Source: Acidimicrobiia bacterium
Lineage (GTDB): Bacteria > Actinomycetota > Acidimicrobiia > Spongiisociales > ZC4RG35
Length of the DNA stretch: 64,000 bases
Assembly (NCBI GenBank): GCA_035550735.1
Contig: DASZOM010000033.1
Location: 17,444-81,443 of the forward strand
Reading direction: 5' to 3'
In this document: positions 1 to 64,000 of the stretch, piece by piece
Numbering within the stretch: the first letter of the stretch is position 1
Layout of the letters: each line of letters opens with the position of its first letter
Program-made: the position numbers and the translations under genes
The notes under the pieces: model-generated
What the model saw: the letters and a program-made list of their open reading frames with translations, nothing else
Databases searched by the model: none
Told to the model about the DNA's origin: nothing

Positions 1-741
1 ATGACGCGGGGTCATGCCTCCCGGCTGATCGGCGGTGCCCCTCTCCACGACAAAGAGGACGGTGGGCACCGGGACGCCGGCCGCGGCGTCCTTCGTCTCC
101 GAGTCGACCGTGATCTGACGCGCCGCCTGGTGGATCGCATCGGGGTTGATCGCCACGGTGTGACCGCTCGGTGCCGGGCGAAGCTCGTGGTCGAGGGCGG
201 AGCGCATCCCATCGTCCCAATGGCGCTTCAGGGCGGGATGGGCCTTCCAGTAGTCGATCAAGTCCTCCACGTCGCCGAACTGGAGGTCGAGACGGGCCAG
301 CGACGGGCCCACCATGGCGGAGATGATGCTGTCCGGGTCGGCCCCCGGCTCGGCGGGCGCTGCCAGCCCCCCATCGAGGAGGATCAGCCGGGAGACCCGC
401 TGGGGGTGCCGTGCGGCGAAGATGGAGGTGATCCAGGCTCCCATCGAGTAACCGACGACGGTGGCTCGATCCAGGTCGAGCCGATCGAGGCAGATGGCGA
501 TGTCGTCGGCCAGCGTCGTCAGGTCGAACGGGGGTGGCGCCGACACGCTGCAGCACCGGCCCCTGAGGTCGATGGCGGCCACCCCGACCCCTTCCGGCAG
601 ATGCTGCACGACGCGGGACCACCAGCGGGAGTTGCCCGTGAGACCGTGGACGAGGACCGCGGTTTGCATCCCACCGGCCGCCGGGCGATGCCAGACGTTG
701 AACTCACCACCCGGCACCGGTACGGACAGGTCGTGCATCAT
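1..741 (-). CDS. Alpha/beta-fold hydrolase (5' part; 3' end beyond window edge)
   Basis: The minus frame from ATG at 741 (or 738) reads MMHDLSVPVPGGEFNVWHRP...AVLVHGLTGNS...VVGYSMGAWITS. It shows an HG oxyanion motif and a GYSMG nucleophile elbow. It has no stop inside the window, so it is absent from the ORF track. The plus ORF 1..825 is its antisense shadow. Confidence 0.6.
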   Translation of the reverse strand, partial: MMHDLSVPVPGGEFNVWHRPAAGGMQTAVLVHGLTGNSRWWSRVVQHLPEGVGVAAIDLRGRCCSVSAPPPFDLTTLADDIAICLDRLDLDRATVVGYSMGAWITSIFAARHPQRVSRLILLDGGLAAPAEPGADPDSIISAMVGPSLARLDLQFGDVEDLIDYWKAHPALKRHWDDGMRSALDHELRPAPSGHTVAINPDAIHQAARQITVDSETKDAAAGVPVPTVLFVVERGTADQPGGMTPRH

Positions 742-748
742 GGTCACG

Positions 749-1870
749 CTATCGGCGCCCATCCGCCATCCGGGTGCCGGCCACATAGGTGGCGACCACG
801 TCGAAGCTGTCGTCGAACAGGGTGAAGTCGGCGCGTCCTCCGGGGCGGAGGGCACCCCGATCGTCCAGGCCGAGCAGCCTGGCCGGCGATGCGGTGGCCG
901 CCTGCAGTGCCTGTGCCTTGGCGGCTCCGGTCGCTTCTACCAGGTTTCGCATCGCCTCGGGCAGGGTGACGACACTGCCCGCCAGACGCCCGTCCACGGT
1001 CCTCGGCCCCTCTTCGCCGACTGTGATGGGCCCGTCACCGAGGGGGTAGGTGCCCGGCCCGAGCCCGAGGGCCGCCATCGCATCGGTGACCAGGATCAGC
1101 CGGTCGGGGCCCAGCACCCGCCAGGCCAGACGGAGGGCACCCTCGGCCAGGTGATGGCCGTCGACGATGACCAGGCAATGACGGTCGGAGAGAAGGGCGG
1201 CACCGACGACACCCGGCCGGCGGTGGTCGAGCGCGCTCATCTGATTGAAGAGATGGGTGACGGCTGATGCGTCCCCGGCCAGGGCGGTCTGTGCCGTCTC
1301 GAAGTCGGCGGCGGTGTGACCGAGAGAGACGATCACGCCCCCGGCGCGGAGGATGCCGGCCACCCGATCCGCCCCTGGCCGCTCCGGAGCCAGGGTGACC
1401 ATGCGGACCAGACCGGATTCCGCCCAACGGCGCGCCACATCCGGATTCGGGGCGGTGATGTAGGACGGGTTGTGGGCGCCATGCATCTCTGGGGAGATCC
1501 ACGGGCCCTCGAAGTGGAGACCGAGGACCTCGGCCCCCCGGTAGCCATCCGGTCTCCGATTGGCCACCACGTCCATCGCCAGATCGGTCACCTCGGGCGG
1601 GCAGGTGACCACGGTGGGGACGAAGGAGGTGACCCCCAGCTCGGGGAGGCGTTCGCCGACATGCCAGATCGTCGTCGGGTCGTGGGTGAAGTCCATCCCG
1701 AAACCACCATTGATCTGGAGGTCGATGAGCCCGGGGGAGACCACGAGGCCGTCGGCGTCCACCACCACGTCGTCGGTCGGGGAGTCGGTGATGGAGCCGG
1801 TGTCGAAGGACACTTCGCCCCTGACCAACTCGTCTCCACGGGGGATGAGACCGCCTCTTATCGTCGCCAC
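749..1870 (-). CDS. nagA: N-acetylglucosamine-6-phosphate deacetylase
   Basis: The C-terminal ~375 aa of track ORF 749..2410 match NagA (GLIDLQINGGFG, HFEGPWIS, HLFNQMSAL motifs). A GTG at 1870 (VATIRGGLIP...) is the likely start. ORF sequence upstream of 1870 overlaps the divergent M15 gene and is low-complexity. Confidence 0.75.
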   Translation of the reverse strand: MATIRGGLIPRGDELVRGEVSFDTGSITDSPTDDVVVDADGLVVSPGLIDLQINGGFGMDFTHDPTTIWHVGERLPELGVTSFVPTVVTCPPEVTDLAMDVVANRRPDGYRGAEVLGLHFEGPWISPEMHGAHNPSYITAPNPDVARRWAESGLVRMVTLAPERPGADRVAGILRAGGVIVSLGHTAADFETAQTALAGDASAVTHLFNQMSALDHRRPGVVGAALLSDRHCLVIVDGHHLAEGALRLAWRVLGPDRLILVTDAMAALGLGPGTYPLGDGPITVGEEGPRTVDGRLAGSVVTLPEAMRNLVEATGAAKAQALQAATASPARLLGLDDRGALRPGGRADFTLFDDSFDVVATYVAGTRMADGRR

Positions 1871-1937
1871 GGGAGGAGTGTGGGGGCTGTGTCGTGGCGA
1901 CGCAACTAGCGGCGATCGGGTCGTATCGTCGCGGCCC

Positions 1938-2819
1938 ATGCGGCGCGTTTGGCTCATCACTGCCGTTGTCGTGTTGGCTGCCTGCTCGGAGCGGGTCGCC
2001 ATGACCCCATCGACCACGCCGGCACCCTCATCGACGACCACGTCGACCGTGACCACCACCACGACCATCCCGGTCACCACCACGACGGTCCCGGCCACGA
2101 CGACGACCGTGAATCCGTTCGCCCGGCCCGACTGGCTGGGCACCAGGCTCCTCCCGCTGCGACCCGATGGGCATGGCGAGGTGCAGCCGACGCCCCCCGA
2201 GTTGCAGGACCGGCAGCTGGAGACGATCGACCTGCTGCCGCCCCCGGACGGTGATGTGTACGAGGCGACCATCACCCCGATACCTCCCGATGTACTCGCC
2301 AGGTCGAGCTGGCAGGAGGCGTGCCCGGTCGGAGTCGACGAACTGAGGTACCTGACCATGGCCCACTGGGGGTTCGACGGGAAGACACATACCGGGGAGA
2401 TGATCGTCAACGCCGAATTTGCCGAGGGTGTGGTCGAGGTGTTCGGCAGGCTCTTCGAGGCGGGCTATCCCATCGAGCAGATGCGGGTGACGACGCTGGA
2501 GGAGGTCGACGACCATCCCACCGGCGACTTCAACGAGACGGGCTCATTCGTCTGCCGACCTGCCGTGGGATCGTCGAACTGGTCATATCACGCCTACGGG
2601 CTGGCGATCGACGTCAACCCTTTCCACAACCCGTATGTCAAGGGCGACTTGGTGATCCCGGAGCTGGCCTCGGCATACGTCGACCGTGAGGACACCCGGA
2701 TCGGGATGATCTTCCCCGGAGACGTGGTCATCGAGGCGTTCGCCGACATCGGGTGGGAGTGGGGTGGCAACTGGAACACCCTCAAGGACTGGATGCATTT
2801 CTCCTCGACCGGTCGGTAG
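1938..2819 (+). CDS. M15-family D-Ala-D-Ala carboxypeptidase-like lipoprotein
   Basis: An ATG at 1938 gives MRRVWLITAVVVLAACS (lipobox LAAC). A Thr/Pro-rich linker follows. The C-terminal domain has SYHAYGLAIDVNP and DWMHF, the SxHxxGxAxD and ExxH motifs of Zn D,D-peptidases of the VanY/M15 fold. Confidence 0.7.
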   Translation: MRRVWLITAVVVLAACSERVAMTPSTTPAPSSTTTSTVTTTTTIPVTTTTVPATTTTVNPFARPDWLGTRLLPLRPDGHGEVQPTPPELQDRQLETIDLLPPPDGDVYEATITPIPPDVLARSSWQEACPVGVDELRYLTMAHWGFDGKTHTGEMIVNAEFAEGVVEVFGRLFEAGYPIEQMRVTTLEEVDDHPTGDFNETGSFVCRPAVGSSNWSYHAYGLAIDVNPFHNPYVKGDLVIPELASAYVDREDTRIGMIFPGDVVIEAFADIGWEWGGNWNTLKDWMHFSSTGR

Positions 2820-2880
2820 TTGAGCGGATTTGCGCCGGATATGGCGCTAGGAACCCGGGGTTGCCGAGGTTTGGAGATAC

Positions 2881-2896
2881 TCGAACATGTGTTCGA
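2881..2896 (+). promoter_or_regulatory. LexA (SOS) box TCGAAC-N4-GTTCGA, 14 nt upstream of dnaE2
   Basis: There is a perfect palindrome tcgaacATGTgttcga at 2881-2896. It matches the actinobacterial/mycobacterial LexA operator consensus. It lies directly 5' of the GTG start at 2910 of dnaE2. Confidence 0.7.
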
Positions 2897-2909
2897 TATA
2901 GTGTGACGG

Positions 2910-5900
2910 GTGACCCGTTACGCCGAGTTGCACTGTCACACCAACTTCTCCTTTCTGGACGGTGCATCGCACCCTGAGGATCTGGTGGCCACCGCCATCG
3001 AGCTCGGTTACCAGGCGCTCGGGGTCACCGACCATGACGGCTTCTACGGCGCATCACGGCTCTGGCAGGCGGCGAGGGCCACCGGTCTTCCCGTCATCTA
3101 CGGAGTGGAGATCTCCCTCGAGACGGATCCCGGGGGGCCGGCGGACCCCGTCGAGACGGCACAGGAGTGGGATCGGAGACGGTACGCACTGACCAAGGGA
3201 GCCCAGGGGAGGTTGCGTCGGGGCCGTTCGGTGCGGGCTCACGGGACCAAGCCGGTCTCACTACCCGAGTCGGACCACCTGGTGCTCCTCGCCGGCTCCC
3301 CGGACGGGTATCGCACCCTCTCCCACCTGGTCACCAGGGCACAGATGCGTGGTGAGAAGGATCACCCGGTCTACACCTGGGACGACCTGGCCGTGGCTGC
3401 GACCAACACCGACCTCCACGCCCTCACCGGATGCCATTTCGGGGCGGTGCCCAAGGCTGCCGCCAGTGGCAGTCTGGCGGCGACCATCCGGGAGGCCTCC
3501 CGGCTGCGCGAGATCTTCGGGCCGCGGCTCCACATGGAGTTGTGGCACCACGGCATGCCCGAAGACGACCCACGAAACGACTTGATGTGGGAGGTGAGCC
3601 AGAAACTCGGCCTGTCGACAATCGCCACCAACCAGGTCCACTATCACGTTCGCTCCGACGCTTATCTCTCCGAGGTGCTCGCCGCGGTCGGTGGGAGACG
3701 CTCGCTGGCCGAAGCCGATGGGTTTCGCCCTGCCACCGACGAGCGGTATCTCAAGCACCCCGACGAGATGGAGGCACGCTTCCGGCGCTATCCGGGTGTG
3801 GTCGCCCGCAGCGCTGGTCTGGGTGAGCGTCTCGCCTTCGACCTGGCCCTGGTCGCCCCGCGTCTCCCCGACTTCCCGATGCCCGGGCATTTCCGCGACG
3901 AGATGGACTACCTGCGACACCTCACCTGGGAGGGTGCGCGTGCGGTCTACCCGGGTGGGGACGACGGGGTCGAGCCGACGGCGAGACGGCGGATCGATCA
4001 CGAGCTGGGCATCATCGAGCGACTGGGCTTCCCCGGCTACTTCCTGGTGGTCAAGGACCTGATCGACTTCGCCCGGTCGCAGGGGATCTACTGCCAGATC
4101 AGGGGATCTGGCGCCGACTCGGCGGTGTGTCGCTGCATCGGGCTCACCAGGGTCGACCCGATTCGCCTCCAACTGCCTTTCGAGCGCTTCCTCTCCGAGG
4201 AGAGAGGGAGGCCACCTGACATCGACGTCGACTTCGAGGCCGACCGACGTGAGGAGGTGATCCAGTACTGCTACCGGCGTTACGGCCGGGAGCGTGCCGC
4301 CATGGTGGCCAATGTGATCACCTATCGGGCCAGGTCGGTGCTGCGCGACGTCGCCAAGACATTCGGGTTCACAGCGGCGCAGGTCGACGGTCTCTCCAAG
4401 TACGTCGACTCACACGACCCGGCCCGGCTCCGCGACATGGACACCGCTCTCCCCGAGGGGATGACCACCGAGCTCATCTACGACATCTGCTGGCGTCTCG
4501 ACGGGTTCCCCCGTCATCTCGGGATCCACTCCGGGGGGATGGTCATCGCAGATCGGCCGCTGTGGCAGGTGGTGCCCCTGGAGTGGGGGCGCATGGAGGG
4601 ACGCACCGTCATCCAGTGGGACAAGGACGACTCGGCGGCGGTGGGGATCGTCAAGTTCGACCTGCTCGGGTTGGGGATGCTCAACGCCCTCCATCTCGCC
4701 ACCGACCTCGTCGAGGACACCCATGGTGTCGAGGTCGACCTGGCCATGCTCCCTCAAGAGCCTGCGATCTACGAGTCGATGACCCGTGCCGACACCGTCG
4801 GGCTCTTCCAGGTCGAGTCCCGAGCCCAGATGGCCACCCTCCCCAAGATGAAGCCGAAGACGTTCTACGACCTGGCGGTGGAGGTGGCCCTCATCCGCCC
4901 CGGGCCGATCCAGGGCCAGTCGGTCCATCCCTATCTGCGCCGGCGCAACGGTGAGGAGCCGGTGAGGTATCCCCATCCCGACACGGTCCCGATCCTGGAG
5001 AAGACCCTCGGTGTGCCCATCTTCCAGGAGCAGCTGATGGAGCTGGCCAGGGTCTGCGCAGGCTTCGACGGGTCCCAGGCGGACCGTCTCCGGCAGGCGA
5101 TGACCCACAAGCGCTCGGAACAGGCCATGGCGCGGCTGCGTGATGAGGTCTACGAAGGGATGGAGAGGAACGGGATCGTGGGGGCGGCCGCCGACGAGAT
5201 CTGGGAGAAGCTGCAGGGATTTGCCAGCTTCGGGTTCCCCGAGAGCCACTCGGTGAGCTTCGCCTACATCGTCTACATGTCCGCCTGGCTCCGATTCCAC
5301 TTTCCCGCCGAATACCTGGCGGGTCTGCTCAACGCCCAGCCCATGGGGTTTTACAGCCCCAACTCGCTGATCCAGGATGCGCAACGTCACGGAGTGATGG
5401 TGCTCGGTCCCGACGTCAACCAGTCCTGGCACGACTGCACCATCGAGCCCGCCGATGCCGACCCCGACGACATCGTCACCTACCTCGGCCAGCGCTGGCG
5501 CCGGGGGAGGGGTCATGTCGACGATCCACTGCGCCCGGCGGTCGCGGTGCGAATGGGTCTGAGGTATGTGCGCAACCTGGGGGAGCGTGAGGTGACCAGG
5601 ATCGAGGCGGCTCGCATCCTGGGAGGGGAGTTCAGCTCACCGGAGGATCTCGCCTTCCGGACCGGGCTCGATGTCGACGCCCTGGAGGGCTTGGCGGGGT
5701 CGGGGGCACTGGAGTCGATCGGGCTGGGTCGTCGTGCCGGGATGTGGGCAGCCGGTGCCCTAGCCGAGATCGACCCGGAACGTCTCGCCCTCTCTCCCGG
5801 TGTGGAAGCTCCCCGGTTGCCGGTGATGAGCCACGAGGAGATCCATCGCGCCGACCTGTGGTCGACCGGGGTCTCCAACCGGCACCCGATGAGCTTCGTC

Positions 5901-6230
5901 AGGGATCGACTCGACGGTTGCCTGACCGCTGCCGAGGCTCTCGATGTGGGTAGGAACCTGGCCCGGGTCAAGGTGGCGGGTGTGGTCACCCATCGGCAGC
6001 GACCGGGCACGGCGAGAGGTGTCTACTTCCTCAACCTCGAGGACGAGACCGGGCTGTTGAACATCGTCGTCCTTCCCGATGTGTGGACGAGACACCGTCA
6101 GGTGGTGCGGAAGAGCCCGGCACTGGTGATCCACGGCCGTCTCGAGTTCTACGACGGGGTAACCAACATCGTCGCCCGTGATTTCGAGCCGATCGGGGTG
6201 CAGACGGTCCGCTCCCGCGACTTCCGCTAG
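2910..6230 (+). CDS. dnaE2: Error-prone DNA polymerase III alpha, DnaE2/ImuC
   Basis: The 1106-aa protein has an N-terminal PHP domain (HCHTNFSFLDGAS, GVTDHDGFYG), a Pol III alpha core and an OB-fold C-terminus. Its length and the LexA box fit DnaE2 rather than replicative DnaE1. Confidence 0.85.
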   Translation: MTRYAELHCHTNFSFLDGASHPEDLVATAIELGYQALGVTDHDGFYGASRLWQAARATGLPVIYGVEISLETDPGGPADPVETAQEWDRRRYALTKGAQGRLRRGRSVRAHGTKPVSLPESDHLVLLAGSPDGYRTLSHLVTRAQMRGEKDHPVYTWDDLAVAATNTDLHALTGCHFGAVPKAAASGSLAATIREASRLREIFGPRLHMELWHHGMPEDDPRNDLMWEVSQKLGLSTIATNQVHYHVRSDAYLSEVLAAVGGRRSLAEADGFRPATDERYLKHPDEMEARFRRYPGVVARSAGLGERLAFDLALVAPRLPDFPMPGHFRDEMDYLRHLTWEGARAVYPGGDDGVEPTARRRIDHELGIIERLGFPGYFLVVKDLIDFARSQGIYCQIRGSGADSAVCRCIGLTRVDPIRLQLPFERFLSEERGRPPDIDVDFEADRREEVIQYCYRRYGRERAAMVANVITYRARSVLRDVAKTFGFTAAQVDGLSKYVDSHDPARLRDMDTALPEGMTTELIYDICWRLDGFPRHLGIHSGGMVIADRPLWQVVPLEWGRMEGRTVIQWDKDDSAAVGIVKFDLLGLGMLNALHLATDLVEDTHGVEVDLAMLPQEPAIYESMTRADTVGLFQVESRAQMATLPKMKPKTFYDLAVEVALIRPGPIQGQSVHPYLRRRNGEEPVRYPHPDTVPILEKTLGVPIFQEQLMELARVCAGFDGSQADRLRQAMTHKRSEQAMARLRDEVYEGMERNGIVGAAADEIWEKLQGFASFGFPESHSVSFAYIVYMSAWLRFHFPAEYLAGLLNAQPMGFYSPNSLIQDAQRHGVMVLGPDVNQSWHDCTIEPADADPDDIVTYLGQRWRRGRGHVDDPLRPAVAVRMGLRYVRNLGEREVTRIEAARILGGEFSSPEDLAFRTGLDVDALEGLAGSGALESIGLGRRAGMWAAGALAEIDPERLALSPGVEAPRLPVMSHEEIHRADLWSTGVSNRHPMSFVRDRLDGCLTAAEALDVGRNLARVKVAGVVTHRQRPGTARGVYFLNLEDETGLLNIVVLPDVWTRHRQVVRKSPALVIHGRLEFYDGVTNIVARDFEPIGVQTVRSRDFR

Positions 6231-6295
6231 TGGAGCACCTAGCGGGCGCGGCAGCTGTCGCGCACGTCAGAGGTCGACGTTCAGCTGGCGATGTC

Positions 6296-6904
6296 TTACC
6301 TGCAGTTGAAGACGTCCCAGCCTGCCCCGTTGTAGACCTCCCAGGCGGCGGCGGCGGTCGAGGCCTCAGGGTCGGTGGCGGGGATACCCGGGAAGCCGGC
6401 ATTGGATGCCCGCTCGTCCCAGTACCCGGGGAGATGGTTGAACAGACCCACCCCTCCGGTGCGCAGATCGGCATGGCCCGGGTCGAATCGGGATTCGCAC
6501 CAGGCGATGCGAACCGCCCGGTTGACATCGGTGGGCTGGAAGTACTTGCTTACCAGCTCCCGGACCTGGACTTCGGAGAGCCAACCCATTGTCGGCGGGG
6601 AGGTGCTCACCGAGGTGTCTTCCTCGGCCGTCGTCGACTCGTCGACGCTCTCCTCGGTCGCCGGATCGGCCTCCTCGGCCATGACCACCGCAGTCGCTCC
6701 CTCACCGGGTGGCAGGGCGAAGCTCAGTCCGGCGTAGGCGCCGGCGGTGTGCCCCAGTGACCTGGCCTCCGCCTCGGCACCCGGGTCATCGGGCGGCTCG
6801 GGCGCCCCGAACGCGGCGAAGCCGGCTATGGCCAGCAGGGTCAGGGCGGCCCATCCAGCGACAAATGAAAGGCGTCTCGAGCGCATTAGCGACAATGACT
6901 CCAT
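6296..6904 (-). CDS. Secreted lysozyme-like / transglycosylase-like (Rpf/SLT superfamily) protein with acidic linker
   Basis: It has an N-terminal signal/TM segment (LSFVAGWAALTLLAIAGFAAFG) and an acidic low-complexity linker. The C-terminal domain reads IAWCESRFDP...GLFNHLPGYW...WDVFNC. That gives a catalytic-Glu CES motif, a GLFQ-like motif and a terminal W..C, as in Rpf/SLT-type domains. Confidence 0.5.
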   Translation of the reverse strand: MESLSLMRSRRLSFVAGWAALTLLAIAGFAAFGAPEPPDDPGAEAEARSLGHTAGAYAGLSFALPPGEGATAVVMAEEADPATEESVDESTTAEEDTSVSTSPPTMGWLSEVQVRELVSKYFQPTDVNRAVRIAWCESRFDPGHADLRTGGVGLFNHLPGYWDERASNAGFPGIPATDPEASTAAAAWEVYNGAGWDVFNCR

Positions 6905-6939
6905 GTGGGCCAGCGACCCACACCCGGGAACGTGAGACC

Positions 6940-8091
6940 CTACTCATCTGTGGAAAACTTTGCACGGCCGACGGCCTCCCCGATCCGCTCCACGATGGCG
7001 ACGAGTGTGACCTCGTCGGTGGCGAAGTTGAGCCGGGCGAAGCGACTCGAGTCACCCCGGAACGGCTCCCCGGCGCTCAAGGCCACCCGTGCCCGATCGA
7101 GCAGGAAGTCGGCCGGGTCGTCGATCGGATACGCCGAGAAGTCGAGCCAGGCGAGATAGCTGCCCTCCACCGGGCCCATCACGACCTCCGGGGCTTGGTC
7201 GGCCATCGTCTCGGCGAGCAGGGCCCGGTTGCGGTCGAGCCGGGTCAGCACATCGGCGAGCCAGTCCCGGCCATGCGTGAAGGCCGCGGTCGAGGCCACC
7301 AGTCCAAAGCTGCCCACACCGACCCGGTCGGGGGTGAAGTGTGGCTCCCAGATCTCACGGTCGGCAGGGTTGGTGAGCACCACCTGGGCGCACTTCAGAC
7401 CCGGGAGATTCCATGCCTTGCTGGCTGCGGTGACCGTGGCCACCCGCTCCGGGTCGATGCTGGCCGCCGGCACATGAGCGCTGTCGTACGTGATGGGTCC
7501 GTGCACCTCGTCGGCGAGGACGCGGGCGTCGTGTCGTGCAGCGACCTCGATGACGTCGGCGATCTCCTCTTCGGTCAGCACGCGCCCGGTGGGGTTCCAG
7601 GGGTTGCACAGCACGACGGACCCGGCGCCCTCGCTCAAGGCGCGATCTATGCCGGCGACATCGATGCGAAATCTCCCGTCGGCCCCGCGGGTGCTGGGCA
7701 CCTCGAAGATCTCCCTCCCCGCGTCCTCGACCATCGAGAAAAAGGGGAAGTACACCGGCGTGTGCAGGACCACTGGTGATCCGGGCGGTGTCAGGTGCTG
7801 GATGCACCGCCCCAGCCCGGCGATGACGTCGGGGGCCGGATACACCGAGGCCGGGTCCACAACCCATCCGAAGGTGTCGGACCAGTATCCGGTGGCGGCC
7901 TCGGCCGTCTCCCTCTCCAGGTACGGGTAGGGATATCCGGTCATGCCTCGATCCACGGCGTCTTTCAGGGAGGCGCTCACCGCTGGAGCCAGCCCGAAGT
8001 CCATCTCCGCCACCCATGCGGCAAGGACGTCGGGCTCGTAGCCGGTCCATTTGAGGCTGCCCAGCCGGCGGTATTCGCTCGGACCGGTCAT
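6940..8091 (-). CDS. patB: PatB/MalY-type PLP-dependent C-S lyase (class I/II aminotransferase fold)
   Basis: Motifs SLKWTGYEPDVLAAWVAEMDF and SKAWNLPGLKCA (PLP-Lys) are present. The start is taken at ATG 8091, which overlaps the stop of the upstream gene (ATGA) rather than the first M at 8166. Confidence 0.8.
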   Translation of the reverse strand: MTGPSEYRRLGSLKWTGYEPDVLAAWVAEMDFGLAPAVSASLKDAVDRGMTGYPYPYLERETAEAATGYWSDTFGWVVDPASVYPAPDVIAGLGRCIQHLTPPGSPVVLHTPVYFPFFSMVEDAGREIFEVPSTRGADGRFRIDVAGIDRALSEGAGSVVLCNPWNPTGRVLTEEEIADVIEVAARHDARVLADEVHGPITYDSAHVPAASIDPERVATVTAASKAWNLPGLKCAQVVLTNPADREIWEPHFTPDRVGVGSFGLVASTAAFTHGRDWLADVLTRLDRNRALLAETMADQAPEVVMGPVEGSYLAWLDFSAYPIDDPADFLLDRARVALSAGEPFRGDSSRFARLNFATDEVTLVAIVERIGEAVGRAKFSTDE

Positions 8092-9173
8092 GCCGCCGAC
8101 TCGATGCGTCCCAACACCCACTGCCATTCCGGCTTCGTGGGGTCGAGCAGGGAGAAGTGGTCGCAACCCGACCGGTGCAGCTCGAGACCGTGACGGGCGG
8201 CGAATGCGACAGAGTGGGCGATCGGCACGACCTGATCGGTGTCGCCGTGCACCAACGTGGTGGCCACGCCGTCCGGTGACATGCGTGCAGGGGCACCCGA
8301 GTCGAGCAGGGCCTGGGCGTCGGCGGCGCCGACGGTCCGGTCCTCAACGGTCGCCTCCAGGTCGAGGATCGGACCGAGGGCGATGTGACGGGCGATCGGG
8401 GAGGTGGTGCGGGACGCGGCCCACATCAGGAGATGCGCGCCGGCAGAGTGCCCGATGACCGTCGCGGGGGAATCGGCCAGCCCGAGTTGGGGGATGTGGT
8501 CCAGGGCCATCAGGACGTCGTGGCCCGATGCCGGCCAGCCTCCGCCGACCCCGGTCCTCCGGTACACGATGTTCCAGGTGTCGTACCCTCGCCTGGTCAG
8601 GTCGACGGCGAGAGACTCCGTCAGGTCGCGCTCGTACTCGCTCCGCCACAGCCCACCGTGGGCCAGGACGACGAGGGCGCCCCCACCGTGTCGCAGATCG
8701 CCGACATGGGACGGGTCGGGCCCGTAGCGAACAGTCTCGAAGGGGAGGGCGGCCCGGTTGACCAGATGACGCATCGCATCGCGATATCCGGCGAGGCCGC
8801 GCCCGTAGATGGTGCGGACGCACGACTCGGACACCACCGACACCGCCCGCCAGGGCTCGCGGGAGTGGACATTGGAGATGTGGATCTCGACCGTCGGGAC
8901 AGGCACGCCACGGATGGCATCGGCGATCGCCCGCGAGGTGTGGGTCAAGGCGCCCGGGTTGAGCACGATCCCGTCCCCTTCGAATTCGTGGATCCAGTCG
9001 ATGATCTCGCCCTCCGCGTTGCTCTGACGTGTCTCTGCCTCCACGCCCAGGTTCTCGGCCCACCCGGCGATCATCGACTCCAGGTCGGACAGGGTGCTAT
9101 TCCCGTACACCTCTGGCTCCCTGGTGCCGAGCAGATCGAGGTTGGGCCCGTTGACGACGAGCAGCCGCATCAT
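8088..9173 (-). CDS. aroQ: Fusion protein: type II 3-dehydroquinate dehydratase (AroQ) N-domain + alpha/beta hydrolase (esterase-like) C-domain
   Basis: Residues 1-145 are MMRLLVVNGPNLDLLGTREPEVYG...LNPGALTHTS...IHISNVHSREPWR, a type II DHQase signature. Residues 150-361 have AHGG, GHSAGAH and the catalytic Asp/His of an alpha/beta hydrolase. It is one continuous ORF. Confidence 0.75.
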   Translation of the reverse strand: MMRLLVVNGPNLDLLGTREPEVYGNSTLSDLESMIAGWAENLGVEAETRQSNAEGEIIDWIHEFEGDGIVLNPGALTHTSRAIADAIRGVPVPTVEIHISNVHSREPWRAVSVVSESCVRTIYGRGLAGYRDAMRHLVNRAALPFETVRYGPDPSHVGDLRHGGGALVVLAHGGLWRSEYERDLTESLAVDLTRRGYDTWNIVYRRTGVGGGWPASGHDVLMALDHIPQLGLADSPATVIGHSAGAHLLMWAASRTTSPIARHIALGPILDLEATVEDRTVGAADAQALLDSGAPARMSPDGVATTLVHGDTDQVVPIAHSVAFAARHGLELHRSGCDHFSLLDPTKPEWQWVLGRIESAA

Positions 9174-9952
9174 GCGACCTGGGGGAGGTGCTCGCCCAAC
9201 AGGTCCTTGGCCCGATCAACCAATCCGGCGGGAAGGTCGCCCTCCTCCAACGAGAAGTGCTCGCCGAGGCGGCGCCCGATGCTTCTCATCACGAGCTCCG
9301 TGGTGATCCCGGGCGACTGGTCCGCGAGTGATCCCGCGGTCCGTGGGTCCCAATCGAGCCCGAGCGCCCGGTACACCGGGACCAGCACGTCACGGATGCG
9401 GTGGCCCTCGTCGACCACGACCACACCGCCGATGTGGGCGGCATGTCTCACCAGACGCTGGCCGACACCCATCACCTTCACCTTCCCGGCGACGTTTACC
9501 GACCATCGGCCCGGGCAATACTCGCCGGGCAGCTCCCCGATCCGGGCATCGACACCGAGATCGTCGAAGGCATCGGCCATTATCCCGGCGACCAGCTCGA
9601 AGCGCTCCTGTATCCCGGTGCGGGGGTCGGCGAGCGGGAGGGCTAGCGAGAACGCGATCGTCGCCTCGTGGAAGACGGCGGCCCTGCCGCCGGCGAGACG
9701 CTCGACCGCCTCGAACCCGTGCGCCCGGGCGGCGCGCACCGCCGATTCGTAACCGGCGGTGACCCGATCGGCCCTCCCGAAGGCGACCACGGGACCGGGG
9801 ACATGGAGCCTGATGGTCCCGCCGATGTCGCCGTCCGAGACCGCGGTGAGCAGGGCGTGGCTGACCGCCGTGTCTAGTGGGCCGGGGTAGCCGGCGCGGA
9901 TCAGCCTCAGGCAATTCACCGTAATCAGCATATGTAGGGCGACAATGAACAA
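9170..9952 (-). CDS. Lipoate-protein ligase / octanoyltransferase family catalytic-domain protein (LplA/LipB/LipM-like)
   Basis: It has a BPL/LPL catalytic-domain pattern (GRWSVNVAGKVKVMGVGQRL). The TTG at 9952 is the first start-like codon, and an alternative ATG is at 9931. Its stop overlaps the aroQ-fusion start (ATGA). Confidence 0.65.
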   Translation of the reverse strand: MFIVALHMLITVNCLRLIRAGYPGPLDTAVSHALLTAVSDGDIGGTIRLHVPGPVVAFGRADRVTAGYESAVRAARAHGFEAVERLAGGRAAVFHEATIAFSLALPLADPRTGIQERFELVAGIMADAFDDLGVDARIGELPGEYCPGRWSVNVAGKVKVMGVGQRLVRHAAHIGGVVVVDEGHRIRDVLVPVYRALGLDWDPRTAGSLADQSPGITTELVMRSIGRRLGEHFSLEEGDLPAGLVDRAKDLLGEHLPQVA

Positions 9953-10023
9953 TTCGGCACTGTGGAACGATTTGGAAAGGCGACCTCGTTGATGTCGCGA
10001 ATGAGCCCGGGGACAACTCTCGG

Positions 10024-10782
10024 ATGAGGCGGCGGCTGCGTCTCGTGTCGCTCGGCGCCCTGGCGGGGGTCACCCTCGCCGGGTGTGGCGCGTATCCGTT
10101 GCAGTCCCTCGGCAACCGGAGCTCGGAATGGATCAACGAGCCCACCGTCCCCACCACCCTCGAAGTGGTCACCACCGCACCGACGGTGATCCCGGTGAGC
10201 AACCTGCAATGGTCGAACGATGTCATCGAGACCCAGAATCTCTCCGACCCGGCGGCTCTCCTCGCCGAGATCTTCGACAGACGGGAAGGCGATCGATTCA
10301 TCCAGGCGAGTCGTCTCGAGATCGCCACCGCCCTACCCGACGTGGCATTCCCCGGTCTCGCTCCACCCACTGCGCAGTGGGTCTCCTCCCAGCTCGTGTT
10401 CAACGACGACGGGACCATCTCGGACGACCCCAGCGCCGCATTCGGCATCTGGTCGGCGGAGCCGTATACGAGATCGCGCTCGGTGGCTCAGATGGTGGTG
10501 CTGAGGGTGTACAACGACCCGGAGGAGGCTGCCGAGGTCGCCGAGAGCGGCGAGGCCAGCTGTGCCCGTTTCGCCGACGAGACGACAGACCAATGCGAGA
10601 TCATCGACGTCGGGGGGCGTGACACCTGGGCGCTCGCCGGGCCAGGAGGGTCGACTCTGGTCTGGTTCGAAGGCACTTACAGGTACGAGCTCTACGGACG
10701 CACGTTCATCCCGGTAAGCACCCTGCGCGAAATGAGCTCCGAGATGGTCCCGCTGGCTGCGATTGACTCCGGGTCGTCGTAA
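10024..10782 (+). CDS. Hypothetical lipoprotein
   Basis: MRRRLRLVSLGALAGVTLAGCGA gives a signal peptide plus a lipobox. No recognisable domain was found. Confidence 0.55.
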   Translation: MRRRLRLVSLGALAGVTLAGCGAYPLQSLGNRSSEWINEPTVPTTLEVVTTAPTVIPVSNLQWSNDVIETQNLSDPAALLAEIFDRREGDRFIQASRLEIATALPDVAFPGLAPPTAQWVSSQLVFNDDGTISDDPSAAFGIWSAEPYTRSRSVAQMVVLRVYNDPEEAAEVAESGEASCARFADETTDQCEIIDVGGRDTWALAGPGGSTLVWFEGTYRYELYGRTFIPVSTLREMSSEMVPLAAIDSGSS

Positions 10783-10809
10783 CGTCGGTGTCCGGCAGGG
10801 AGTCGACAC

Positions 10810-12699
10810 ATCTACCACAGCGGTGGCTGGTGGAGCTATCTCAAGTACGACGAGGAGCAAGACCGGCCTGACATCGACAGGGCGCTTCTGCGCCGGGTTT
10901 GGGCCTATGGAAGGCCTTATCTGCGCGGCCTGTTGGGGATCCTCTTCACCATCGTCGTGATCTCCTCGCTCTCGGTGGTGCCGGCGATCCTCATCCGGCT
11001 CCTCCTCGACGAGGCCCTGCCCAACAGGGACGTCGGCCAGCTCACCGTGCTCGGGATCCTCATGATCGCCGTCCCCCTGGTCATCGCCCTGGTCGGCGTC
11101 GTGCAGCGTTGGCTGTCCTCGAAAGTCGGGGAGGGGATCATCTTCGACCTGCGCCGCGAGCTCTACACCCACCTGCAGCGGATGTCCCTCCGCTTCTTCA
11201 CCGCCACCAAGACCGGTGAGCTGATGAACCGTCTCAACAGCGACGTCGTCGGCTCGCAACAGGCGATCACGGGCACCTTCGTCACCATCGCCTCCAACCT
11301 GGTGTCAGTGGTGGTCATCCTGGTCGTGATGCTCCGGGCCAGTTGGCTGCTGACCCTTCTCGCCGTCGCCGCGCTACCCCTTTTCGTCATCCCGGCGCGA
11401 CGCGTCGCGAAGGTGCTCCGCCGGATAACCCAACAGCAGATGGAGCACGAGGCCCGGATGTCCGGGATCCTCCAGGAGTCGTTCAACGTCAGCGGTGCCC
11501 AACTGATCCGATTGTTCGGGCGTTGGGATACGGAGCGGGAGCGCTTCTCCACGGTGGCCGGGCTGGTGCGGGACTACGGAGTGCGTCGAGCCATGGTGGG
11601 CCGGGGCTTCTTCGCCGCTTTGGGGCTCGTCGCCGCGGTGGGAACAGCCGCCGTGTTCTGGGTGGGCGGCCTCATGGTCATCAACGGCGAGATCACCGAT
11701 GGCACCGTGATCATGTTCTCCACACTGCTCGTCCAGTTCTACGGGCCGCTCTCGGCCCTCACCAATTCCCGAGTCGAGTTCGCCACATCCCTGGTCTCCT
11801 TCGAGAGGGTCTTCGAGGTGCTCGACCTGGAGACGGACATACCGGCGCCGGACGACCCGCGGCCGATCCACGGGCCGGGCCGGGTGGAGTTCGAGAACGT
11901 TTGGTTCCGATACCGGGGCGAGGGCCCCGAGGGACTGGAGGCGGTGCGCAGGTTCAGCTGGCACTCCGGTGGGGAGGTGGCCGCCATCGCGGCTCCCGCC
12001 TCGACCAGGGAATGGGCACTCGAGGACGTCAGCTTCGTCGCCGAGCCGGGGACGCTGACCGCCCTGGTCGGGCCGTCCGGGGCCGGCAAGACGACCATCT
12101 CCTATCTCCTGCCCAGGCTCTACGACGTCACCCGGGGCCGTGTCCTCGTGGACGGGGTCGACGTACGCCACGCCGCCCTCGAGGATCTGACGGAGAAGAT
12201 CGGTGTGGTCACCCAGGAGACGTATCTCTTCCACGACACCATCGCCGCCAACCTGAGATACGCCCGACCCGACGCCAGCCACGAGGATCTGGTGGCTGCA
12301 GCCACCGCGGCCAACATCCAGGAGATGATCGACCGTCTCCCCGACGGCTACGACACGGTCGTGGGTGAGCGCGGCTACCGGCTCTCCGGTGGCGAGAAGC
12401 AGCGGATCGCCATCGCCCGCGTGGTGCTCAAGGACCCCGCAATCCTCGTGCTCGACGAGGCGACATCTCATCTCGACTCCCGGTCGGAGGCCCTCATCCA
12501 GGAGGCACTGGAGACGCTCATGGAGGGACGCACCTCCATCGTGATCGCCCACCGGCTCTCCACGGTTCGCGCCGCCGATCAGATCCTGGTCATCGACGAG
12601 GGCCGCATCGTCGAGCGAGGCACCCATGCTTCGCTTCTCGCCGACGGCGGCCTCTACTCGGAGCTGAGCCGGACCCAGTTCGAGGGGATGGCGGTCTAG
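10810..12699 (+). CDS. ABC exporter, fused permease/ATPase (MsbA-like type I exporter); start codon uncertain
   Basis: It has six N-terminal TM helices, Walker A GPSGAGKT, the signature LSGGEKQRIAIAR, and Walker B ILVLDEATSHLD. The first canonical start is the TTG at 10933. The conserved ABC N-terminus (GGWWSYLKYDEEQDRPDIDRALLRRVWAYGRPYLRGL) is encoded in frame upstream with no ATG/GTG/TTG. An ATC at 10810 is preceded by GGGAG at a 7-nt spacing. Confidence 0.7.
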   Translation: MYHSGGWWSYLKYDEEQDRPDIDRALLRRVWAYGRPYLRGLLGILFTIVVISSLSVVPAILIRLLLDEALPNRDVGQLTVLGILMIAVPLVIALVGVVQRWLSSKVGEGIIFDLRRELYTHLQRMSLRFFTATKTGELMNRLNSDVVGSQQAITGTFVTIASNLVSVVVILVVMLRASWLLTLLAVAALPLFVIPARRVAKVLRRITQQQMEHEARMSGILQESFNVSGAQLIRLFGRWDTERERFSTVAGLVRDYGVRRAMVGRGFFAALGLVAAVGTAAVFWVGGLMVINGEITDGTVIMFSTLLVQFYGPLSALTNSRVEFATSLVSFERVFEVLDLETDIPAPDDPRPIHGPGRVEFENVWFRYRGEGPEGLEAVRRFSWHSGGEVAAIAAPASTREWALEDVSFVAEPGTLTALVGPSGAGKTTISYLLPRLYDVTRGRVLVDGVDVRHAALEDLTEKIGVVTQETYLFHDTIAANLRYARPDASHEDLVAAATAANIQEMIDRLPDGYDTVVGERGYRLSGGEKQRIAIARVVLKDPAILVLDEATSHLDSRSEALIQEALETLMEGRTSIVIAHRLSTVRAADQILVIDEGRIVERGTHASLLADGGLYSELSRTQFEGMAV

Positions 12700-13070
12700 G
12701 CACCCCGGGTCAGGTTCTCGAAGAGAAGCCGTTGGGTGGGGGCGAGCAGCAGGACCTCGCCGTCGGTGGACATCCACAGGTGGGGCCCGGCCTTGAGCCA
12801 GACCCGGCGGGGGAGGCTGTCGAGATTGCGCCGCTTGCGGGCACTGGGTGGCGCGTACACCAGCACCTCGGTTGCCGGTGCTCCCAGCGCATCGATCGGG
12901 CCGACCAGGTCGTAGCTGCCGAACAGGGCGGCTATCGCCTCGGACGGGTCGACCGCACCGACGTCCGAGAGCCAGTCGATTCGGCCGCAGTCCTCGCACG
13001 CGGCCACGGCGATCCTGCCCACCCAGACCGGCTTGTGCTCGCACCAGGTCTCGTAGTCCATGCCCGTCAA
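12696..13070 (-). CDS. Hypothetical small protein (124 aa)
   Basis: The ORF has protein-like composition (MTGMDYETWCEHKPVWVGRIAVAACEDCGRIDW...) and lies downstream of the universal stress protein gene. No domain was recognised. Confidence 0.4.
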   Translation of the reverse strand: MTGMDYETWCEHKPVWVGRIAVAACEDCGRIDWLSDVGAVDPSEAIAALFGSYDLVGPIDALGAPATEVLVYAPPSARKRRNLDSLPRRVWLKAGPHLWMSTDGEVLLLAPTQRLLFENLTRGA

Positions 13071-13128
13071 GGTAGGGACGGGGTGGGACAGATTCTCCGG
13101 GCCCGGCCAACCGCTCCGATTTGACCCC

Positions 13129-13638
13129 TCAGAGCTCGAGGATCGGGATCTCCATGGTGTCCTCGATGCGGGCCCCCGGCACCAGTAGAACCGGCAGATG
13201 GGAGTTCACCATCACCCGTGCCGAGACGCTTCGCCACGCCTCCTCGGTGAAGAGGCGCCGGGTCGCACCCATCACCACCAGCTCGGCGTCGACCAGCTGT
13301 GCGGTCGAGATGATCGCCTCGGCCGGGTCATCGCCGTCGACGAAGCGGATGTCACAGGAGATGTCCTCGGCTGCGAGGGCGGCGCAGATGGGATCGACGG
13401 CTCGTCGACCCCGTTCCTCTAGGTAGGCGGCAGCCCTTTCCTCCTCGCTGGATTGGGGATTGGGGGCGTCGTCGAGAAAGGATCGGCGAACGTCGTCGTC
13501 GAGGGATTCGAGGAAGGATCGGGGGACCTGGATCACGGTCATCACGGTCACGGAGGTCTCGTCGCCGATGAGCTGGCGGCAGAACTCGGCGGTTGGGGCC
13601 GCGGGCAACACGCCGGTAGTGGCTATGAGGATCCGCAC
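13129..13638 (-). CDS. Universal stress protein (UspA family)
   Basis: MRILIATTGVLP...LVVMGATRR...HLPVLLVP is the typical Usp fold signature. Confidence 0.75.
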   Translation of the reverse strand: MRILIATTGVLPAAPTAEFCRQLIGDETSVTVMTVIQVPRSFLESLDDDVRRSFLDDAPNPQSSEEERAAAYLEERGRRAVDPICAALAAEDISCDIRFVDGDDPAEAIISTAQLVDAELVVMGATRRLFTEEAWRSVSARVMVNSHLPVLLVPGARIEDTMEIPILEL

Positions 13639-13675
13639 GCCGGAACATTAGGGTGGCGCATCCGGTTACGCAGAG

Positions 13676-14179
13676 GTGCCAGTGGATCCCGAGACGGTCA
13701 ACAAAGTGACGTGGAAGATCCCCAATGCGCTGGCATTGGTGGGCTCCGCCTCGGACGGCGAGTACAACGGCATGACGACGAGCTGGATCAGCCAACTCTC
13801 CATGGAGCCGGTGTTGGTCGGCATCGGTGTCGACAACAAGGCACTCACCCATCGGCTCGTGTCCGAAGGCGGTTCGTTCACTGTCAACCTCTGGTCGTCT
13901 GCGGACACCCGTCCCTTCGTCAAGTTCTCCAAGCCCGCGGTGCGGGACGGGGACACCCTCAACGGATACGCTTTCTCCACCGCCACGACCGGGGCGCCGG
14001 TGTTCTCCGACTCGATCGCCTGGATGGATTGCGAGGTGCGCCAGTCGATCGATCTGGGAACGCACACCCTGTTCCTGGGCGAGGTGGTAGACGCCGGGGT
14101 CAACGACGACGACACCCGGGCGGCGGCGATCTCGGACACCAGGATGAAGTACGGCGGCGTCAGGCGCGGCGGTCACTGA
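13676..14179 (+). CDS. Flavin reductase family protein (NAD(P)H:flavin oxidoreductase, HpaC-like)
   Basis: The flavin_reduct domain pattern is present (NGMTTSWISQLSMEPVLVGIGVD). It has a GTG start. Confidence 0.75.
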   Translation: MPVDPETVNKVTWKIPNALALVGSASDGEYNGMTTSWISQLSMEPVLVGIGVDNKALTHRLVSEGGSFTVNLWSSADTRPFVKFSKPAVRDGDTLNGYAFSTATTGAPVFSDSIAWMDCEVRQSIDLGTHTLFLGEVVDAGVNDDDTRAAAISDTRMKYGGVRRGGH

Positions 14180-14195
14180 GAGCAGGGAGCGGGAA

Positions 14196-14972
14196 TTGGA
14201 GATATCCGTCGAGGGCAAGGTCGCCCTGGTCACCGGGGGAAGTCGCGGCATCGGCCAGGCGACCGCCTTGGAGCTCGCCAGGAGTGGTGCCAGAGGTGTG
14301 GTCATCACCTCCCGCAAGCAGGAGAACGTCGACGATTCACGCTCGGAGTTGATCTCGGCCGGGGTGGAGGGTGACCGGGTCGTGGCGCTCGCCGCCCGCG
14401 CCGACGACGAGGAAGCCGCCACCGAGGCGGCCCGGGCCACGGTCGATCTCTTCGGCGCCTGCGACATACTGGTCAACAATGCCGGTACCAACCCCGCCTT
14501 CGGGAACCTCATGGAGGTCGACCTCGGTGCGCTCGACAAGACCTGGGCCGTCAACATGCGGGCACCTCTCCTCTGGGCCCGGGCCGTATTCCACGGGTGG
14601 ATGGGGGAGCATGGCGGCTCGATCGTCAATGTCGCCTCCGTCGCAGGGCTCCGTCCCAGCCCGATGATGGGCGCCTACAACATCTCCAAGGCCGGTCTCA
14701 TCCACCTGACCCGTCAGCTCGCCTTGGAGCTGGCTCCCAAGGTCCGGGTCAACGCGGTCGCCCCGGCCGTGGTGAAGACCCGTCTCGCCGGGCTGCTCCT
14801 TGAGGACGAGCGGGCCACCGCGGCGATGCATCCTCTGGGCAGGGTGGGCGAGCCGGAGGATGTGGCGCGGATGATCGTGTTCCTCGGTTCGGACGCTTCG
14901 AGCTGGATGACCGGTGTCACCGTTCCCGTGGACGGGGGCGTGTTGGGTGCCGGATCTTCGGGAATCTCATGA
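14196..14972 (+). CDS. Short-chain dehydrogenase/reductase (SDR)
   Basis: It has TGGSRGIG cofactor-binding, NNAG, and the catalytic YNISKAG motif. Confidence 0.85.
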   Translation: MEISVEGKVALVTGGSRGIGQATALELARSGARGVVITSRKQENVDDSRSELISAGVEGDRVVALAARADDEEAATEAARATVDLFGACDILVNNAGTNPAFGNLMEVDLGALDKTWAVNMRAPLLWARAVFHGWMGEHGGSIVNVASVAGLRPSPMMGAYNISKAGLIHLTRQLALELAPKVRVNAVAPAVVKTRLAGLLLEDERATAAMHPLGRVGEPEDVARMIVFLGSDASSWMTGVTVPVDGGVLGAGSSGIS

Positions 14973-15931
14973 GAAAGGGACAATTGATGCAAAGAGTCGG
15001 CATCGGCTTCCTCTTGATCGCGGCGGGCGCCGCCCTCTGGGGAACCGACGGGTTGTTCCGCCGAGCGTTGGCCTTCGAGATGCCGGCGCCGGCGGTGGTG
15101 CTCTGGGAGCACCTGATTCTGGTGGCGCTGACGGCACCATTACTGGTTCGCTTCTTCCGAAACCGTCCCGACCTGAACGGTAAGGACGTCGTCTCCCTGC
15201 TCTTCGTGGGGGCGGGGGCTTCGGCAGTGGCGACCATCCTCTTCACCCAGGCATTCGTCTATGGCGACCCAACCACCCCGCTGCTGATCCAGAAGACTCA
15301 GCCCGTGATCGCCGTGCTGGGGGCCTATCTGTTGCTCGGCGAGCGGCTGCTTCCGAGATACGGCTGGTACTTCCTGTTCGCCGTCGGCGGGGCCTATCTG
15401 ATCGCCTTCCCCGATCCGTCACGAGTAGGTGTCAGCCGTCTGGCTCCCGCCCTGCTCTCGCTGGGGGCGGCGGCGCTCTGGGGGATGGGGACGGTCCTCG
15501 GACGGCACCTCACACACAAGATCCCCACCCAGGAGCTCACCGCCCTCCGTTTCGCCATTGGATTGCCCACCGCATTGGCGATCGTGCTCATCAGGGGGGA
15601 GGGTGGGGCGGCGTGGGACGTCTCGATCAGCCAGTTCTGGGCGCTGGTCGTCCTCTCACTCGTGCCCGGTCTGGCGGCCCTGATGATCTATTACAGAGGT
15701 CTCTCCTCGACCCCAGCGTCGAGTGCCACGCTTGCCGAACTGGCCTTCCCGCTCACGGCGATCCTCATCGGTTGGGGGGTGTTCGACACCGCCCCGACGG
15801 CGACGCAATGGGCGGGCATCGCGGTGCTCTCCGGGACGATCGTCGTGATGAGCCGTGCCGCGCAGAGAGGTGCGGAAGCTCTCGGGGTGCGAGCACTGCA
15901 ACCGGCGGTGGAGACCGGCGCCAGGCGTTAG
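14969..15931 (+). CDS. DMT superfamily (EamA-like) transporter
   Basis: There are about 10 predicted TM helices with duplicated EamA-like halves. The start overlaps the SDR stop (ATGA), and an alternative ATG is at 14987. Confidence 0.7.
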   Translation: MRKGQLMQRVGIGFLLIAAGAALWGTDGLFRRALAFEMPAPAVVLWEHLILVALTAPLLVRFFRNRPDLNGKDVVSLLFVGAGASAVATILFTQAFVYGDPTTPLLIQKTQPVIAVLGAYLLLGERLLPRYGWYFLFAVGGAYLIAFPDPSRVGVSRLAPALLSLGAAALWGMGTVLGRHLTHKIPTQELTALRFAIGLPTALAIVLIRGEGGAAWDVSISQFWALVVLSLVPGLAALMIYYRGLSSTPASSATLAELAFPLTAILIGWGVFDTAPTATQWAGIAVLSGTIVVMSRAAQRGAEALGVRALQPAVETGARR

Positions 15932-18900
15932 CCCCGGTAGGTCAGGCCGCGCGGGGCGGCGGCGAAGCCCCATTCCCGCAGGGCCGAGGCCAGTGGTGAG
16001 GTGGGGGCCGGGTCGCCGTTCACCGTGGCCAGCGTCAGCCGCCGATGACGCCCGGCGACTGTGGCGAGGGCCCCTGACACCTCGCCGAACCGGTCCGGTG
16101 TCGTGTCGAGAAGAGTCAAGCCACGCCGACCCTTGTCGAGGTAGCCGATCAGCCGCCCTCCGTGGAGGAGGACATACGCGCCGGCATCACGGGCGAGACG
16201 GGTGTCCTCCAGATCGGGCCAGGGAAGCACGGCTCCGTAGGGGTTGGCAGGGTCGGTGGCAGCGAGCACCGCGATCTCGGGCTCGGTCTCGGAGCGGAGC
16301 CTGTCCACCGCTCCGGGGAGGGCGAACTGCGACCCGCCGAGACCCTCGACGAAGTATCCGCGCCGGATCCTCCCGGTGTCCTCGAGATGGCTGTACACGG
16401 CGTAGAGGGCGCTGAACCCGCCGGGGAGTCCCTCGGCGAGGACGGTGCTCCTGGTCACCACCCCGTGCCGGTCCAACAGCAACTCCGCCCAAGCGGCGTG
16501 ACGTTCGGTCTCCGTCGCCGGCGTCCTGGCGAGATGCTCGGTGAGTGACCACCTGCCCTGGGCGTGTGCCGGGAAGCGGCTGGACAGGGAGGGGCGTCCC
16601 CCGCTGCGGGTCTTTCGCCTCGACACGTAGGCGCGCACCGGGGAGAACGTGTCGTTGGTGACATAGCCGGACCAGACCAGCTCCCAGAGGGCATCGAGAG
16701 CCGTCTCGGGGTCGCCGCCACCGGTCTCGCGGTAGATGTCGGCGAAGAAGCTGGCGCCCTGCGAGCCGAGGGCGTCGAGGATGGCCTCGCCGACCGGATC
16801 GGGCTGGTAGGAGGGATCGGGGCCGGCCCACAGTGTCGGGAGTGACTCCCGGGGGAACAGGGCGACCTTTCCGTCCCGCGTCCCGAGGTGCCCCGACCCG
16901 ACCCAGACCAGGTCGCCGGAGAGCATCAGCTCGTCGAGGTGAGTGCCGGCGTCGCCGATCCTGGCGGCGAGCACGTCACGCTCCAAGGTCGAGGCAGGTA
17001 TCGGCGCCCCGGTCAGCTTGCGCAACGCGTCGGCCATGGCGCTTCGTCCCCGGGGTGGCGTGTTGCCGACGCCCTGCCAGGCCACCTCGAAACGGGCCAG
17101 GGCCGCCGGTTCGACTGGCTCGATCTCGGCGCGGAGGACGGCGAGGGAACGCCGCTTCAGCCGCTTGAGCACGGTCTCGTCCACCCACTCCCGACCCTGG
17201 CCACCGGGCCGGAACGCACCTTGGGTCACCCGTCCTGCCTGCTCCAGCCGGGTCAGGGCCGTCTCGACGACCCCGACAGGGAGACCGAGGGCCCGGGCCG
17301 CCTCGTCGGCCACGAAGGGGCCATGGGTGCGTGCGTAACGACCCATGACGTCGCCGAGGGGATCGGCGACCGGTTCGAGGAAGACATGAGGGACGCCGGC
17401 GGGCGGCTGGACGCCGAGCCCGTCTCGAAGACGCGCCAGGTCCTCGATCGCAGCCCAGCGCCGGTTGCCGGAGATCACCACCTCGACGACGCGTCGCGCC
17501 TCTAGAAGCTGTTCCAGGGCGGTGGTGACCGAGACCCCCTCGCTGCGCACCTCGATGTCCACCGTGCTCAGCGGTCCCAGGTCGCGGAGCAGGTCGTGGA
17601 TGGCGTCGGGGTGACGTGCCCGGCGGCCGTCGGTGAGATGCTGCAACTCCAGCTCGACCGCCACCACCACCTCGGGGTCGATCAGCTCGCGGAGCTCGCC
17701 CTCGCCGAGGAGCTCGCGGAGTAGATCGCGATCGAGGGTCAGTGCCGCCGCCCGTCGCTCGGCCAGAGGGGTGTCGGCCTCGTACATGTAGGCGGCGACG
17801 AACGAGAACAGCAGCGAAGTGGCGAAGGGGCTGGGGCTGTGGGTGTCCACTGCGACCAGACGGACCCTCCGGGAGCGAATGTCCCCGAGCACCTGCTGGA
17901 GTGCCGGCAGGTCGAAGTCGTCCTGGAGGATCTCGCGATACACCTCTAGGAGGATGGGGAACGACCCGAATTGCTTGGCCACGCCGAGCAGATCGGCGGA
18001 GCGACGTCTCTGCAGCCAGAGCGGGGTGCGCTCCCCGGGTCGGCGGCGGGGGAGGAGCAGGGCGCGTCCCGCCGCCTCGCGAAACCGGGCGGCGAAGAGG
18101 GCGGAGTCGGCGAGGTGCTCGATGAGCAGGCCCTCCACTTCCTCGGGCTCGACCATCAGATCGTCGGCGGTGGGTGGGTCGTCGGAGTCGGGGAAGCGGA
18201 ACGCCATCCCGTCGTCGGACCACACCGCGTCCACGTCGCTCCCGTAGCGGGCGCGAAAACGGTGACGCAGCGCCATGGCCCAGGGTGCGTGGATGCGGGC
18301 GCCGAGCGGGGAGAGCAGCACGACCCGCCAGTCGCCGATCTCGTCCTGGAACCGCTCCACGACCACGGTTTGGTCGGTGGGCAGCGCTCCTGCGGCCTCA
18401 CGCTCCTCTTCGAGATAGGCGACCAGGTTGCGGGCGGCGAATTCGTTCAGGCCGAACTCGGATCTGAGACGCTCCATGGCCTCGTCGTCGCCCAGGGCAG
18501 ACGTCTCCCGGACGAATCGCCCCACCGCCTGGCCGGTCTCGAGTGGGCGACCGAGGGTGTCGCCATGCCAAAACGGTGTCTTGGCGGCGGATTCGCCCGG
18601 AGCAGGGACCACCTCCACCTTGTCATGGGTGATCTGACTGATGCGCCAGGCACTCGAGCCGAGCAGGAACACATCGCCTTCCCGTGACTCGTACACCATC
18701 TCCTCGTCGAGCTCGCCCACTCGGCTCCCGTCGGGAAGGGTGACCCGGTAGAGCCCGCGGTCGGGGATGGTCCCGACGTTGGTGACGGCCAGCTGTCGGG
18801 CCCCGGGGCGGGCGGTGACCTCACCGGTGGCCCGGTCCCAGTTGATGCGGGGCCGCAGCTCGGCGAAGAGGTCGGAGGGATACCGGCCCGCCAGCATGTC

Positions 18901-20301
18901 CAGGGTCTCGTCGAAGACCGCCCGGCTCAGACCCGAGTAGGGGGCAGCTCGTCTGGCAACCTCGTAGAGACGATCGGCGGTGGTGTCGCCGGCGACCGCT
19001 TGGGCGACCAACTGCTGGCTCAGCACGTCAATCGGGTTGGCCGGGGTCTTGGTCGCCTCGACCTCACGACGACTCATACGGGAAGCGACCACCGTGGCGA
19101 CCAGGAGGTCTCCTCGATACTTGGGGATGATCTTGGCACGCGAAATGCCGCCGACCTCATGTCCGGAGCGGCCCACCCTTTGCAGACCCGAGGCGACGGA
19201 GTGGGGAGACTCGATCTGGAGGACCAGGTCGACCGCTCCCATGTCGATGCCCAACTCCAGCGACGAGGTGGCCACAACCGCCTTCAAGGTGCCACGTTTC
19301 AGCGACTCCTCGATCTCGAGCCGCTGTTCACGGGCCACAGAGCCGTGATGAGCGCGGGCGATCTCCTCCCCGGCGAGGTTGTTGATCTCGGAGCAGACCC
19401 GTTCGGCGAGTCGCCGCGAGTTGGCGAACACGATGGTCGAGTTGTGCCTCTGGATCTGGTCGAGCAGCTCGGGATACACGGCAGGCCAGATGGAACGGGT
19501 GACGACCCGATCCGGGTCGAGCGGGTCGGGCTCCGCCGGCTCGTTCATGTCCTCCACCGGCACCACGATCTCGAGCTCGAGCTCCCGGTCCTGAGCGACG
19601 TCGATGATGGTCACCGGGCGTGGGTGCCATTCGTCGTCCTCGACGGTGCCACCACCGAGGAACCGTCCGATGGTCTCCAACGGGCGTTGGGTGGCGGAGA
19701 GACCGATCCGTTGCGGAGGGGCATCCGCGATCTCCTCCAGCCGTTCCAGGGTGAGGGCGAGGTGGGCGCCTCTCTTGCTGCCCGCCACCGCGTGGACCTC
19801 GTCGACGATCACCCAGCGGACGGTGCGCAGCACCGATCTCACCGCCGAGGTGAGCATCAGGTAGAGCGACTCCGGTGTCGTGATCAGGATGTCGGGTGGG
19901 TTGCGCTCCATCCGACGACGGTCCTCGGCCGGGGTGTCGCCCGTGCGGAGGAAGGTGGTGAGCTCGGGCAGCGGCTCCCCACCGAGACGCTCTGCGGCGT
20001 GTCTGATCCCGGCGAGCGGGGCGCGCAGGTTGCGGTCGACATCGTGGGCCAGCGCCTTGAGCGGGGACACATAGAGGACCCGGCACCTCTCCGCACGGTC
20101 GGGCACAGGCTCGGTGAGGAGTCGATCGAGGGTCCAGAGGAATGCAGCCAGCGTCTTGCCCGATCCGGTCGGAGCATGGATCAGGGTGTGATGGCCCTGG
20201 GCGATGGCAGGCCAGCCCTGCTCCTGGGCGACCGTGGGCTTCTGAAATGAGGCCTCGAACCAGGTGCGGGTGGCCGGGGAGAATGCCTCTGGAGAGCTCA
20301 C
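15928..20301 (-). CDS. lhr: ATP-dependent helicase Lhr (large helicase-related protein)
   Basis: The 1457-aa protein has an N-terminal SF2 helicase core (HAPTGSGKT, DEVH box VIVDEVHAV) and the long Lhr-specific C-terminal region. It has a GTG start. Confidence 0.9.
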   Translation of the reverse strand: MSSPEAFSPATRTWFEASFQKPTVAQEQGWPAIAQGHHTLIHAPTGSGKTLAAFLWTLDRLLTEPVPDRAERCRVLYVSPLKALAHDVDRNLRAPLAGIRHAAERLGGEPLPELTTFLRTGDTPAEDRRRMERNPPDILITTPESLYLMLTSAVRSVLRTVRWVIVDEVHAVAGSKRGAHLALTLERLEEIADAPPQRIGLSATQRPLETIGRFLGGGTVEDDEWHPRPVTIIDVAQDRELELEIVVPVEDMNEPAEPDPLDPDRVVTRSIWPAVYPELLDQIQRHNSTIVFANSRRLAERVCSEINNLAGEEIARAHHGSVAREQRLEIEESLKRGTLKAVVATSSLELGIDMGAVDLVLQIESPHSVASGLQRVGRSGHEVGGISRAKIIPKYRGDLLVATVVASRMSRREVEATKTPANPIDVLSQQLVAQAVAGDTTADRLYEVARRAAPYSGLSRAVFDETLDMLAGRYPSDLFAELRPRINWDRATGEVTARPGARQLAVTNVGTIPDRGLYRVTLPDGSRVGELDEEMVYESREGDVFLLGSSAWRISQITHDKVEVVPAPGESAAKTPFWHGDTLGRPLETGQAVGRFVRETSALGDDEAMERLRSEFGLNEFAARNLVAYLEEEREAAGALPTDQTVVVERFQDEIGDWRVVLLSPLGARIHAPWAMALRHRFRARYGSDVDAVWSDDGMAFRFPDSDDPPTADDLMVEPEEVEGLLIEHLADSALFAARFREAAGRALLLPRRRPGERTPLWLQRRRSADLLGVAKQFGSFPILLEVYREILQDDFDLPALQQVLGDIRSRRVRLVAVDTHSPSPFATSLLFSFVAAYMYEADTPLAERRAAALTLDRDLLRELLGEGELRELIDPEVVVAVELELQHLTDGRRARHPDAIHDLLRDLGPLSTVDIEVRSEGVSVTTALEQLLEARRVVEVVISGNRRWAAIEDLARLRDGLGVQPPAGVPHVFLEPVADPLGDVMGRYARTHGPFVADEAARALGLPVGVVETALTRLEQAGRVTQGAFRPGGQGREWVDETVLKRLKRRSLAVLRAEIEPVEPAALARFEVAWQGVGNTPPRGRSAMADALRKLTGAPIPASTLERDVLAARIGDAGTHLDELMLSGDLVWVGSGHLGTRDGKVALFPRESLPTLWAGPDPSYQPDPVGEAILDALGSQGASFFADIYRETGGGDPETALDALWELVWSGYVTNDTFSPVRAYVSRRKTRSGGRPSLSSRFPAHAQGRWSLTEHLARTPATETERHAAWAELLLDRHGVVTRSTVLAEGLPGGFSALYAVYSHLEDTGRIRRGYFVEGLGGSQFALPGAVDRLRSETEPEIAVLAATDPANPYGAVLPWPDLEDTRLARDAGAYVLLHGGRLIGYLDKGRRGLTLLDTTPDRFGEVSGALATVAGRHRRLTLATVNGDPAPTSPLASALREWGFAAAPRGLTYRG

Positions 20302-20433
20302 AGTGGGAAGGTATCAGGGGCGGGTGACAAGGTCTCCGACACAACGAGAGCTATCCCAGGCAGCGATGCCAACCGGCACCGGGCCTGGTGCGTGTTAGGA
20401 GGAAGGACGAAGCGAAGCTCGGAGGTGATGAGC

Positions 20434-20670
20434 ATGTCCAGGTCCGACAGGCAGAGGTCCGGGATAGGCGAAGAGGTGTTGTTCGAGGAGTACATGCTCC
20501 GTCGTGCCGCACGGTCGCGAATCGAGACGGAGCGGGAGACCAGCGACGCCGTCGCCCTGGCTCTGGACGCCGGCGTCTCCTGGGCTCGGATCGCACAGCT
20601 CCTCGGCGTGTCGGTGACCATCGCCAAGAGTCGCTACGCGGCATCTGAGGAACGAGCAATGGGGGCATAG
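20434..20670 (+). CDS. Hypothetical small HTH-like protein (78 aa)
   Basis: An ATG at 20434 is preceded by GGAGG (20421-20425) at an 8-nt spacing. The protein is MSRSDRQ...DAVALALDAGVSWARIAQLLGVSVTIAKSRY, a helix-turn-helix-like segment. The overlapping minus-strand ORF 20395..20853 is compositionally implausible. Confidence 0.35.
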   Translation: MSRSDRQRSGIGEEVLFEEYMLRRAARSRIETERETSDAVALALDAGVSWARIAQLLGVSVTIAKSRYAASEERAMGA

Positions 20671-20702
20671 AGGGGGACCAGGATCCGGGGTGAGTGGGTG
20701 GC

Positions 20703-21761
20703 TCACCCCTTGGTTCGTCGCCGGCGTCTCCGATACCCGTTCCCGAGGTGCTCCACGGTGTGGATGTCGCACCAGTTTGCGGGGCGCTCGCAGCCGGCCG
20801 CCTGGCAATGACGGTCCCGGGCGATGATTGCCTTCCGTTGGGCACTGGTCCATACCCGCGTCTTGCGACCGACGTCGAGGACCTCGGAGTCACCGTCGAG
20901 GAAGATGCGGGTGATCGAGCAGTCACAAGCCAGCATGCGAAGCGTGTCGATGTCGACGATGGCACCCCCGTAGAAGGTCTCGTGAGTCCCTCCGGCGTGG
21001 CCCTCCAGTGCCGCGAAGTCGGTGAGCATCACAAGGTGTGGTTTCTCTCCGGTGACTGAGGGCGGGTTGGCATGGTCGAGCCAATCCCTCGCCAGATCTT
21101 CGAGAGCGTCATGCCGTCTCTGTCGGGGAGTACGCGTGTCGCCATCCGCAGGTGGTGGCATCAACGCACGCAGCGCCGCTTCGAATGCCTCGCCGGCGGT
21201 CTGGGTGAGCCACCCATCGACCCGTCGCATCCCGCCGGTCGTTTTGGACAGTGAGAGGCCGCGACGCTCGAGCTGGGTGGCGAGGTCGATGTCACCCGGC
21301 CCGTCCACGGACTGGCGCCAGTACTCCAACGCCCTGGCGGTGTCCGACACGGAGAGGCCCTCAGTGATGGCAACCAACCGTTCCTCGGCTCCGGGATAAG
21401 CGTCGGGGACGCCTTCGGCGGCCCGGAAGAGAAGGTCGGCCTGGTCCGTCGAGATCCTTCCGTCGGCCCACGCCGCGTGGGCCGTCGGGGCCTTCTCGAT
21501 CGCCTGGCCACGGGAGACCACGTGTTTTGCGAGTCCTGTGGACATCCGACCCAACGAGGCAAGCATCGCGGTCGGGGATGGGTGACCCAGCTGGTGATGA
21601 CCGCCCCGGTCCGCCATGTTCCTGGTCTTACGGGCGATCAGGACGTCTACCTGCTGACGGGCGAATGCCAGCTCCCCGATGTCCGCCGCCAATTGCTCCG
21701 TCGACAGTTGTTCGTCGGAGACCCCAATCATCTCGTCGAGCGCCGAACGGATCGCACTCAT
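20703..21761 (-). CDS. DUF222-family HNH endonuclease, C-terminally truncated (possible pseudogene)
   Basis: It has the actinobacterial DUF222 N-region and an HNH start (RDRHCQAAGCERPANWCDIHTVEH). The ORF then ends (LGNGYRRRRRRTKG*) before the expected WxDGGxTxLxNLxxLCxxHH part of the motif. Confidence 0.65.
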   Translation of the reverse strand: MSAIRSALDEMIGVSDEQLSTEQLAADIGELAFARQQVDVLIARKTRNMADRGGHHQLGHPSPTAMLASLGRMSTGLAKHVVSRGQAIEKAPTAHAAWADGRISTDQADLLFRAAEGVPDAYPGAEERLVAITEGLSVSDTARALEYWRQSVDGPGDIDLATQLERRGLSLSKTTGGMRRVDGWLTQTAGEAFEAALRALMPPPADGDTRTPRQRRHDALEDLARDWLDHANPPSVTGEKPHLVMLTDFAALEGHAGGTHETFYGGAIVDIDTLRMLACDCSITRIFLDGDSEVLDVGRKTRVWTSAQRKAIIARDRHCQAAGCERPANWCDIHTVEHLGNGYRRRRRRTKG

Positions 21762-21866
21762 CTTCCACTCCCCATGTCATCCGACCCTACGGGCCGTCGG
21801 TGACAGATTCCTCTTTCAACCCCGCCTCGATCTGAACGTACGACCCGGCTGTGACAAGAATCGGGT

Positions 21867-22205
21867 TTGGGCACGACGATCCTCGATACCCTCGCCGTCG
21901 TGGACCATTTCATTCTCTTCTACGACGTCGTCGACGATTACGTGGAGCGACGTGGGGCATTCCGCGGGCTGCACCTCGCCCATGCCACGGAATCTGCCGG
22001 GCGAGGCGAGCTCCGGTTGGGAGGTGCCTATGCCGACCCAGTCGACGGCGCCGTCCTCGTGTTCCGATGCAACGACGAGGCGACGGTGCGTGCCTTCGCC
22101 GAAGCCGATCCATACGTTCGCAATGGGCTCGTGAAGAGTTGGCACATCCGCCGCTGGAGCGTGGTGGTCGGGGCCGACTACGAGGGGACTGTGCCTACGG
22201 GCTGA
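21867..22205 (+). CDS. YciI-like protein (YCII-related domain)
   Basis: The ~110-aa protein has an HFILFYDVVDDYVERRGAFRGLHLAH pattern typical of the YciI family. It has a TTG start. Confidence 0.5.
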   Translation: MGTTILDTLAVVDHFILFYDVVDDYVERRGAFRGLHLAHATESAGRGELRLGGAYADPVDGAVLVFRCNDEATVRAFAEADPYVRNGLVKSWHIRRWSVVVGADYEGTVPTG

Positions 22206-22390
22206 AGTGAGCCGGAGATGACGGTGCCTTTTCTCCCGAGGGCCGCTTTGCAGCTGAGCTCGGGTATCGCACACCACCACCGATCAGTGCAGAGACCGAG
22301 ATCGTGGTCATCCACATCGACACACGGGTTGGCACGGCGTCGATCATCCCCGGATCCCTGACGAGAAACCGCTTCGGTGAGCGTCGCGAC

Positions 22391-22978
22391 TCAGGCGCTG
22401 AGCTCGAGCGGGAGAGCGTCGACGGCGGCGAGATCGAGGAAGATGGCGACCACGGCCGGATCGAACTGGGTTCCGGAGTTCTTGCGGATCTCGTGCACGG
22501 CGAAGTCGACAGGGAGTGCCGGCTGGTAGGCCCGCTTCGAGGTCATCGCATCGAATGCATCGGCAACCAGCACGATTCGGCTCAGGATCGGAATGGCATC
22601 GCCGGCGAGCCCGAAGGGATAGCCGAAACCGTCGAAGCGCTCATGGTGATAGAGGATGGCCTCGGCGATCTTGGGGTCGAGACGGTTGCGGGTCATGGCG
22701 AACCCGAGCTCGGGATGCCGCTCCATCAGATCTCGCTCGTTCTGGTCGAGCGGGCCCGGCTTGCCCAGGATCCCGGGGTCCATATGGATCTTTCCGACGT
22801 CGTGGAGTATCCCTGCCAGGGCTAGGCGGTCGAGGTCGCTGGCACCCAGGCCGATGCCGCGCCCCAGGTTGACGGCGAGGTTGGAGACGCGATGGACGTG
22901 GCCATGCAGGTCCTCGATGACGTCTTCCATCACACGGATGAGAAAGTCGTCGGGAAGATCTCTCATATCCGAAACCAC
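22391..22978 (-). CDS. HD-GYP domain phosphohydrolase (putative c-di-GMP phosphodiesterase)
   Basis: Motifs LAGILHDVGK and YHHERFDGFGYP (HD...HHExxDGxGYP) are present. Confidence 0.75.
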   Translation of the reverse strand: MVSDMRDLPDDFLIRVMEDVIEDLHGHVHRVSNLAVNLGRGIGLGASDLDRLALAGILHDVGKIHMDPGILGKPGPLDQNERDLMERHPELGFAMTRNRLDPKIAEAILYHHERFDGFGYPFGLAGDAIPILSRIVLVADAFDAMTSKRAYQPALPVDFAVHEIRKNSGTQFDPAVVAIFLDLAAVDALPLELSA

Positions 22979-23006
22979 CTGGGGGAGTGTCGTCTCGACC
23001 CCCAGG
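22978..23006 (-). promoter_or_regulatory. GC-rich stem-loop abutting the HD-GYP start codon
   Basis: It is an 8-bp perfect stem (CCTGGGGG / CCCCCAGG) with a 13-nt loop. Its 3' end overlaps the GTG start at 22978. No U-tract follows it. Confidence 0.3.
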
Positions 23007-23119
23007 TCTGTGGATAAGTCGACCGTCTCATTTGGATTTCCCGCTCCAAGGCTCTCAGGTAAACGATTTCGGGCCCGATTTCGATACGGCGCCAGTCGCG
23101 GCCTCCAAGGAGGCGGGAG

Positions 23120-23905
23120 TCAGTCGCGTGTGCTGAGACGCTCCACGTACGAGGTGACCGCGGTGTCGTGCTCCGGTGTGGTGTGGGCGATCGCCTGAAG
23201 CGCTGCGGAGAGCTCGAGGAAACCGTCGAGGTCCATGCTGCGGGCCAGGCGGAGGAGTCGCTTGGTCATGGTCACCGCCGGTCTCGATTTCGAAGCGATG
23301 TCCCGGGCGAGCTCCATCACCCTCTGCTCCAACTTCTCCTCGGGCACCACCTCGAGCAGGATGCCGTAGGACTCCGCCTCGGCGGCGGTGATGAAACGTG
23401 CGGTGAGCGCCAGCTCGGTTGCCCGCTGCCAACCCACCACCCGGGGGAGCAGCCATGCCCCGCCGTCACCGGGCAGGATCCCGATGTCGATGAAGGTGTG
23501 GGCGAAGCGGGCATTTCGAGACCCGAGCCGGAGGTCACATCCGAGGACGAGGTCGAACCCGGCTCCGACCGCGGGCCCGTTCACGGAGGCGATCGTGATC
23601 AGATCGGTCGTGGCCAGGAACCTGGTGAGTTGCTGGATGGTGTCCCGGTACTTCTCGGTCATCTCGACAGGGGCGCCGGAGAAGAGACCCTCCCTGGCTG
23701 CCATGTCCTTGACGTTGCCGCCGGCCGAGAAAGCCGGTCCCTCGGCATCGATGACGACCACACCCACCTCTGGGCTCTCCTCGGCGTCGCTCAGTGCGTC
23801 GAGGAAGTCCTCCAGCATCTCCTCCCCGGTGATGGCGTTGCGGATCTCGGGGGCAGCCAGGGTGATCCGGGCCACGCCTCCCTCGGCTCGCGTCTCGATG
23901 CTCAA
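23120..23905 (-). CDS. Enoyl-CoA hydratase/isomerase (crotonase family)
   Basis: A TTG at 23905 gives MSIETRAEGGVARITLAAPE...VIDAEGPAFSAGGNVKDM. The start overlaps the BtpA stop (TTGA). The upstream part of track ORF 23120..24256 is R/G-rich out-of-frame shadow. Confidence 0.8.
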   Translation of the reverse strand: MSIETRAEGGVARITLAAPEIRNAITGEEMLEDFLDALSDAEESPEVGVVVIDAEGPAFSAGGNVKDMAAREGLFSGAPVEMTEKYRDTIQQLTRFLATTDLITIASVNGPAVGAGFDLVLGCDLRLGSRNARFAHTFIDIGILPGDGGAWLLPRVVGWQRATELALTARFITAAEAESYGILLEVVPEEKLEQRVMELARDIASKSRPAVTMTKRLLRLARSMDLDGFLELSAALQAIAHTTPEHDTAVTSYVERLSTRD

Positions 23906-24663
23906 ACCAGGCCCCTTTCGGCGGCATGCTCCACGAATGCCTTGGCACGAAGCGGATCGGGTCTGTTCCCTGCCTTGCCGTCGACCTCGATCGCCGACCC
24001 GACGATGACGGTGCCGGCAACCGAGAGGAGACGATCCAGGTTGTCCGCCGTCGCCCCGGAGCCGATCACGACCCGCGTGCCCGGTGAGACCGCCTTGGAG
24101 ATGACGCCGGCCTGCTCCAGGTCGACCATCGACCCGGTTCCGGGCCCGGAGACGATGACGGCGTCCGCCATGCCTCGCTCCACCGTGTCCATGGCAGCCT
24201 GGGCCGGCTCGAGCCCGGGGGGTGCGACCGCGTGCTTGACCATTACGTCTGCCCACACCTCCACTTCGGGACAGAGCCTGGCTCGGGTGCGCTGCACCTC
24301 GTCGGCGCGGCCGGTGATCTGCCCTTGATCGGTGTACATCGTCCCGGTGAGGACGTTCACCCGGATGAAGGAGGCCTTGGTGGCGGCAGCGAGCGCCAGG
24401 GCGGCGATGGCGTCGTTGCGGAGGACGTTGACCCCCACCGGGAGGCCGGTCTCCATGACCGCGCCGACGGCGACGGTCATGGCGGCGACGGTCTCGAGGG
24501 GCACTCGGTCGCGATGGAAGGGCACGTCACCGAAGTTCTCCACCAGGAGAGCCGGGAACCCGGCGCCCGTCAGGACGGCGGCATCCTCGGTGGCGGTGTT
24601 GACCACCTCGTCGATCGACCCGCCGAAGCGCGGTGAACCAGGCAGGGGAAGGAGATGGACCAT
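23902..24663 (-). CDS. BtpA/SgcQ-family TIM-barrel protein
   Basis: An ATG at 24663 (MVHLLPLPGSPRFGG...FPALLVENFGDVPF...) gives a full-length BtpA-family match. The upstream part of track ORF 23902..25020 is R/H-rich shadow. Confidence 0.7.
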   Translation of the reverse strand: MVHLLPLPGSPRFGGSIDEVVNTATEDAAVLTGAGFPALLVENFGDVPFHRDRVPLETVAAMTVAVGAVMETGLPVGVNVLRNDAIAALALAAATKASFIRVNVLTGTMYTDQGQITGRADEVQRTRARLCPEVEVWADVMVKHAVAPPGLEPAQAAMDTVERGMADAVIVSGPGTGSMVDLEQAGVISKAVSPGTRVVIGSGATADNLDRLLSVAGTVIVGSAIEVDGKAGNRPDPLRAKAFVEHAAERGLV

Positions 24664-24689
24664 GCCTACGAGCCTGGGGAGGCTCGAGG

Positions 24690-25421
24690 TCACAGGAAGG
24701 TCTGGGCCAGCCGGATCGCCTTCTCGGCGTGCTCGCCTTGGACCTTGAGACGGGTGTCCTTCGGGTCGGTGCGTCGGACCGCCAGCCGCGCCCAGTCGGA
24801 GGCGGAGCCCTTGATCAGCTGGTCGGTGTCCGCCGGCCCGTACACCCACTTGGCATAGCCGGGCCCGATGACCTCGATGCGGATGGGCTCGTAGTGCTCG
24901 CCGGCCTGCTTGAAGGCGTAGGGGAGGGTCTTCCATCCGAACCAGCAGACATGCCGGATGCGAGGTGTGTCCTCGACCTCGATGCCGAGAGTCTGGTAGA
25001 TGTCGAGGCCATGCATCCACGTCTCGGTGAGCCGGAAGGTGGCGAAGGTCCGGGCGCTCATGTCACCGGCGATCCAGGGGAGACGCTCCTCGGCGTTCAT
25101 GTGGGAGAGGGGCTCGACGACCTTGGCCCGGCCTCCCCGCCACCACTCGATGACGTCCTGTGGCCGCATCTTGCGCCCTCGCTTCACCGGCTCCTGACGC
25201 AACGGCTCGATGTCGTTGGCCGCCTGCCACTTCTTGATGCGGGCTCCGTCGCCGATGGCATCGGCTCCGAGATCCTCGAAATCGGCGAGGTGGGCGATGG
25301 TGTCACGCACCGTCCACGGCTTGTTCGGCGTGACCAGGTCCCAGACCTTGATGGGGATCCTCTGCAGGGACTGGTCGAGGAACTGCTGCTCGGCTACTAG
25401 GTCGGAGAGGATGTCGCGCAC
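24690..25421 (-). CDS. Maleylpyruvate-isomerase N-terminal (MDMPI/DinB_2-like) domain protein, TIGR03083-type
   Basis: MRDILSDLVAEQQFLDQ...TVRDTIAHLA is the DinB/MDMPI_N metal-binding helix-bundle pattern common in Actinobacteria. It has a GTG start. Confidence 0.6.
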   Translation of the reverse strand: MRDILSDLVAEQQFLDQSLQRIPIKVWDLVTPNKPWTVRDTIAHLADFEDLGADAIGDGARIKKWQAANDIEPLRQEPVKRGRKMRPQDVIEWWRGGRAKVVEPLSHMNAEERLPWIAGDMSARTFATFRLTETWMHGLDIYQTLGIEVEDTPRIRHVCWFGWKTLPYAFKQAGEHYEPIRIEVIGPGYAKWVYGPADTDQLIKGSASDWARLAVRRTDPKDTRLKVQGEHAEKAIRLAQTFL

Positions 25422-25470
25422 CGGGCAATTCTAGCCGGGGACGCGGCAAAACGACCAAGGCGAAACCGTC

Positions 25471-26556
25471 CTACCAGGGTCTTTCTGCCTGCTCCTCGCC
25501 CATGTGGGCCGGGATTTCGGTGGTCTCGGGAAGACTCGCCAGGTCATTGAGCCGGTCCACGAGCTGACGGAGCCTCCCGAACTGACGCCGATCGAAGTGG
25601 AAGGTGATTCGCTCCTTGTCCAGGGCGTCGTCGTCCTCGACCTCGGCCGAATTCGGCTCGGTTCGCTCGATCTCACCCTCGACGACGATGTCGGCGAACT
25701 CCTCGTTCAGCTCGGCCAACTCGGCGTCGTTTGGAGCCTGACGCAACCTGAGGATGAGCCGTCCTGCCGTGTATCGCTGGGAGTGGTAGTTCGAGTAGAA
25801 GCGGAGGATGTGCTGGCATGCCTCCTCAGGATCGTTGGTGTGGAGGAAGAGACTCATGTCGGAGTCGGCGATCATCCCGTTCCCGAGCAGATACGTCCGC
25901 ACGAAGTCGATGAGCGGGCCCCAGTACTCGGTGCCCGGGGCCTCCATCAGGACGATCGGGTGGAGATCGGACTTGCCGGTCTGGATCAGGGTGATCAGCT
26001 CGAATGCCTCGTCGAGCGTGCCGAAGCCGCCGGGGAGGATGGTGAACGCATGCGACTCCTTGACGAAGGCGAGCTTGCGGGTGAAGAAGTACTTGAAGTT
26101 CACCGTCCTCGCCTCCGCCACGTAAGCGTTGGCGTTGGCCTCGAAGGGAAGGCGGATGTTCACACCGTAGGAGTCACCGATACCGGCTCCCTTGTTCCCT
26201 GCCTCCATGATGCCCGGACCCGCTCCGGTGATCACCCCCCAGCCGTGGTTGGCCATCCTGGAGGCGAAGCCCGCGGTGAGGATGTAGTTGGGGTTGTCCT
26301 CGGCGATCCGGGCGGATCCGTAGATGGTCACCTTGGGCTCGTCGTGCCTGCTGAAGACGAGTGTGGAGTAGCGCATCTCCTTCAACGCGGTGTTGATCAG
26401 CTTGAGGTCGGCGCGGGTGGCACCGTCCCGCTGCAGTTTGAGCGCGGTGACCATCAACTCCTCGATGAGGTCGTTGTTCTCGCTGTGCTCCGAGGCATCG
26501 GCCACCAGGCTGCGCAGCCGCCGGTCGAGCTCCTCGTTCCCCAAGTCGTAGGGCAT
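25471..26556 (-). CDS. LOG-family (lysine-decarboxylase-like, TIGR00730) protein with N- and C-terminal extensions
   Basis: An ATG at 26556 gives MPYDLGNEEL. The core has the LOG motifs GAGPGIMEAGNKGA and ILPGGFGTLDEAFE. It has about 100 aa N-terminal and 60 aa C-terminal extensions, a PpnN-like architecture. Confidence 0.65.
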   Translation of the reverse strand: MPYDLGNEELDRRLRSLVADASEHSENNDLIEELMVTALKLQRDGATRADLKLINTALKEMRYSTLVFSRHDEPKVTIYGSARIAEDNPNYILTAGFASRMANHGWGVITGAGPGIMEAGNKGAGIGDSYGVNIRLPFEANANAYVAEARTVNFKYFFTRKLAFVKESHAFTILPGGFGTLDEAFELITLIQTGKSDLHPIVLMEAPGTEYWGPLIDFVRTYLLGNGMIADSDMSLFLHTNDPEEACQHILRFYSNYHSQRYTAGRLILRLRQAPNDAELAELNEEFADIVVEGEIERTEPNSAEVEDDDALDKERITFHFDRRQFGRLRQLVDRLNDLASLPETTEIPAHMGEEQAERPW

Positions 26557-26581
26557 CCGAAGTGGAGGGTAACGGGCGGGG

Positions 26582-27583
26582 TCAGCCCACCCCGGCGAAC
26601 GGTCGCTCCGCGGGGCCCTTGCGCACGACCGCGCTCCACACGGTCTCGTAGTGGTCCCGGTCGTAACGGTCGACCTGGGGGAGGACGAACTCCTCCCACG
26701 CCGAGCGGAGCGGGTCGTCCCCGTCGGCGTAGATGAAAAGGCCCGTCGGGAGACGGTCGAGCACCGAGCGCAGCGAGAGCGGCGTCTCGACCCGGGTGCC
26801 CGAGTCGGAGGCGTCGAACGAGGCATTGATCTCCACGGTGAGCCGGGCGATCGCATCGACGAAGGAGTCCTTCAGGTTGGGGTATCGCCTGCCCAGCATC
26901 GCCTTGACCTGCTCCTCGACCGGGAACTTCTTCTCCCAGATCACCCAGCGGTCGGCGAAAGCCTTGTTGAGGGTCTGGGTGCCGGCGTAGTCCCTGATGT
27001 CGGTGGGGTTCATCGTCCCGAAGATCCTCACGTCGTCACGCAAGGGGACGGTCTCCCCATGGGGCAGATCGAGGGCGGCGTAGCGGTCGAGAAGACCGTG
27101 CAGGGCGAACAGGGTCTCGGCGCCCGCCGCGTTCAACTCTGAGAGGTTGAGTAGTGACGGGCCGCGGAGGGCGCGGGTGATGTCACCGTCCTCCCACCTG
27201 CTCTCGGTCCCACCCTTCCCGTCGCCGTGGAGACGGGTCGAGCCGATCAGGGTCACGTCGCGGACCTCGCCGGTCAGCGGGATCCGGAAGTAGGGGAGCC
27301 CGAGCAAGGCGGCGAATTGCTCGATGTCGTGGTCCTTGCCCGTCCCCATGTGCCCGCGCACGGCCACGTGCAGCGGGACCAGCCCCTCGGCGTCCGAGCG
27401 GCGGGCCTGCTCTACCTGGGCGAACCTGTAGAGCATCCCCAGATCGACGTAGTAGGGGTCGGGCTCGGGAATCTTCCTGGTGCGCAGCTCGAAGTCGTCT
27501 GCGTTCCGGGGAACCTCGAACCTGTCCAGCTCGATGGGCTTCCCCTCGCCACTCGGGTCGTTGAACACAACTTTCTCAGGCAA
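26582..27583 (-). CDS. MoxR-class AAA+ ATPase of the CbbQ/NorQ/GvpN subfamily
   Basis: It has Walker A GHMGTGKD and sensor/arginine region VRIFGTMNPTDIRDYAGTQTLNKAFADRW. A PYY motif lies about 30 aa before the P-loop, as in CbbQ. The TTG at 27583 has an AGGAGA SD at 5-nt spacing. The track's GTG at 27613 would overlap the upstream gene by 38 nt. Confidence 0.7.
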   Translation of the reverse strand: MPEKVVFNDPSGEGKPIELDRFEVPRNADDFELRTRKIPEPDPYYVDLGMLYRFAQVEQARRSDAEGLVPLHVAVRGHMGTGKDHDIEQFAALLGLPYFRIPLTGEVRDVTLIGSTRLHGDGKGGTESRWEDGDITRALRGPSLLNLSELNAAGAETLFALHGLLDRYAALDLPHGETVPLRDDVRIFGTMNPTDIRDYAGTQTLNKAFADRWVIWEKKFPVEEQVKAMLGRRYPNLKDSFVDAIARLTVEINASFDASDSGTRVETPLSLRSVLDRLPTGLFIYADGDDPLRSAWEEFVLPQVDRYDRDHYETVWSAVVRKGPAERPFAGVG

Positions 27584-29660
27584 TTGATCTCTCCTCGTGA
27601 TATTCGGATGCACGTAGCCACCAGGTATCCATGCCCGAGAGGGCGAGACTGCGGCGCAGGGCGCCTCTCGTCCCCTCGATCATGGCCCTGGTCAGCCGGT
27701 CCGGTCTCTCGACGACTTCATGTCGGTGATAGGCCTGGTCGACGGTGTGGTCACCTATTCCGATGCCGATCACCGTCGTCCCGGTGGATTCAACGGACTC
27801 GACGGAGCGGGCCAACGCCTCGACCGAGCCCCGGGTCATCCCGTCGGCGAGGACCATCAGGAGCCGGACATCGGCGCCGAGCCGGCCCATTCTCTCGCCG
27901 GCGTGGATCACGTTGAACTCGTCGACGTTGGCCGCCTTCTCGAAGAGCGAGACCGGGGGTGACGAGCGGGCGTCGCGCCGGGCCAGGGCGGCGGCACGTC
28001 GCGGGTTCATCGCGGTGAAGAAGAGCCCGGCCAGGGTGTCCTGGCTGTCCCTCCAACGTCTGTCGAAAGATTTGACCAGGTAGTGGTTGACCGTCGAGGT
28101 GAGCCGGTCAGCCGCCGATCCCTGTGATCTCTTCAGGCCGGCGGTGGCCGCCGACCGACCCCGCAGATAGGAGTCCTCGGTGTCCTCGGGCCTGGCGGCG
28201 AAGCCCCGGTTGAACAGGGCTACCTCGAAGTCGATCTGCAGCTCGTCGCACAGCCGGGCCATGCTCCAGGCGCCGAGCAGGGCGGAGGGCATGGCCCATT
28301 GGGTGGAGGAAGCGGCGTTGCGGCCGGGGCTCAGCATCGAGGCGGAACCGTCGACGAGCAACGACACCGCATAACGCCGCCTGGTGCGTGAGGCGCGCCG
28401 CTCGTACAGACGCTGGTACAGCCCGGCTCCGATGAAGAGGGCGGCGTGGGGGGAGACGTCGCCCTGGTCGAAACCGGATCTGAGCCCGCGCCTCTGGTTG
28501 GCGGCGAAGAGGGGGAAGAGCTCGCCGGAGACATGGCGCTGGTCGACGTTCCAGCGCCGCGACGCCTGTTCGATCGCGGCCATGCCCTCGGCGCCGAATC
28601 CGGCGAACGCCTCGGGGATCGGGGTGACCAGGAGCTTCCCGCCCTGACCGGTCGGCAGGAACACCTCGGGTGCCTGGCTGACCCGGAGCAGCTGGTTGGT
28701 CGACTCGTCATCGGCGCGATCCGATGCGCCGCGACGGTCGGAGGCGCCGGAGCGCGCCTCGGCGGCGCGGCGGGTCTCCTCGTAGGACTCGGAGTCGGTG
28801 ACGATCGGGGAGATGAGCCGCACCGTGTCCACGCCTTCGGCCGCCTTCTCGGCGTCGAGTCGCTGCGCCGCTTTTCGCTGGGCGCTGGACGCCGATGCGT
28901 CGACCTCTGTGATCAGGCCATGTGCCCTGGCGATGGCCTCGAGCTCGAGGGCGAGTCGTGCCACGTACCAGGGGTCGTCACTGTCGCCGGCCGCATGACA
29001 CTGGGCGGTGGCCTCGTCGAGGGCCACCGCGGCCCGGGCTTCGAATCTTCTCTCCAGCACCTCACGATCCACATACCCGGCGGTGAGCAGGAAGCATCCG
29101 AGCACGAACTGGCTGAGTGCCCCGGAACGCTGGATCGCCTGGCTCAGAGAGGAGAGATAGAGGTCCTGTAGCACGGAGCGGGCTCCCGGGTAGATCGAGA
29201 GCCCCTGTGCCTCCTGACGGGCGTCTTCGAGGGAGAAGAAGAGGACCTCGGCGACAGGCTTGCCGGTTCGCTCCAATGCGGTGAGGAGGTCGAGCTCGGC
29301 ATCGGGTCGCCTCTCCCCGTCGACCGGCCAATCGTCGGGCAGCGGCCGGGTCTCGTCCAGGTTGGTGGCGACCAGGTGGAGCACCTCGTGCAACGCCGAG
29401 GCGAGGGCGACCTCGTCGGGGGTGACAGGGGCGTTGCGGTGGTATGCGGCCTGGAAGATGCGCGGGTCGCAGACGATCTCGTCGGCGGAAGCGGAGGACT
29501 CGGGGCCCAGCCTGACCTTGAGGTTGGGGTTCTCCGCCAGAGTGCGGGCGAGCCGGGTCACGGCAGGGGCCACCCTCTGGTAGCGGCCGACCACGGCCTC
29601 GATGGCCTGGTCTTTGGGGCCGATCAGGTCGGTCAGGAATGTCTGGTCGCGTCCGCGCAC
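27576..29660 (-). CDS. Large VWA-domain protein, NorD/CbbO-like partner of the AAA+ ATPase
   Basis: The 694-aa protein has a C-terminal von Willebrand A domain with a MIDAS motif (YAVSLLVDGSASM). It has a long N-terminal region with no recognisable domain, as in CbbO/NorD. It overlaps the ATPase gene. Confidence 0.65.
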   Translation of the reverse strand: MRGRDQTFLTDLIGPKDQAIEAVVGRYQRVAPAVTRLARTLAENPNLKVRLGPESSASADEIVCDPRIFQAAYHRNAPVTPDEVALASALHEVLHLVATNLDETRPLPDDWPVDGERRPDAELDLLTALERTGKPVAEVLFFSLEDARQEAQGLSIYPGARSVLQDLYLSSLSQAIQRSGALSQFVLGCFLLTAGYVDREVLERRFEARAAVALDEATAQCHAAGDSDDPWYVARLALELEAIARAHGLITEVDASASSAQRKAAQRLDAEKAAEGVDTVRLISPIVTDSESYEETRRAAEARSGASDRRGASDRADDESTNQLLRVSQAPEVFLPTGQGGKLLVTPIPEAFAGFGAEGMAAIEQASRRWNVDQRHVSGELFPLFAANQRRGLRSGFDQGDVSPHAALFIGAGLYQRLYERRASRTRRRYAVSLLVDGSASMLSPGRNAASSTQWAMPSALLGAWSMARLCDELQIDFEVALFNRGFAARPEDTEDSYLRGRSAATAGLKRSQGSAADRLTSTVNHYLVKSFDRRWRDSQDTLAGLFFTAMNPRRAAALARRDARSSPPVSLFEKAANVDEFNVIHAGERMGRLGADVRLLMVLADGMTRGSVEALARSVESVESTGTTVIGIGIGDHTVDQAYHRHEVVERPDRLTRAMIEGTRGALRRSLALSGMDTWWLRASEYHEERSIA

Positions 29661-29717
29661 AAGCCGTCCATTGTCTCACGTCGTGTCAAGTCGCCCCAAC
29701 CGGCTTCACCCTTGGCG

Positions 29718-30998
29718 GTGGCGGGCTATACCCTTCCCCGCGTGCACTACGACTTCACCACGCTTCCCAACGGCCTGCGCGTCCTCACCGAGTCGATGCC
29801 CTCTCTCCGCTCCGTGGCCCTGGGTTGCTGGATCGACACCGGCACGCGTGACGAGAACGACAACGAGGCCGGTGTCTCCCACTTCCTCGAGCACCTGCTG
29901 TTCAAGGGCTCGGAGAAGCTCTCCGCCCGGGATGTGAACGAGACGCTCGACGCCATCGGGGCCGAGTCGAATGCATTCACCTCCAAGGAGACGACCTGCT
30001 ACTGGGCCCGTCTCCTCGACCAGGACCTAGCGGTCGGTCTCGACGTGCTGTCCGAGATCATCCAGCGGCCCGCGTTTCGCCCCAACGAGATCGACTCGGA
30101 GCGCCAAGTGGTCGTCGAGGAGATCAACATGAACGACGACGACCCCGGCGACGTCGTCTTCGAGAACTTCAGCACCGCCGTCTTCGCCGGGCATCCTCTG
30201 GAAGAGCCGGTCCTGGGCACGCGGGAGTCGATCCGGGCGATGACCCGGGACGACATCCTGGGCTACTGGAAGCGCCGTTACGGGACCGGTTCGATGGTGG
30301 TGGCCGCGGCCGGGTCTGTGGACCACGAGACGTTGGTCGGGATGGTGGCCGAGCGCTTCGGCGACTGGGCCGGGGACCCTGTCGACCACCAGTTCGGCAA
30401 GGTCGAGATCGAGCCCCGTGTCAACATCACCAGCCGGGAGACCGAGCAGGCCCATCTCATCCTCGGTGGCGCCGGGCTCGACCGCAAGGACGAGAGGCGT
30501 TGGGCGTTCGAGGTTCTCAATCACGTCATGGGGTCGGGAATGTCCTCACGTCTGTTCCGCGAGGTCCGTGAGGAGCGGGGTCTCGCCTACGCCGTCTACG
30601 GGTTCAAGCTCGCCTATGCCGACAATGGCGGCTGGGGTGTCCACGTCGGCACCACACCACATCAGACCGACACCGCCATGGGTGTCATCCGCGACGAGCT
30701 GGACAAGGTGGTGGCCGAGGGGATCACCCCCGAGGAGCTGGAGCGCGCCAAGGGCTCGATGCGCGGAGGGCTCGCCCTGTCACTGGAGGACGCCAACAGC
30801 CGCATGGTCCGTCTCGGCCGGGACGAGCTGGCGGGCATGCCCCATCTCTCCGTCGACGAGCGTCTCGAGAAGCTGGACGGCGTCGACCTCGACATGGTCA
30901 AGTCGGTCGCCGTCGAGATCTACGGGGCCCCGGTCAGGGTGATGGGCGCCGTCGGCCCCTTCGAAGAGGGCGAGCTGGACAAGTATCTCGAGGTCTGA
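29718..30998 (+). CDS. M16-family (pitrilysin/insulinase-like) zinc peptidase
   Basis: It has TLPNGLRV and HFLEHLLFKG (the inverted HxxEH zinc motif). A GTG at 29718 is the likely start, and a TTG at 29712 is an alternative. Confidence 0.8.
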   Translation: MAGYTLPRVHYDFTTLPNGLRVLTESMPSLRSVALGCWIDTGTRDENDNEAGVSHFLEHLLFKGSEKLSARDVNETLDAIGAESNAFTSKETTCYWARLLDQDLAVGLDVLSEIIQRPAFRPNEIDSERQVVVEEINMNDDDPGDVVFENFSTAVFAGHPLEEPVLGTRESIRAMTRDDILGYWKRRYGTGSMVVAAAGSVDHETLVGMVAERFGDWAGDPVDHQFGKVEIEPRVNITSRETEQAHLILGGAGLDRKDERRWAFEVLNHVMGSGMSSRLFREVREERGLAYAVYGFKLAYADNGGWGVHVGTTPHQTDTAMGVIRDELDKVVAEGITPEELERAKGSMRGGLALSLEDANSRMVRLGRDELAGMPHLSVDERLEKLDGVDLDMVKSVAVEIYGAPVRVMGAVGPFEEGELDKYLEV

Positions 30999-31021
30999 GA
31001 GGCCTCAGCTGAGGTCGGAGT

Positions 31022-31372
31022 TCAGTCCCCTAGCGTGAACTGGACAGACATCGGCGGCTCGTCGATGTCGACCACACCGGCCGATGGGTCGGCGGGTCGC
31101 TCGATCACCAGAGCGCCGCCGAGCTCATGCACTCCGTCGTCGACGGGCCAGCCGAGACTGCGCACCGTTGAGACCGGGCCCGCCATGGAGACCCAGAGGA
31201 CCGAATCCTGTGCCTGGGTCAACTCGACCAGCAGCTCGGCGCCATCGATCGGACGCAGGTGCTCGCCGGGCCCCCCCGCCGCAAAGACGGCGACGGAGCC
31301 CCCTACAACCGTCGCCGCCAGACCTGCGGCCACTCCCAACCCGGCGAGACGTCGAGTGATCACTCCCTGCAT
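31022..31372 (-). CDS. Hypothetical small secreted protein
   Basis: It has an N-terminal signal-like segment (LAGLGVAAGLAATVVGGSVAVFAAG). No domain was recognised. Confidence 0.35.
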   Translation of the reverse strand: MQGVITRRLAGLGVAAGLAATVVGGSVAVFAAGGPGEHLRPIDGAELLVELTQAQDSVLWVSMAGPVSTVRSLGWPVDDGVHELGGALVIERPADPSAGVVDIDEPPMSVQFTLGD

Positions 31373-31405
31373 GCGTCCGCCACCGTAAGTGGCGAGGGGC
31401 CGACA

Positions 31406-31780
31406 TCAAATGGCTATCTCGACAAACTGCGAAAGGACTAGTCCATAGAGCAGTGCCACGAGCACCGTCACCAGCACCCGGCCGAGCACGTTTCGCCCGC
31501 GATTGTCGGCGCCCCGGGCGAGGAGGAAGGCGAGCACCACCCACAGGGTGATGTCGAGCGGCCAGGCGATCACCAGATCGCCAGAGACGAGACCGAAGAT
31601 GGCGGAGAGGGGCAGCCCCGCGTAGAGAAGGACGAGTCCCACCGTCTCACACCCCGACTCACAGGACCTGTCCCCGACCATGGTCAGGCCGATGGCCATG
31701 AACACCACGGCGATGCCGACGAGCACACCGGTGGCGATGGCTGCGCTGCGACAGCCCGGTGGCTCGGATCGGCTGGGCAC
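31406..31780 (-). CDS. Hypothetical small membrane protein
   Basis: It has 3-4 hydrophobic helices. No domain was recognised. Confidence 0.35.
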   Translation of the reverse strand: MPSRSEPPGCRSAAIATGVLVGIAVVFMAIGLTMVGDRSCESGCETVGLVLLYAGLPLSAIFGLVSGDLVIAWPLDITLWVVLAFLLARGADNRGRNVLGRVLVTVLVALLYGLVLSQFVEIAI

Positions 31781-31854
31781 GGAGGCGGGATCGTACGTGT
31801 CCCCCGCCCGGGTTCGAAACGGCGGCTAGCTTCACCGTCGATCGGAGGATTGAG

Positions 31855-32307
31855 ATGGAATTTCGAGATGTCCTGCTGGTGCTCCACATCGCAGGTGCCG
31901 GCACCTGGCTGGGCGCCAACGTCGTCCAGGCCGTGGCGCCGCCGGCGCTCGCTCGAACCGGCGCAGGAGCGCTCGCCGGCTGGTACCGGACCACGAAGCA
32001 ATTCAGCACCCGTCTCTACATCCCGGCGTCCCTCCTCATCTTGGTGACCGGGGTGCTCATGGTCCTGCAGAGCGACGCCTACGGATTCGCCTCCACGTTC
32101 GTCACGATCGGCTTCGGGATGCTCATAGTCGGCGGGATCCTGGGCAGGCTCGTGTTCGAGCCGGGTGGGCAGGCTGCGGCCGAGGCGGTCGAGTCGGAGG
32201 ATGCGACCGCCATCCGGGCCGCCACGGGAAGACTGGCCACCTTCGGAGTGATCGACACACTGCTGCTGCTGTTCACGATCACCGCCATGGTGCTCCGTCT
32301 GGATTGA
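31855..32307 (+). CDS. Hypothetical membrane protein (4 TM, DUF2269-like)
   Basis: An ATG at 31855 gives MEFRDVLLVLHIAGAGTWLGANVV. Track ORF 31759..32307 has an implausible R-rich N-terminus. Confidence 0.4.
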   Translation: MEFRDVLLVLHIAGAGTWLGANVVQAVAPPALARTGAGALAGWYRTTKQFSTRLYIPASLLILVTGVLMVLQSDAYGFASTFVTIGFGMLIVGGILGRLVFEPGGQAAAEAVESEDATAIRAATGRLATFGVIDTLLLLFTITAMVLRLD

Positions 32308-32329
32308 CCGAAGCGCTCCTCAGCCTGTC

Positions 32330-33628
32330 GTGACCCGGGCCCGGCACCTGCTCATCATCGTGGTGTTGACCACGGTGGCTTGCACCGGGAACGCCCCCGG
32401 CGGTGGTGGTGTGAACGTCGGTGGCGAGACAACCATCGTCGAACAGCCGACCACCACGACGACGGTTGCCCCCACCACCACGTCGCCTCCCCACTTCTCC
32501 ATCCAGGGCAAGGTCACACGCGACGACGGGACCCCGGTTGCCAGGGCGTTCGTGACCATGGGCGACACGCTGGCGATCAGTGGGGCCGACGGCTGGTTCT
32601 CCTTCGAGACCGTCGAGCCCCAGACCATGACGGTGGGCAAGCCCGGGTGGTCGAGCGTCGAAGTCACATGGGACGAGGCCACCGTCTTCTACGAGGCCAC
32701 GATCAACCCGGAGCGGATCCGGGGGATCAGGGTCAGCGCCGAGGCGGCCGGCGACGACGCCAAGTTCGCCTCTCTGCTCCAGCTCGCCGACCAGACAGCC
32801 ATCAACGCCATGGTCTTCGACAGCAAGCAGGAGGGCGGCACCGTCCTCTACGACACCGGTGTCGCCGAGGCACACGAGATCGGTGCCGTCAGCGTGATCT
32901 ACGACCCCCGGGCCCGGATCGAGGAGGCTCATGCCCACGACCTCTACACGATCACCCGCATCGTCACCTTCGAGGACGCGATCCGGGCGGCGGCCCGACC
33001 GGAGGAGAAGCTGGTGGGGCCGTGGCTCGATCCCAAGGCGGAGACCGCCCGCGCCTACATCCTGGCCCTCGCCGCCGATGCCTGCGAGATCGGCTTCGAC
33101 GAGATCCAGTTCGACTACATCCGTTACCCGTCGGGGAGCACGGCCGAGCTGACCGGCCAGCTCGACATGACTCAGGACGAGCGGGTCGCGGTCATGGCCG
33201 ACTTCCTCGCCGCGGCGCGTGAGCTGCTGCACCCGATGGGGTGCGCGGTGAGCGCAGACGTCTACGGGATCGTCGTGTCCACCCTGGACGACCAGGGGAT
33301 AGGGCAGCGTCCGGAGGAGCTGTCGGCCCACATCGACGCCCTCAGCCCGATGGTCTACCCCAGTCACTACTCACCGGGTTGGATCGGGTTCGAGGACCCC
33401 AACGAGCACCCTTATGACGTGACCGCCGATGCGATCACCGACGCCCTGCCCCGCATGGAGGTTGGAGCCCTGCTCAGGCCATACCTGCAGGCCTTCTATT
33501 GGACCGACGAGCAGATCCGACGATCGATCCAGGCCGCCGAGGACAACGGAGTGGGGTGGATCCTGTGGAACGTGCGCAGCAACTACGACCGCGCGGCGAT
33601 CCCCACCGACGCCGAGCTGGCGCCCTGA
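32330..33628 (+). CDS. Lipoprotein with putative glycoside-hydrolase-like TIM-barrel domain (DUF4015/GHL10-like)
   Basis: It has a VACTG lipobox and a Thr-rich linker. The FDEIQFDYIRYP and MVYPSHY motifs are typical of the family. Confidence 0.55.
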   Translation: MTRARHLLIIVVLTTVACTGNAPGGGGVNVGGETTIVEQPTTTTTVAPTTTSPPHFSIQGKVTRDDGTPVARAFVTMGDTLAISGADGWFSFETVEPQTMTVGKPGWSSVEVTWDEATVFYEATINPERIRGIRVSAEAAGDDAKFASLLQLADQTAINAMVFDSKQEGGTVLYDTGVAEAHEIGAVSVIYDPRARIEEAHAHDLYTITRIVTFEDAIRAAARPEEKLVGPWLDPKAETARAYILALAADACEIGFDEIQFDYIRYPSGSTAELTGQLDMTQDERVAVMADFLAAARELLHPMGCAVSADVYGIVVSTLDDQGIGQRPEELSAHIDALSPMVYPSHYSPGWIGFEDPNEHPYDVTADAITDALPRMEVGALLRPYLQAFYWTDEQIRRSIQAAEDNGVGWILWNVRSNYDRAAIPTDAELAP

Positions 33629-33657
33629 GCCCTCCCGTCCCACCATACGATCTGACG

Positions 33658-34548
33658 ATGAAGATTGGAGTCCAGCTTCCCGAGGTGGAGCGCTCCGTCA
33701 CCTGGGCGGAGGTGCGCGAGGTGGCGGTCACCGCGGAGCAGTGTGGGTTCGACTCGATCTGGGTCGGGGACCATCTGCTCTACCGGGATCGAATCGGGTC
33801 GAGCGGGCCCTGGGAGGCCTGGTCGACCCTGGCGGCCCTTGCCGAGGCCACGGAGCGGGTGGAGCTCGGGCCACTGGTGGCGGCCACCTCGTTCCACAAC
33901 CCGGCGATGATCGCCAAGAAGGCGGCGACGGTCGACGAGATAAGTGGAGGCCGGCTCGTCCTCGGTCTCGGGGCCGGGTGGAATCGGGTCGAGTACGACG
34001 CGTTCGGGTTTCCCTACGACCGGAGGGTCGACCGCTTCGCTGAGGCCTTCACCATCATCCGGACGCTGATCCGGGAGGGCTCGATCGACTTCGATGGCGA
34101 GTTCTACCGGCTGCGGGAGATGGAGCTGCTGCCGCCGGCACGACCCGGCATGAAGCTGATGATCGGCTCCAACGGGCCCCGCATGCTGCGGATCACCGCG
34201 CCGCACGTCGACATGTGGAACACCTGGCACACCTGGTTCGGCAACCGGGCCGAGGGCATGGCCCCGCTGATCGCCGGCCTGGAGGCCGCATGCGCCGAGA
34301 CCGGACGCGACCGGTCCGAGATCGAGAAGACGGCTGCGGTCTACGTCGGTCTCGCGCGGGGAGGTGGCAGGCGGGCGGGCAGCGAGGATCGGCCTGAGGT
34401 CCAGCCGATCTCGGGCAGTCCCCAGGAGATGGCGGAGTCCCTGCGCGCCTTCGCCGACGTCGGGATCGACCACATCCAGATCGTGCTCGACCCGATCGAT
34501 GCGGCCGGAGTCGAGGAACTGGCCGGGGTGATCGCCCTGATCCGATAG
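33658..34548 (+). CDS. LLM-class F420-dependent oxidoreductase (luciferase-like monooxygenase fold)
   Basis: An ATG at 33658 gives MKIGVQLPEV...WVGDHLL...GLGAGWNRVEYDAFGFPY. Track ORF 33499..34548 has a spurious N-terminus. Confidence 0.8.
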   Translation: MKIGVQLPEVERSVTWAEVREVAVTAEQCGFDSIWVGDHLLYRDRIGSSGPWEAWSTLAALAEATERVELGPLVAATSFHNPAMIAKKAATVDEISGGRLVLGLGAGWNRVEYDAFGFPYDRRVDRFAEAFTIIRTLIREGSIDFDGEFYRLREMELLPPARPGMKLMIGSNGPRMLRITAPHVDMWNTWHTWFGNRAEGMAPLIAGLEAACAETGRDRSEIEKTAAVYVGLARGGGRRAGSEDRPEVQPISGSPQEMAESLRAFADVGIDHIQIVLDPIDAAGVEELAGVIALIR

Positions 34549-34557
34549 GTTTCGGGC

Positions 34558-35190
34558 ATGGAGCTCCGATCGAACACCTTCGCCGACGGCGCCGCCATCC
34601 CGGCGAAGTGCGCCCTGGCCAAGCCCCATCCCGAGGACCGGGTGACCTTCTCCGACAACGTCAACCCCCATCTGGAATGGAGTGACGTCCCCGAGGGGAC
34701 CAAGTCGTTCGCCATCGTCGTCCACGACTACGACGTCCCCAGCGTGGGCGACGACGTCAACCAACCCGACCGGGAGGTGCCCGAGGATCTGGCACGGGTC
34801 GACTTCTTCCACTGGGTCCTCATCGACCTCCCCGCCGACAAGCGGTCGATCGAGGAAGGCGAGTTCTGCAGTGGTGTCACCGAAGGGGGTAAGGACGTGC
34901 GACGCGGCCCGCACGGGACACGCCAGGGTCTCAACGACTTCACCGGGTGGTTCGAGGGCGACCCCGTCATGGGTGGTGACTACTACGGCTACGACGGTCC
35001 CGCCCCTCCCTGGAACGACTCGATCCCCCATCACTACAGATTCACCGTCTATGCCCTCGACGTGGAGAACCTCGAGGTCGGAGACGATCCCTTCACCGGG
35101 AAGGACGTGTGGGAGGCGATCGAGGGCCATGTCCTCGCCCAGGCCTCGATCGCGGGCACATACACCCAGAATCCGAGGCTGGCGAGCTAG
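34558..35190 (+). CDS. YbhB/YbcL-family PEBP (Raf-kinase-inhibitor-like) protein
   Basis: It has the PEBP signature HWVLIDLP...HHYRFTVYALD. Confidence 0.8.
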   Translation: MELRSNTFADGAAIPAKCALAKPHPEDRVTFSDNVNPHLEWSDVPEGTKSFAIVVHDYDVPSVGDDVNQPDREVPEDLARVDFFHWVLIDLPADKRSIEEGEFCSGVTEGGKDVRRGPHGTRQGLNDFTGWFEGDPVMGGDYYGYDGPAPPWNDSIPHHYRFTVYALDVENLEVGDDPFTGKDVWEAIEGHVLAQASIAGTYTQNPRLAS

Positions 35191-35591
35191 ATCGGTTCCT
35201 TCCAGACCAGGGCGGTCCCCTCCAGGACGACGACCCCGTCCTGGTCGGTCACCCGGCAGGCCAGCTTGGTCAGCGGCTTGTCGTGGCGGACTTCCAGGAC
35301 CTCCACGGTGGCCGTGATGGTGTCCCCGGGTCCGACCGGTGCCTTGAAGTCCCAATTCACGTTGAGGAACACCGAGCCCGGGCCGGGGAGGTCCTCGGCG
35401 ACGACCGCATTGAGCAGTCCGCTGGTGACACCGCCCTGGACGATGATCCGTCCGAAACGGCTCCGCTCCGCCGCAGCGGCGTCGTAATGCAGAGGGTTGC
35501 GATCGCCGGTGATCTCGGTGAAGAGCTCGATGTCCCGGGCGGTGACGGTGCGGGTCCTGGTGGCGGTGTCTCCCACCGAGAGCTCTGCCAT
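35187..35591 (-). CDS. MaoC-like (R)-specific enoyl-CoA hydratase / hotdog-fold dehydratase
   Basis: It has the hotdog-fold hydratase motif FTEITGDRNPLHYD...IVQGGVTSGL. Confidence 0.8.
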   Translation of the reverse strand: MAELSVGDTATRTRTVTARDIELFTEITGDRNPLHYDAAAAERSRFGRIIVQGGVTSGLLNAVVAEDLPGPGSVFLNVNWDFKAPVGPGDTITATVEVLEVRHDKPLTKLACRVTDQDGVVVLEGTALVWKEPI

Positions 35592-35604
35592 CAGATGGTG
35601 GCGC

Positions 35605-36114
35605 TCATTCCTCGGTGATGGTCACCTTGTTGATCACGACGTCCGAGCGGGGCCGATCGGAGCTGTCGGTGTCGCTGGAGGCGATCGAGTCGACGGCTTC
35701 CAATCCAGACCGGACCTGCCCGAAGATCGTGTAGTTGTGGGGCAGGCCGTAGTCCTCGTGCATGATGAAGAATTGCGACCCGTTGGTGTTGGGGCCTGCG
35801 TTGGCCATGGCCACGGTGCCCCGTGAGTAGGTCCCGTTGCCTTCGATCTCGTCACGGAACCGGTAGCCGGGCCCGCCCCGCCCCGTGCCGGTGGGGTCAC
35901 CACCCTGGATCATGAAGTTGGGGATGACCCGATGGAACACGACACCGTCGTAGAAACCCTCGTTGGCCAAGAAGACGAAGTTGTTGACCGTCAGCGGGGA
36001 GCGTGCTGCGTCGAGGTCGATGACGATCTCGCCGTGGTTGGTGTCCAGGGTCGCGGTGTAACCCTTGGACGAGTCGATGCTGAAGTCGGGCGCGGAGTCG
36101 TATTGCTTGGCCAT
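35605..36114 (-). CDS. Cyclophilin-type peptidyl-prolyl cis-trans isomerase
   Basis: It has the cyclophilin core GTVAMANAGPNTNGSQFFI...FGQV. An ATG at 36114 (MAKQYDS) avoids a 29-nt overlap with the upstream redoxin gene. Confidence 0.85.
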   Translation of the reverse strand: MAKQYDSAPDFSIDSSKGYTATLDTNHGEIVIDLDAARSPLTVNNFVFLANEGFYDGVVFHRVIPNFMIQGGDPTGTGRGGPGYRFRDEIEGNGTYSRGTVAMANAGPNTNGSQFFIMHEDYGLPHNYTIFGQVRSGLEAVDSIASSDTDSSDRPRSDVVINKVTITEE

Positions 36115-36142
36115 GGATGCCTTTCCGTCGTCGAGCGGGCTG

Positions 36143-36721
36143 TCAGCCGAGGTGTACGGGCTGGTTCCCATCCTTCCACTTGATCGAGCAGCCCATCGAG
36201 GCGTATTGCTCCTCGGACACGGCCTCGCCGGCGAGGACGGCTTCCATCGCCGCCCGCAGGTCCTGTCCCGTCACCGGGACACCGCTGTTGGGCCGGGAAT
36301 CGTCGAGCCTGCCCCGATAGACCAGGGTTCGCTCCGGCCCGAACAGGAAGAAGTCCGGCGTGCACATCGCGGTGTAGGCCGCGGCCACCGCCTGGTCCTC
36401 GTCGAACAGATAGGGGAACACGTAGCCGAACTGCTCGGCCTCGGCCTTCATCGCCTCGGGGGAGTCCTCCGGGTAGTCGGTTGGGTCGTTGGAGCTGATC
36501 GCGACGATGCCGATCCCGGAGTCCTGATAGTCCTTTCCGAGCCGGGCGAGCTCGTCCCTGACGTGCTTGACATAGGGGCAGTGATTGCAGATGAACATCA
36601 CCAGGACCCCGGTCTTGTCGTCGTAGTCGAAGAGCGAGACCGTCCTGGCGGTCACGGTGTCGGGCAATGAGAAGTCCGGCGCCTGGGTGCCCAGGGCGAG
36701 CATGGTGGATGTCGCTGGCAT
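36143..36721 (-). CDS. Thioredoxin-fold redoxin (AhpC/TSA-like thiol-disulfide oxidoreductase)
   Basis: It has a redoxin fold with a CNHCPYV (CxxC) active site. Confidence 0.7.
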   Translation of the reverse strand: MPATSTMLALGTQAPDFSLPDTVTARTVSLFDYDDKTGVLVMFICNHCPYVKHVRDELARLGKDYQDSGIGIVAISSNDPTDYPEDSPEAMKAEAEQFGYVFPYLFDEDQAVAAAYTAMCTPDFFLFGPERTLVYRGRLDDSRPNSGVPVTGQDLRAAMEAVLAGEAVSEEQYASMGCSIKWKDGNQPVHLG

Positions 36722-36730
36722 GAGCCGAGT

Positions 36731-38224
36731 CTAAGGGGACGAAAACGCTGCAATCACATCGCCGAAGGTCTCGATGGAGCCCTCGGCACCGACGTCGGGC
36801 AGCGCCACGATGGAATGGGCCGCCCCGGCCTCGTGGTATGCGGTGAACAGCGCGACCAGGTCGTCGACGGTCCCGGCGTTGTGACGGGCCATGTATCGCT
36901 CGGCGGTGGTGTTGCGATCGCGGAGCGACTCGACCTTCTCCTGCACCTCCCGACGGCTCGATGCGGCCACGGCATTGGTGAGATGGGTGACCTCCACGAG
37001 GTCGGGGTCCCGCCCCAATTCGGCGCAATGCTCGTGGAGGACACGCACCTTTTGCGCCACCCGGGCCGGGTCGCCGAACACGTTGCAGGCGTCTCCGTAT
37101 CGAGCCGCCAGCCGGAGGGTGCGACGCTCGCCGGCCCCGCCGACGAGGATGGGAATCGGGTCCTGCAGCGGGCGTGGGTAGCAGATCAGCTCATCGGAGT
37201 GGATGTGCTTGCCATGGAACCCGGGCGTCCCCTTGCCCCAGAGCAGTGGCAGCACCTGCAGCGTCTCCTCCAGGATCTCGAAGCGCTCGCCCGTCCCGGG
37301 GAAGGCGAGCCCATAGGCGGCGTGCTCCTCCTCGTCCCAGGCAGCTCCAAGACCGCAGTTGACCCGGCCGCCGGAGAGCACGTCGAGACTGGCCAGCATC
37401 TTGCCCAACAGCAACGGGTTGCGATGGGTGATCCCGGTGACCAGGGGCCCGATCCGGATCGTCGACGTGACCCCCGCCAGGAAGCCGAGCGTCACGAAGG
37501 CCTCGGGGATGTCCTCCCATGGGCGACCCACCCCTCGTATCTGACGGAGGTGATCCATCACCCAGATGTCGCGAAACCCGGCTGCTTCGGCGCGCCGGGC
37601 GATCGAGGCGAGCTCTTCGCCGAGGTCGACGCCTCCCCAGTCGAAACGGGAGACCATCAGCCCGAAGGTGTGACCGGTCGCGGGGCGGCTGGCGCCTCCC
37701 ACTGCCGGCTCGCCCTCGGGTGTGGCCACCAGGACCTGGGGGGCGACCAGCTCGACGGGCTGCTCGACGTGGATCCCGTCGAAGCCCTCGCTCGCCACCT
37801 CCCGCCTCACCTTGGGGAAACGGCCGATCTGTCTCCGGACAACCGTCTTGGGGAGGGGTCTCGGCCTGCTGTCGTTGCGGGCCAGGCAGACGTCGCCGGG
37901 AGTGTCGAAGAGGACTGCGTGCGCGGGAACCGCCGCATCGCGGGCGAGTTGCAGCCACCGTTCCCGCGACTCGGCGTGGAATCCGAGGGTGTCGATCACT
38001 GTGGTCAGCCCACGGCTCAGCCTCTCGGTGACCACACGATCCAGGATCTCGAAGGCGGCAGTCCCCGCCGCCTGGTCGTCCTCACCGGCGCCCACCATGG
38101 CGCGGAGCCGGTCCGAGGAGACGATCTGGTCGGGGGAGAAGTTGTCCGCCGCCCAGGTCGACTTGCCTGCCCCGCTGGGACCGATCAGCACCACGAGGGT
38201 GGGTGAGGGGAGTCGCAGCGCCAT
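36731..38224 (-). CDS. Fusion protein: P-loop kinase (AAA_33/polynucleotide-kinase-like) N-domain + LLM-class (F420/flavin) oxidoreductase C-domain
   Basis: An ATG at 38224 gives MALRLPSPTLVVLIGPSGAGKSTWAADNF (Walker A) with a DTLG Walker B-like segment. Residues ~190-497 have the luciferase-like pattern WVMDHL...GLGAGWDEEEHAAYGLAFP. Confidence 0.7.
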   Translation of the reverse strand: MALRLPSPTLVVLIGPSGAGKSTWAADNFSPDQIVSSDRLRAMVGAGEDDQAAGTAAFEILDRVVTERLSRGLTTVIDTLGFHAESRERWLQLARDAAVPAHAVLFDTPGDVCLARNDSRPRPLPKTVVRRQIGRFPKVRREVASEGFDGIHVEQPVELVAPQVLVATPEGEPAVGGASRPATGHTFGLMVSRFDWGGVDLGEELASIARRAEAAGFRDIWVMDHLRQIRGVGRPWEDIPEAFVTLGFLAGVTSTIRIGPLVTGITHRNPLLLGKMLASLDVLSGGRVNCGLGAAWDEEEHAAYGLAFPGTGERFEILEETLQVLPLLWGKGTPGFHGKHIHSDELICYPRPLQDPIPILVGGAGERRTLRLAARYGDACNVFGDPARVAQKVRVLHEHCAELGRDPDLVEVTHLTNAVAASSRREVQEKVESLRDRNTTAERYMARHNAGTVDDLVALFTAYHEAGAAHSIVALPDVGAEGSIETFGDVIAAFSSP

Positions 38225-38263
38225 CCCCGTGTTTCTAGCGTCCCAGTCGGTAACCTTGCCTAC

Positions 38264-39157
38264 GTGACTGACCCACCGAGCGCCCCATTCGGGTTGCTGG
38301 CCACCGCAATGGTGACCCCCTTCGACTCCACCGGGGCCGTCGACTACCAGAAGAGCCGCGACCTGGCCAGGCATCTCGTCGCCAACGGATCCGACACTCT
38401 GGTTGTTGCCGGCACCACCGGCGAGTCACCGACCCTCGACGAGACCGAGAAGCTGGCACTGTTCAAGACGGTGGTCGAAGCCGTCGAGGGCAAGAAGGCG
38501 AAGGTCGTCGCCGGAACCGGCACCTACGACACCGCCCACTCCGTCGAGATGAGCCGAAAAGCGATGGAGCTCGGTGTCGACGGTGTGCTCGCAGTCACCC
38601 CCTACTACAACCGGCCCAGCCAGCAGGGCCTCGTCGCCCATTTCAAGGCGATCGCCGACGTCGGCGCCCCGGTCATGCTCTACAACATCCCGGGTCGGAC
38701 CAGCCGGCGCATCGAGGTGGAGACACTGGCCATCCTGGCCGGGCATCCCAACATCGTCGCGGTCAAGGACGCCGTCGAGAACCTCGAGTTCACGTCGGCC
38801 TCGATCAACGTCGCTCCGAGCCTCGCCGTCTACTCCGGTCAGGACAGCCTCACCCTGCCGATGATGGCGGTGGGTGCGGTGGGTGTGGTCTCGGTGGTCT
38901 CACATCTCGCCGGGCCGACGGTGAAGGCCATGCTCAAGGCGGCCGAGGCCGGCGACTACGAGGAGGCGCGTCGTCTCCATCACGTTCTCCTTCCTCTCTG
39001 CCAGGCCTGCTTCCTCGAGCCCAACCCGTCCCCTGTCAAGCGGGCCCTGGGCGAGCTGTGGGAGCCGGTCGGTGATGTCAGGCTGCCCCTGGTGGCTGCC
39101 GGCGACGACACCATGGCCGCCGTCGAGAAGGCGATGGGGGCGATCACGCCCTCGTGA
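38264..39157 (+). CDS. dapA: 4-hydroxy-tetrahydrodipicolinate synthase
   Basis: It has the DapA family pattern (TPFDSTGAVD, GTTGESPTL, catalytic Lys in VAVKDA). Confidence 0.9.
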   Translation: MTDPPSAPFGLLATAMVTPFDSTGAVDYQKSRDLARHLVANGSDTLVVAGTTGESPTLDETEKLALFKTVVEAVEGKKAKVVAGTGTYDTAHSVEMSRKAMELGVDGVLAVTPYYNRPSQQGLVAHFKAIADVGAPVMLYNIPGRTSRRIEVETLAILAGHPNIVAVKDAVENLEFTSASINVAPSLAVYSGQDSLTLPMMAVGAVGVVSVVSHLAGPTVKAMLKAAEAGDYEEARRLHHVLLPLCQACFLEPNPSPVKRALGELWEPVGDVRLPLVAAGDDTMAAVEKAMGAITPS

Positions 39158-40788
39158 GCGTCTCGGTCACATTTCTCGGAGGGCTCGGCGAGATCGGGCG
39201 CAACTGCGCCGCCCTCGAAGTCGACGGGAAGATCGCCCTGATCGACGTCGGGCTGATGTTCCCCGAGGAGGACATGCTCGGTGTCGATCTGGTCTTCCCC
39301 GACTGGTCATGGCTGGTGGAGCGGCGCAAGGACGTGGCCATGGTCGTCCTCACCCATGCCCACGAGGATCACGTCGGGGCGCTCGGCTACTTCCTCCGTG
39401 ATCTCCAGGTCCCCGTCTACGGGACCGAGCTCACGGTGGAGATGGCGAGGGGAAGGGTCGACGAGCTTCGGGTCGAGGCCGAGTTCCGCAAGGTCGACCA
39501 GAAGAGGTGGACCTCGCACGGGCCGTTCAAATTCATGCTCATCCCGGTGAGCCACTCCATCCCCGACGCCTCGGCGGTCGCCTTCGACACTCCCGAGGGT
39601 GTTGTGCTCCATTCGGGCGACTTCAAGCTCGATCCCACGCCGATCGATCTCCGGCCCACCGACCTGCCCGCTCTCGCCTCCCTGGGTGAGCGTGGCGTGC
39701 GGCTGCTTCTCTCCGACTCGACCAACGCCGAGCGACCCGGGTTCGTGCCCTCGGAGAGCTCGGTCGGGCGGCCAATCGCCGATGTGATCAGAGACGCCCC
39801 GGGCCGGGTGATCGCCGCCTGCTTCTCGTCCCACGTCCATCGGGTCCAGCAGATCGCCAACGCCGGAGTCACCGCCGGGCGCAAGATCGCGTTCTTCGGC
39901 CGGTCGATGCACAGAACCACCACGATCGCCAACGATCTCGGCTATCTCGACCTGCCCAAGGACGCGGTGATCGACATCAAGGAGCTGGGCTCCCAGCCCG
40001 AGCAGAGACAGCTCCTCATCACCACCGGCTCGCAAGGGGAGCCATTCGCCGCTCTCTCGCTGATCTCCCAGGGACGGCACAAGTTCGTCGATCTGGAAGA
40101 GAGCGACACCGTCCTCATCTCCGCCCAGCCGATACCGGGCAACGAGACCGCGGTCTCCAAGGTGATCTCCAACCTGATGCGACGTGGGGCCACGGTGATC
40201 CACGGCCGCAACTCCCCGATCCACGTCTCCGGTCACGGGGCCAGGGAGGAATTGCTGACTTTCATCAACCTGGTGCGGCCGACCGCTTTCGTCCCGGTGC
40301 ACGGCGAGTACCGGCACCTGGCGGCGCACGCCGACCTCGCCCGGGCGATGGGAGTCCCCCATGTCGATGTGCTCGAGGACGGGGATCGCGTCACCCTCGA
40401 CGGCGACAGGACCTTCGTGGAGCGGCGGGCGGTGCCCGCCGGGTACGTCTACCTGGACGGCTCGTCGGTGGGGGACGTGCAGAGCGCGGTTCTCCGCGAC
40501 CGCTCCCATCTCGCCGATGAGGGGGTGGTGGTGGTGACGGTGGGGATCGACCATGACACCGGGGAGATCGCCTACGGGCCCGACATGGACAGCCACGGGC
40601 TCATGGACGACCCCAGAACCGTCCTGGAGAAGGCCGGCGAGGCGGTGCGGACCGCTATCCAGTCCCACGAGACCGGTCGCACCGATCACTCCGAGCTGCA
40701 GAAGACGGTCCGCCAGGCCGCCGGAAAGGTCATCCGCGACGAGACGTCGCGTCGCCCGGTGATCATCCCGGTGATCATGGAGGTCTGA
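39154..40788 (+). CDS. rnj: Ribonuclease J (metallo-beta-lactamase/beta-CASP)
   Basis: It has HAHEDHVGA (HxHxDH) and a beta-CASP region. The GTG start overlaps the dapA stop (GTGA). The dapA-rnj adjacency is conserved in Actinobacteria. Confidence 0.9.
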   Translation: MSVSVTFLGGLGEIGRNCAALEVDGKIALIDVGLMFPEEDMLGVDLVFPDWSWLVERRKDVAMVVLTHAHEDHVGALGYFLRDLQVPVYGTELTVEMARGRVDELRVEAEFRKVDQKRWTSHGPFKFMLIPVSHSIPDASAVAFDTPEGVVLHSGDFKLDPTPIDLRPTDLPALASLGERGVRLLLSDSTNAERPGFVPSESSVGRPIADVIRDAPGRVIAACFSSHVHRVQQIANAGVTAGRKIAFFGRSMHRTTTIANDLGYLDLPKDAVIDIKELGSQPEQRQLLITTGSQGEPFAALSLISQGRHKFVDLEESDTVLISAQPIPGNETAVSKVISNLMRRGATVIHGRNSPIHVSGHGAREELLTFINLVRPTAFVPVHGEYRHLAAHADLARAMGVPHVDVLEDGDRVTLDGDRTFVERRAVPAGYVYLDGSSVGDVQSAVLRDRSHLADEGVVVVTVGIDHDTGEIAYGPDMDSHGLMDDPRTVLEKAGEAVRTAIQSHETGRTDHSELQKTVRQAAGKVIRDETSRRPVIIPVIMEV

Positions 40789-40869
40789 GCCCGGGGCTCG
40801 TCGGCCAGTCCGGGCCCTCGCCTGGAATTCACCGACAAACCCCCCGCCCTGGGTATTGTTTCCGGACAC

Positions 40870-43164
40870 ATGCCAACCCGGACATCCACCCGCAAGGGCT
40901 CCGGGCGGAGACGGGTGTCCACGAAGCAGAAGACGAGGCCGAAGAGGTCTCGAAACAGATCGCTCACCGCGTCACTGGCGTCGATGCGCGCCGCGGTGAG
41001 AAACACCCTGGGGCGTCAGACCGACGACGTCTGGGGTGTGATCCTCCTCGTTCTCTCCATGCTGGTGACCCTGGCCTTCTTCGATCTCGCCGGGCCGGTG
41101 GGCGACGGGTTCGAGTCGGGATCGAGGCTCCTCTTCGGGGTATGGCGCTTCGCGGTCCCGATAGCCCTCGCCGGCATCGGCATCGGGATGATCGTGGGCA
41201 AGCCGCGTGACGGTGCCCGCAAGCTGGTCGTCGGCGGTGTGGCCACCTTCGTCGGCACACTCGCCCTCTTCCACCTTCTTACCGGAGCGGTCGCGCTCCG
41301 ACCCAGCATCGAACTGGTGCAGGAGCGGGGTGGGGCGGTCGGCTCGTTGATCGCATTCCCACTTCGCCGCATCCTCGGACACTGGGGCGCTTTCGTCGTT
41401 CTCTCCTCCTCGATAGGGATGGGAGTCCTGGTGGTGACCGGTACCTCGGTTCGGGAGCTGTTCACGGGGATCGTCGATCTCTGGCGCGGGCTTCGCAGGA
41501 TGGCGCGTGAGGTCTTTGCCGGCGATCCCGATCGACGGGGCGCACACGTCGCGCCACGGCCCGCGCCGATCGTCGAGCAGAAGCCAAGGGGCAAGCACGC
41601 CAAGCCGGACGAGCAGCGCCCGCCCAAGGACCAGCCGGCCAAGCGTGTGGTGAAGCCGCGACCGGATCCGGTCGCCGTGACCCTGGACCTGACGACCCCC
41701 GAGTACCAACTCCCTCCACTTTCCCTGCTCGACGGTGGAACCGGGGGAGAGGTGAACAAGCGGTCGTTGGAGGACACGGCACGCCAGCTCGAGGACACAC
41801 TGCTCCAGCACGGGGTCGACGCCACTTTGACCAAGATCGTCCCCGGGCCGACCGTCACCCGATACGAGATCGAGCTCGCTCCCGGGGTCAAGGTCAACAG
41901 GGTGTCCAACCTCTCCCACGACATCGCCTACGCCCTGGCCACGCCCGACGTCAGGCTCCTGGTACCCATCCCGGGGAAGTCGGCGATCGGCGTGGAGGTG
42001 CCCAATGTCAAGCGCCGCCTCGTCTCCCTCGGTGACATCCTCTCCAGCCCGGAGGCGGCCCGACCGGCGCATCCGCTCACCGTGGGCCTGGGAATGGACA
42101 TCTCAGGCCAGCCCCGGCTCCTCAACCTGGCCGAGCTGCCCCATGTCCTCATCGCCGGAGCCACCGGGGCAGGGAAGTCGTCCTGCATCAACTCGATCGT
42201 GACCTCGCTGCTGATGCGCACCCACCCCGACGACGTCCGGGTGATCATGGTCGACCCGAAACGTGTCGAGCTGGGCCAGTACAACGGGGTGCCGCATCTG
42301 CTGACACGGGTGATCACCAACCCGAAGAAGGCAAACGAGGCGCTGAAGTGGGCCGTGGCCGAGATGGACCGCCGCTACGACCTCCTCGCCGAGGCCAGGG
42401 TCCGTGACATCGAGGGCTATCGGGACAAGCTCGACGCCGGCGGTCTCGATCCCGAGGGCTTCGACCGCTTCCCCTACATCGTCGTGGTGATCGACGAGCT
42501 CAACGACCTGATGATGGTGGCGGGCAAGGAGGTCGAGGAATCGATCGTTCGCATCGCCCAGATGGCACGAGCGGTGGGCATCCACCTGGTCATCGCCACC
42601 CAGAGGCCCTCGGTGGACGTGATCACCGGCGTGATCAAGGCAAACGTGCCGAGCCGTCTCGCCTTCAGTGTCGCCTCCCAGACCGACAGCCGGGTGATAA
42701 TCGACGGCGCCGGCGCCGAGAAGCTGGTGGGCATGGGCGACATGCTGGTGGTGACCGCCAAGGAGCCGCGGCCCCAGCGGATACAGGGGGCTTGGGTGAG
42801 GGAGACCGAGGTGCATGCCGTGGTCGAGTGGGTCAGGGCGCAGAGAGAGGCCCAGTACCAGGACCAGCAGGTGCTCGAGGTCGCTGCCGCGGCGGCAGCC
42901 GCTTCCGCCGCCGCCGAGGAGGAGGACGACGTCGACACCGAGCTGGTCCGTCAGGCGATGGAGCTGGTGGTCCGGTCCCAGCTCGGCTCCACCTCGATGC
43001 TGCAGCGAAAGCTCCGAATCGGCTTCGCCCGGGCAGGCCGGGTGATGGATGCCCTGGAGCGCCAGGGCGTGGTCGGCCCTTCGCTGGGAAGCAAGGCACG
43101 GGACGTCTTGATGACCGTCGAGGAGCTCGAAGGTGTCATGGAGACGGAGTCGGCCCCGGTCTGA
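40870..43164 (+). CDS. ftsK: DNA translocase FtsK/SpoIIIE
   Basis: It has a basic N-terminus, 4 TM helices, a Pro/Lys-rich linker, an AAA+ motor domain (GATGAGKS) and a C-terminal gamma (winged-helix) domain. Confidence 0.9.
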   Translation: MPTRTSTRKGSGRRRVSTKQKTRPKRSRNRSLTASLASMRAAVRNTLGRQTDDVWGVILLVLSMLVTLAFFDLAGPVGDGFESGSRLLFGVWRFAVPIALAGIGIGMIVGKPRDGARKLVVGGVATFVGTLALFHLLTGAVALRPSIELVQERGGAVGSLIAFPLRRILGHWGAFVVLSSSIGMGVLVVTGTSVRELFTGIVDLWRGLRRMAREVFAGDPDRRGAHVAPRPAPIVEQKPRGKHAKPDEQRPPKDQPAKRVVKPRPDPVAVTLDLTTPEYQLPPLSLLDGGTGGEVNKRSLEDTARQLEDTLLQHGVDATLTKIVPGPTVTRYEIELAPGVKVNRVSNLSHDIAYALATPDVRLLVPIPGKSAIGVEVPNVKRRLVSLGDILSSPEAARPAHPLTVGLGMDISGQPRLLNLAELPHVLIAGATGAGKSSCINSIVTSLLMRTHPDDVRVIMVDPKRVELGQYNGVPHLLTRVITNPKKANEALKWAVAEMDRRYDLLAEARVRDIEGYRDKLDAGGLDPEGFDRFPYIVVVIDELNDLMMVAGKEVEESIVRIAQMARAVGIHLVIATQRPSVDVITGVIKANVPSRLAFSVASQTDSRVIIDGAGAEKLVGMGDMLVVTAKEPRPQRIQGAWVRETEVHAVVEWVRAQREAQYQDQQVLEVAAAAAAASAAAEEEDDVDTELVRQAMELVVRSQLGSTSMLQRKLRIGFARAGRVMDALERQGVVGPSLGSKARDVLMTVEELEGVMETESAPV

Positions 43165-43190
43165 TGGGCCGATTCGGAATGGTCGGCCCA
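43165..43190 (+). terminator. Stem-loop immediately after ftsK stop (putative terminator/RNA end structure)
   Basis: It is an 8-bp stem (TGGGCCGA / TCGGCCCA) with a 10-nt loop, starting 1 nt after the ftsK TGA. There is no clear U-tract. Confidence 0.3.
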
Positions 43191-43228
43191 GGTCTAAGCT
43201 CGCCCGGGTTCGTCTCTAGTTCCACGAG

Positions 43229-44374
43229 GTGTTTGGCGTGAGCTCACGCAGGTCAGGGCTTGGTCGCGGGCTCGATGCATTGATCCCCACGGCTTCGGGC
43301 GAGGCAACGCTGTCGGTGATCGGGCAGACTTCGGGTGATGATTCGATGTTCTCGCTGATCAACCCGGACGGCTCGGTCCGCGATCGCCTTCCCCTGACCC
43401 TCGACGAGATGAAGGCGCTCTATGCCGACATGGTTGAGGCGCGCACCTACGACGACAAGTCGATGGCGATGCAACGCCAGGGCCGGCTCGCCACCTACGC
43501 CCCGTTCCGGGGCCAGGAGGCGGCGCAGATCGGGGCCGCCGCCGCCCTGGCCGAGGACGATTGGGTGGCGGCCACCTACCGGGACGCCGCGCTCAACTGG
43601 CGTGCCGGCTATCCCTGGGAGCTGCTGATCCTGGGTCGCACCGGGGACGAGAGGGGTGGCCAGGTTCCGGAAGGGGTCAACATCCTCCCGCCCTCGATCA
43701 CGGTGGGCGGCCACATGATCCACGCCGTCGGTCTCTCCTGGGCCGAGAAGCTGTCAGGCTCCGACCGCATCGCCCTCACCTCCTTCGGCGATGGGGCCAC
43801 CTCCGAGGGAGATTTCCACGAGGCGATGAACTTCGCCTCCGTCTACCGGACACCGACGGTGTTCCTGTGTCAGAACAACGGCTACGCCATCTCCTACCCG
43901 ACCTCGGAACAGACCCGGTCGGACACGATCGCGGTCAAGGCGGACGCCTACGGGATGCCTGGGATCCGCGTCGACGGCAACGACGTGGTTGCCGTGCTCG
44001 TGGCGGTGCGCGAGGCGGTGTCCCTGGCGCGCGCCGGCGACGGGCCGAGTCTCATCGAGGCGGTCACCTATCGGATGGGCCCGCACACGACGGCCGACGA
44101 CCCGGACCGCTATAGGGACGGGAGCGATGTGACGGTGTGGGCGGAAAGGGATCCCCTGGAGAGAGTGCGCCTCCTCCTCGAGCGTCAGGGCGCCTGGGAC
44201 GAGGATTGGCAGACCGAGCTGGAGTCTGAGGCGTCGGAGACCATCGAGGCCGCGGTTGCCTGGGCCGAGTCGGTGCCTCCTCCGACCTTCGCCGAGATGC
44301 TCAACCGGGTCTACGCCCAACCCAGCCCCGCGTTGCGGGAGCACCTGGAGACGGGAGAGCCGAGTCAGATGTGA
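43229..44374 (+). CDS. pdhA: 2-oxoacid (pyruvate/branched-chain) dehydrogenase E1 component alpha subunit, with in-frame ParB-like N-terminal peptide
   Basis: The TPP-dependent E1 alpha core starts around MFSLINPDGS (ATG 43346). The ORF is open from GTG 43229/43238. It encodes SSRRSGLGRGLDALIPTASGEA, which matches actinobacterial ParB N-termini. Confidence 0.85.
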   Translation: MFGVSSRRSGLGRGLDALIPTASGEATLSVIGQTSGDDSMFSLINPDGSVRDRLPLTLDEMKALYADMVEARTYDDKSMAMQRQGRLATYAPFRGQEAAQIGAAAALAEDDWVAATYRDAALNWRAGYPWELLILGRTGDERGGQVPEGVNILPPSITVGGHMIHAVGLSWAEKLSGSDRIALTSFGDGATSEGDFHEAMNFASVYRTPTVFLCQNNGYAISYPTSEQTRSDTIAVKADAYGMPGIRVDGNDVVAVLVAVREAVSLARAGDGPSLIEAVTYRMGPHTTADDPDRYRDGSDVTVWAERDPLERVRLLLERQGAWDEDWQTELESEASETIEAAVAWAESVPPPTFAEMLNRVYAQPSPALREHLETGEPSQM

Positions 44375-44424
44375 GCAGATGTTGACCTACAGCGTCCAAA
44401 TTTGCACAAACCTCGGGGATCGGC

Positions 44425-45402
44425 ATGCCTGAGGTAAACCTCGCCCAGGCGATCAACGGGGCGTTGGACACCGCGTTGCGCAACGACCCGCGCGTGGTCC
44501 TGCTCGGCGAGGACATCGGTCGGGCCGGTGGTGTCTTCCGCATCACCGACGGGCTCAGGGCGAGTCACGGGCCCGATCGAGTCTTCGACACCCCGGTCGC
44601 CGAGTCCGGCATCGTCGGCGCAGCCTTCGGGATGGCGGTCGCAGGGATGCATCCGATAGCCGAGCTGCAGTTCCTCGGCTTCTCCTATCCCGCCTACGAC
44701 CAGATCATCAATCACGTCGCCCGGATCAGGAACCGCACCAACCACCGCTTCAGCGCGCCGATGGTCATCCGGATCCCCTACGGAGGGGGGATCGGGGCGG
44801 CGGAGCATCATTCCGAGTCGACCGAGGCGATATATGCCCACATCCCCGGGATCAAGGTCGTGGTCCCCTCCACGCCCGCGGATGCCCGGGGCCTGCTGCT
44901 CGCCGCCGTGGAGGACCCCGACCCGGTGATCTTCCTGGAGCCGATTCGCCTCTACCGCGCCATCAGGGAAGACGTGCCCGAAGCAGTCGATCGGGTGGAG
45001 ATCGGGCCGGTTCGCGTGGAGAGGTCTGGAGACGACATCACCCTGATCAGCTGGGGGGCGATGATGAAAGAGACTCGTGCCGCGGCCGGCGCCTTGGCCG
45101 AGGACGGCTACTCGGTCGAGGTGATAGACGTGCGGACCCTGGCCCCCCTCGATCGTGACGGGATCGTGGCGTCGGTGGAGAAGACTGGGCGGGCGGTGAT
45201 CATCCACGAGGCACCGCTCACCGGTGGGTTCGGGGGCGAGATCGCCGCGACCATCACCGAGCGAGCGCTCTACTCGCTGCTCGCACCGATCAAGCGGGTC
45301 ACCGGGTGGGACACGGTCTTCCCGTTGAAGCGCTCCGAGGCCCACTACCTTCCCTCGGTGGACCGAATCGTCTCTGCTGCGCACGAGACCCTGGAGGTTT
45401 GA
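44425..45402 (+). CDS. pdhB: 2-oxoacid dehydrogenase E1 component beta subunit
   Basis: It has a transketolase-like pyrimidine-binding domain and C-terminal domain. Confidence 0.9.
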   Translation: MPEVNLAQAINGALDTALRNDPRVVLLGEDIGRAGGVFRITDGLRASHGPDRVFDTPVAESGIVGAAFGMAVAGMHPIAELQFLGFSYPAYDQIINHVARIRNRTNHRFSAPMVIRIPYGGGIGAAEHHSESTEAIYAHIPGIKVVVPSTPADARGLLLAAVEDPDPVIFLEPIRLYRAIREDVPEAVDRVEIGPVRVERSGDDITLISWGAMMKETRAAAGALAEDGYSVEVIDVRTLAPLDRDGIVASVEKTGRAVIIHEAPLTGGFGGEIAATITERALYSLLAPIKRVTGWDTVFPLKRSEAHYLPSVDRIVSAAHETLEV

Positions 45403-46713
45403 GTGACCCGCGAGTTCCGGCTTCCCGACATCGGTGAGGGCCTCACCGAAGCCGAGATCGTTCGCTGGCTGGTCCCGGTCGGAGAGCGGGTGGAGACGGA
45501 CCAGCCCATCGTCGAGGTGGAGACGGACAAGGCCGTGGTCGAGATCCCGTCTCCGTTCGCAGGGATCGTCCTGTCCCATGGTGGCGCCGAGGGCGAGATC
45601 GTCCGGGTCGGTCAGGTGCTGGTCACCATCGGGGACGAAGGAGAGCGACCGACACCGCCACCCGAGCCGTCCCCGGTCGCCGTCTCCCAGCGGGAAGCCC
45701 CCCCGATCGTCGGCACCCTCAGTGACGAGGCGGAAGTCCTCACCCCGGGCGTCAGCGATGTCCCGTCGAGCCCGGTCGTCCAGGCGCTTCCCCTGGTGCG
45801 CAAGCTGGCGCGTGATCACGACATCGATCTGAGCACGATCGCGGGAACAGGTCCCGGCGGTCGGATCACCCGTGAGGACGTGGAGGCTGCGATCGAGGCG
45901 GCTTCGGGCCGGCCCCACCGGGAGGAGGCGGTGGAGGGGATGCCGGTCGGCGCCGGTCACGGTGTCGGCGACGACCTGGAGGAGCCGGAGACCGTGCCAT
46001 CAGCGACGACCACACCGGTCGGCGGCAAGCGGGAGGAGGAGCGCCGCCCGATGAGCCGTCTCCGCCGCACGATCGCTGCGAACATGGTGAAGAGCTGGTC
46101 GGAGATCCCCCACGTCACCAGTTTCGACGAGGTCGACGCCACCCGTCTCCTCGAGGTGCGCCGGGCTCTCGGCGACCGCCACGGGCTGAGCATCCCGGTC
46201 GAGGCGCTGGTCATCAAGGCGGTGATCCCGGCAATCGACGAGTTCCCGGAGCTCAACGCGACGGTCGACGGGGACGATCTCGTCCTCCACGGGGCCCGCG
46301 ACATCGGAATCGCCGTGGACACCCCGGAGGGTCTCCTGGTGGCGGTGGTCAGGGAGGCCGGTTCGAAGAGTGTGCTCGAGCTTGCCTCCGAGATCCGACG
46401 TCTCGGTGAAGGAGCCCGGGAGCGCAGCCTCGGTCCCGATGAGCTCACCGGCCAGACCTTCACCGTCACCAACATAGGGGCCGTGGGGGGCGGACACGGG
46501 ACACCCATCGTCCCCCACGGGACGACGGCCATCCTCTCGGTGGGTCGCGCCCGGTTGCGCCCGGTCGTGTTCGGAGAGGATCTCGGCATCGCCCCGGTGA
46601 TGCCGCTGTCGCTGTCTTACGACCATCGGGTGATCGACGGGGCGGTGGGTAGGCGGTTCATGGCGCTGGTGATCGAGAACCTCGATGAGCCGGCTCTCTT
46701 CCTGGCGGTGTGA
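45403..46713 (+). CDS. pdhC: Dihydrolipoamide acyltransferase E2 (lipoyl domain + E3-binding domain + catalytic domain)
   Basis: It has a lipoyl-Lys motif (ETDKA), a PSBD (PLVRKLARDHDIDL), and a catalytic DHRVIDG motif. Confidence 0.9.
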   Translation: MTREFRLPDIGEGLTEAEIVRWLVPVGERVETDQPIVEVETDKAVVEIPSPFAGIVLSHGGAEGEIVRVGQVLVTIGDEGERPTPPPEPSPVAVSQREAPPIVGTLSDEAEVLTPGVSDVPSSPVVQALPLVRKLARDHDIDLSTIAGTGPGGRITREDVEAAIEAASGRPHREEAVEGMPVGAGHGVGDDLEEPETVPSATTTPVGGKREEERRPMSRLRRTIAANMVKSWSEIPHVTSFDEVDATRLLEVRRALGDRHGLSIPVEALVIKAVIPAIDEFPELNATVDGDDLVLHGARDIGIAVDTPEGLLVAVVREAGSKSVLELASEIRRLGEGARERSLGPDELTGQTFTVTNIGAVGGGHGTPIVPHGTTAILSVGRARLRPVVFGEDLGIAPVMPLSLSYDHRVIDGAVGRRFMALVIENLDEPALFLAV

Positions 46714-47279
46714 TGCCACACGTCCACGTCGTCCCCTACGACGAGTCGGCGGGAGTGGTCCGTGAGGAGTACGACGCCGCCATCGCCCGCGCCGGCCGCA
46801 TCTGGAACATCGTCTCGATCCAGAGCATGCAGCCTGAGGTGCTGCGGGACTCGATGCGGATCTACCGCACGATCATGCACGGGCCTTCTCCGCTGAGCCG
46901 AGCGCAACGGGAGATGATGGCCGTCATCACCTCCCAGGCCAACGACTGTCACTACTGAATAGCTGCGCATCTGCACGACCTCCGTGCCGAGGTTGCCGAC
47001 GGGACCATCGCAGATCGCATCGCGGAGGATTGGCGCACCGCAGGGCTGTCACCCGTGGACCTCGCACTCTGTGAGTATGCCGAGACGCTGACCCGGTCCC
47101 CTTCATCGGTGGACGCCACCGTCATCGAGGGCCTCCGCGCCGTCGGTCTCGACGACGTGGGGATCTCCAGCGCCACTCAGGTGATCGCCTACTTCAACTA
47201 CATCAACCGGATCGCCGAGGGGCTCGGTGTGCCCATGGAGAGCTGGCTCCATGACGACGGGACGCCCCGGGAGCCCTAG
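46710..47279 (+). CDS. AhpD-core/CMD-family peroxidase-related protein with in-frame TGA in the CxxC motif (selenocysteine candidate; otherwise pseudogene)
   Basis: The GTG/ATG start overlaps the E2 stop (GTGATG). The frame reads ...SQANDCHY-TGA(46956-46958)-IAAHLHDLRAEV... and continues open to TAG at 47279 (189 codons). The TGA sits where AhpD-like proteins have the second Cys of N.C.YC...H. Confidence 0.5.
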
Positions 47280-47288
47280 CCTGCCCCC

Positions 47289-48782
47289 ATGGCCAAGGAC
47301 CCCGAGAAGCAGGCAGGCAAGAAGAAGGACAAGGCCAAGCCCAAGGCCGAGATGCCCGAGGTGAAGGATCGCAAGGCGTCGAGACAGTTCACCGGGAAGT
47401 TCGGCCGCAAACAGGTCTCCTACACCGCCACGGCCGCCACACAGGTCTTCGACGTAGGTGACGACAAGGTCTCGTTCTTCTACGTCTCCTACACCCAGGA
47501 CGACGCAGATCCGGCGTCTCGTCCGGTGATGTTCTGCTTCAACGGAGGCCCGGGCTCGTCGACCGTGTGGCTCAACCTCGGCTTGTTCGGCCCGAAGCGG
47601 ATGATGTTCGACGATCAAGGATTCAAGGTCGGGATGCAGGGGAAACTGGTCGACAACGACCAGTCGATCCTCGATGTCTCCGATGTGGTCTGCATCGACG
47701 CCATGGGGACGGGGCTGAGCCGGACTGCCAAGAAGGGCAAGGAGAAGAGGTTCCACCACTTCAAGAAGGACATCGAGGCCTTCAGCGAGTTCATCGTCCA
47801 CTACCTCAACCGCAACGGACGATGGTCGTCTCCCAAGTACCTGGCCGGTGAGAGCTACGGGACCCTGCGCGGAGCGGGGATAGCCCGGGAGCTGTTCGAC
47901 AAGCACCACGTCGAGCTGAACGGGGTCATCTTCATCTCGATGATCCTCAACTACCAGACCTCTGCGATCGACCGGACCAACATGCTGGTCCACGCCGGGA
48001 ACGACCTCCCGTTCGCCGTCTACCTGCCCACGTACGCCGCCACGGCCTGGTATCACAAGCGTCTCCCCAAGAAGAACCAGTCGAAGTCACTGCGAGCCTT
48101 TCTCGACGAGGTCGAGGAGTTCGCGCTGGGGGGCTATTGGACCGCACTCGCCCAGGGAGACCGGCTCGACGCCAAGCAGAGGGCTGCCATCGCCGGCAAG
48201 CTCGCCGATTACACCGGTCTCAGCGCCGAGTTCATCGACCTCTACAACCTGCGCATCCACATCATGAGGTTCTGCAAGGAGCTGATGCGGGAGAAGCGGC
48301 GCACGGTGGGGAGGATCGACTCGCGTTACCTCGGCATCGACCGGGACATGGCCGGCAACAACCTCGAGATCGACCCGAGCACCGACGCCTTCTCCGGGGT
48401 GGCGGCCTCGGCGCTCAACCACTACCTGCGTGACGAGATCGGGTTCGAGACCGAGGACGTCTACAACATCATGTCGTCGGACGTCTGGAAGAACTGGGAC
48501 TACGAGGATTTCAAGGGCCGGTACGTCGACACGTCGGAGAACTTCCGGGAGCTGTTGTCGAGGTCGAGGGGGACCAAGGTGCTCATCGCCAACGGCTACT
48601 ACGACCTGGCCACGCCGCACTTCGCCACCGAGTACACCATGTCCCACATGGGCCTCGACCCCGACGTGCGACCCAACATCCGGCTCACCTACTACGAAGC
48701 GGGGCACATGATGTACGTGCACAAGGCATCGCGGGAGCAGCTGGCCACCGACCTCAGGGAGTTCGTCCAGCAGACCTCTTAG
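47289..48782 (+). CDS. S10-family serine carboxypeptidase-like protein with Lys-rich N-terminus
   Basis: It has GGPGSSTVW and the GESYG nucleophile motif of the S10 family. The N-terminal 50 aa are K/E-rich low complexity. Confidence 0.7.
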   Translation: MAKDPEKQAGKKKDKAKPKAEMPEVKDRKASRQFTGKFGRKQVSYTATAATQVFDVGDDKVSFFYVSYTQDDADPASRPVMFCFNGGPGSSTVWLNLGLFGPKRMMFDDQGFKVGMQGKLVDNDQSILDVSDVVCIDAMGTGLSRTAKKGKEKRFHHFKKDIEAFSEFIVHYLNRNGRWSSPKYLAGESYGTLRGAGIARELFDKHHVELNGVIFISMILNYQTSAIDRTNMLVHAGNDLPFAVYLPTYAATAWYHKRLPKKNQSKSLRAFLDEVEEFALGGYWTALAQGDRLDAKQRAAIAGKLADYTGLSAEFIDLYNLRIHIMRFCKELMREKRRTVGRIDSRYLGIDRDMAGNNLEIDPSTDAFSGVAASALNHYLRDEIGFETEDVYNIMSSDVWKNWDYEDFKGRYVDTSENFRELLSRSRGTKVLIANGYYDLATPHFATEYTMSHMGLDPDVRPNIRLTYYEAGHMMYVHKASREQLATDLREFVQQTS

Positions 48783-48819
48783 CCAGGAGGGCTCCACACC
48801 CCTGTCGTGCCTCCGGTGA

Positions 48820-48848
48820 TTGACACACCAGCGTGATGGTCGCATAAT
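48820..48848 (+). promoter_or_regulatory. Sigma-A-like promoter TTGACA-17nt-CATAAT upstream of ABC-2 exporter operon
   Basis: TTGACA is at 48820-48825, followed by a 17-nt spacer and CATAAT at 48843-48848. AAGGAGG SD is at 48866-48872 and the ATG is at 48878. Confidence 0.5.
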
Positions 48849-48865
48849 TCAACAAGCGTTGAATT
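48846..48865 (+). promoter_or_regulatory. Perfect palindrome AATTCAAC-aagc-GTTGAATT overlapping -10/+1 (candidate TetR operator)
   Basis: It has 8-bp perfect inverted arms with a 4-nt spacer between the -10 hexamer and the SD. A TetR-family gene closes the same operon (51536..52135). Confidence 0.45.
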
Positions 48866-48877
48866 AAGGAGGCGACC

Positions 48878-49906
48878 ATGCTGGCGATGACCCTCAAGGA
48901 GTTCCGGCAGGTGGTGCGGGACCATCGCACGCTGGCCATGCTGATCGTGATGCCGGTGGTGCTCCTGCTCGTGTTCGGATACGCCGCCAGCTTCGACGTG
49001 GACGTGATCCCCACGGCTGTGGTTGGCCCGGGGGCGACGAACGTGCCGGAGCAGTTGCCCGAGCTCTTCGACGTGGAGACGGCGGATGCCGACGCGACCA
49101 GAGCCAATGCCGAGGAGATGCTGCGGGCCGGGGAGGTGAACCTCGCCGTGGTCACCGGCGACGGGCCACCGGTCGTCCTCCTTGACGGCTCCGAGCTGTT
49201 CATGGCCAGAGCCGCCGTGCAGATCCTGGCCGCGGCACCCATACCCGGTCTCGACTACGTGGTTCTCTTCAATCCCGAGCTCGACACGTCGGCGGTGCTG
49301 GTCCCCGGTCTCGCCGGTCTGATCATCGTGTTCGTGGGCACACTCGTCACCTCGATGTCGGTGGTGCGGGAGCGGGAGACCGGGACCTTGGAGCAGCTCG
49401 CGGTCATGCCGTTCCGGCCCCGGGACGTGTTCATGGGCAAGATCGCCCCCTACTTCCTGATCGCGTCGATCGACATCGTGATCGTGCTCACCATCGGGAC
49501 CTTGCTCTTCGATGTGCCCCTCAACGGTTCCGTGCTGCCCCTGATCGTGGGGGCCCTCGCCTTTCTCTTCGTCGCCCTCGGGGTCGGGGTCCTGATCTCG
49601 TCGGTGTCGGAGAACCAAGCCCAGGCGATCCAGCTGGCATTGATGACGGCCCTGCCCCAGATCATGCTCTCCGGGATCATCTTCCCGCTCTCCTCCATGG
49701 CGCCGGCGGTGCGCTGGATCGGTTACCTGCTGCCTCTCACCTATTTCAACCAAGTAGCCAAGGGGGTGATGCTGCGTGGGGCCGGTCTCGGCGATCTGCT
49801 CATGCCGCTCGCCCTGCTCGTTGCTCTCGGTGCGGTGATCTTCACCCTCGCCGTGACCAGGTTTCGCAGCCAGCTTCGCCCGGCCAGGGTGCGGGCGGCG
49901 ACGTGA
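48878..49906 (+). CDS. ABC-2 type transporter permease
   Basis: It has the ABC-2 family signature with six TM helices in the C-terminal half. Confidence 0.8.
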   Translation: MLAMTLKEFRQVVRDHRTLAMLIVMPVVLLLVFGYAASFDVDVIPTAVVGPGATNVPEQLPELFDVETADADATRANAEEMLRAGEVNLAVVTGDGPPVVLLDGSELFMARAAVQILAAAPIPGLDYVVLFNPELDTSAVLVPGLAGLIIVFVGTLVTSMSVVRERETGTLEQLAVMPFRPRDVFMGKIAPYFLIASIDIVIVLTIGTLLFDVPLNGSVLPLIVGALAFLFVALGVGVLISSVSENQAQAIQLALMTALPQIMLSGIIFPLSSMAPAVRWIGYLLPLTYFNQVAKGVMLRGAGLGDLLMPLALLVALGAVIFTLAVTRFRSQLRPARVRAAT

Positions 49907-50709
49907 GCTGGGGTCTGTCCCGGGTGACGGTCCGCTTTGGCGATGCCACCGCCCTCGCCGGGGTCAGCATCGATGTCGAGCCGGGGGAGGTGGCGATCGT
50001 GGTAGGCGCCGATGGCGCCGGGAAGACCACGCTGTGCCGGACCCTCGTCGGTCTCGAGGGGATCGACGGTGGGGAGATCAGACGACCCGATCGCACCGGT
50101 TTCCAGCCGGAGACCTCCGGTGTGTGGAACGACCTGACGGTGATGGAGAACCTGGAGTTCGTGGCCGGGGCATACGGTCTCGCGACCGATCCCGCTCGTC
50201 GACGAATCGAGACTCTGCTCGAGGTCACCGGCTTGGGTGGCGCCCGGGACCGTCTCGGACGCCAGCTCTCGGGAGGGATGCGTCAGAAGCTCGGCGTGGC
50301 GATGGCGGTCCTCTCCGATCCCGAGCTCCTGGTGCTCGACGAGCCGACTACCGGCCTCGACCCGGTCAGCCGGCTCGAGCTCTGGTCCTTCATCTCTCTC
50401 ACCGCCGGGGAAGGGAAAGCGATCCTCGTGACCACCACCTACACCGACGAGGCACGGCGTGGCAACAGCGTCCTCGCCCTCGACGGGGGGCGGTCCCTGG
50501 CTTCGGGGAGCGTCGCCGAGGTGATCGATGCCATGCCTGGCGCGCTCTTCGAGAGCGCCCGGAGTCACGGTCCGAGCTCGTGGAGACGTGGCCGCACCTG
50601 GCGCATCTGGTCACCCGAGGCCGAGCCGGTGCCCGGCGCCACTGAGGTGAGCCCCGACCTGGCCGACGTGGTCACTGTGGCCGCTCTCGCCGCCGAGGCG
50701 AGACGATGA
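49903..50709 (+). CDS. ABC transporter ATP-binding protein
   Basis: It has Walker A GADGAGKTT, signature LSGGMRQKL, and Walker B LLVLDEPT. It overlaps its neighbours (ATGA). Confidence 0.85.
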   Translation: MSWGLSRVTVRFGDATALAGVSIDVEPGEVAIVVGADGAGKTTLCRTLVGLEGIDGGEIRRPDRTGFQPETSGVWNDLTVMENLEFVAGAYGLATDPARRRIETLLEVTGLGGARDRLGRQLSGGMRQKLGVAMAVLSDPELLVLDEPTTGLDPVSRLELWSFISLTAGEGKAILVTTTYTDEARRGNSVLALDGGRSLASGSVAEVIDAMPGALFESARSHGPSSWRRGRTWRIWSPEAEPVPGATEVSPDLADVVTVAALAAEARR

Positions 50710-51539
50710 GGGTCGTTGCCGTCACCGCCCTGTCCAAGCGATTCGGTGAGGTCCGCGCCGTCGATGACCTCACATTCGAGGTCGGCCAGGGTGAGATCGT
50801 CGGTCTCCTCGGCGCCAACGGGGCCGGGAAGACCACCACTATGAGGATGGTGCTCGGCTTGCTCGCCCCCACGTCGGGTCGTGCTCTCATCGAGGGTGAG
50901 CCCGTCGGCCGAGTCGATCGACGCCGGCTCGGCTACGTGCCGCAGGGTCTCGGCTTGTACCGCGAGCTGACCGTGGCCGAGAACCTTCGCTTCTCCGCCG
51001 AGGCTTTCGGGACCGCGCCGCCCGACCTGGCAGCAGAGGGTCTATCCGAGTATGCCAACCGCAAGGTCGGTGAGCTCCCCAGGGGCGTGACCCGACGGGT
51101 GGCGTTCGTCGCTGCCCGTCTCCACGACCCCGGCGTCCTCATCCTCGACGAGCCCACCTCGGGTGTAGGCCCGCTCGGGCGCGCCCGGCTCTGGGAGAGC
51201 ATCCATCTCGTCGCCGAGACGGGCACTGCGGTCCTGGTCTCGACACACCACATGGAGGAGGCAGAGGAGTGCGATCGTGTCGTCCTGATGGCGCAGGGCC
51301 GGCGCGTGGCCACCGGCAATGTGAGTGAGGTGATCTCCGGGTTGAGGACCGTGGCGGTCGTTGCGGGTGTCACCACCGCCCGGCTCGACGAGATACGACG
51401 TCTCGGAGGCACCGTGCTGCTGAGCAACGACGGCTGGCGGGTGGTGGGATTGCCCCTCTCGGTGGTGAGCGAGGTCGTCGGCTCCGGAACCGAGGTGCCG
51501 GCCACCTTCGAGGAGGCGTTCGTGGCCCTCTCGGCATGA
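50706..51539 (+). CDS. ABC transporter ATP-binding protein (second ATPase)
   Basis: It has Walker A GANGAGKTT and Walker B ILILDEPTSG. Confidence 0.85.
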   Translation: MRVVAVTALSKRFGEVRAVDDLTFEVGQGEIVGLLGANGAGKTTTMRMVLGLLAPTSGRALIEGEPVGRVDRRRLGYVPQGLGLYRELTVAENLRFSAEAFGTAPPDLAAEGLSEYANRKVGELPRGVTRRVAFVAARLHDPGVLILDEPTSGVGPLGRARLWESIHLVAETGTAVLVSTHHMEEAEECDRVVLMAQGRRVATGNVSEVISGLRTVAVVAGVTTARLDEIRRLGGTVLLSNDGWRVVGLPLSVVSEVVGSGTEVPATFEEAFVALSA

Positions 51540-52135
51540 GCCGGCGGAGTGGCAGGAGGGCGGGGGCCCCCGATACCAGAGCCGAGATCCTCACCGCCGC
51601 CAAGTCGGTCTTCGCCGAGGCAGGCTACGACCGGGCCACCATCCGGGGCATCGCCGCCGAGGCCGGGGTCGACCCGTCCCTGGTCCATCACTACTTCGGC
51701 AGCAAGGATCGGCTGTTCGCCGCCTCCATCGACATCCCGCTCCCTCCGATCGAGGCGGTGTCGAAGGCGTTCTCCGAGGGCCCTGCTGCCGGACACCTCC
51801 TCGCCACGATCTTCTTCTCGGTGTGGGAGCAGCACGGGCCCCGTGACTCGCTGCTCGGGATGCTCCGATCAGCCATGGGGGGCGAGGACCAGGCGGTCGA
51901 GGCATTCCGGGAGTTCGTCACTCGTGAGCTCCTCCACCGCATCGCCCCTCAGATCCCAGGCGAGGACGGAACCCTTCGTGCCCTGGTGATGGTCTCACAG
52001 CTGGTTGGAATCGCCATCACCCGATATGTGGTCAAGCTGGAGCCGATCGCCTCTGCGCCGATCGAGGACATCATTGCCCTGGTGGCGCCGCGGATTCAGT
52101 TGTATCTCGACGACCAGGCCCTCCCGGCGAGATGA
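51536..52135 (+). CDS. TetR/AcrR-family transcriptional regulator
   Basis: It has an N-terminal TetR HTH (TRAEILTAAKSVFAEAGYDRATIRGIAAEAGVDPSLVHHYF). Confidence 0.85.
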   Translation: MSRRSGRRAGAPDTRAEILTAAKSVFAEAGYDRATIRGIAAEAGVDPSLVHHYFGSKDRLFAASIDIPLPPIEAVSKAFSEGPAAGHLLATIFFSVWEQHGPRDSLLGMLRSAMGGEDQAVEAFREFVTRELLHRIAPQIPGEDGTLRALVMVSQLVGIAITRYVVKLEPIASAPIEDIIALVAPRIQLYLDDQALPAR

Positions 52136-52151
52136 GACGTCCCGAGGCCCA

Positions 52152-53618
52152 CTACTGGGCCGTGGAACCCAAGGAACGCGAATGGGCCTCCACGACCGAG
52201 AGCACCTCGGGAAGGTCCATCTCCGGATACGGGTCGGGGGTGATCAGGCCGAGGATGCGGTCCTGGGCCCGGGCGGACACGATCACCTGGTTGGCCCAGC
52301 GTTCGGCGAGATCGGGCGGGGGGAGTCGGCAACAGGTCGGGTCAGGGCACGTCGACGACTCCCGGTTCGGGGTGTCCCGGCCCCGGAACCAGCGGGCCTC
52401 GTCGAAGCGGGTGCCGAGGGTGACGGCGAAGGCGGGATCCCTCCCGGCCTCCACATGGGTGGTGCAGAAGTAGGTCCCGGCCGGGGTGTCGGTGTACTGG
52501 AGGTGGGTGCCGAACCTGTCCTCGGAGTCGAAGGTGATGCGGGCGCCCCAGCGACGGCACAAGCGCTGGGTCTCCATCCCGCCGTGCTCGTCACGGGGGA
52601 CGGGCACGCCGTCGTTCGCATAGCCCTTGACCACGACACCCATCCAGTCCGAGACCAAGAGATGGCAAGCGATCCCGAGGTGTCGGGTGATCAGGTTGGC
52701 GGTGCGCCATGCAGCCATCTCGTACGACACGTAGAACAGCTCCTTGACATCCTCCACGTCGATGTCGTGGCTCTCCTTGGCGGTGAGCAGACGCGCCACG
52801 ACGGCGTGCTCCGGGGCGAGCACGGCGGCGGCGAAGTAGGCCGTCTCCATCCTCTGACGGAGGAAGGTGGCCAGGTCGGGCTCTGCCTCGTGGCCGAGGA
52901 TGAATCCGGCGAGGGTCTGCAACACTGCCTTTCGGGCCTGGCGGGTGCGCAGCTCGTTGCGCTGAGCGATGTAGATGCGACGGTTGCGGGTGTCGATGAT
53001 CGAGCGGGCGAAGGCCGGCATGTCCTCGATGGAGATCAGCTCGAAGCCGTTGCTCGCGGTGAGGTCGATCAGGTTCCTCGATGAGAACGGCCCCTCACCG
53101 GCGTATCCGGATGCCTCCAATGCCTCGTGTGCGGCCACCTCGATGTCCTTGAGATAGCCGTTGCGATCGGCCAGATAGGCGTGGAGCTCACCGTTGGCCC
53201 GCCTCACCTCGTCCGAGCCTGCGGAGCCGAGACCCGACTTCTCGCGGATCACTTCGTGGAGGCCGACGATGTGCTCGAGGGTGATGCTGTCGACCCGAGC
53301 AGAGGGCTTGACGGCGGGTATGCCGAGGCTCTGGAAGAGGGCGCTCTCCTGGGAGCGGGTGAGGGCGATCTCCAGCTCGTCCCGGCGGGTGGGTGGCGTG
53401 GGATCGAGCAGATCCGACAGCTCGACGCCAAGGACTCGGGCGATCTCCATGACCAGGTTGAGCCTGGGCTCCTTCCGCCCGTTCTCGAGGAGGGAGAGAA
53501 ACGGCGCCGGCTTGCCCACCTGCTCGCCAAGCCGATCCAGGGTGAGACCGGCCCGGTTGCGGAAGTGTCGGACCCGACGCCCCAGTACCAGGGGATCCAG
53601 GGCTTGCGCTTCGCTCAT
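52152..53618 (-). CDS. ramB: RamB-type regulator (XRE-HTH + DUF2083/ImmA-like domain; short-chain fatty acyl-CoA regulator family)
   Basis: It has an N-terminal XRE HTH (LGRRVRHFRNRAGLTLDRLGEQVG) and a long C-terminal domain. Its length (488 aa) and its position divergent from aceB-aceA match actinobacterial RamB. Confidence 0.7.
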   Translation of the reverse strand: MSEAQALDPLVLGRRVRHFRNRAGLTLDRLGEQVGKPAPFLSLLENGRKEPRLNLVMEIARVLGVELSDLLDPTPPTRRDELEIALTRSQESALFQSLGIPAVKPSARVDSITLEHIVGLHEVIREKSGLGSAGSDEVRRANGELHAYLADRNGYLKDIEVAAHEALEASGYAGEGPFSSRNLIDLTASNGFELISIEDMPAFARSIIDTRNRRIYIAQRNELRTRQARKAVLQTLAGFILGHEAEPDLATFLRQRMETAYFAAAVLAPEHAVVARLLTAKESHDIDVEDVKELFYVSYEMAAWRTANLITRHLGIACHLLVSDWMGVVVKGYANDGVPVPRDEHGGMETQRLCRRWGARITFDSEDRFGTHLQYTDTPAGTYFCTTHVEAGRDPAFAVTLGTRFDEARWFRGRDTPNRESSTCPDPTCCRLPPPDLAERWANQVIVSARAQDRILGLITPDPYPEMDLPEVLSVVEAHSRSLGSTAQ

Positions 53619-53655
53619 TCTCCTCCTCGTCGAAAGATGCTCCGATCTTATTCGA

Positions 53656-53684
53656 TGTTTGCCCTGAGATCCAGCAGGGAAACA
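53656..53684 (+). promoter_or_regulatory. Imperfect inverted repeat TGTTTgCCCTG-N8-CAGGGAAACA in ramB/aceB divergent intergenic region
   Basis: It has 10/11-bp arms. It is located 17 nt upstream of the aceB ATG and 38 nt from the ramB start. Confidence 0.3.
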
Positions 53685-53700
53685 AAGAGAATACGTTCTT

Positions 53701-55263
53701 ATGCAGTTTCAAGTCGAGCAGTCGGAGATCGAGCGAAGCATCCTCACCGGGGACGCCGTCGCATTCCTGATCGACCTGGAGAATGTCTTCGGCTGGAGAC
53801 GGGGCCAGATCCTGGAGCGTCGACAGAACCGCCAGCGCCGGCTCGACAGTGGAGAGCGTCCGCGGTTCCTGGAGGCCACATCGGGCATTCGGGACGCCGA
53901 CTGGACGGTGGCCCCCGGTCACCCCGATCTCGAGGACCGTCGGGTGGAGATCACCGGCCCGGTCGACCGCAAGATGATGATCAACGCCCTCAACTCGGGG
54001 GCCAAGGTGTTCATGGCCGACTTCGAGGACGCCACCACCCCAACCTGGGAGAACCTGCTCCACGGGCACCAGAACATCGTGGATGCCTATGAGCGGACCC
54101 TCGAGTTCGACAGCGGCGACAAGCAGTACCGCCTCGGCGACCAGATAGCCACGCTGGTGGTCCGGCCGCGGGGCTGGCATCTCACCGAGAAGCACTTCCT
54201 CGTCGACGGGCGGCCGATCTCGGCCTCCCTCTTCGACTTCGGTCTCTATCTCTTCCACGGCGGGCGTGCCGCCCTCGAAAACGGGACCGCCCCATTCCTC
54301 TATCTGCCCAAGATGGAGTCCCATCTCGAGGCGAGGCTGTGGAACGACGTCTTCGTCTGGGCCCAGGACCGCCTCGACATGGAGCAGGGGACGATCAAGG
54401 CGACCGTCCTGATCGAGAACATCCTCGCCGCATTCGAGATGGACGAGATCCTCTACGAGCTGAGAGATCATGCCGCCGGGCTCAACGCCGGCCGCTGGGA
54501 CTACATCTTCAGCGTCATCAAGAAGTTCCGCAACGACCCCCGGTTCGTGCTCCCCGACCGGGCCCAGGTGACGATGACCGTGCCGTTCATGCGGGCCTAC
54601 ACCGACCTGCTGGTGAAGACGTGCCACCGCCGGGGTGCCCACGCCATCGGGGGCATGGCCGCCTTCATCCCCAACCGACGGGACGCCGAGGTGACCGAAA
54701 ACGCCCTCGCCGCCGTCGCAGCCGACAAGAAGCGGGAGGCCGAAGCCGGGTTCGACGGAACCTGGGTGGCCCATCCCGACCTGGTCCCGGTGGCCGGCGA
54801 GCGCTTCGCTGCCGTCCTCGGGGCCCGACCGAACCAGTTGGAGAATCGACGCGACGATGTAGCCGTCGGCCCCGAAGACCTGCTCGACCTCGACTTCCCC
54901 GGTGAGGTCACCCTGGACGGGTTGGAGACCAACGTCTCGGTCGGGATCCGCTATCTGACCTCGTGGCTCTCGGGCATGGGTGCGGCAGCCATCGACGACC
55001 TCATGGAGGACGTTGCCACCGCCGAGATCTGCAGGTCACAGATCTGGCAATGGGCTCGTCACCGAGTCGCCACCTCCGACGGCACAGAGGTGACCGAGTC
55101 GCTGGTCCGATCCACGGCCGACCGGGTCGTCGCCGAACTCGAGGGCGAAGGCGATGCCGACCCGAACCTGCTGCACGCCGCCCGGAAAGTCTTCGAGGAG
55201 GTCGCCCTGTCGGACGACTTCGTCGACTTCCTGACCCTGCCCGCCTACGAGCTGATCGACTGA
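53701..55263 (+). CDS. aceB: Malate synthase A
   Basis: The 520-aa protein has the malate synthase A family pattern throughout. Confidence 0.9.
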
Positions 55264-55272
55264 GGAGATCCG

Positions 55273-56550
55273 ATGGAGCACATCCGCCAAGAGGCCGCCC
55301 GTCTCGCCGACGAGTGGAACAACGACTCGAGATGGGCCGGCATCGTCCGTGATTACACGGCCGAGGACGTGGTGCGTCTCCGGGGGAGCATCCGCGAGCA
55401 GCACACACTGGCCTACAGGATGTCCCAGAAGCTCTGGGAGCTGCTGCAGAGCGAGGACTATGTCAGCGCACTCGGTGCTCTCAGCGGAGGCCAGGCGGTG
55501 CAGATGGTCAAGGCCGGTCTCAAGTCGATCTATCTCTCCGGGTGGCAGGTGGCCGGTGACGGCAACCTCGCGGGTGAGGTGTACCCCGACCAGTCGCTGT
55601 ACCCGGCGAACTCGGCCCCGGCCCTGGTGGCACGGATCAACAACGCGTTCCGGCGGGCCGACCAGGTTCATTGGGCCGAGGGGGACACCGAGATCGATTG
55701 GTTCGCCCCGATCATCGCCGACGGTGAGGCCGGTTTCGGTGGGGCGCTGAACGTCTTCGAGCTGACCAAGAGCTTCATCCAGGCCGGCGCCGCCGGAGTC
55801 CATTACGAAGATCAGCTCGCCGCCGAGAAGAAGTGCGGCCACATGGGGGGCAAGGTCCTGGTTCCCACCAGCCAGCACGTGCGCACCCTGCTCGCCGCCA
55901 GACTCGCCGCCGACGTGGCCGGCGTGCCCACGATCATCGTGGCCCGCACCGACGCCAACTCGGCGACACTGCTCACCTCCGACATCGACCCCCGGGACCG
56001 GGAATTCGTCGTCGGGGAGAGGACCCCGGAAGGGTTCCACCAGGTGAGGGGCGGGCTCGAGTCGGCCATCGCCCGCGGGCTGGCCTACGCACCCTATTGC
56101 GACCTGATCTGGTGCGAGACGGCGACCCCCGATCTCGATGAGGCGAGGCAGTTCGCCGACGCGATCCACGCCGAGTACCCGGAGAAGATGCTCGCCTACA
56201 ACTGCTCGCCTTCCTTCAACTGGGGCAAGCATCTCGATGGCGACACCATCGCCCGGTTCCAAAAGGAGCTGGGAGTCCTCGGATATCGCTACCAGTTCAT
56301 CACCCTCGCCGGGTTCCATGCCCTCAATGCATCGATGTTCTCCCTCGCCAAGGGATACGCCGAGCGGGGAATGAGCGCCTATGTCGAGCTCCAGGACGAG
56401 GAGTTCGCCATGGAGGGCGACGGTTACACCGCCACCCGACATCAGCGTGAGGTGGGCGCCGGCTACTTCGACCTGGTGAGCCAGGCGGTCAGCGGCGGGG
56501 AGTCGTCGACCCTCTCCCTGCGCGGCTCCACCGAAGAGACCCAGTTCTAG
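55273..56550 (+). CDS. aceA: Isocitrate lyase
   Basis: It has the KKCGHMGGK catalytic motif. The length is 425 aa. Confidence 0.9.
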
Positions 56551-56570
56551 CGTTCGGGCCACCCATTACC

Positions 56571-57788
56571 GTGTTTGGGGCAGTGGGCATCCCGCGCCTT
56601 CACATCCGACCGGGCAATCCCGACTTCCTCGACCTCCCCTGGGACCTCCCCGTCGAGGAGTGGGGGAGCCCCCGGCTGGTCTCGATGCCCACCGGGGTGC
56701 ATCGCCACCCGGTCGTGTTCGTGGCATACGAGGAGGGTGTGTACGCGGTCAAGGAGATGCCCGCCCGGCTCGCCGCCAAGGAGTTCGACGTGCTGGGATC
56801 GCTTCGGAGCCTCACCAACCGAGCCGCGGATCCAGCCGGGCTCGTGGAGCGGTATTGGGTGGACCCGCATCGGGAGTTCTCGGCTGCGGTGATCACCCGC
56901 TACGTCGAGCACTCCTTCCCCTATCGCCGTCTCGTCTCCGGCGCCGGGTTCGGCGCCCGGCGCACCCAGATGCTCGATGCGGTGGCGGGGCTGCTCGTCG
57001 AGCTCCACATCGCCGGCTGCTACTGGGGTGACTGTTCGCTCTCCAACGTGCTCTATCGCTTCGACGCCGGCGGGATCGAGGCGATCATGATCGATGCCGA
57101 GACCTCGGAGACCCATCCCTCGCTGAGCACCGGCCAGCGTCTCCAGGACCTGGAGATCATGGAGATCAACATCGCCGGGGAAATGGCTGACATCGCCGCC
57201 ATGAACGAGCACCCGGTCGCCGCCGCCGACCTCGATCTGGGCGAGGACGTCACCCGCCGCTACCACGCCCTCTGGGCCGAGCTCACCGACGAGCTCGTCG
57301 TCGACAGGAACGAGAGCTACAAGATCCGGGAGCGGATAGGGCGGATCAACGAGCTCGGCTTCAGCGTGATGGACATCGAGATCGAGCCCACCGAGAAGGG
57401 AAACGTGGTCCGCATGCAGACCCGGGTGGGGGGACGGACGTTCAACACCGACCAGCTCCGCCGCCTCACCGGGATCGAGGCGTCGGAGAACCAGGCCCAG
57501 GTGATCCTCGGCGACCTCAACTACCACCTGGCCAAGTTCGGGTCGACCACGAGCACGGGGAAGAGCGTCGGCACGTTCAAATGGCTCACCTCGACCTATG
57601 AGCCGCTGATAGCCCGGATCAACGAGGAGTGGCCGAAGGACGAAGACCCCGTCCAGGGCTACTGCGACTTCCTTCACCATCGCATGGTCCTGGCCACGGC
57701 ACGTGGCGAGGACATCGACAACGAGGAGGCTTACCGCTCCTGGGTCGCCGCCGGCTTCCCCGGTTTCCCGGTGGAAGAAGACGGATGA
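56571..57788 (+). CDS. DUF4032-like protein with protein-kinase-like fold
   Basis: The ~400-aa protein has a kinase-like segment (HIAGCYWGDCSLSNVLYRFD). The domain assignment is from memory of the family. Confidence 0.5.
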   Translation: MFGAVGIPRLHIRPGNPDFLDLPWDLPVEEWGSPRLVSMPTGVHRHPVVFVAYEEGVYAVKEMPARLAAKEFDVLGSLRSLTNRAADPAGLVERYWVDPHREFSAAVITRYVEHSFPYRRLVSGAGFGARRTQMLDAVAGLLVELHIAGCYWGDCSLSNVLYRFDAGGIEAIMIDAETSETHPSLSTGQRLQDLEIMEINIAGEMADIAAMNEHPVAAADLDLGEDVTRRYHALWAELTDELVVDRNESYKIRERIGRINELGFSVMDIEIEPTEKGNVVRMQTRVGGRTFNTDQLRRLTGIEASENQAQVILGDLNYHLAKFGSTTSTGKSVGTFKWLTSTYEPLIARINEEWPKDEDPVQGYCDFLHHRMVLATARGEDIDNEEAYRSWVAAGFPGFPVEEDG

Positions 57789-57791
57789 GAC

Positions 57792-59021
57792 TCAGACGGT
57801 GGCGCCGGCCTTCTCCTTGACTCCGAGGCGCGTGCCGGTCTTCGGGTCGAAGAACAACAGCTTCTCGCAGTCCACCGTGAGCTGGACCCGGTCTCCCTGC
57901 TTCACCCGGATGTCCGGGCTGACCCTGGCGATGAAGTTGGTCTGGTTGCCCAACGAGGACGCATCCTGGCCCGAGTCGGCGAGGAGCTCCTCGATGTCGG
58001 GGGTCACCACCGGCCTCTCGGCGATCGTGAAGTGGATGTAGGTGTCGGCGCCGAGCATCTCGGTGACCTCGACTTCGACCTCCATCGCCCGATCGGGGTC
58101 GTGGCCCACGATCGAGGCGGCTTCCATGTCGCTCGGCCTGATGCCGATCACCAGCTCCTCGCCCATCCGGTTCTCGAGGCCGGGGTGCTTGCCCAGGGAG
58201 CGCTTGCCCACCGCCAGCCGGCTGTTGGGAAGCACGGCCCACACCCGGTCTCCCTCCGCCTCGAGCCGGCCGTAGGTCAGGTTCATGGCCGGGCTGCCGA
58301 TGAACCCGGCGACGAAGAGGTTGTCCGGGCTGTCGAACAGCTCCGTGGGAGGCCCCACCTGCTGCAGGTTGTAGGGCGCCCGCCCCGAGACCGCTCGCAG
58401 CACGGCCACCCGGTCGCCGAGGGTCATCGCCTCCACCTGGTCATGGGTGACGTAGACGGTGGTGGTGCCGAGACGGGTGTGGAGCCGCTCGAGCTCGGCG
58501 CGCATCTGGACGCGAAGCTTGGCGTCGAGGTTGGAGAGTGGCTCGTCCATGAGATAGGCCGCCGGCTCGCGCACGATGGCACGGCCCATCGCCACCCGCT
58601 GACGCTGGCCGCCGGAGAGCGCCTTGGGCTTGCGATCGAGGAAGTCACGGATCTCCAGGATGTCCGCGGCTTCGTGCACTCGTCGATCGATCTCCGCCTT
58701 GTCCATCTTGCGAAGCTTGAGACCGAAAGCCATGTTGTCGTACACCGTCATGTGCGGGTAGAGCGCATAGTTCTGGAAGACCATGGCGATGTCCCGGTCC
58801 TTGGGCGGGATGTCGTTGACGACCCGGTCGCCGATCCGCATCGTGCCCTCGCTGATCTCCTCGAGACCGGCGATCATGCGCAGGATCGTGGACTTGCCAC
58901 AGCCGGACGGGCCCACCAGCACGAGGAACTCGCCGTCTTCGATCGTGAGGTCGACACCGCCGACGGCGCGGGTCCCGCCGTCGTAGATCTTCCCCAGCCC
59001 TTCCATGACGATGGCAGCCAT
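57792..59021 (-). CDS. Sugar ABC transporter ATP-binding protein (MalK/UgpC/MsiK-like)
   Basis: An ATG at 59021 is preceded by AAGGAG. It has Walker A GPSGCGKST, signature LSGGQRQRVA, and a C-terminal MalK-like regulatory domain. Confidence 0.85.
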   Translation of the reverse strand: MAAIVMEGLGKIYDGGTRAVGGVDLTIEDGEFLVLVGPSGCGKSTILRMIAGLEEISEGTMRIGDRVVNDIPPKDRDIAMVFQNYALYPHMTVYDNMAFGLKLRKMDKAEIDRRVHEAADILEIRDFLDRKPKALSGGQRQRVAMGRAIVREPAAYLMDEPLSNLDAKLRVQMRAELERLHTRLGTTTVYVTHDQVEAMTLGDRVAVLRAVSGRAPYNLQQVGPPTELFDSPDNLFVAGFIGSPAMNLTYGRLEAEGDRVWAVLPNSRLAVGKRSLGKHPGLENRMGEELVIGIRPSDMEAASIVGHDPDRAMEVEVEVTEMLGADTYIHFTIAERPVVTPDIEELLADSGQDASSLGNQTNFIARVSPDIRVKQGDRVQLTVDCEKLLFFDPKTGTRLGVKEKAGATV

Positions 59022-59079
59022 CTCTTCTCTCCTTATCGCGCCCGATCTGCGGACCACGAACCTAGCTCATGCCGACAGG

Positions 59080-59622
59080 TCATGCCCGCCGCTCCCGCTC
59101 CCGGCGCCAGGCCCCGTACTCGTCGGCGAAGCCGACGGAGAGGGCCGGGAGCAGGGCCCCGGTCACCAATCCGGCCGAGGCGTCGAAGAACAGCAGCAGG
59201 ATCGTTGTGTATGCGATCGCCAGGCCCACCGCGATCAGCCGTCGCTTCATCTGGCCCGGGATGTCGGGCAGCTTGAGGCACAGGGCGACACCGACGCCGA
59301 ATCCGGCGGCCGCCCCCAGGGCCGGGGAGATGAGGCCGACGGAGAGACCGAGGGCGAGGAGCAGCCCCATCGAGACCAGGACCATCCTTGGCGACCTCGT
59401 GTTGCGCGACACCACCCCGACCACCACGAAGGCAAACGGAGCCAGGGCGAGGGCGATGGCGACGAGACCCGGGTTGATTCCCCGGCCCTCCCCTTCGGGC
59501 GGCACGAAGGCGGCGGCGTACGTGAAGTAGCTGAAGACGATCACCACCATCGCCAGCGCAAGGGCGAGCCAATTACGCCCGCGACTGGCGTCGGGGATCG
59601 GCGGCAGCGAACCCGGATCCAA
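59080..59622 (-). CDS. Hypothetical membrane protein (4 TM) inside sugar ABC operon
   Basis: It has hydrophobic helices. It is tightly packed between the permease and ATPase genes on the same strand. Confidence 0.4.
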   Translation of the reverse strand: MDPGSLPPIPDASRGRNWLALALAMVVIVFSYFTYAAAFVPPEGEGRGINPGLVAIALALAPFAFVVVGVVSRNTRSPRMVLVSMGLLLALGLSVGLISPALGAAAGFGVGVALCLKLPDIPGQMKRRLIAVGLAIAYTTILLLFFDASAGLVTGALLPALSVGFADEYGAWRRERERRA

Positions 59623-60507
59623 CTAGCCCTTGACCGAGCCCGCGGTGAGACCCCTCACGAAGTAGCGCTGGAGGGCGAAGAAGACGACCAGCGGCAGGAT
59701 CATCGTCACGAACGCCGCCGCCGGCAGCAGGTTGAGCGCACCCTCGCCACGGCCCGCCAGGTCGGCCAGCTCGGTGGTGAGCACCCGGTTGGACGGGTCC
59801 AGCCCCAGGAACACCAGGGCGACGAGGAAGTCGTTCCACACCCAGAGGAACTGGAAGATGGCGAAGGAAGCCAGCACCGGCACCGACAGGGGGAGGATGA
59901 GACGGGTGAATATCTGGAAGTGGCCCGCCCCGTCGATGTTCGCCGACTCGATCAGCGACGAGGGCAGCGACCCCATGTAGTTGCGCAACAGGTACACCGC
60001 CAGGGGCAACCCGAATCCGGCATGTGCCAGCCAGATCGCGGGATATGTCCCGTTGAGGTCGAACTGGGTGTAGACACGCAGGATCGGGATCAGGGCCATC
60101 TGGAGGGGGACCACGAGGAGGCCAACCACGACCACGAAGCCGATTTGTCGTCCCGGGAAGTCCATCCAGGCGAAGGCGTAGGCGGCGAAGGCGGCCACGG
60201 TGATCGGGATCACCACTGCCGGGATGGTCACCGCCAGCGAGTTGGCGAAGGCGTTGGCGAAGCCGCCTTCCAGGACCTCGCTGTAGTTCTGCAGGGTCCA
60301 CATGCCGGAGTCGAAGAGGTTGCCGAAGACACTCCACCAGCCCGAGCCTCTGATGCTCGCCGGGATCCTGAAGCTGTTGATGAGCAGACCCAGTGAGGGG
60401 ACGGTCCAGATGGCGGCTATGACCGCAATGGCGAGATAAACCGGGATGCGCGACGTCTCACGCTTCTCCTTGGTGGGCGCCGGGACCGTTTGTGCTGTGG
60501 CAGTCAT
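59623..60507 (-). CDS. Carbohydrate ABC transporter permease (MalG/UgpE-like)
   Basis: An ATG at 60507 has an AGGAGG SD and overlaps the upstream permease stop (ATGA). It has the EAA-loop region ESANIDGAGHFQIFTRLILP. The upstream part of the track ORF is R/G-rich shadow. Confidence 0.85.
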   Translation of the reverse strand: MTATAQTVPAPTKEKRETSRIPVYLAIAVIAAIWTVPSLGLLINSFRIPASIRGSGWWSVFGNLFDSGMWTLQNYSEVLEGGFANAFANSLAVTIPAVVIPITVAAFAAYAFAWMDFPGRQIGFVVVVGLLVVPLQMALIPILRVYTQFDLNGTYPAIWLAHAGFGLPLAVYLLRNYMGSLPSSLIESANIDGAGHFQIFTRLILPLSVPVLASFAIFQFLWVWNDFLVALVFLGLDPSNRVLTTELADLAGRGEGALNLLPAAAFVTMILPLVVFFALQRYFVRGLTAGSVKG

Positions 60508-61661
60508 CTCGTCGCCTCCTGTTCCCGGAACTGCTTGATGTTGAGGATCAGGATCGGGACCACCGCCACGAAGAGCAGCACGGCCAGGGCGGCGCCCATG
60601 CCGTCGTTGTTGAACGTGAAGAACTCGGTCACCATGCGCTCGGCCACGACCGACGTGTTGAAGCCGCCTCCAGTCATCACGAACACGATGTCGAAGACCT
60701 TCCAGGTGGTGATCAGCACGGTCGTCCACACCACGACGATGGTCGTCATGATCGAGGGGACGACGATCTTGCGGAAGACCGCCCACTCGTTGGCGCCATC
60801 GATGCGGGCAGCCTCCTGCAGCTCCTCGGGAACGGACTTGATCGCCGAGGAGAGGATGACCATGGCGAAGCCGACCTGGAGCCAGATCAGGATCACCATC
60901 AGCAGCAGGTTGTTCCACAGCGGGAGTTGCAGCCAATTGACCGGGTCCCTGCCGAAGGCGACCCAGATGGCATTGAGAACCCCGATCTGGTCGCCGAAAC
61001 CCTCGGGCCGGAAGCTGTAGATGAACGTCCACACCACTGAGGCCCCGACGAACGAGATGGCCATCGGGAGGAAGATGAGCGACTTGGCGAAAGCCTCCGT
61101 CTTCCGGCCCAGCTTGTCGGCCAGCGTGGCGAAGGCGAGGCCTATGAGCACTGCCACGGCGGGGACGATGATCACCCAGGCGACGCTGTTCCTGATCGCC
61201 ACCAGGTAAGTGCTCTCGGTGAAGATCCGTGCGTAGTTGTCGAGCCCGACGAACTCGTCACCCGCCGAGTTCTGGAAGCTGAGGATGAAGGTATTGACCG
61301 CCGGGTAGATCAGGTAGAAGGCGAGGAGGACCATCGCCGGCCCGGCGAAGACGAACGGCCGAACGCCGGCGGCGACCCGGGCCGGGAAGGCCGAGGTCAT
61401 GCGGTCCATCGCCCAGTAGAGAACCCAGACACCGACAACTCCGAGCACCACGGCCACCACGACCTGGATCACCTTGTTGATGTCGTCGCGCTGGAGGAAC
61501 TCGAAGGCGAAGAAGAACGCGACGAGGACCACCGGGACGATCAGGGCGCTGAGGAGCCTGAGCAGCCACACCTGAGGGCTGTTGCTGGCCGATACCTCCT
61601 CGCGGACCGGCCGTTGCTCGGGCACCGTTGGGTCGGTGAGAATCGGTGGCGTCGCTGCCAT
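60504..61661 (-). CDS. Carbohydrate ABC transporter permease (MalF/UgpA-like)
   Basis: It has six TM helices and an EAA loop (EAARIDGANEWAVFRKIVVP). Confidence 0.85.
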   Translation of the reverse strand: MAATPPILTDPTVPEQRPVREEVSASNSPQVWLLRLLSALIVPVVLVAFFFAFEFLQRDDINKVIQVVVAVVLGVVGVWVLYWAMDRMTSAFPARVAAGVRPFVFAGPAMVLLAFYLIYPAVNTFILSFQNSAGDEFVGLDNYARIFTESTYLVAIRNSVAWVIIVPAVAVLIGLAFATLADKLGRKTEAFAKSLIFLPMAISFVGASVVWTFIYSFRPEGFGDQIGVLNAIWVAFGRDPVNWLQLPLWNNLLLMVILIWLQVGFAMVILSSAIKSVPEELQEAARIDGANEWAVFRKIVVPSIMTTIVVVWTTVLITTWKVFDIVFVMTGGGFNTSVVAERMVTEFFTFNNDGMGAALAVLLFVAVVPILILNIKQFREQEATR

Positions 61662-61794
61662 ATCTACCTGCTCCGTGGGTCGCTTGGGCGCCGAACCCTA
61701 ACCAACCGCTCAATGCCGTGCCTGAGGTTGTCCGTGAATAGGGAAGAGGGTGGCTCGTGGAGCCACCCTCTCCTTCATGATCGCGAGATCGTCC

Positions 61795-63174
61795 CTAGCT
61801 GGGCCAGCTCGCCTCGATCGCGTCGGTCACGTCCTGTGAGGGCGTGCCCTGGGTCCAATCGATCATCCCGGTCCAGAATGTCTCCTGACCCACTTCGGGC
61901 GGCATCAGGTCGGAGGCGTCGAACACGAAGGTGTTCTCGGCCAACGCCGTGGTGATCGCCTCGGCGAATGTCTTCGCCGACTCGCTCTCGTAGCAGTTCG
62001 GGTCCACGTCCTTGTGGCCCGGCAGTCGCTCGACGCCGGCCACACCGTGTCCGCCGTTGGCGGCGACCCCGCCCCCGCTCGCGGATGCCAGCGTGCACTG
62101 CCACTCGGGTGTGATCCAGTCCTTGATCACCGCGGCGATCGCCGGGTCGTCCTCGAACACGATGAGGGTGTCACCACCGCCCATGGCGCCGGTGTTGCCG
62201 TCGATCGTGGGGAAGTTGAACACCCCGATCTCGGACTCCTCGCCTTCCTCGTAGCCCGCTGCCGTGGTGAAGAAGTTGGCGATGAACGAGCCCTGCTTGA
62301 GCATCGCACAGTCGGCAGGATCGTTGAACAACGGGGAGGGTGAGTCCTCGAAGATGACACCCGCCACGTTCTCCGGCCCGCCGAGGACGAAGCCCTCACC
62401 GAAGAAGATCTCTCCGAAGGTGTCGAATGCCTCGACAACAGTGGCGTCGTTGAACGGGATCTCGTGGTTGTACCACTGGGCGTACGCCTCGGAGCCGTTC
62501 TGACGGACATAGATGTCCTCGATCCAGTCGGTGCCGGGCCAACCGGTGGCGTCACCACTGCCGAAGCCAAAGCACCACGGAGTCACTCCGTCGGCCACCA
62601 TCTGCTCGGAGAGGGCGACCAGGTCGTCGTACGTCTCCGGGATCTCGTAGCCGCCTTCCTCGAAGGTCGGCATGTGATAGAAGACCACCGACTTGAAGTT
62701 GGGGAACCAGGGGATCCCGTAGTGGTTTCCGTCTTCGCACAGCCCGAGGTTCATCCAGTACTCGGAGTGGTTCTCCTCCATCGCGGCGATGTCGAAGCCC
62801 ATGTCCTCCAGCGACACCAGGTGCCCACCGTCGGCCATCTCGCAAATGGTGGCCGGCTGCGGGGTGAACGCGACCGCCGGTGGATCTCCACCGTCGACCT
62901 GGATCCTCAACTGCTGTTCGAACTCGGACACACCGGTGTAGGTGATGTTCGACCCGACGACCTCGTTGTACTTGTTGACGAAGCCGGTCATGGCATCGCC
63001 CTCGACCCCGGTCGGGCCGCCGAACATGTTGAACTCGGCGTTGGCGGCTTCTCCGCCTCCGCCTCCTCCCGTGTCACCGCCGCCGGTCGTGGTGTCGCTT
63101 CCGCCCCCACCCTCGCCACAAGCAGCGACGATGAGCGCCAGCGCCATCACGGCCAACAACCATCGTTTCTTCAT
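61795..63174 (-). CDS. Sugar ABC transporter substrate-binding lipoprotein (solute-binding family 1)
   Basis: MKKRWLLAVMALALIVAACGEGGGG gives a lipobox followed by a Gly-rich linker. The SBP_bac_1-like body follows. Confidence 0.85.
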   Translation of the reverse strand: MKKRWLLAVMALALIVAACGEGGGGSDTTTGGGDTGGGGGGEAANAEFNMFGGPTGVEGDAMTGFVNKYNEVVGSNITYTGVSEFEQQLRIQVDGGDPPAVAFTPQPATICEMADGGHLVSLEDMGFDIAAMEENHSEYWMNLGLCEDGNHYGIPWFPNFKSVVFYHMPTFEEGGYEIPETYDDLVALSEQMVADGVTPWCFGFGSGDATGWPGTDWIEDIYVRQNGSEAYAQWYNHEIPFNDATVVEAFDTFGEIFFGEGFVLGGPENVAGVIFEDSPSPLFNDPADCAMLKQGSFIANFFTTAAGYEEGEESEIGVFNFPTIDGNTGAMGGGDTLIVFEDDPAIAAVIKDWITPEWQCTLASASGGGVAANGGHGVAGVERLPGHKDVDPNCYESESAKTFAEAITTALAENTFVFDASDLMPPEVGQETFWTGMIDWTQGTPSQDVTDAIEASWPS

Positions 63175-63264
63175 TTTTCCTCCTTCACGGGCACATGCCC
63201 ACCGGGCACCCTACACAGGGATGTCGATGGAGGCCGCCTGGTTGTCAGGGATGAATTCGCCGTC

Positions 63265-63537
63265 CTACTGGACGGCATCCTTGACCGATCCGGCCAGATC
63301 ACGCTCGCCCCAGGTGAGGAAGAGGTCGATGAGGGCGGCCGCTCCTATCACGCCGGCGATGGCCGCGGTCAGGGGTGTCGCGGAGAGGAAAACTGCCGAC
63401 GACAGGCCAACGACGGCCACGGCCCCGAGACGCTGTCGCCGTTTGCCGAGACGGGTCTCGTCCATCATCGACTGCGCCTTGTGACGACATGCCTCGAGGC
63501 TCGGGAGCTCGGCGATCGGGCCCTCCTCCACCTGCAC
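63265..63537 (-). CDS. Hypothetical protein with C-terminal TM segment (5' end uncertain)
   Basis: Track ORF from GTG 63537. Coding-like in-frame sequence (LEWTREGDSWFADRFRIDRLSPNVWQLSYDNRVDLEG) continues upstream to about 63675 without a canonical start. Confidence 0.3.
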   Translation of the reverse strand: MQVEEGPIAELPSLEACRHKAQSMMDETRLGKRRQRLGAVAVVGLSSAVFLSATPLTAAIAGVIGAAALIDLFLTWGERDLAGSVKDAVQ

Positions 63538-63686
63538 CCCCTCGAGGTCGACGCGGTTGTCGTAGCTGAGCTGCCAGACATTGGGGGAGAGACGGTCAAT
63601 GCGAAATCGGTCGGCGAACCACGAGTCGCCTTCGCGGGTCCATTCCAGCTTCGAGGCGGGTCTGATCCCCCGAGATTACCGACCGG

Positions 63687-64000
63687 TCATGCGTTGACAC
63701 GCTCGGTAGCCACATGGAGCAGGGCCAGTGCCACTGCCGTGATCAGAAGGCTCGGGGCGAGGGTGCCCAGACCTCGACGTTCTGCGATCACGCCGAACAG
63801 CCACGGCAGAGCGGCGGCTCCGAGGTTGGCTGCTGCGAGCTGATAGCCGACGGTCGCCGTGGCCCGACTTCGCCCGATCCGGGCCGGTGTCAGCGACACC
63901 AGCATCGGGAACACCGAGGCCAATCCGAGTCCGGCCACGGGGAGGCCGATCACACCGAGCGAGGCGGGGTCCCACCAGAGCAGGCAGAGCCCCACGATGC
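63687..64000 (-). CDS. MFS-type transporter, C-terminal fragment (gene continues beyond window end)
   Basis: It has hydrophobic helices ending ...ITAVALALLHVATERVNA*. The frame remains open to the window edge. Confidence 0.45.
   Translation of the reverse strand, partial: IVGLCLLWWDPASLGVIGLPVAGLGLASVFPMLVSLTPARIGRSRATATVGYQLAAANLGAAALPWLFGVIAERRGLGTLAPSLLITAVALALLHVATERVNA

Follow-up and report, generated by a model that had tools for sequence, protein, structure and literature searches.

In this Acidimicrobiia lineage, the pdhA gene for the α subunit of pyruvate dehydrogenase (PDH) E1 is probably translated from GTG 43238, and the first 18 residues of its product match, position by position, the ParA-binding peptide with which the chromosomal ParB of the class begins. 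On balance, we think that the tagged, translated E1α of this clade binds ParA, and that the PDH complex is thereby tethered to the nucleoid and distributed. The further claim, that the PDH complex is a genuine ParA cargo which rides the nucleoid-bound ParA gradient, and that its spacing and inheritance resemble those of plasmids and carboxysomes without an adaptor or ATPase of its own, is possible rather than probable. Full-text searches of open-access papers found no report that ties a ParB-like peptide to pyruvate dehydrogenase. Positions refer to the window, that is, the whole stretch of 64 kb that was analyzed, and all sequences come from MAGs and metagenomes.

The extended E1α reading frame

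The E1α frame is open from the last stop, TAG 43217-43219, to ATG 43346 and beyond, and its translation across the open stretch is FHEVFGVSSRRSGLGRGLDALIPTASGEATLSVIGQTSGDDS-MFSLINPDGS. The preliminary description of this DNA had reported an open in-frame extension before ATG 43346, and re-reading of the frame and its translation bore this out. It had also placed the start at 43229 or 43238 and given a length of 39 codons. Of these two positions, 43238 was upheld, whereas 43229 lies inside the Shine-Dalgarno (SD) sequence GAGGTG. The start codons of all 44 distinct DNA loci align with GTG 43238 (35 GTG and 9 TTG), and since this is the conserved start column, the extension has 36 codons, not 39. 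In P0001-P0003 the gene callers place the start at the tag GTG too. The sequence AAGGAG(A) is kept 5-9 nt before the tag start in most loci, and the predicted anti-SD duplex at this start has a mean energy of -7.6 kcal/mol vs -4.4 kcal/mol in the in-gene background. The coordinates of the features are given in Table 1.

Table 1. Features of the pdhA region, in window coordinates
Feature	Position	Strand	Basis or remark
Conserved TAAGCTCGC box, promoter-like -10 element (TANNNT type)	43195..43203	+	35 nt upstream of the tag start
Shine-Dalgarno GAGGTG for the tag start codon	43226..43231	+	Conservation and predicted anti-SD duplex energy
GTG start codon, long (tagged) E1α	43238..43240	+	Start-column alignment of 44 loci; gene callers
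ParB-type N-terminal tag, residues 1-18, (M)SSRRSGLGRGLDALIPT	43238..43291	+	Alignments, pN/pS, ParB register
Predicted core ParA-binding motif LGRGLDALI, residues 8-16	43259..43285	+	Equivalence to M. xanthus ParB 11-19
Flexible linker, residues 19-36, ASGEATLSVIGQTSGDDS	43292..43345	+	Variability among homologues, AlphaFold2
Ancestral start codon, now internal Met37	43346..43348	+	Untagged orthologues, TIGR03181 and 1W85 homology
Catalytic part, pyruvate dehydrogenase E1α	43346..44374	+	Pfam, TIGR03181, 1W85; whole tagged ORF 43238-44374
E1β subunit	44425..45402	+	Pfam Transket_pyr and Transketolase_C; NCBIfam PDH E1β below cut-off
E2 dihydrolipoamide acyltransferase (lipoyl, E1/E3-binding, catalytic core)	45403..46713	+	Pfam Biotin_lipoyl, E3_binding, 2-oxoacid_dh

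The enzyme that follows the extension was identified by domain and family searches. Pfam assigned E1_dh (PF00676) with E 1.4e-80, and the TIGR03181 score was 426.4 bits, above the cut-off of 411.35, with residues 37-371 aligned to profile positions 2-339 of 341. The closest solved structure was the G. stearothermophilus PDH E1α (1W85), with homology from residue 37. This full-length alignment of residues 37-371 and the E1α-E1β-E2 operon are typical of a heterotetrameric PDH E1α (TIGR03181, 1W85), but residues 1-36 have no counterpart in TIGR03181 or in the solved E1α structures, which begin at residue 37. The genes for E1β and a lipoylated E2 lie beside that for E1α, which by homology is a component of an E1-E2-E3 complex. 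The E1α and E1β subunits of such enzymes assemble as an α2β2 heterotetramer.

The 36 added residues divide into the tag proper, MSSRRSGLGRGLDALIPT (18 residues), and a linker that takes up about 18 more. The linker differs in length and sequence among homologues, with Q30 (in RQT) alone near-invariant, and an acidic/Gly patch lies in it just before Met37. AlphaFold2 without an alignment gave an unusable model (mean pLDDT 37), and the alignment-based model was taken instead. In that model residues 1-35 had a pLDDT below 50 and no secondary structure, which suggests that the E1α product bears a disordered 36-residue extension ahead of the canonical enzyme. The tryptic peptide that bridges tag and linker is, for the L001 type, GLDALIPTGDASGAVAR.

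Each of the 44 distinct tagged DNA loci has a GTG or TTG start with an SD, and selection on the extension was analyzed by pN/pS. The pN/pS was 0.08 in GLGRGLxALIP vs 0.22 in the first 40 codons of the enzyme core, with a pS of about 0.55 in both, and it was 0.14 over codons 2-17 (pS 0.51). The data point to stronger purifying selection on the tag than on the enzyme's own N-terminal region. R4, G7, L8, G9, R10, G11, L12, L15, I16, and P17 were invariant in the 55-sequence alignment A2. The GLGRGL..LIP core together with R4 was invariant in 80 of 80 tagged E1α proteins, and the tag was kept while the E1α core diverged by more than 25%.

That the extension is a neutral relic of the 5' end of parB, or an untranslated annotation artefact, is scarcely credible. 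About 35 of the best 120 protein matches are annotated from the internal Met, as would suit an artefact; however, at least two of the records that start at MF (P0069 and P0094) have the tag in frame upstream, so that their short form is a choice of start-codon annotation. The pN/pS of 0.08 at saturated synonymous divergence, the conserved start codon and SD, and the loci that have no internal start codon all count against a relic or an artefact, as do the persistence of the tag through more than 25% divergence of the core and its recurrence in a second E1α lineage. The relic, which the preliminary description had offered as its alternative, was rejected because the extension carries translation signals and appears to be translated and under strong purifying selection across the clade. 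Some annotation pipelines take the internal Met as the start, and the tag is then hidden from view.

Likeness of the tag to the ParB N-terminus

The extension was compared with ParB proteins by profile searches. An hhalign comparison with 22 Acidimicrobiia ParB N-termini, none of them matched to a tag-carrying genome, gave a probability of 98.1% and E 7.8e-14, and aligned N-terminus to N-terminus. When 177,635 PDB sequences were searched with the extension profile, the matches were ParB/Spo0J N-termini only. The first was T. thermophilus Spo0J (E 6.4e-5), whose residues 1-18 align with residues 1-18 of the extension, and the second was C. crescentus ParB at E 0.22, which alone is below significance. 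The earlier proposal that the likeness of the extension to ParB is beyond chance is confirmed by the PDB search and the hhalign comparison. In the six-frame translation of the window, the pattern G[LIVM]G[RK]G[LIVM] followed by xALIP occurred once, at this tag. A scan of 1.84 billion cluster representatives gave classifiable matches to at least 58 ParB proteins and to 6 E1α.

The tag and the Acidimicrobiia ParB N-termini have the same consensus length and register, but the sampled ParB set favours R5, G6, and E13, and the tags favour K5, S/P6, and D13. As in the ParB family, the motif L-G-[RK]-G-L-x-A-L-[IL] is found within the first ~20 residues. The tag also resembles chromosomal ParB/Spo0J (T. 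thermophilus 1-20, 1VZ0 sequence; M. xanthus) in its place at the extreme N-terminus, in its register and length (M-x-x-R-[RK]-x-GLGRGL-[DE]-[AS]-LIP), in the presence of the five ParA-contact residues, and in its disordered region, which is followed by a flexible linker. Binding of M. xanthus ParB to ParA depends on L11, R13, L15, L18, and I19 (PMC12462528). When DNA is present, the M. xanthus peptide 1-20 is enough, full activation is reached with two peptides side by side, and binding and activation of ParA is the sole documented role of the ParB peptide (PMC12462528). Residues 8-16 of the tag, LGRGLDALI, correspond to M. xanthus residues 11-19, and the equivalents of the five determinants, L8, R10, L12, L15, and I16, were invariant in the 80 E1α tags.

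Beyond the peptide, the likeness ends. The PF02195 CTPase domain, the HTH parS-binding domain, and the C-terminal dimerisation domain of ParB are missing from the tagged protein, in which Pfam found E1_dh and related TPP-enzyme domains only; true Acidimicrobiia ParB proteins carry PF02195, PF17762, and PF23552. The tagged E1α is not a ParB, and the peptide alone is common to both. Unlike in ParB, the peptide precedes a thiamine-diphosphate enzyme and not the ParB/Srx CTPase, HTH, and dimerisation domains, and there is neither parS binding nor a CTP clamp to pair the peptides, whose pairing in E1α would come from the α2β2 assembly and E2.

Two other kinds of N-terminal element were considered and rejected. 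A Tat signal peptide, which has S/T-R-R-x-F-L-K and then a hydrophobic region free of charges, does not fit a position 5 that is K in 63 of 80 tags, nor the stretch GLGRGLDALIP after it, which holds R and D, and a membrane helix was judged unlikely from the sequence.

The peptide was also found on a few proteins of unknown function (P0176, P0177/P0178, P0201, and P0263). NCBIfam gave no match for P0176, P0177, P0178, or P0201, and P0177 and P0201 lie on contigs of less than 2 kb and therefore have no gene context.

Candidate partner and proposed role

ParA/MinD ATPases position DNA, carboxysomes, chemoreceptor arrays, flagella, and the divisome, each via a partner with an N-terminal peptide. 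McdB of carboxysomes, PomX, ParP, and a proposed synthetic 'luggage tag' are partners or cargo links of such ATPases (PMC10241942). Like McdB, PomX, and ParP, the tagged E1α has a short, basic, disordered N-terminal peptide (R4, K/R5, and R10 conserved; pLDDT below 50 for residues 1-35) on a protein that would be cargo-associated, with a link to a ParA-type ATPase that is here presumed. In the known systems the ATPase is a dedicated one, and its gene usually lies beside that of a dedicated adaptor with its own peptide, whereas in the case of E1α the presumed cargo enzyme itself bears the peptide, apparently copied from chromosomal ParB, and no ATPase gene is nearby.

The deviant Walker A motif KGGxGK[ST] was absent from every frame of the window and of 80 GTDB loci with 6-kb flanks, the scanned part of a set that also includes 80 metagenome loci with 3-kb flanks. 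Since neither the window nor these GTDB loci contain a ParA/MinD gene, there is no dedicated partner by gene context: no cognate ATPase lies beside pdhA, and the orphan ParA/MinD-family ATPase envisaged earlier did not turn up in either set. A canonical parA-parB operon is present in the class Acidimicrobiia.

In the nucleoid-tethering model that we favour, the tag would act like the ParB peptide: it would bind a DNA-bound ParA-ATP dimer, in the hydrophobic pocket where the two subunits meet, and stimulate the ParA ATPase. Its partner would be the chromosomal ParA/Soj or another ParA-family ATPase. Because each α2β2 tetramer of E1 would display two tags, and many copies of E1 dock on the E2 core, the tags would be paired and multivalent, in a display that resembles the ParB-parS partition complex or the McdB-coated carboxysome. 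The outcome would be ParA-dependent nucleoid tethering and distribution or partition of the PDH complex by a diffusion-ratchet. A by-product would be competition of the tag with ParB for ParA, and the possible cost of this counts against the model.

A related observation comes from B. subtilis, in which PDH E1α is found over the nucleoid and affects assembly of the Z ring (PMC4030479). There, too, this subunit of PDH is linked to the nucleoid and the cell cycle. However, the B. subtilis protein has no ParB-like peptide and belongs to another phylum, and it is a precedent for the biology and not for the mechanism.

The same sequence evidence would also fit a rather unlikely role of the tag as a ParA regulator, in which E1α, whether free or in the complex, would compete with ParB and so titrate or stimulate ParA. 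On this reading, chromosome segregation, replication control, or division timing would be coupled to pyruvate metabolism or to how much of the complex is present. The ftsK-pdhA synteny, however, is common to untagged relatives and so is not tied to the tag, and no sign was seen that exposure of the tag depends on metabolic state. Moreover, B. subtilis E1α lacks such a tag, and E1α proteins of the 1W85 type align from residue 37 only.

LGRGLDALI is amphipathic, and the few proteins of unknown function named above (P0176, P0177/P0178, P0201, and P0263) carry the peptide as well, so a partner other than ParA, or a role as an amphipathic membrane or assembly helix, was also considered, with the likeness to ParB reflecting a shared origin and not a shared partner. 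This appears distinctly unlikely, given that neither the five ParA-contact residues nor the basic residues at 4 and 5 nor the exact register vary, in agreement with ParB, and that no role other than ParA binding and activation is documented for the peptide (PMC12462528). Nor is it a Tat signal, being mostly R-K with charged R and D after it instead of a hydrophobic region.

If PDH is indeed a genuine ParA cargo, no other enzyme complex of central metabolism has previously been shown to undergo active partition, and PDH would be a natural case of cargo recruitment by ParB-peptide mimicry. The list of ParA/MinD cargos would then extend to a core metabolic complex, a route to new cargos would be a short leader-plus-tag module put before an existing gene, and central carbon metabolism would directly compete with, or be coupled to, chromosome segregation. 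That metabolism and the cell cycle are linked is a long-standing observation with little mechanistic explanation.

Origin and distribution of the tag module

In the 44 tagged loci, the promoter-like box has the exact sequence TAAGCT in 33 and TATGCT in most others, and its distance to the tag start codon is always 34-44 nt. We infer that TAAGCTCGC is a promoter element; a scan with a simple sigma-70 consensus did not call the box and found no consensus promoter or terminator. Untagged sister-clade orthologues begin at the Met37 position. In their loci this box stops 9-11 nt short of the ATG, with no SD after it, and the ancestral start in these relatives looks leaderless. A module of ~140 nt (leader with SD, start codon, tag, and linker) sits between the promoter box and the ancestral start in the tagged loci.

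The codon at the Met37 position in tagged loci was ATG in 35, GTG in 3, TTG in 1, ATT in 2, ATA in 1, and ACG in 1. Four tagged loci have no usable internal start codon (ATT, ATA, or ACG), and several tagged proteins show I, T, L, V, or P at this position. It is unlikely that two isoforms are made, one tagged from GTG 43238 and one untagged from ATG 43346, with only a fraction of E1 tagged. Of the 44 loci, 39 still have ATG, GTG, or TTG as the codon of the ancestral start, and the predicted SD before Met37 has a mean of -5.9 kcal/mol vs -4.4 kcal/mol in the background (Wilcoxon p = 0.007, phylogeny ignored); this signal, however, is weak and inconsistent, many loci having no SD there (0.3 to -2.6 kcal/mol). 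Furthermore, Met-Phe is also kept as an internal pair in distant E1α with other N-terminal extensions (L070-L072), and the promoter box is now upstream of the tag, so that the old leaderless route would be gone. Two isoforms would be compatible with the nucleoid-tethering model and are not opposed to it.

Three further candidates in this region were examined and rejected. An RNA or DNA element in place of a peptide had no Rfam match at E up to 1, and the synonymous sites vary freely. The out-of-frame ATG 43338-43340 was present in all of the first 9 loci, but is often GAC-G among the 44. A parA-parB junction as the source of the module was also dismissed, the upstream 'FKLA...HKEKG' being the promoter box and SD read as codons. 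Tracing of the module to parB at the DNA level is impossible because synonymous sites are saturated.

The tagged E1α proteins form one clade with a few secondary, nested losses, and the module was probably gained once, at the base of this clade. Among the MAGs with the tag are CAVVSY01 (MFD02840.bin.2.66, with a 2.07-Mb contig), DATKCE01, JBBDML01, and DASTOM01. The tag was lost in several lineages (L009/L129/L133, L155, L012, and perhaps L008) and is therefore dispensable. Orthologues that start at MF with unrelated upstream sequence, which the preliminary description had held would speak against the tag, exist outside the tagged clade only; inside it, the tag is conserved. The position of ftsK directly upstream was seen as described, but is not specific to the tag, since sister clades with the same dapA-rnj-ftsK-pdhABC synteny have no tag. 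The second E1α lineage, which is 47% identical, carries the same tag with a different linker.

Reading frame, start codon and constraint of the E1α extension

The reading frame of E1α (pdhA, a pyruvate dehydrogenase subunit) was open from the stop codon at position 43217 of the window (67% G+C), and it read ...VSSRRSGLGRGLDALIPTASGEATLSVIGQTSGDDS-MFSLINPDGS..., with the ATG of the ancestral start (Met37) at 43346. This bore out the preliminary description, which had placed a ParB-like peptide in frame ahead of the enzyme. Of the two starts proposed there, GTG 43238 aligned with the start in all homologues and was kept, whereas GTG 43229 lies within the Shine-Dalgarno (SD) sequence. With the start so corrected, the extension has 36 residues, comprising the tag (the ParB-like first 18 residues) and a linker of about 18 residues ahead of the enzyme core. 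The linker varied among the window and its homologues, apart from a near-invariant Gln30 (mostly in R-Q-T); directly before Met37 stood a patch of acidic and Gly residues (DDG, DEG, NDG). The small gene after the operon was syntenic in most related loci; the gene behind it, about 497 residues long and also conserved, is a putative peptidase.

Features around the E1α gene and their positions in the window
Feature	Position	Remarks
dapA	38264-39157	
RNase J	39154-40788	
ftsK	40870-43164	
Inverted repeat GGGCCGA-N10-TCGGCCC	43166-43189	Directly after ftsK stop codon; without T-run; not called by terminator scan
TAAGCTCGC box	43195-43203	Conserved upstream of pdhA in tagged and untagged Acidimicrobiia
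SD, GAGGTG	43226-43231	Includes GTG 43229
E1α-E1β-E2 operon (2-oxoacid dehydrogenase)	43238-46713	Downstream of ftsK
Linker	43292-43345	
Carboxymuconolactone-decarboxylase gene (CMD/AhpD-like)	46710-46958	Overlaps E2 stop codon
Gene of ~497 residues	47289-48782	

The full ORF was searched against 5.8 billion proteins and matched Acidimicrobiia E1α. About 85 of the best 120 matches started with M/V/L-SSRKSGLGRGLDALIPT, followed by about 18 variable residues and MFGLINPDGSVRDRLP, and several matches had I, T, L, V or P in place of Met37. The 44 distinct tagged DNA loci from GTDB species genomes and JGI metagenomes all had a start codon at the tag (GTG in 35, TTG in 9); AAGGAG lay upstream in nearly all of them, and the anti-SD duplex energy averaged -7.6 kcal/mol. 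The old start codon was ATG in 35 of these loci, GTG in 3, TTG in 1 and a non-start codon (ATT, ATA or ACG) in 4; an untagged E1α form from Met37 may be made as well.

Nei-Gojobori counts gave a pN/pS of 0.08 for GLGRGLxALIP, 0.14 for tag codons 2-17 and 0.22 for the first 40 core codons, with pS about equal in the three regions (0.51-0.55). Low pN/pS at similar pS indicates that, as judged from the substitutions, silent sites drift freely while the tag peptide is held constant. Free silent-site drift under a fixed peptide ruled out a non-coding or RNA element, in agreement with the absence of any Rfam match, and peptide constraint despite silent-site divergence ruled out a neutral relic. The relic of a parB 5' fragment offered earlier as an alternative was likewise abandoned, given the constraint on the motif and the GTG or TTG start in 44 of 44 loci. 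Judged from sequence comparison, the tag is translated and under selection. Two proteins, P0069 (an NCBI MAG record, on the contig of locus L004) and P0094 (contig of L086), are annotated from an internal ATG, and their contigs carry the GTG start, SD and full tag in frame upstream of it; the tag is therefore under-reported in protein databases.

Likeness of the tag to ParB N-termini

A single tag peptide compared with all PDB sequences had residues 1-20 of T. thermophilus Spo0J as its sole match. With the tag profile, PDB matches were confined to Spo0J (E 6.4e-5) and C. crescentus ParB, the latter weaker (E 0.22), and residue 1 aligned to residue 1 in both. Searched with a profile, 1.84 billion cluster representatives yielded 156 matches at E <= 0.001; among the 150 listed were at least 58 ParB proteins with a PNPxQPR box downstream, 6 E1α, 54 short N-terminal fragments that were unclassifiable, 9 translated repeats and a handful of unknowns. 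The N-termini of 119 Acidimicrobiia ParBs (M-[TS]-x-R-[RK]-[GAS]-GLGRGL-[ED]-[AS]-LIP-[TSA]) and 80 E1α tags (M-S-S-R-K-[SP]-GLGRGL-[DE]-A-LIP-T) were equal in length and register, and hhalign of the two alignments gave a probability of 98.1% (E 7.8e-14). The PDB and hhalign results confirmed the peptide as ParB-like. The sampled ParBs, none of them from a genome known to bear the tag, differed from the tag in residue preference at positions 5, 6 and 13; either clade or specificity could account for this.

Residues 11-19 form the ParA-binding motif of M. xanthus ParB, and L11, R13, L15, L18 and I19 are required; the 1-20 peptide activates ParA with DNA present, and full activation needs two juxtaposed peptides (PMC12462528). 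The equivalent residues L8, R10, L12, L15 and I16 were invariant in 80 of 80 E1α tags. AlphaFold2 (64-sequence alignment, pTM 0.78) predicted E1α residues 1-35 to be unstructured (pLDDT <50), as is the ParB N-terminus. That tagged E1α is itself a ParB was ruled out by its Pfam domains, which were only of the E1_dh type, and homology to TIGR03181 and PDB 1W85 started at residue 37.

The same peptide also occurred outside ParB and E1α, on a small number of proteins (P0176, P0177/P0178, P0201, P0263). One of these, of 64 residues, combines the tag with a SEC-C zinc motif (CPCGSGRKFKHCHG), and some others have a coiled-coil-like tail; the contigs of P0177 and P0201 were too short for gene context.

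Possible interaction with ParA

The preliminary interpretation is supported in part: the clade produces an E1α that bears an exposed ParB-type peptide, conserved under selection, and from its sequence, ParA binding and positioning of the complex are plausible. The tag would occupy the pocket that receives ParB on a ParA-ATP dimer bound to DNA, with two tags presented by the α2β2 tetramer on linkers of about 18 residues and many E1 copies on the E2 core. ParB pairs its peptides and gains avidity via clamp closure (PMC12462528); tag pairing and avidity from α2β2 and E2 would be equivalent. As a cargo of ParA, the complex would be anchored to the nucleoid and spread over it, and it might in addition modulate ParA by competing with ParB. 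A canonical gidB-parA-parB operon is present in the class Acidimicrobiia. No ParA-like gene was found near pdhA in any scanned locus (the window and 80 GTDB loci), which leaves the chromosomal ParA as default partner candidate.

In known ParA/MinD systems, the basic N-terminal peptide of a partner protein recruits the ATPase to the cargo, a principle also put forward for synthetic use as a 'luggage tag' (PMC10241942). In contrast, here the cargo enzyme bears the peptide itself, the peptide is a copy of the chromosomal ParB peptide and not a private one, and the gene lacks a linked, dedicated ATPase. The PDH E1α of B. subtilis, which localises over the nucleoid and influences how the Z-ring assembles (PMC4030479), offers a biological but not a mechanistic precedent. 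No report of a ParB-peptide/E1α fusion was found in the open-access full-text literature; the partner-peptide principle is known, and the ParB-type tag on E1α itself, without a linked ATPase, appears to be new.

Gain and loss of the tag

The gene order dapA-rnj-ftsK-E1α-E1β-E2-CMD-peptidase was common to tagged and untagged Acidimicrobiia. In a neighbour-joining tree of E1α cores, all tagged genes fell in one clade with a few untagged members nested inside, and sister clades (72-80% core identity) had stop codons 1-10 codons upstream of Met. The TAAGCTCGC box also lay just upstream of E1α at L010, L013, L015, L016, L146-L152 and other loci. Many untagged sister loci had a TAAGCT, TAGGCT or TACTTT box ending 9-11 nt before the ATG with no SD after it, pointing to a pdhA mRNA that is leaderless or nearly so. 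Tagged loci had the same box, TA[AT]GCTCGC, 34-44 nt upstream of the tag start, and an SD followed it. These arrangements are most simply read as one insertion of about 140 nt, comprising leader, SD, start, tag and linker, that separated the ancestral start from the promoter and was later lost a few times.

Among the nested untagged members, L008 (5927-6019) lacks 1 nt within the Ile-Pro codons, so that the tag is out of frame in a separate 27-codon ORF (VSSRRSGLGRGLGALISRRPKRQRAPQ*), after which E1α begins MLGLINLDG; either the tag is decaying or the MAG is misassembled. In L009, L129 and L133, the region upstream of E1α was replaced up to mid-linker (...STIRHTSADEASTVF) and the tag was gone, while their sisters L111, L115 and L119 kept a variant tag, L[AV][KT]RK[TA]GLGRGLE[AT]LLP[IV]; the old start was GTG (Val) in all six. 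The tag was degenerate in L155 and absent in L012.

A second Acidimicrobiia E1α lineage, with 47% identity to the E1α of the window, was represented by L161 (8001-9127), L163 (8001-9090) and proteins P0188, P0271, P0272, P0278 and P0298, in the context E1α-E1β-LOG, where ftsK was missing and no E2 was adjacent. Frameshifts occurred within the E1α gene in both of the long-read contigs (L161 and L163). This lineage carried the same ParB-type tag, M/L-AARRGGLGRGLEALIPT, on a different linker of about 11 residues (TGNSEHHKKRA). It had a TTG start and an SD of its own, and its close relatives were untagged, starting MGRFETLRIID. The recurrence of this peptide on this enzyme at two distinct junctions argues for selection having acted on the particular peptide-enzyme combination.

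Follow-up and report, generated by a model that had tools for sequence, protein, structure and literature searches.

An intact AhpD-like gene with a putative selenocysteine codon

The window analysed here, a 64,000-nucleotide stretch of an Acidimicrobiia bacterium, very probably encodes an intact AhpD-like protein of 188 residues in which UGA at codon 82 is decoded as selenocysteine, with a hairpin bearing bacterial SECIS features a short distance downstream. An initial annotation had proposed a selenocysteine (Sec) codon at the redox-active Cys of an AhpD-core protein, and this proposal is supported by conservation of the TGA, selection on the codons around it, the hairpin, agreement among six assemblies, the presence of selA and selB in relatives, and the literature. 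The gene is, as far as sequence comparison can tell, almost certainly functional and not broken. Coordinates of the gene, its elements and its neighbours are collected in Table 1.

Table 1. Features of the AhpD-like selenoprotein locus and its surroundings in the window
Feature	Position	Strand	Description and basis
E1 alpha of PDH-type 2-oxoacid dehydrogenase	43229-44374	+	Pfam; TIGR03181 (PDH E1 alpha) 426.4, cut-off 411.35
E1 beta of PDH-type 2-oxoacid dehydrogenase	44425-45402	+	Pfam; same-strand cluster with E1 alpha (43229..45402)
Dihydrolipoyl acyltransferase (E2)	45403..46713	+	Lipoyl, E3-binding and catalytic domains; Pfam, NCBIfam, junction comparison; stop overlaps selenoprotein start as TGATG
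Alternative GTG start of AhpD-like gene	46710	+	
AhpD-like (TIGR01926) selenoprotein gene (predicted)	46713..47279	+	188 codons including Sec82; translation, TIGR01926, Pfam CMD, MPH start kept in relatives
Active-site motif C79-H-Y-U82-I-A-A-H86 (CxxUxxxH)	46947..46970	+	Aligns to CxxCxxxH of 2oyo and 6k40; homologue alignment
UGA, putative selenocysteine codon 82	46956..46958	+	TGA in 83 of 84 related loci, TGC in 1; same in six independent assemblies
bSECIS-like hairpin	46976..46995	+	5' arm CGACCUC 46976-46982, loop CGUGCC 46983-46988, 3' arm GAGGUUG 46989-46995
S10-like serine carboxypeptidase homologue	47289..48782	+	Pfam, synteny; 9 nt downstream of AhpD-like gene

Translation of the AhpD-like frame yields ...AVITSQANDCHY, the TGA, and then IAAHLHDLRAEV..., continuing to a TAG stop at 47277-47279 with no second in-frame TGA between 46713 and 47279 on the plus strand. 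The frame had been described as open past the TGA, with 189 codons counted from the GTG, and translation bears this out; counted from the ATG, there are 188. The reported overlap of GTG and ATG with the end of the E2 gene is likewise real, the E2 stop being the TGA at 46711-46713. In relatives the junction reads CTGATG, or the ATG stands apart, 2-3 nt past the E2 stop, and there is no GTG; the conserved start is therefore the ATG (MPHVHV...).

By profile matches, the product of 46713-47279 is a member of the AhpD-like or "peroxidase-related enzyme" family (TIGR01926, COG2128), with the AhpD/CMD fold. With U replaced by C, the protein scored 137.7 bits against TIGR01926 (cut-off 81.8) over residues 3-175 of 188; Pfam detected a CMD domain, and the AhpD core domain model TIGR00778 gave 42.8 bits against 27.8. 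The canonical AhpD model TIGR00777 returned 16 bits against a cut-off of 191.95, which places the protein outside that family, sharing the AhpD core domain only. The match to NF041238, an AhpD-related CFYUT (seleno)protein, reached 56.3 bits and fell short of the equivalog cut-off of 175. The motif reads N-D-C-H-Y-U-I-A-A-H, with Cys79 encoded at 46947-46949 and His86 at 46968-46970; translation and homologue alignment agree with the earlier reading, in which TGA takes the place of the second Cys codon in the CMD/AhpD-core motif C-x-x-C-x-x-x-H.

The solved structures nearest to the window protein are AhpD-like proteins, namely Deinococcus DR1765 (PDB 6k40) and 2oyo. They belong to the same fold family, align over ~160 residues (E = 5e-26 and 1e-25) and place their CxxCxxxH motif (NRCLYCAVSH) on C79, U82 and H86. 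Unlike the window protein, they carry Cys in place of Sec and have no counterpart of HDLRAEV, the segment whose codons form the hairpin, and overall similarity is modest. Loss of DR1765 sensitises cells to H2O2 (PMC8945050).

The initial annotation named AhpD-like proteins as a reported bacterial selenoprotein family, and the literature agrees. The family was predicted in 2005 from Sargasso Sea data (PMC1088965), and ranked as the fourth most abundant selenoprotein family, "AhpD-like 1", in the GOS survey (PMC2398784); a 2026 review (PMC13188914) includes it under the entry "AhpD-like, TIGR01926, CxxU". The window protein shares with it a TIGR01926 score above cut-off, a CxxU motif with Sec at the second Cys position, a SECIS-like hairpin with an apical-loop G, and the existence of Cys homologues. 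Nothing in kind sets it apart: the window copy differs in its host, an uncultured member of the Acidimicrobiia, and in a start that overlaps the stop of PDH E2, a context of which we found no mention in the literature consulted. The window gene is thus an ordinary instance of a bacterial selenoprotein family that ranks among the most abundant known; the family itself is not new, and general knowledge of selenoproteins is unchanged by it.

Conservation of the TGA codon and of the frame beyond it

Among 84 related loci, TGA occupies the Sec82 column in 83 and TGC in one. These loci span at least ten phylum- or class-level lineages, including Acidimicrobiia, Thermoleophilia/Gaiellales, Acidobacteriota, Chloroflexota, Latescibacterota, Planctomycetota, Gemmatimonadota, Marinimicrobia and others, and conservation of TGA at this column is, judged from the alignment, far beyond chance. 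The same column holds Cys in other homologues (P0003-P0013, P0035, P0040 and others), and TGC was confirmed there in the DNA of L019 and L084-L086. Conservation also extends in frame past the TGA: dN/dS is 0.13-0.44 after the codon, compared with 0.15-0.32 before it, indicating purifying selection, and 106 downstream codons are preserved.

These comparisons bear directly on the view that a TGC- or TGT-to-TGA mutation inactivated a Cys-type AhpD-like gene. The TGA is indeed one base away from a Cys codon, and gene callers split the gene into pieces of 81 and 74 aa, as they might a pseudogene. A decayed gene is at odds, however, with a TGA shared by 83 of 84 loci in many phyla, with purifying selection and preserved length downstream of the codon, and with a conserved SECIS-like hairpin. 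We regard a nonsense-mutated pseudogene as extremely unlikely, the comparative data having effectively refuted it.

An error of sequencing or assembly at the TGA is still less credible, to a degree that makes it negligible. Six JGI metagenome assemblies of this population, built independently from different samples, all carry the TGA, in a gene that is either identical or differs at 1 of 567 nt. The population is represented by JGI samples 3300049578, 3300049582, 3300049741, 3300049742, 3300049822 and 3300049824. Nothing specific speaks for an error; in other species, two Logan contigs have AGA or CGA at the Sec82 column, which may be real variants or errors.

Could the two sides of the TGA be separate proteins, an N-terminal one of 81 aa and a C-terminal one with a start of its own? 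In other species, many database entries start with M or V right past the Sec82 column, as such a split would have it. In the window, by contrast, the codon directly after the TGA is ATA, and no in-frame ATG, GTG or TTG follows for 33 codons, the next start being the GTG at 47055. This start-free stretch is conserved and includes the catalytic His86, and the break would fall inside the CxxCxxxH motif. A split gene is therefore very unlikely, and we return to a single AhpD-like frame with Sec at codon 82 as the preferred reading.

Standard gene callers turn the AhpD-like gene into two hypothetical ORFs or apply the wrong genetic code to it, which leaves soil and aquatic Acidimicrobiia under-annotated in their selenoproteome and antioxidant capacity. 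Databases hold dozens of artefactual fragments of 104-110 aa that begin directly after the Sec82 column. A crude GC3-based scan of the window for further genes with an in-frame TGA was uninformative: its hits were for the most part gene junctions or noise out of frame, and with the thresholds used it passed over the TGA of the AhpD-like gene.

A conserved hairpin with bacterial SECIS features

The predicted hairpin downstream of the UGA consists of a 7-bp stem and a C-G-[G/U]-G-N-N loop, starts 17 nt past the UGA, and encodes H-D-L-R-A-E-V. Over the 83 TGA-bearing loci the element is near-invariant (UGA-N17-CGACCUC-CGKGNN-GAGGUCG). Across relatives, 97.6% of the alignment cells in the stem are paired, versus 21-51% in slid controls, and compensatory changes occur at two pairs. 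RNAalifold adds the pair 21-40. A covariance model built from the comparative set found a single match in the window, at 56.7 bits. Codon usage in the element is restricted as well: 73 of 75 sequences use CUC for Leu, the third base of the Arg codon is only G or U, and the GC-rich stem codons are retained even in AT-rich Actinomarina. In some relatives, the hairpin has a GGUC tetraloop.

Published criteria for bacterial SECIS elements describe an apical loop of 3-9 nt on an upper stem of 4-16 bp, a G in the first two loop positions that is usually followed by G or U, a distance of 16-37 nt from UGA to apical loop, and a minimum free energy of -7.5 kcal/mol or lower (PMC13188914). Run against this model, the window hairpin agrees on four counts of four. 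Its loop has 6 nt and its stem 7 bp. All 75 sequences have G at loop position 2; at position 3, 42 have G and 33 have U, and neither A nor C occurs. The window has G-U at the two positions. UGA and apical loop are 24 nt apart (46959-46982), as they are in each of the 75 ungapped sequences, and the 24-nt element of the window folds at -9.5 kcal/mol, where Sec forms average -10.2.

The extended imperfect hairpin of the initial annotation held up in part: its inner CCUC...GAGG stem lies within the conserved 7-bp hairpin, and its outer arms AUCUGC (46969-46974) and GCAGAU (47010-47015), present in the window, are not conserved. Because relatives are without them, we ruled out these outer arms as part of the SECIS-like element. 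Window-only folding did not reveal the element, which emerged only by comparative analysis; 85-nt and 50-nt window folds after the UGA were no more stable than shuffled sequences (z = 0.59 and 0.29). An Rfam search of the window found no bacterial SECIS or other match at the gathering threshold, and a permissive search gave chance snoRNA matches only.

Close Cys-form relatives keep 6-7 of the 7 pairs, so the HDLRxEV peptide, rather than a function of the RNA, accounts for some of the conservation. Compared with the bSECISearch consensus model, whose archetype is the E. coli fdhF SECIS, the window hairpin is alike in being a coding-region stem-loop just 3' of the UGA with G[G/U] opening a small apical loop, and in having spacing and stability within the published ranges. 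It differs in consisting of a short 7-bp upper stem only, with no conserved lower stem, and in being unusually invariant across phyla, which the conserved peptide partly explains. The 83 TGA-bearing loci offer a very clean case of a SECIS element inside a conserved peptide, and the covariance model derived from them could serve for re-annotation of the AhpD-like family.

Selenocysteine machinery in relatives

In four Actinomycetota loci (L047, L063, L071 and L081), selA and selB lie 2-4 kb from the AhpD-like orthologue. NCBIfam models verified both genes beside the orthologue in L081 and L047 (selA 513 bits against 268; selB 351-357 bits against 242), and tblastn detected the same pair in L063 and L071. 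Within the class of the window's host, a preprint gives selA, selB, selC and selD for all 84 complete Actinomarina genomes, and the Actinomarina loci compared here carry the TGA form.

No selA, selB, selC or selD was found within the 64-kb window, and ARAGORN scans of the window and of 60 locus flanks gave no tRNA-Sec. A tblastn search with an approximate E. coli SelD query found nothing in the window or the flanks, a weak negative since the query sequence was unverified. A verified SelB query, run for the syntenic Acidimicrobiia clade, matched only in Gaiellales/Thermoleophilia relatives, including the L081 contig (476,585 bp).

The selA/selB pairs beside the orthologue also argue against a UGA that is read in the absence of Sec machinery, be it by a reassigned code (Trp or Gly) or by near-cognate suppression (Trp or Cys). 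Such decoding might seem to be indicated by database proteins with W at the Sec82 column, but the DNA there has TGA and the W stems from gene callers switching to code 4. Moreover, 28 of 47 ORFs in the window end in TGA, which is therefore a normal stop there, and the site is the redox Cys of CxxC, where the only recurring alternative residue is Cys. Decoding of this UGA as an amino acid other than Sec is accordingly very improbable, and insertion of Sec remains the favoured reading.

Genomic context and a possible link to lipoyl-E2

The coupling of the AhpD-like gene to E2 noted in the initial annotation proved to be a real overlap, and junction and synteny comparison shows it to be conserved only within one Acidimicrobiia clade. 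There, E2 adjacency or overlap is kept in 14 loci (13 GTDB species genomes, L004-L019, plus L084); it is missing in all other phyla among the compared loci. L008, on the 2.07-Mb contig CAVVSY010000004.1, shares the synteny, and the Cys form L084 lies on contig_11550. The same clade also holds Cys-form orthologues, including some in the same syntenic slot that lack the first Cys (TxxC; L019, L084, P0005-P0013). Clustering of neighbours found no partner gene that is kept across phyla. The window has no E3, and no peroxiredoxin adjoins the AhpD-like gene, the only copy in the window being on the minus strand at 36143-36721, 10 kb away.

In M. tuberculosis, electrons pass from NADH via Lpd, DlaT (E2) and AhpD to AhpC (PMC12028322). 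M. tuberculosis AhpD is, like the window protein, a CMD/AhpD-core CxxC-type redox protein, and the window gene overlaps one for a lipoyl-bearing E2, the type of electron donor used in M. tuberculosis. By contrast, the window protein is no orthologue (TIGR00777 gives 16 bits, where the cut-off is 192), the M. tuberculosis protein relies on Cys, and its gene adjoins ahpC and not E2, while the window gene has neither a peroxiredoxin nor an E3 beside it.

By analogy with known systems, the hairpin would bring SelB, loaded with Sec-tRNA(Sec), to a ribosome that has stalled at the UGA. Following the mechanism of the AhpD family, Sec82 would stand in for the nucleophile of the CxxCxxxH redox centre, its second Cys. 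It would attack a peroxide, or a partner protein in oxidised form, for instance a peroxiredoxin, whereupon Cys79 would form a selenenylsulfide. In the Acidimicrobiia clade, gene order hints that the co-expressed PDH E2 might use its dihydrolipoyl arm to reduce the oxidised centre again, a more tentative step that would parallel the mycobacterial chain from NADH through Lpd, DlaT and AhpD to AhpC.

Since the E2 overlap is confined to one clade, and that clade also has Cys forms, electron supply from lipoyl-E2 is plausible by analogy, as a hypothesis and not as a property of the family. A stronger version, in which the Acidimicrobiia selenoprotein is a dedicated partner of PDH E2, made in step with it via the TGATG overlap and re-reduced directly by its dihydrolipoyl arm, strikes us as rather unlikely; if true, central metabolism would have attached to it a reductase of peroxides or disulfides that depends on selenium and is driven by lipoamide. 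The TxxC Cys forms would be in keeping with a mechanism that uses a single nucleophile and leaves it to the dithiol lipoamide itself to resolve the mixed selenenyl/sulfenyl intermediate. The overlap with PDH E2, specific to this clade, offers a testable hint to the physiological reductant of TIGR01926 proteins.

The S10-like serine carboxypeptidase homologue downstream belongs to the conserved syntenic block, from which we draw no functional link. In one Latescibacterota locus, E1 alpha and beta lie downstream of the AhpD-like gene.

Conservation of the in-frame TGA

The TGA within the AhpD-like gene is very probably a genuine Sec codon. The selenoprotein interpretation of the initial annotation is borne out by TGA in 83 of 84 sequences, selection downstream of it, a hairpin that agrees with the bacterial SECIS model and six concordant assemblies. 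Its description of the sequence also holds: the E2 stop is overlapped by a GTG and an ATG, and the frame that follows runs to a TAG with the TGA (...SQANDCHY-TGA-IAAHLHDLRAEV...) as its sole internal stop. In relatives there is no GTG, and the AhpD-like protein starts with MPH from an ATG either overlapping the E2 stop (TGATG) or 2-3 nt beyond it; the ATG is therefore the likely start here. Counted from this codon, the motif is Cys79-His-Tyr-Sec82-Ile-Ala-Ala-His86.

Coordinates of features in the window
Feature	Position	Strand	Remark
E2 gene	45403-46713	+	stop TGA 46711-46713
GTG overlapping E2 stop	46710	+	
AhpD-like gene	46713-47279	+	likely start ATG 46713; stop TAG 47277-47279
In-frame TGA	46956-46958	+	codon 82
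bSECIS-like hairpin	46976-46982 paired with 46989-46995; loop 46983-46988	+	75-sequence alignment
Next in-frame ATG/GTG/TTG after TGA	47055	+	33 codons on
Sigma-70-like promoter match	48820-48848	+	11/12 positions
AhpC/TSA-family peroxiredoxin gene	36143-36721	-	10 kb upstream of AhpD-like gene
Lipoate/octanoyl-protein ligase homologue	9170-9952	-	37 kb upstream
HTH regulator to isocitrate lyase	52152-56550		
Malate synthase gene	53701-55263		
Isocitrate lyase gene	55273-56550		
High-GC3 ORF, 694 aa	27576-29660	-	
Smaller ORF	6296-6904	-	
Smaller ORF	10024-10782	+	

Sequencing error at the TGA was rejected, since the same codon occurs in six separate JGI samples. The E1 beta and malate synthase genes of the window were found on contigs of at least six such samples (L087-L092), with 99.8% identity to the window. 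All six carry TGA at codon 82 of an AhpD-like gene that is identical or differs by one base, and gene callers split it into ORFs of 81 and 74 aa.

With C in place of U, the protein matched Pfam CMD and NCBIfam TIGR01926 "peroxidase-related enzyme" (137.7 bits, cut-off 81.8), and stayed below threshold for the canonical AhpD model TIGR00777 (16 bits vs 192) and the CFYUT (seleno)protein model NF041238 (56 bits vs 175). The closest solved structures are the AhpD-like 2oyo and 6k40 (DR1765 of Deinococcus radiodurans), whose CxxCxxxH aligns to C79, U82 and H86. A 2005 analysis of Sargasso Sea data predicted AhpD-like (COG2128, CxxU) as a new selenoprotein family, giving 27 sequences and a figure of the SECIS (PMC1088965). 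In the GOS data it ranks fourth in abundance among selenoprotein families, with 299 Sec and 902 Cys forms (PMC2398784). The window gene shows all sequence-level features of this family and is a further member of an already known one, whose presence in such genomes specialists would expect; only its overlap with the PDH E2 gene, within one Acidimicrobiia clade, is mildly new.

Among 5.8 billion proteins searched, the matches were of three kinds: full-length homologues that have Cys at the TGA column, full-length homologues that have "W" there, and dozens of 104-110 aa fragments that begin exactly after the column, together with N-terminal fragments ending ...NDCHY. Trp occurs at the Sec column in P0001, P0002, P0014, P0016-P0026 and other public "full-length" proteins. 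Since the DNA of one "W" entry reads TGA (L001:329-331), the Trp is artefactual and arises when gene callers change to genetic code 4, and the Trp forms and fragments together are a systematic annotation artefact. In the source genome TGA is a normal stop, because it ends 28 of the 47 high-GC3 ORFs in the window.

A scan with each GTDB species represented by one genome found 80 loci, the closest from Acidimicrobiia (78% identity) and others from Thermoleophilia/Gaiellaceae, Ca. Actinomarina, Acidobacteriota/Bryobacterales, Chloroflexota, Latescibacterota, Planctomycetota, Gemmatimonadales, Neomarinimicrobiota and further groups. Adding the window and L001-L003 makes 84 sequences, of which 83 carry TGA at the column; L019 alone has TGC. 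This sample comprises the highest-scoring hits of a Sec-rich query alignment and is biased as an estimate for the whole family. The alignment proposed in the initial annotation yields both Sec and Cys at this position. Two homologues carry Arg codons, AGA or CGA, each one base from TGA (L093:4001-4582, P0015; L094:601-1164, P0011), and both retain a perfect GACCUCCGGGCNGAGGUC hairpin; the Arg codons may stem from very recent Sec-to-Arg mutations or from errors in single-run Logan assemblies.

The initial annotation had named loss of in-frame conservation past the TGA as evidence against Sec. Against 13 relatives, dN/dS was 0.13-0.44 downstream and 0.15-0.32 upstream of the TGA, with dS near or above saturation, and the 106 codons from TGA to stop are kept exactly in most of them. 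Re-initiation after the TGA was rejected as the cause of this conservation, because a conserved stretch bearing the motif His precedes the first possible start.

A SECIS-like hairpin downstream of the TGA

Across 75 sequences, non-redundant and free of gaps, columns 21-27 and 34-40 downstream of the UGA pair as a hairpin. Its six core pairs are paired in 97.6% of cells; sliding the 3′ partners lowers this to 21-51%. Double-sided C-G to U-A changes occur in six sequences at one pair and in one at another, and none of 500 shuffles reached the observed covariation score. RNAalifold added a seventh pair (C-G in 48 sequences, U-G in 15, U-A in 8). Synonymous choice in the hairpin is restricted: Leu is CUC in 73/75 sequences, Glu is GAG in 74/75 with a compensating change for the single GAA, and Arg codons end exclusively in G or U. 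AT-rich Actinomarina keep the GC-rich stem codons, with GGUC as the loop. The initial annotation had called for comparison with the bacterial SECIS model, and every listed value of the window hairpin, spacing from the UGA included, lies within it.

Bacterial SECIS model (PMC13188914) and the window hairpin
Property	Model	Window
Apical loop	3-9 nt	6 nt
Upper stem	4-16 bp	7 bp
Loop sequence	G in first two positions, then G or U	C-G-U
UGA-to-loop spacing	16-37 nt	24 nt
MFE	-7.5 kcal/mol or lower	-9.5 kcal/mol

From the alignment a covariance model was made, which matched the window once (56.7 bits; next best 10.3); with it, four Cys-form loci scored 13-42 bits. The window fold by itself was not significantly more stable than shuffled sequence, and the outer AUCUGC/GCAGAU arms proposed initially proved specific to the window, being absent from relatives. 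Close Cys forms keep 6-7 of the 7 pairs, so the conserved HDLRxEV peptide accounts for part of the hairpin conservation.

Genomic context and Sec machinery

Thirteen GTDB species genomes (L004-L019) and L084 share the conserved block FtsK-E1 alpha-E1 beta-E2-AhpD-like-S10 peptidase, in most cases with an overlap or a 2-3 nt gap at the E2/AhpD-like junction; in some the block continues through the HTH regulator and malate synthase as far as isocitrate lyase. E1 alpha scores above the cut-off of the PDH equivalog model TIGR03181. Cys-form orthologues also lie within the E2-linked block (L019:10001-10549; L084:6001-6570). An S-T-R-Y-C motif in L019, L084 and P0005-P0013 has Thr for the first Cys of CxxC, leaving one redox Cys; two other Cys forms, L085 and L086, keep CxxC. 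Among the loci compared, E2 adjacency was absent outside the one Acidimicrobiia clade, and no neighbour gene was conserved across phyla. In a Latescibacterota locus (L054:10694-13408), a Sec AhpD-like gene is directly followed by E1 alpha, E1 beta and a short-chain dehydrogenase (SDR), without E2, a second, independent tie to a 2-oxoacid or acetoin dehydrogenase.

Within 43000-49200, no terminator-like site was found, and the sole sigma-70-like promoter match lies between the S10 peptidase and ABC-2 transporter genes. Its location after the peptidase gene suggests that the PDH, AhpD-like and peptidase genes are transcribed as a unit of their own, apart from the transporter.

In Mycobacterium tuberculosis, electrons pass from NADH through Lpd, DlaT and AhpD to AhpC (PMC12028322). 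Given this flow from DlaT to AhpD, and from clade-specific gene order alone, a lipoyl-E2 electron donor is a reasonable hypothesis for the window clade. That the product is a lipoyl-E2-coupled selenoreductase seems unlikely. Potential, non-adjacent pathway partners in the window are an AhpC/TSA-family peroxiredoxin and a lipoate/octanoyl-protein ligase homologue, neither of which reached an NCBIfam cut-off.

The 64-kb window contains no tRNA, no Rfam match and no selA, selB or selD. Relatives offer indirect support for such machinery: four Actinomycetota loci (L047, L063, L071, L081) have selA and selB within 2-4 kb of their orthologue with the TGA, and both genes were verified in L081 and L047 (selA 513 bits, cut-off 268; selB 351-357 bits, cut-off 242). 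These pairs, in Gaiellaceae, Thermoleophilia and Actinomycetes MAGs, are on the strand opposite the AhpD-like gene (L047:5709-8608 (-); L081:11807-15255 (-)), which suggests that the selenoprotein gene is linked to Sec machinery in these lineages. All 84 complete genomes of Actinomarina, placed in class Acidimicrobiia by GTDB, are reported to have selA, selB, selC and selD (2026 preprint), and all seven Actinomarina loci compared carry the TGA form.

Elsewhere in the window, neither the 694-aa high-GC3 ORF nor several smaller ORFs, the two tabulated among them, had a Pfam match at E <= 1e-5, and a quick gene pick found no high-GC3 ORF of at least 90 aa in 20627-22391, 22978-24332, 29660-31406 or 33628-34558. 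A 488-aa HTH regulator lies next to the malate synthase and isocitrate lyase genes in divergent orientation, and relatives such as L084 show this glyoxylate-shunt module in synteny with the PDH block.
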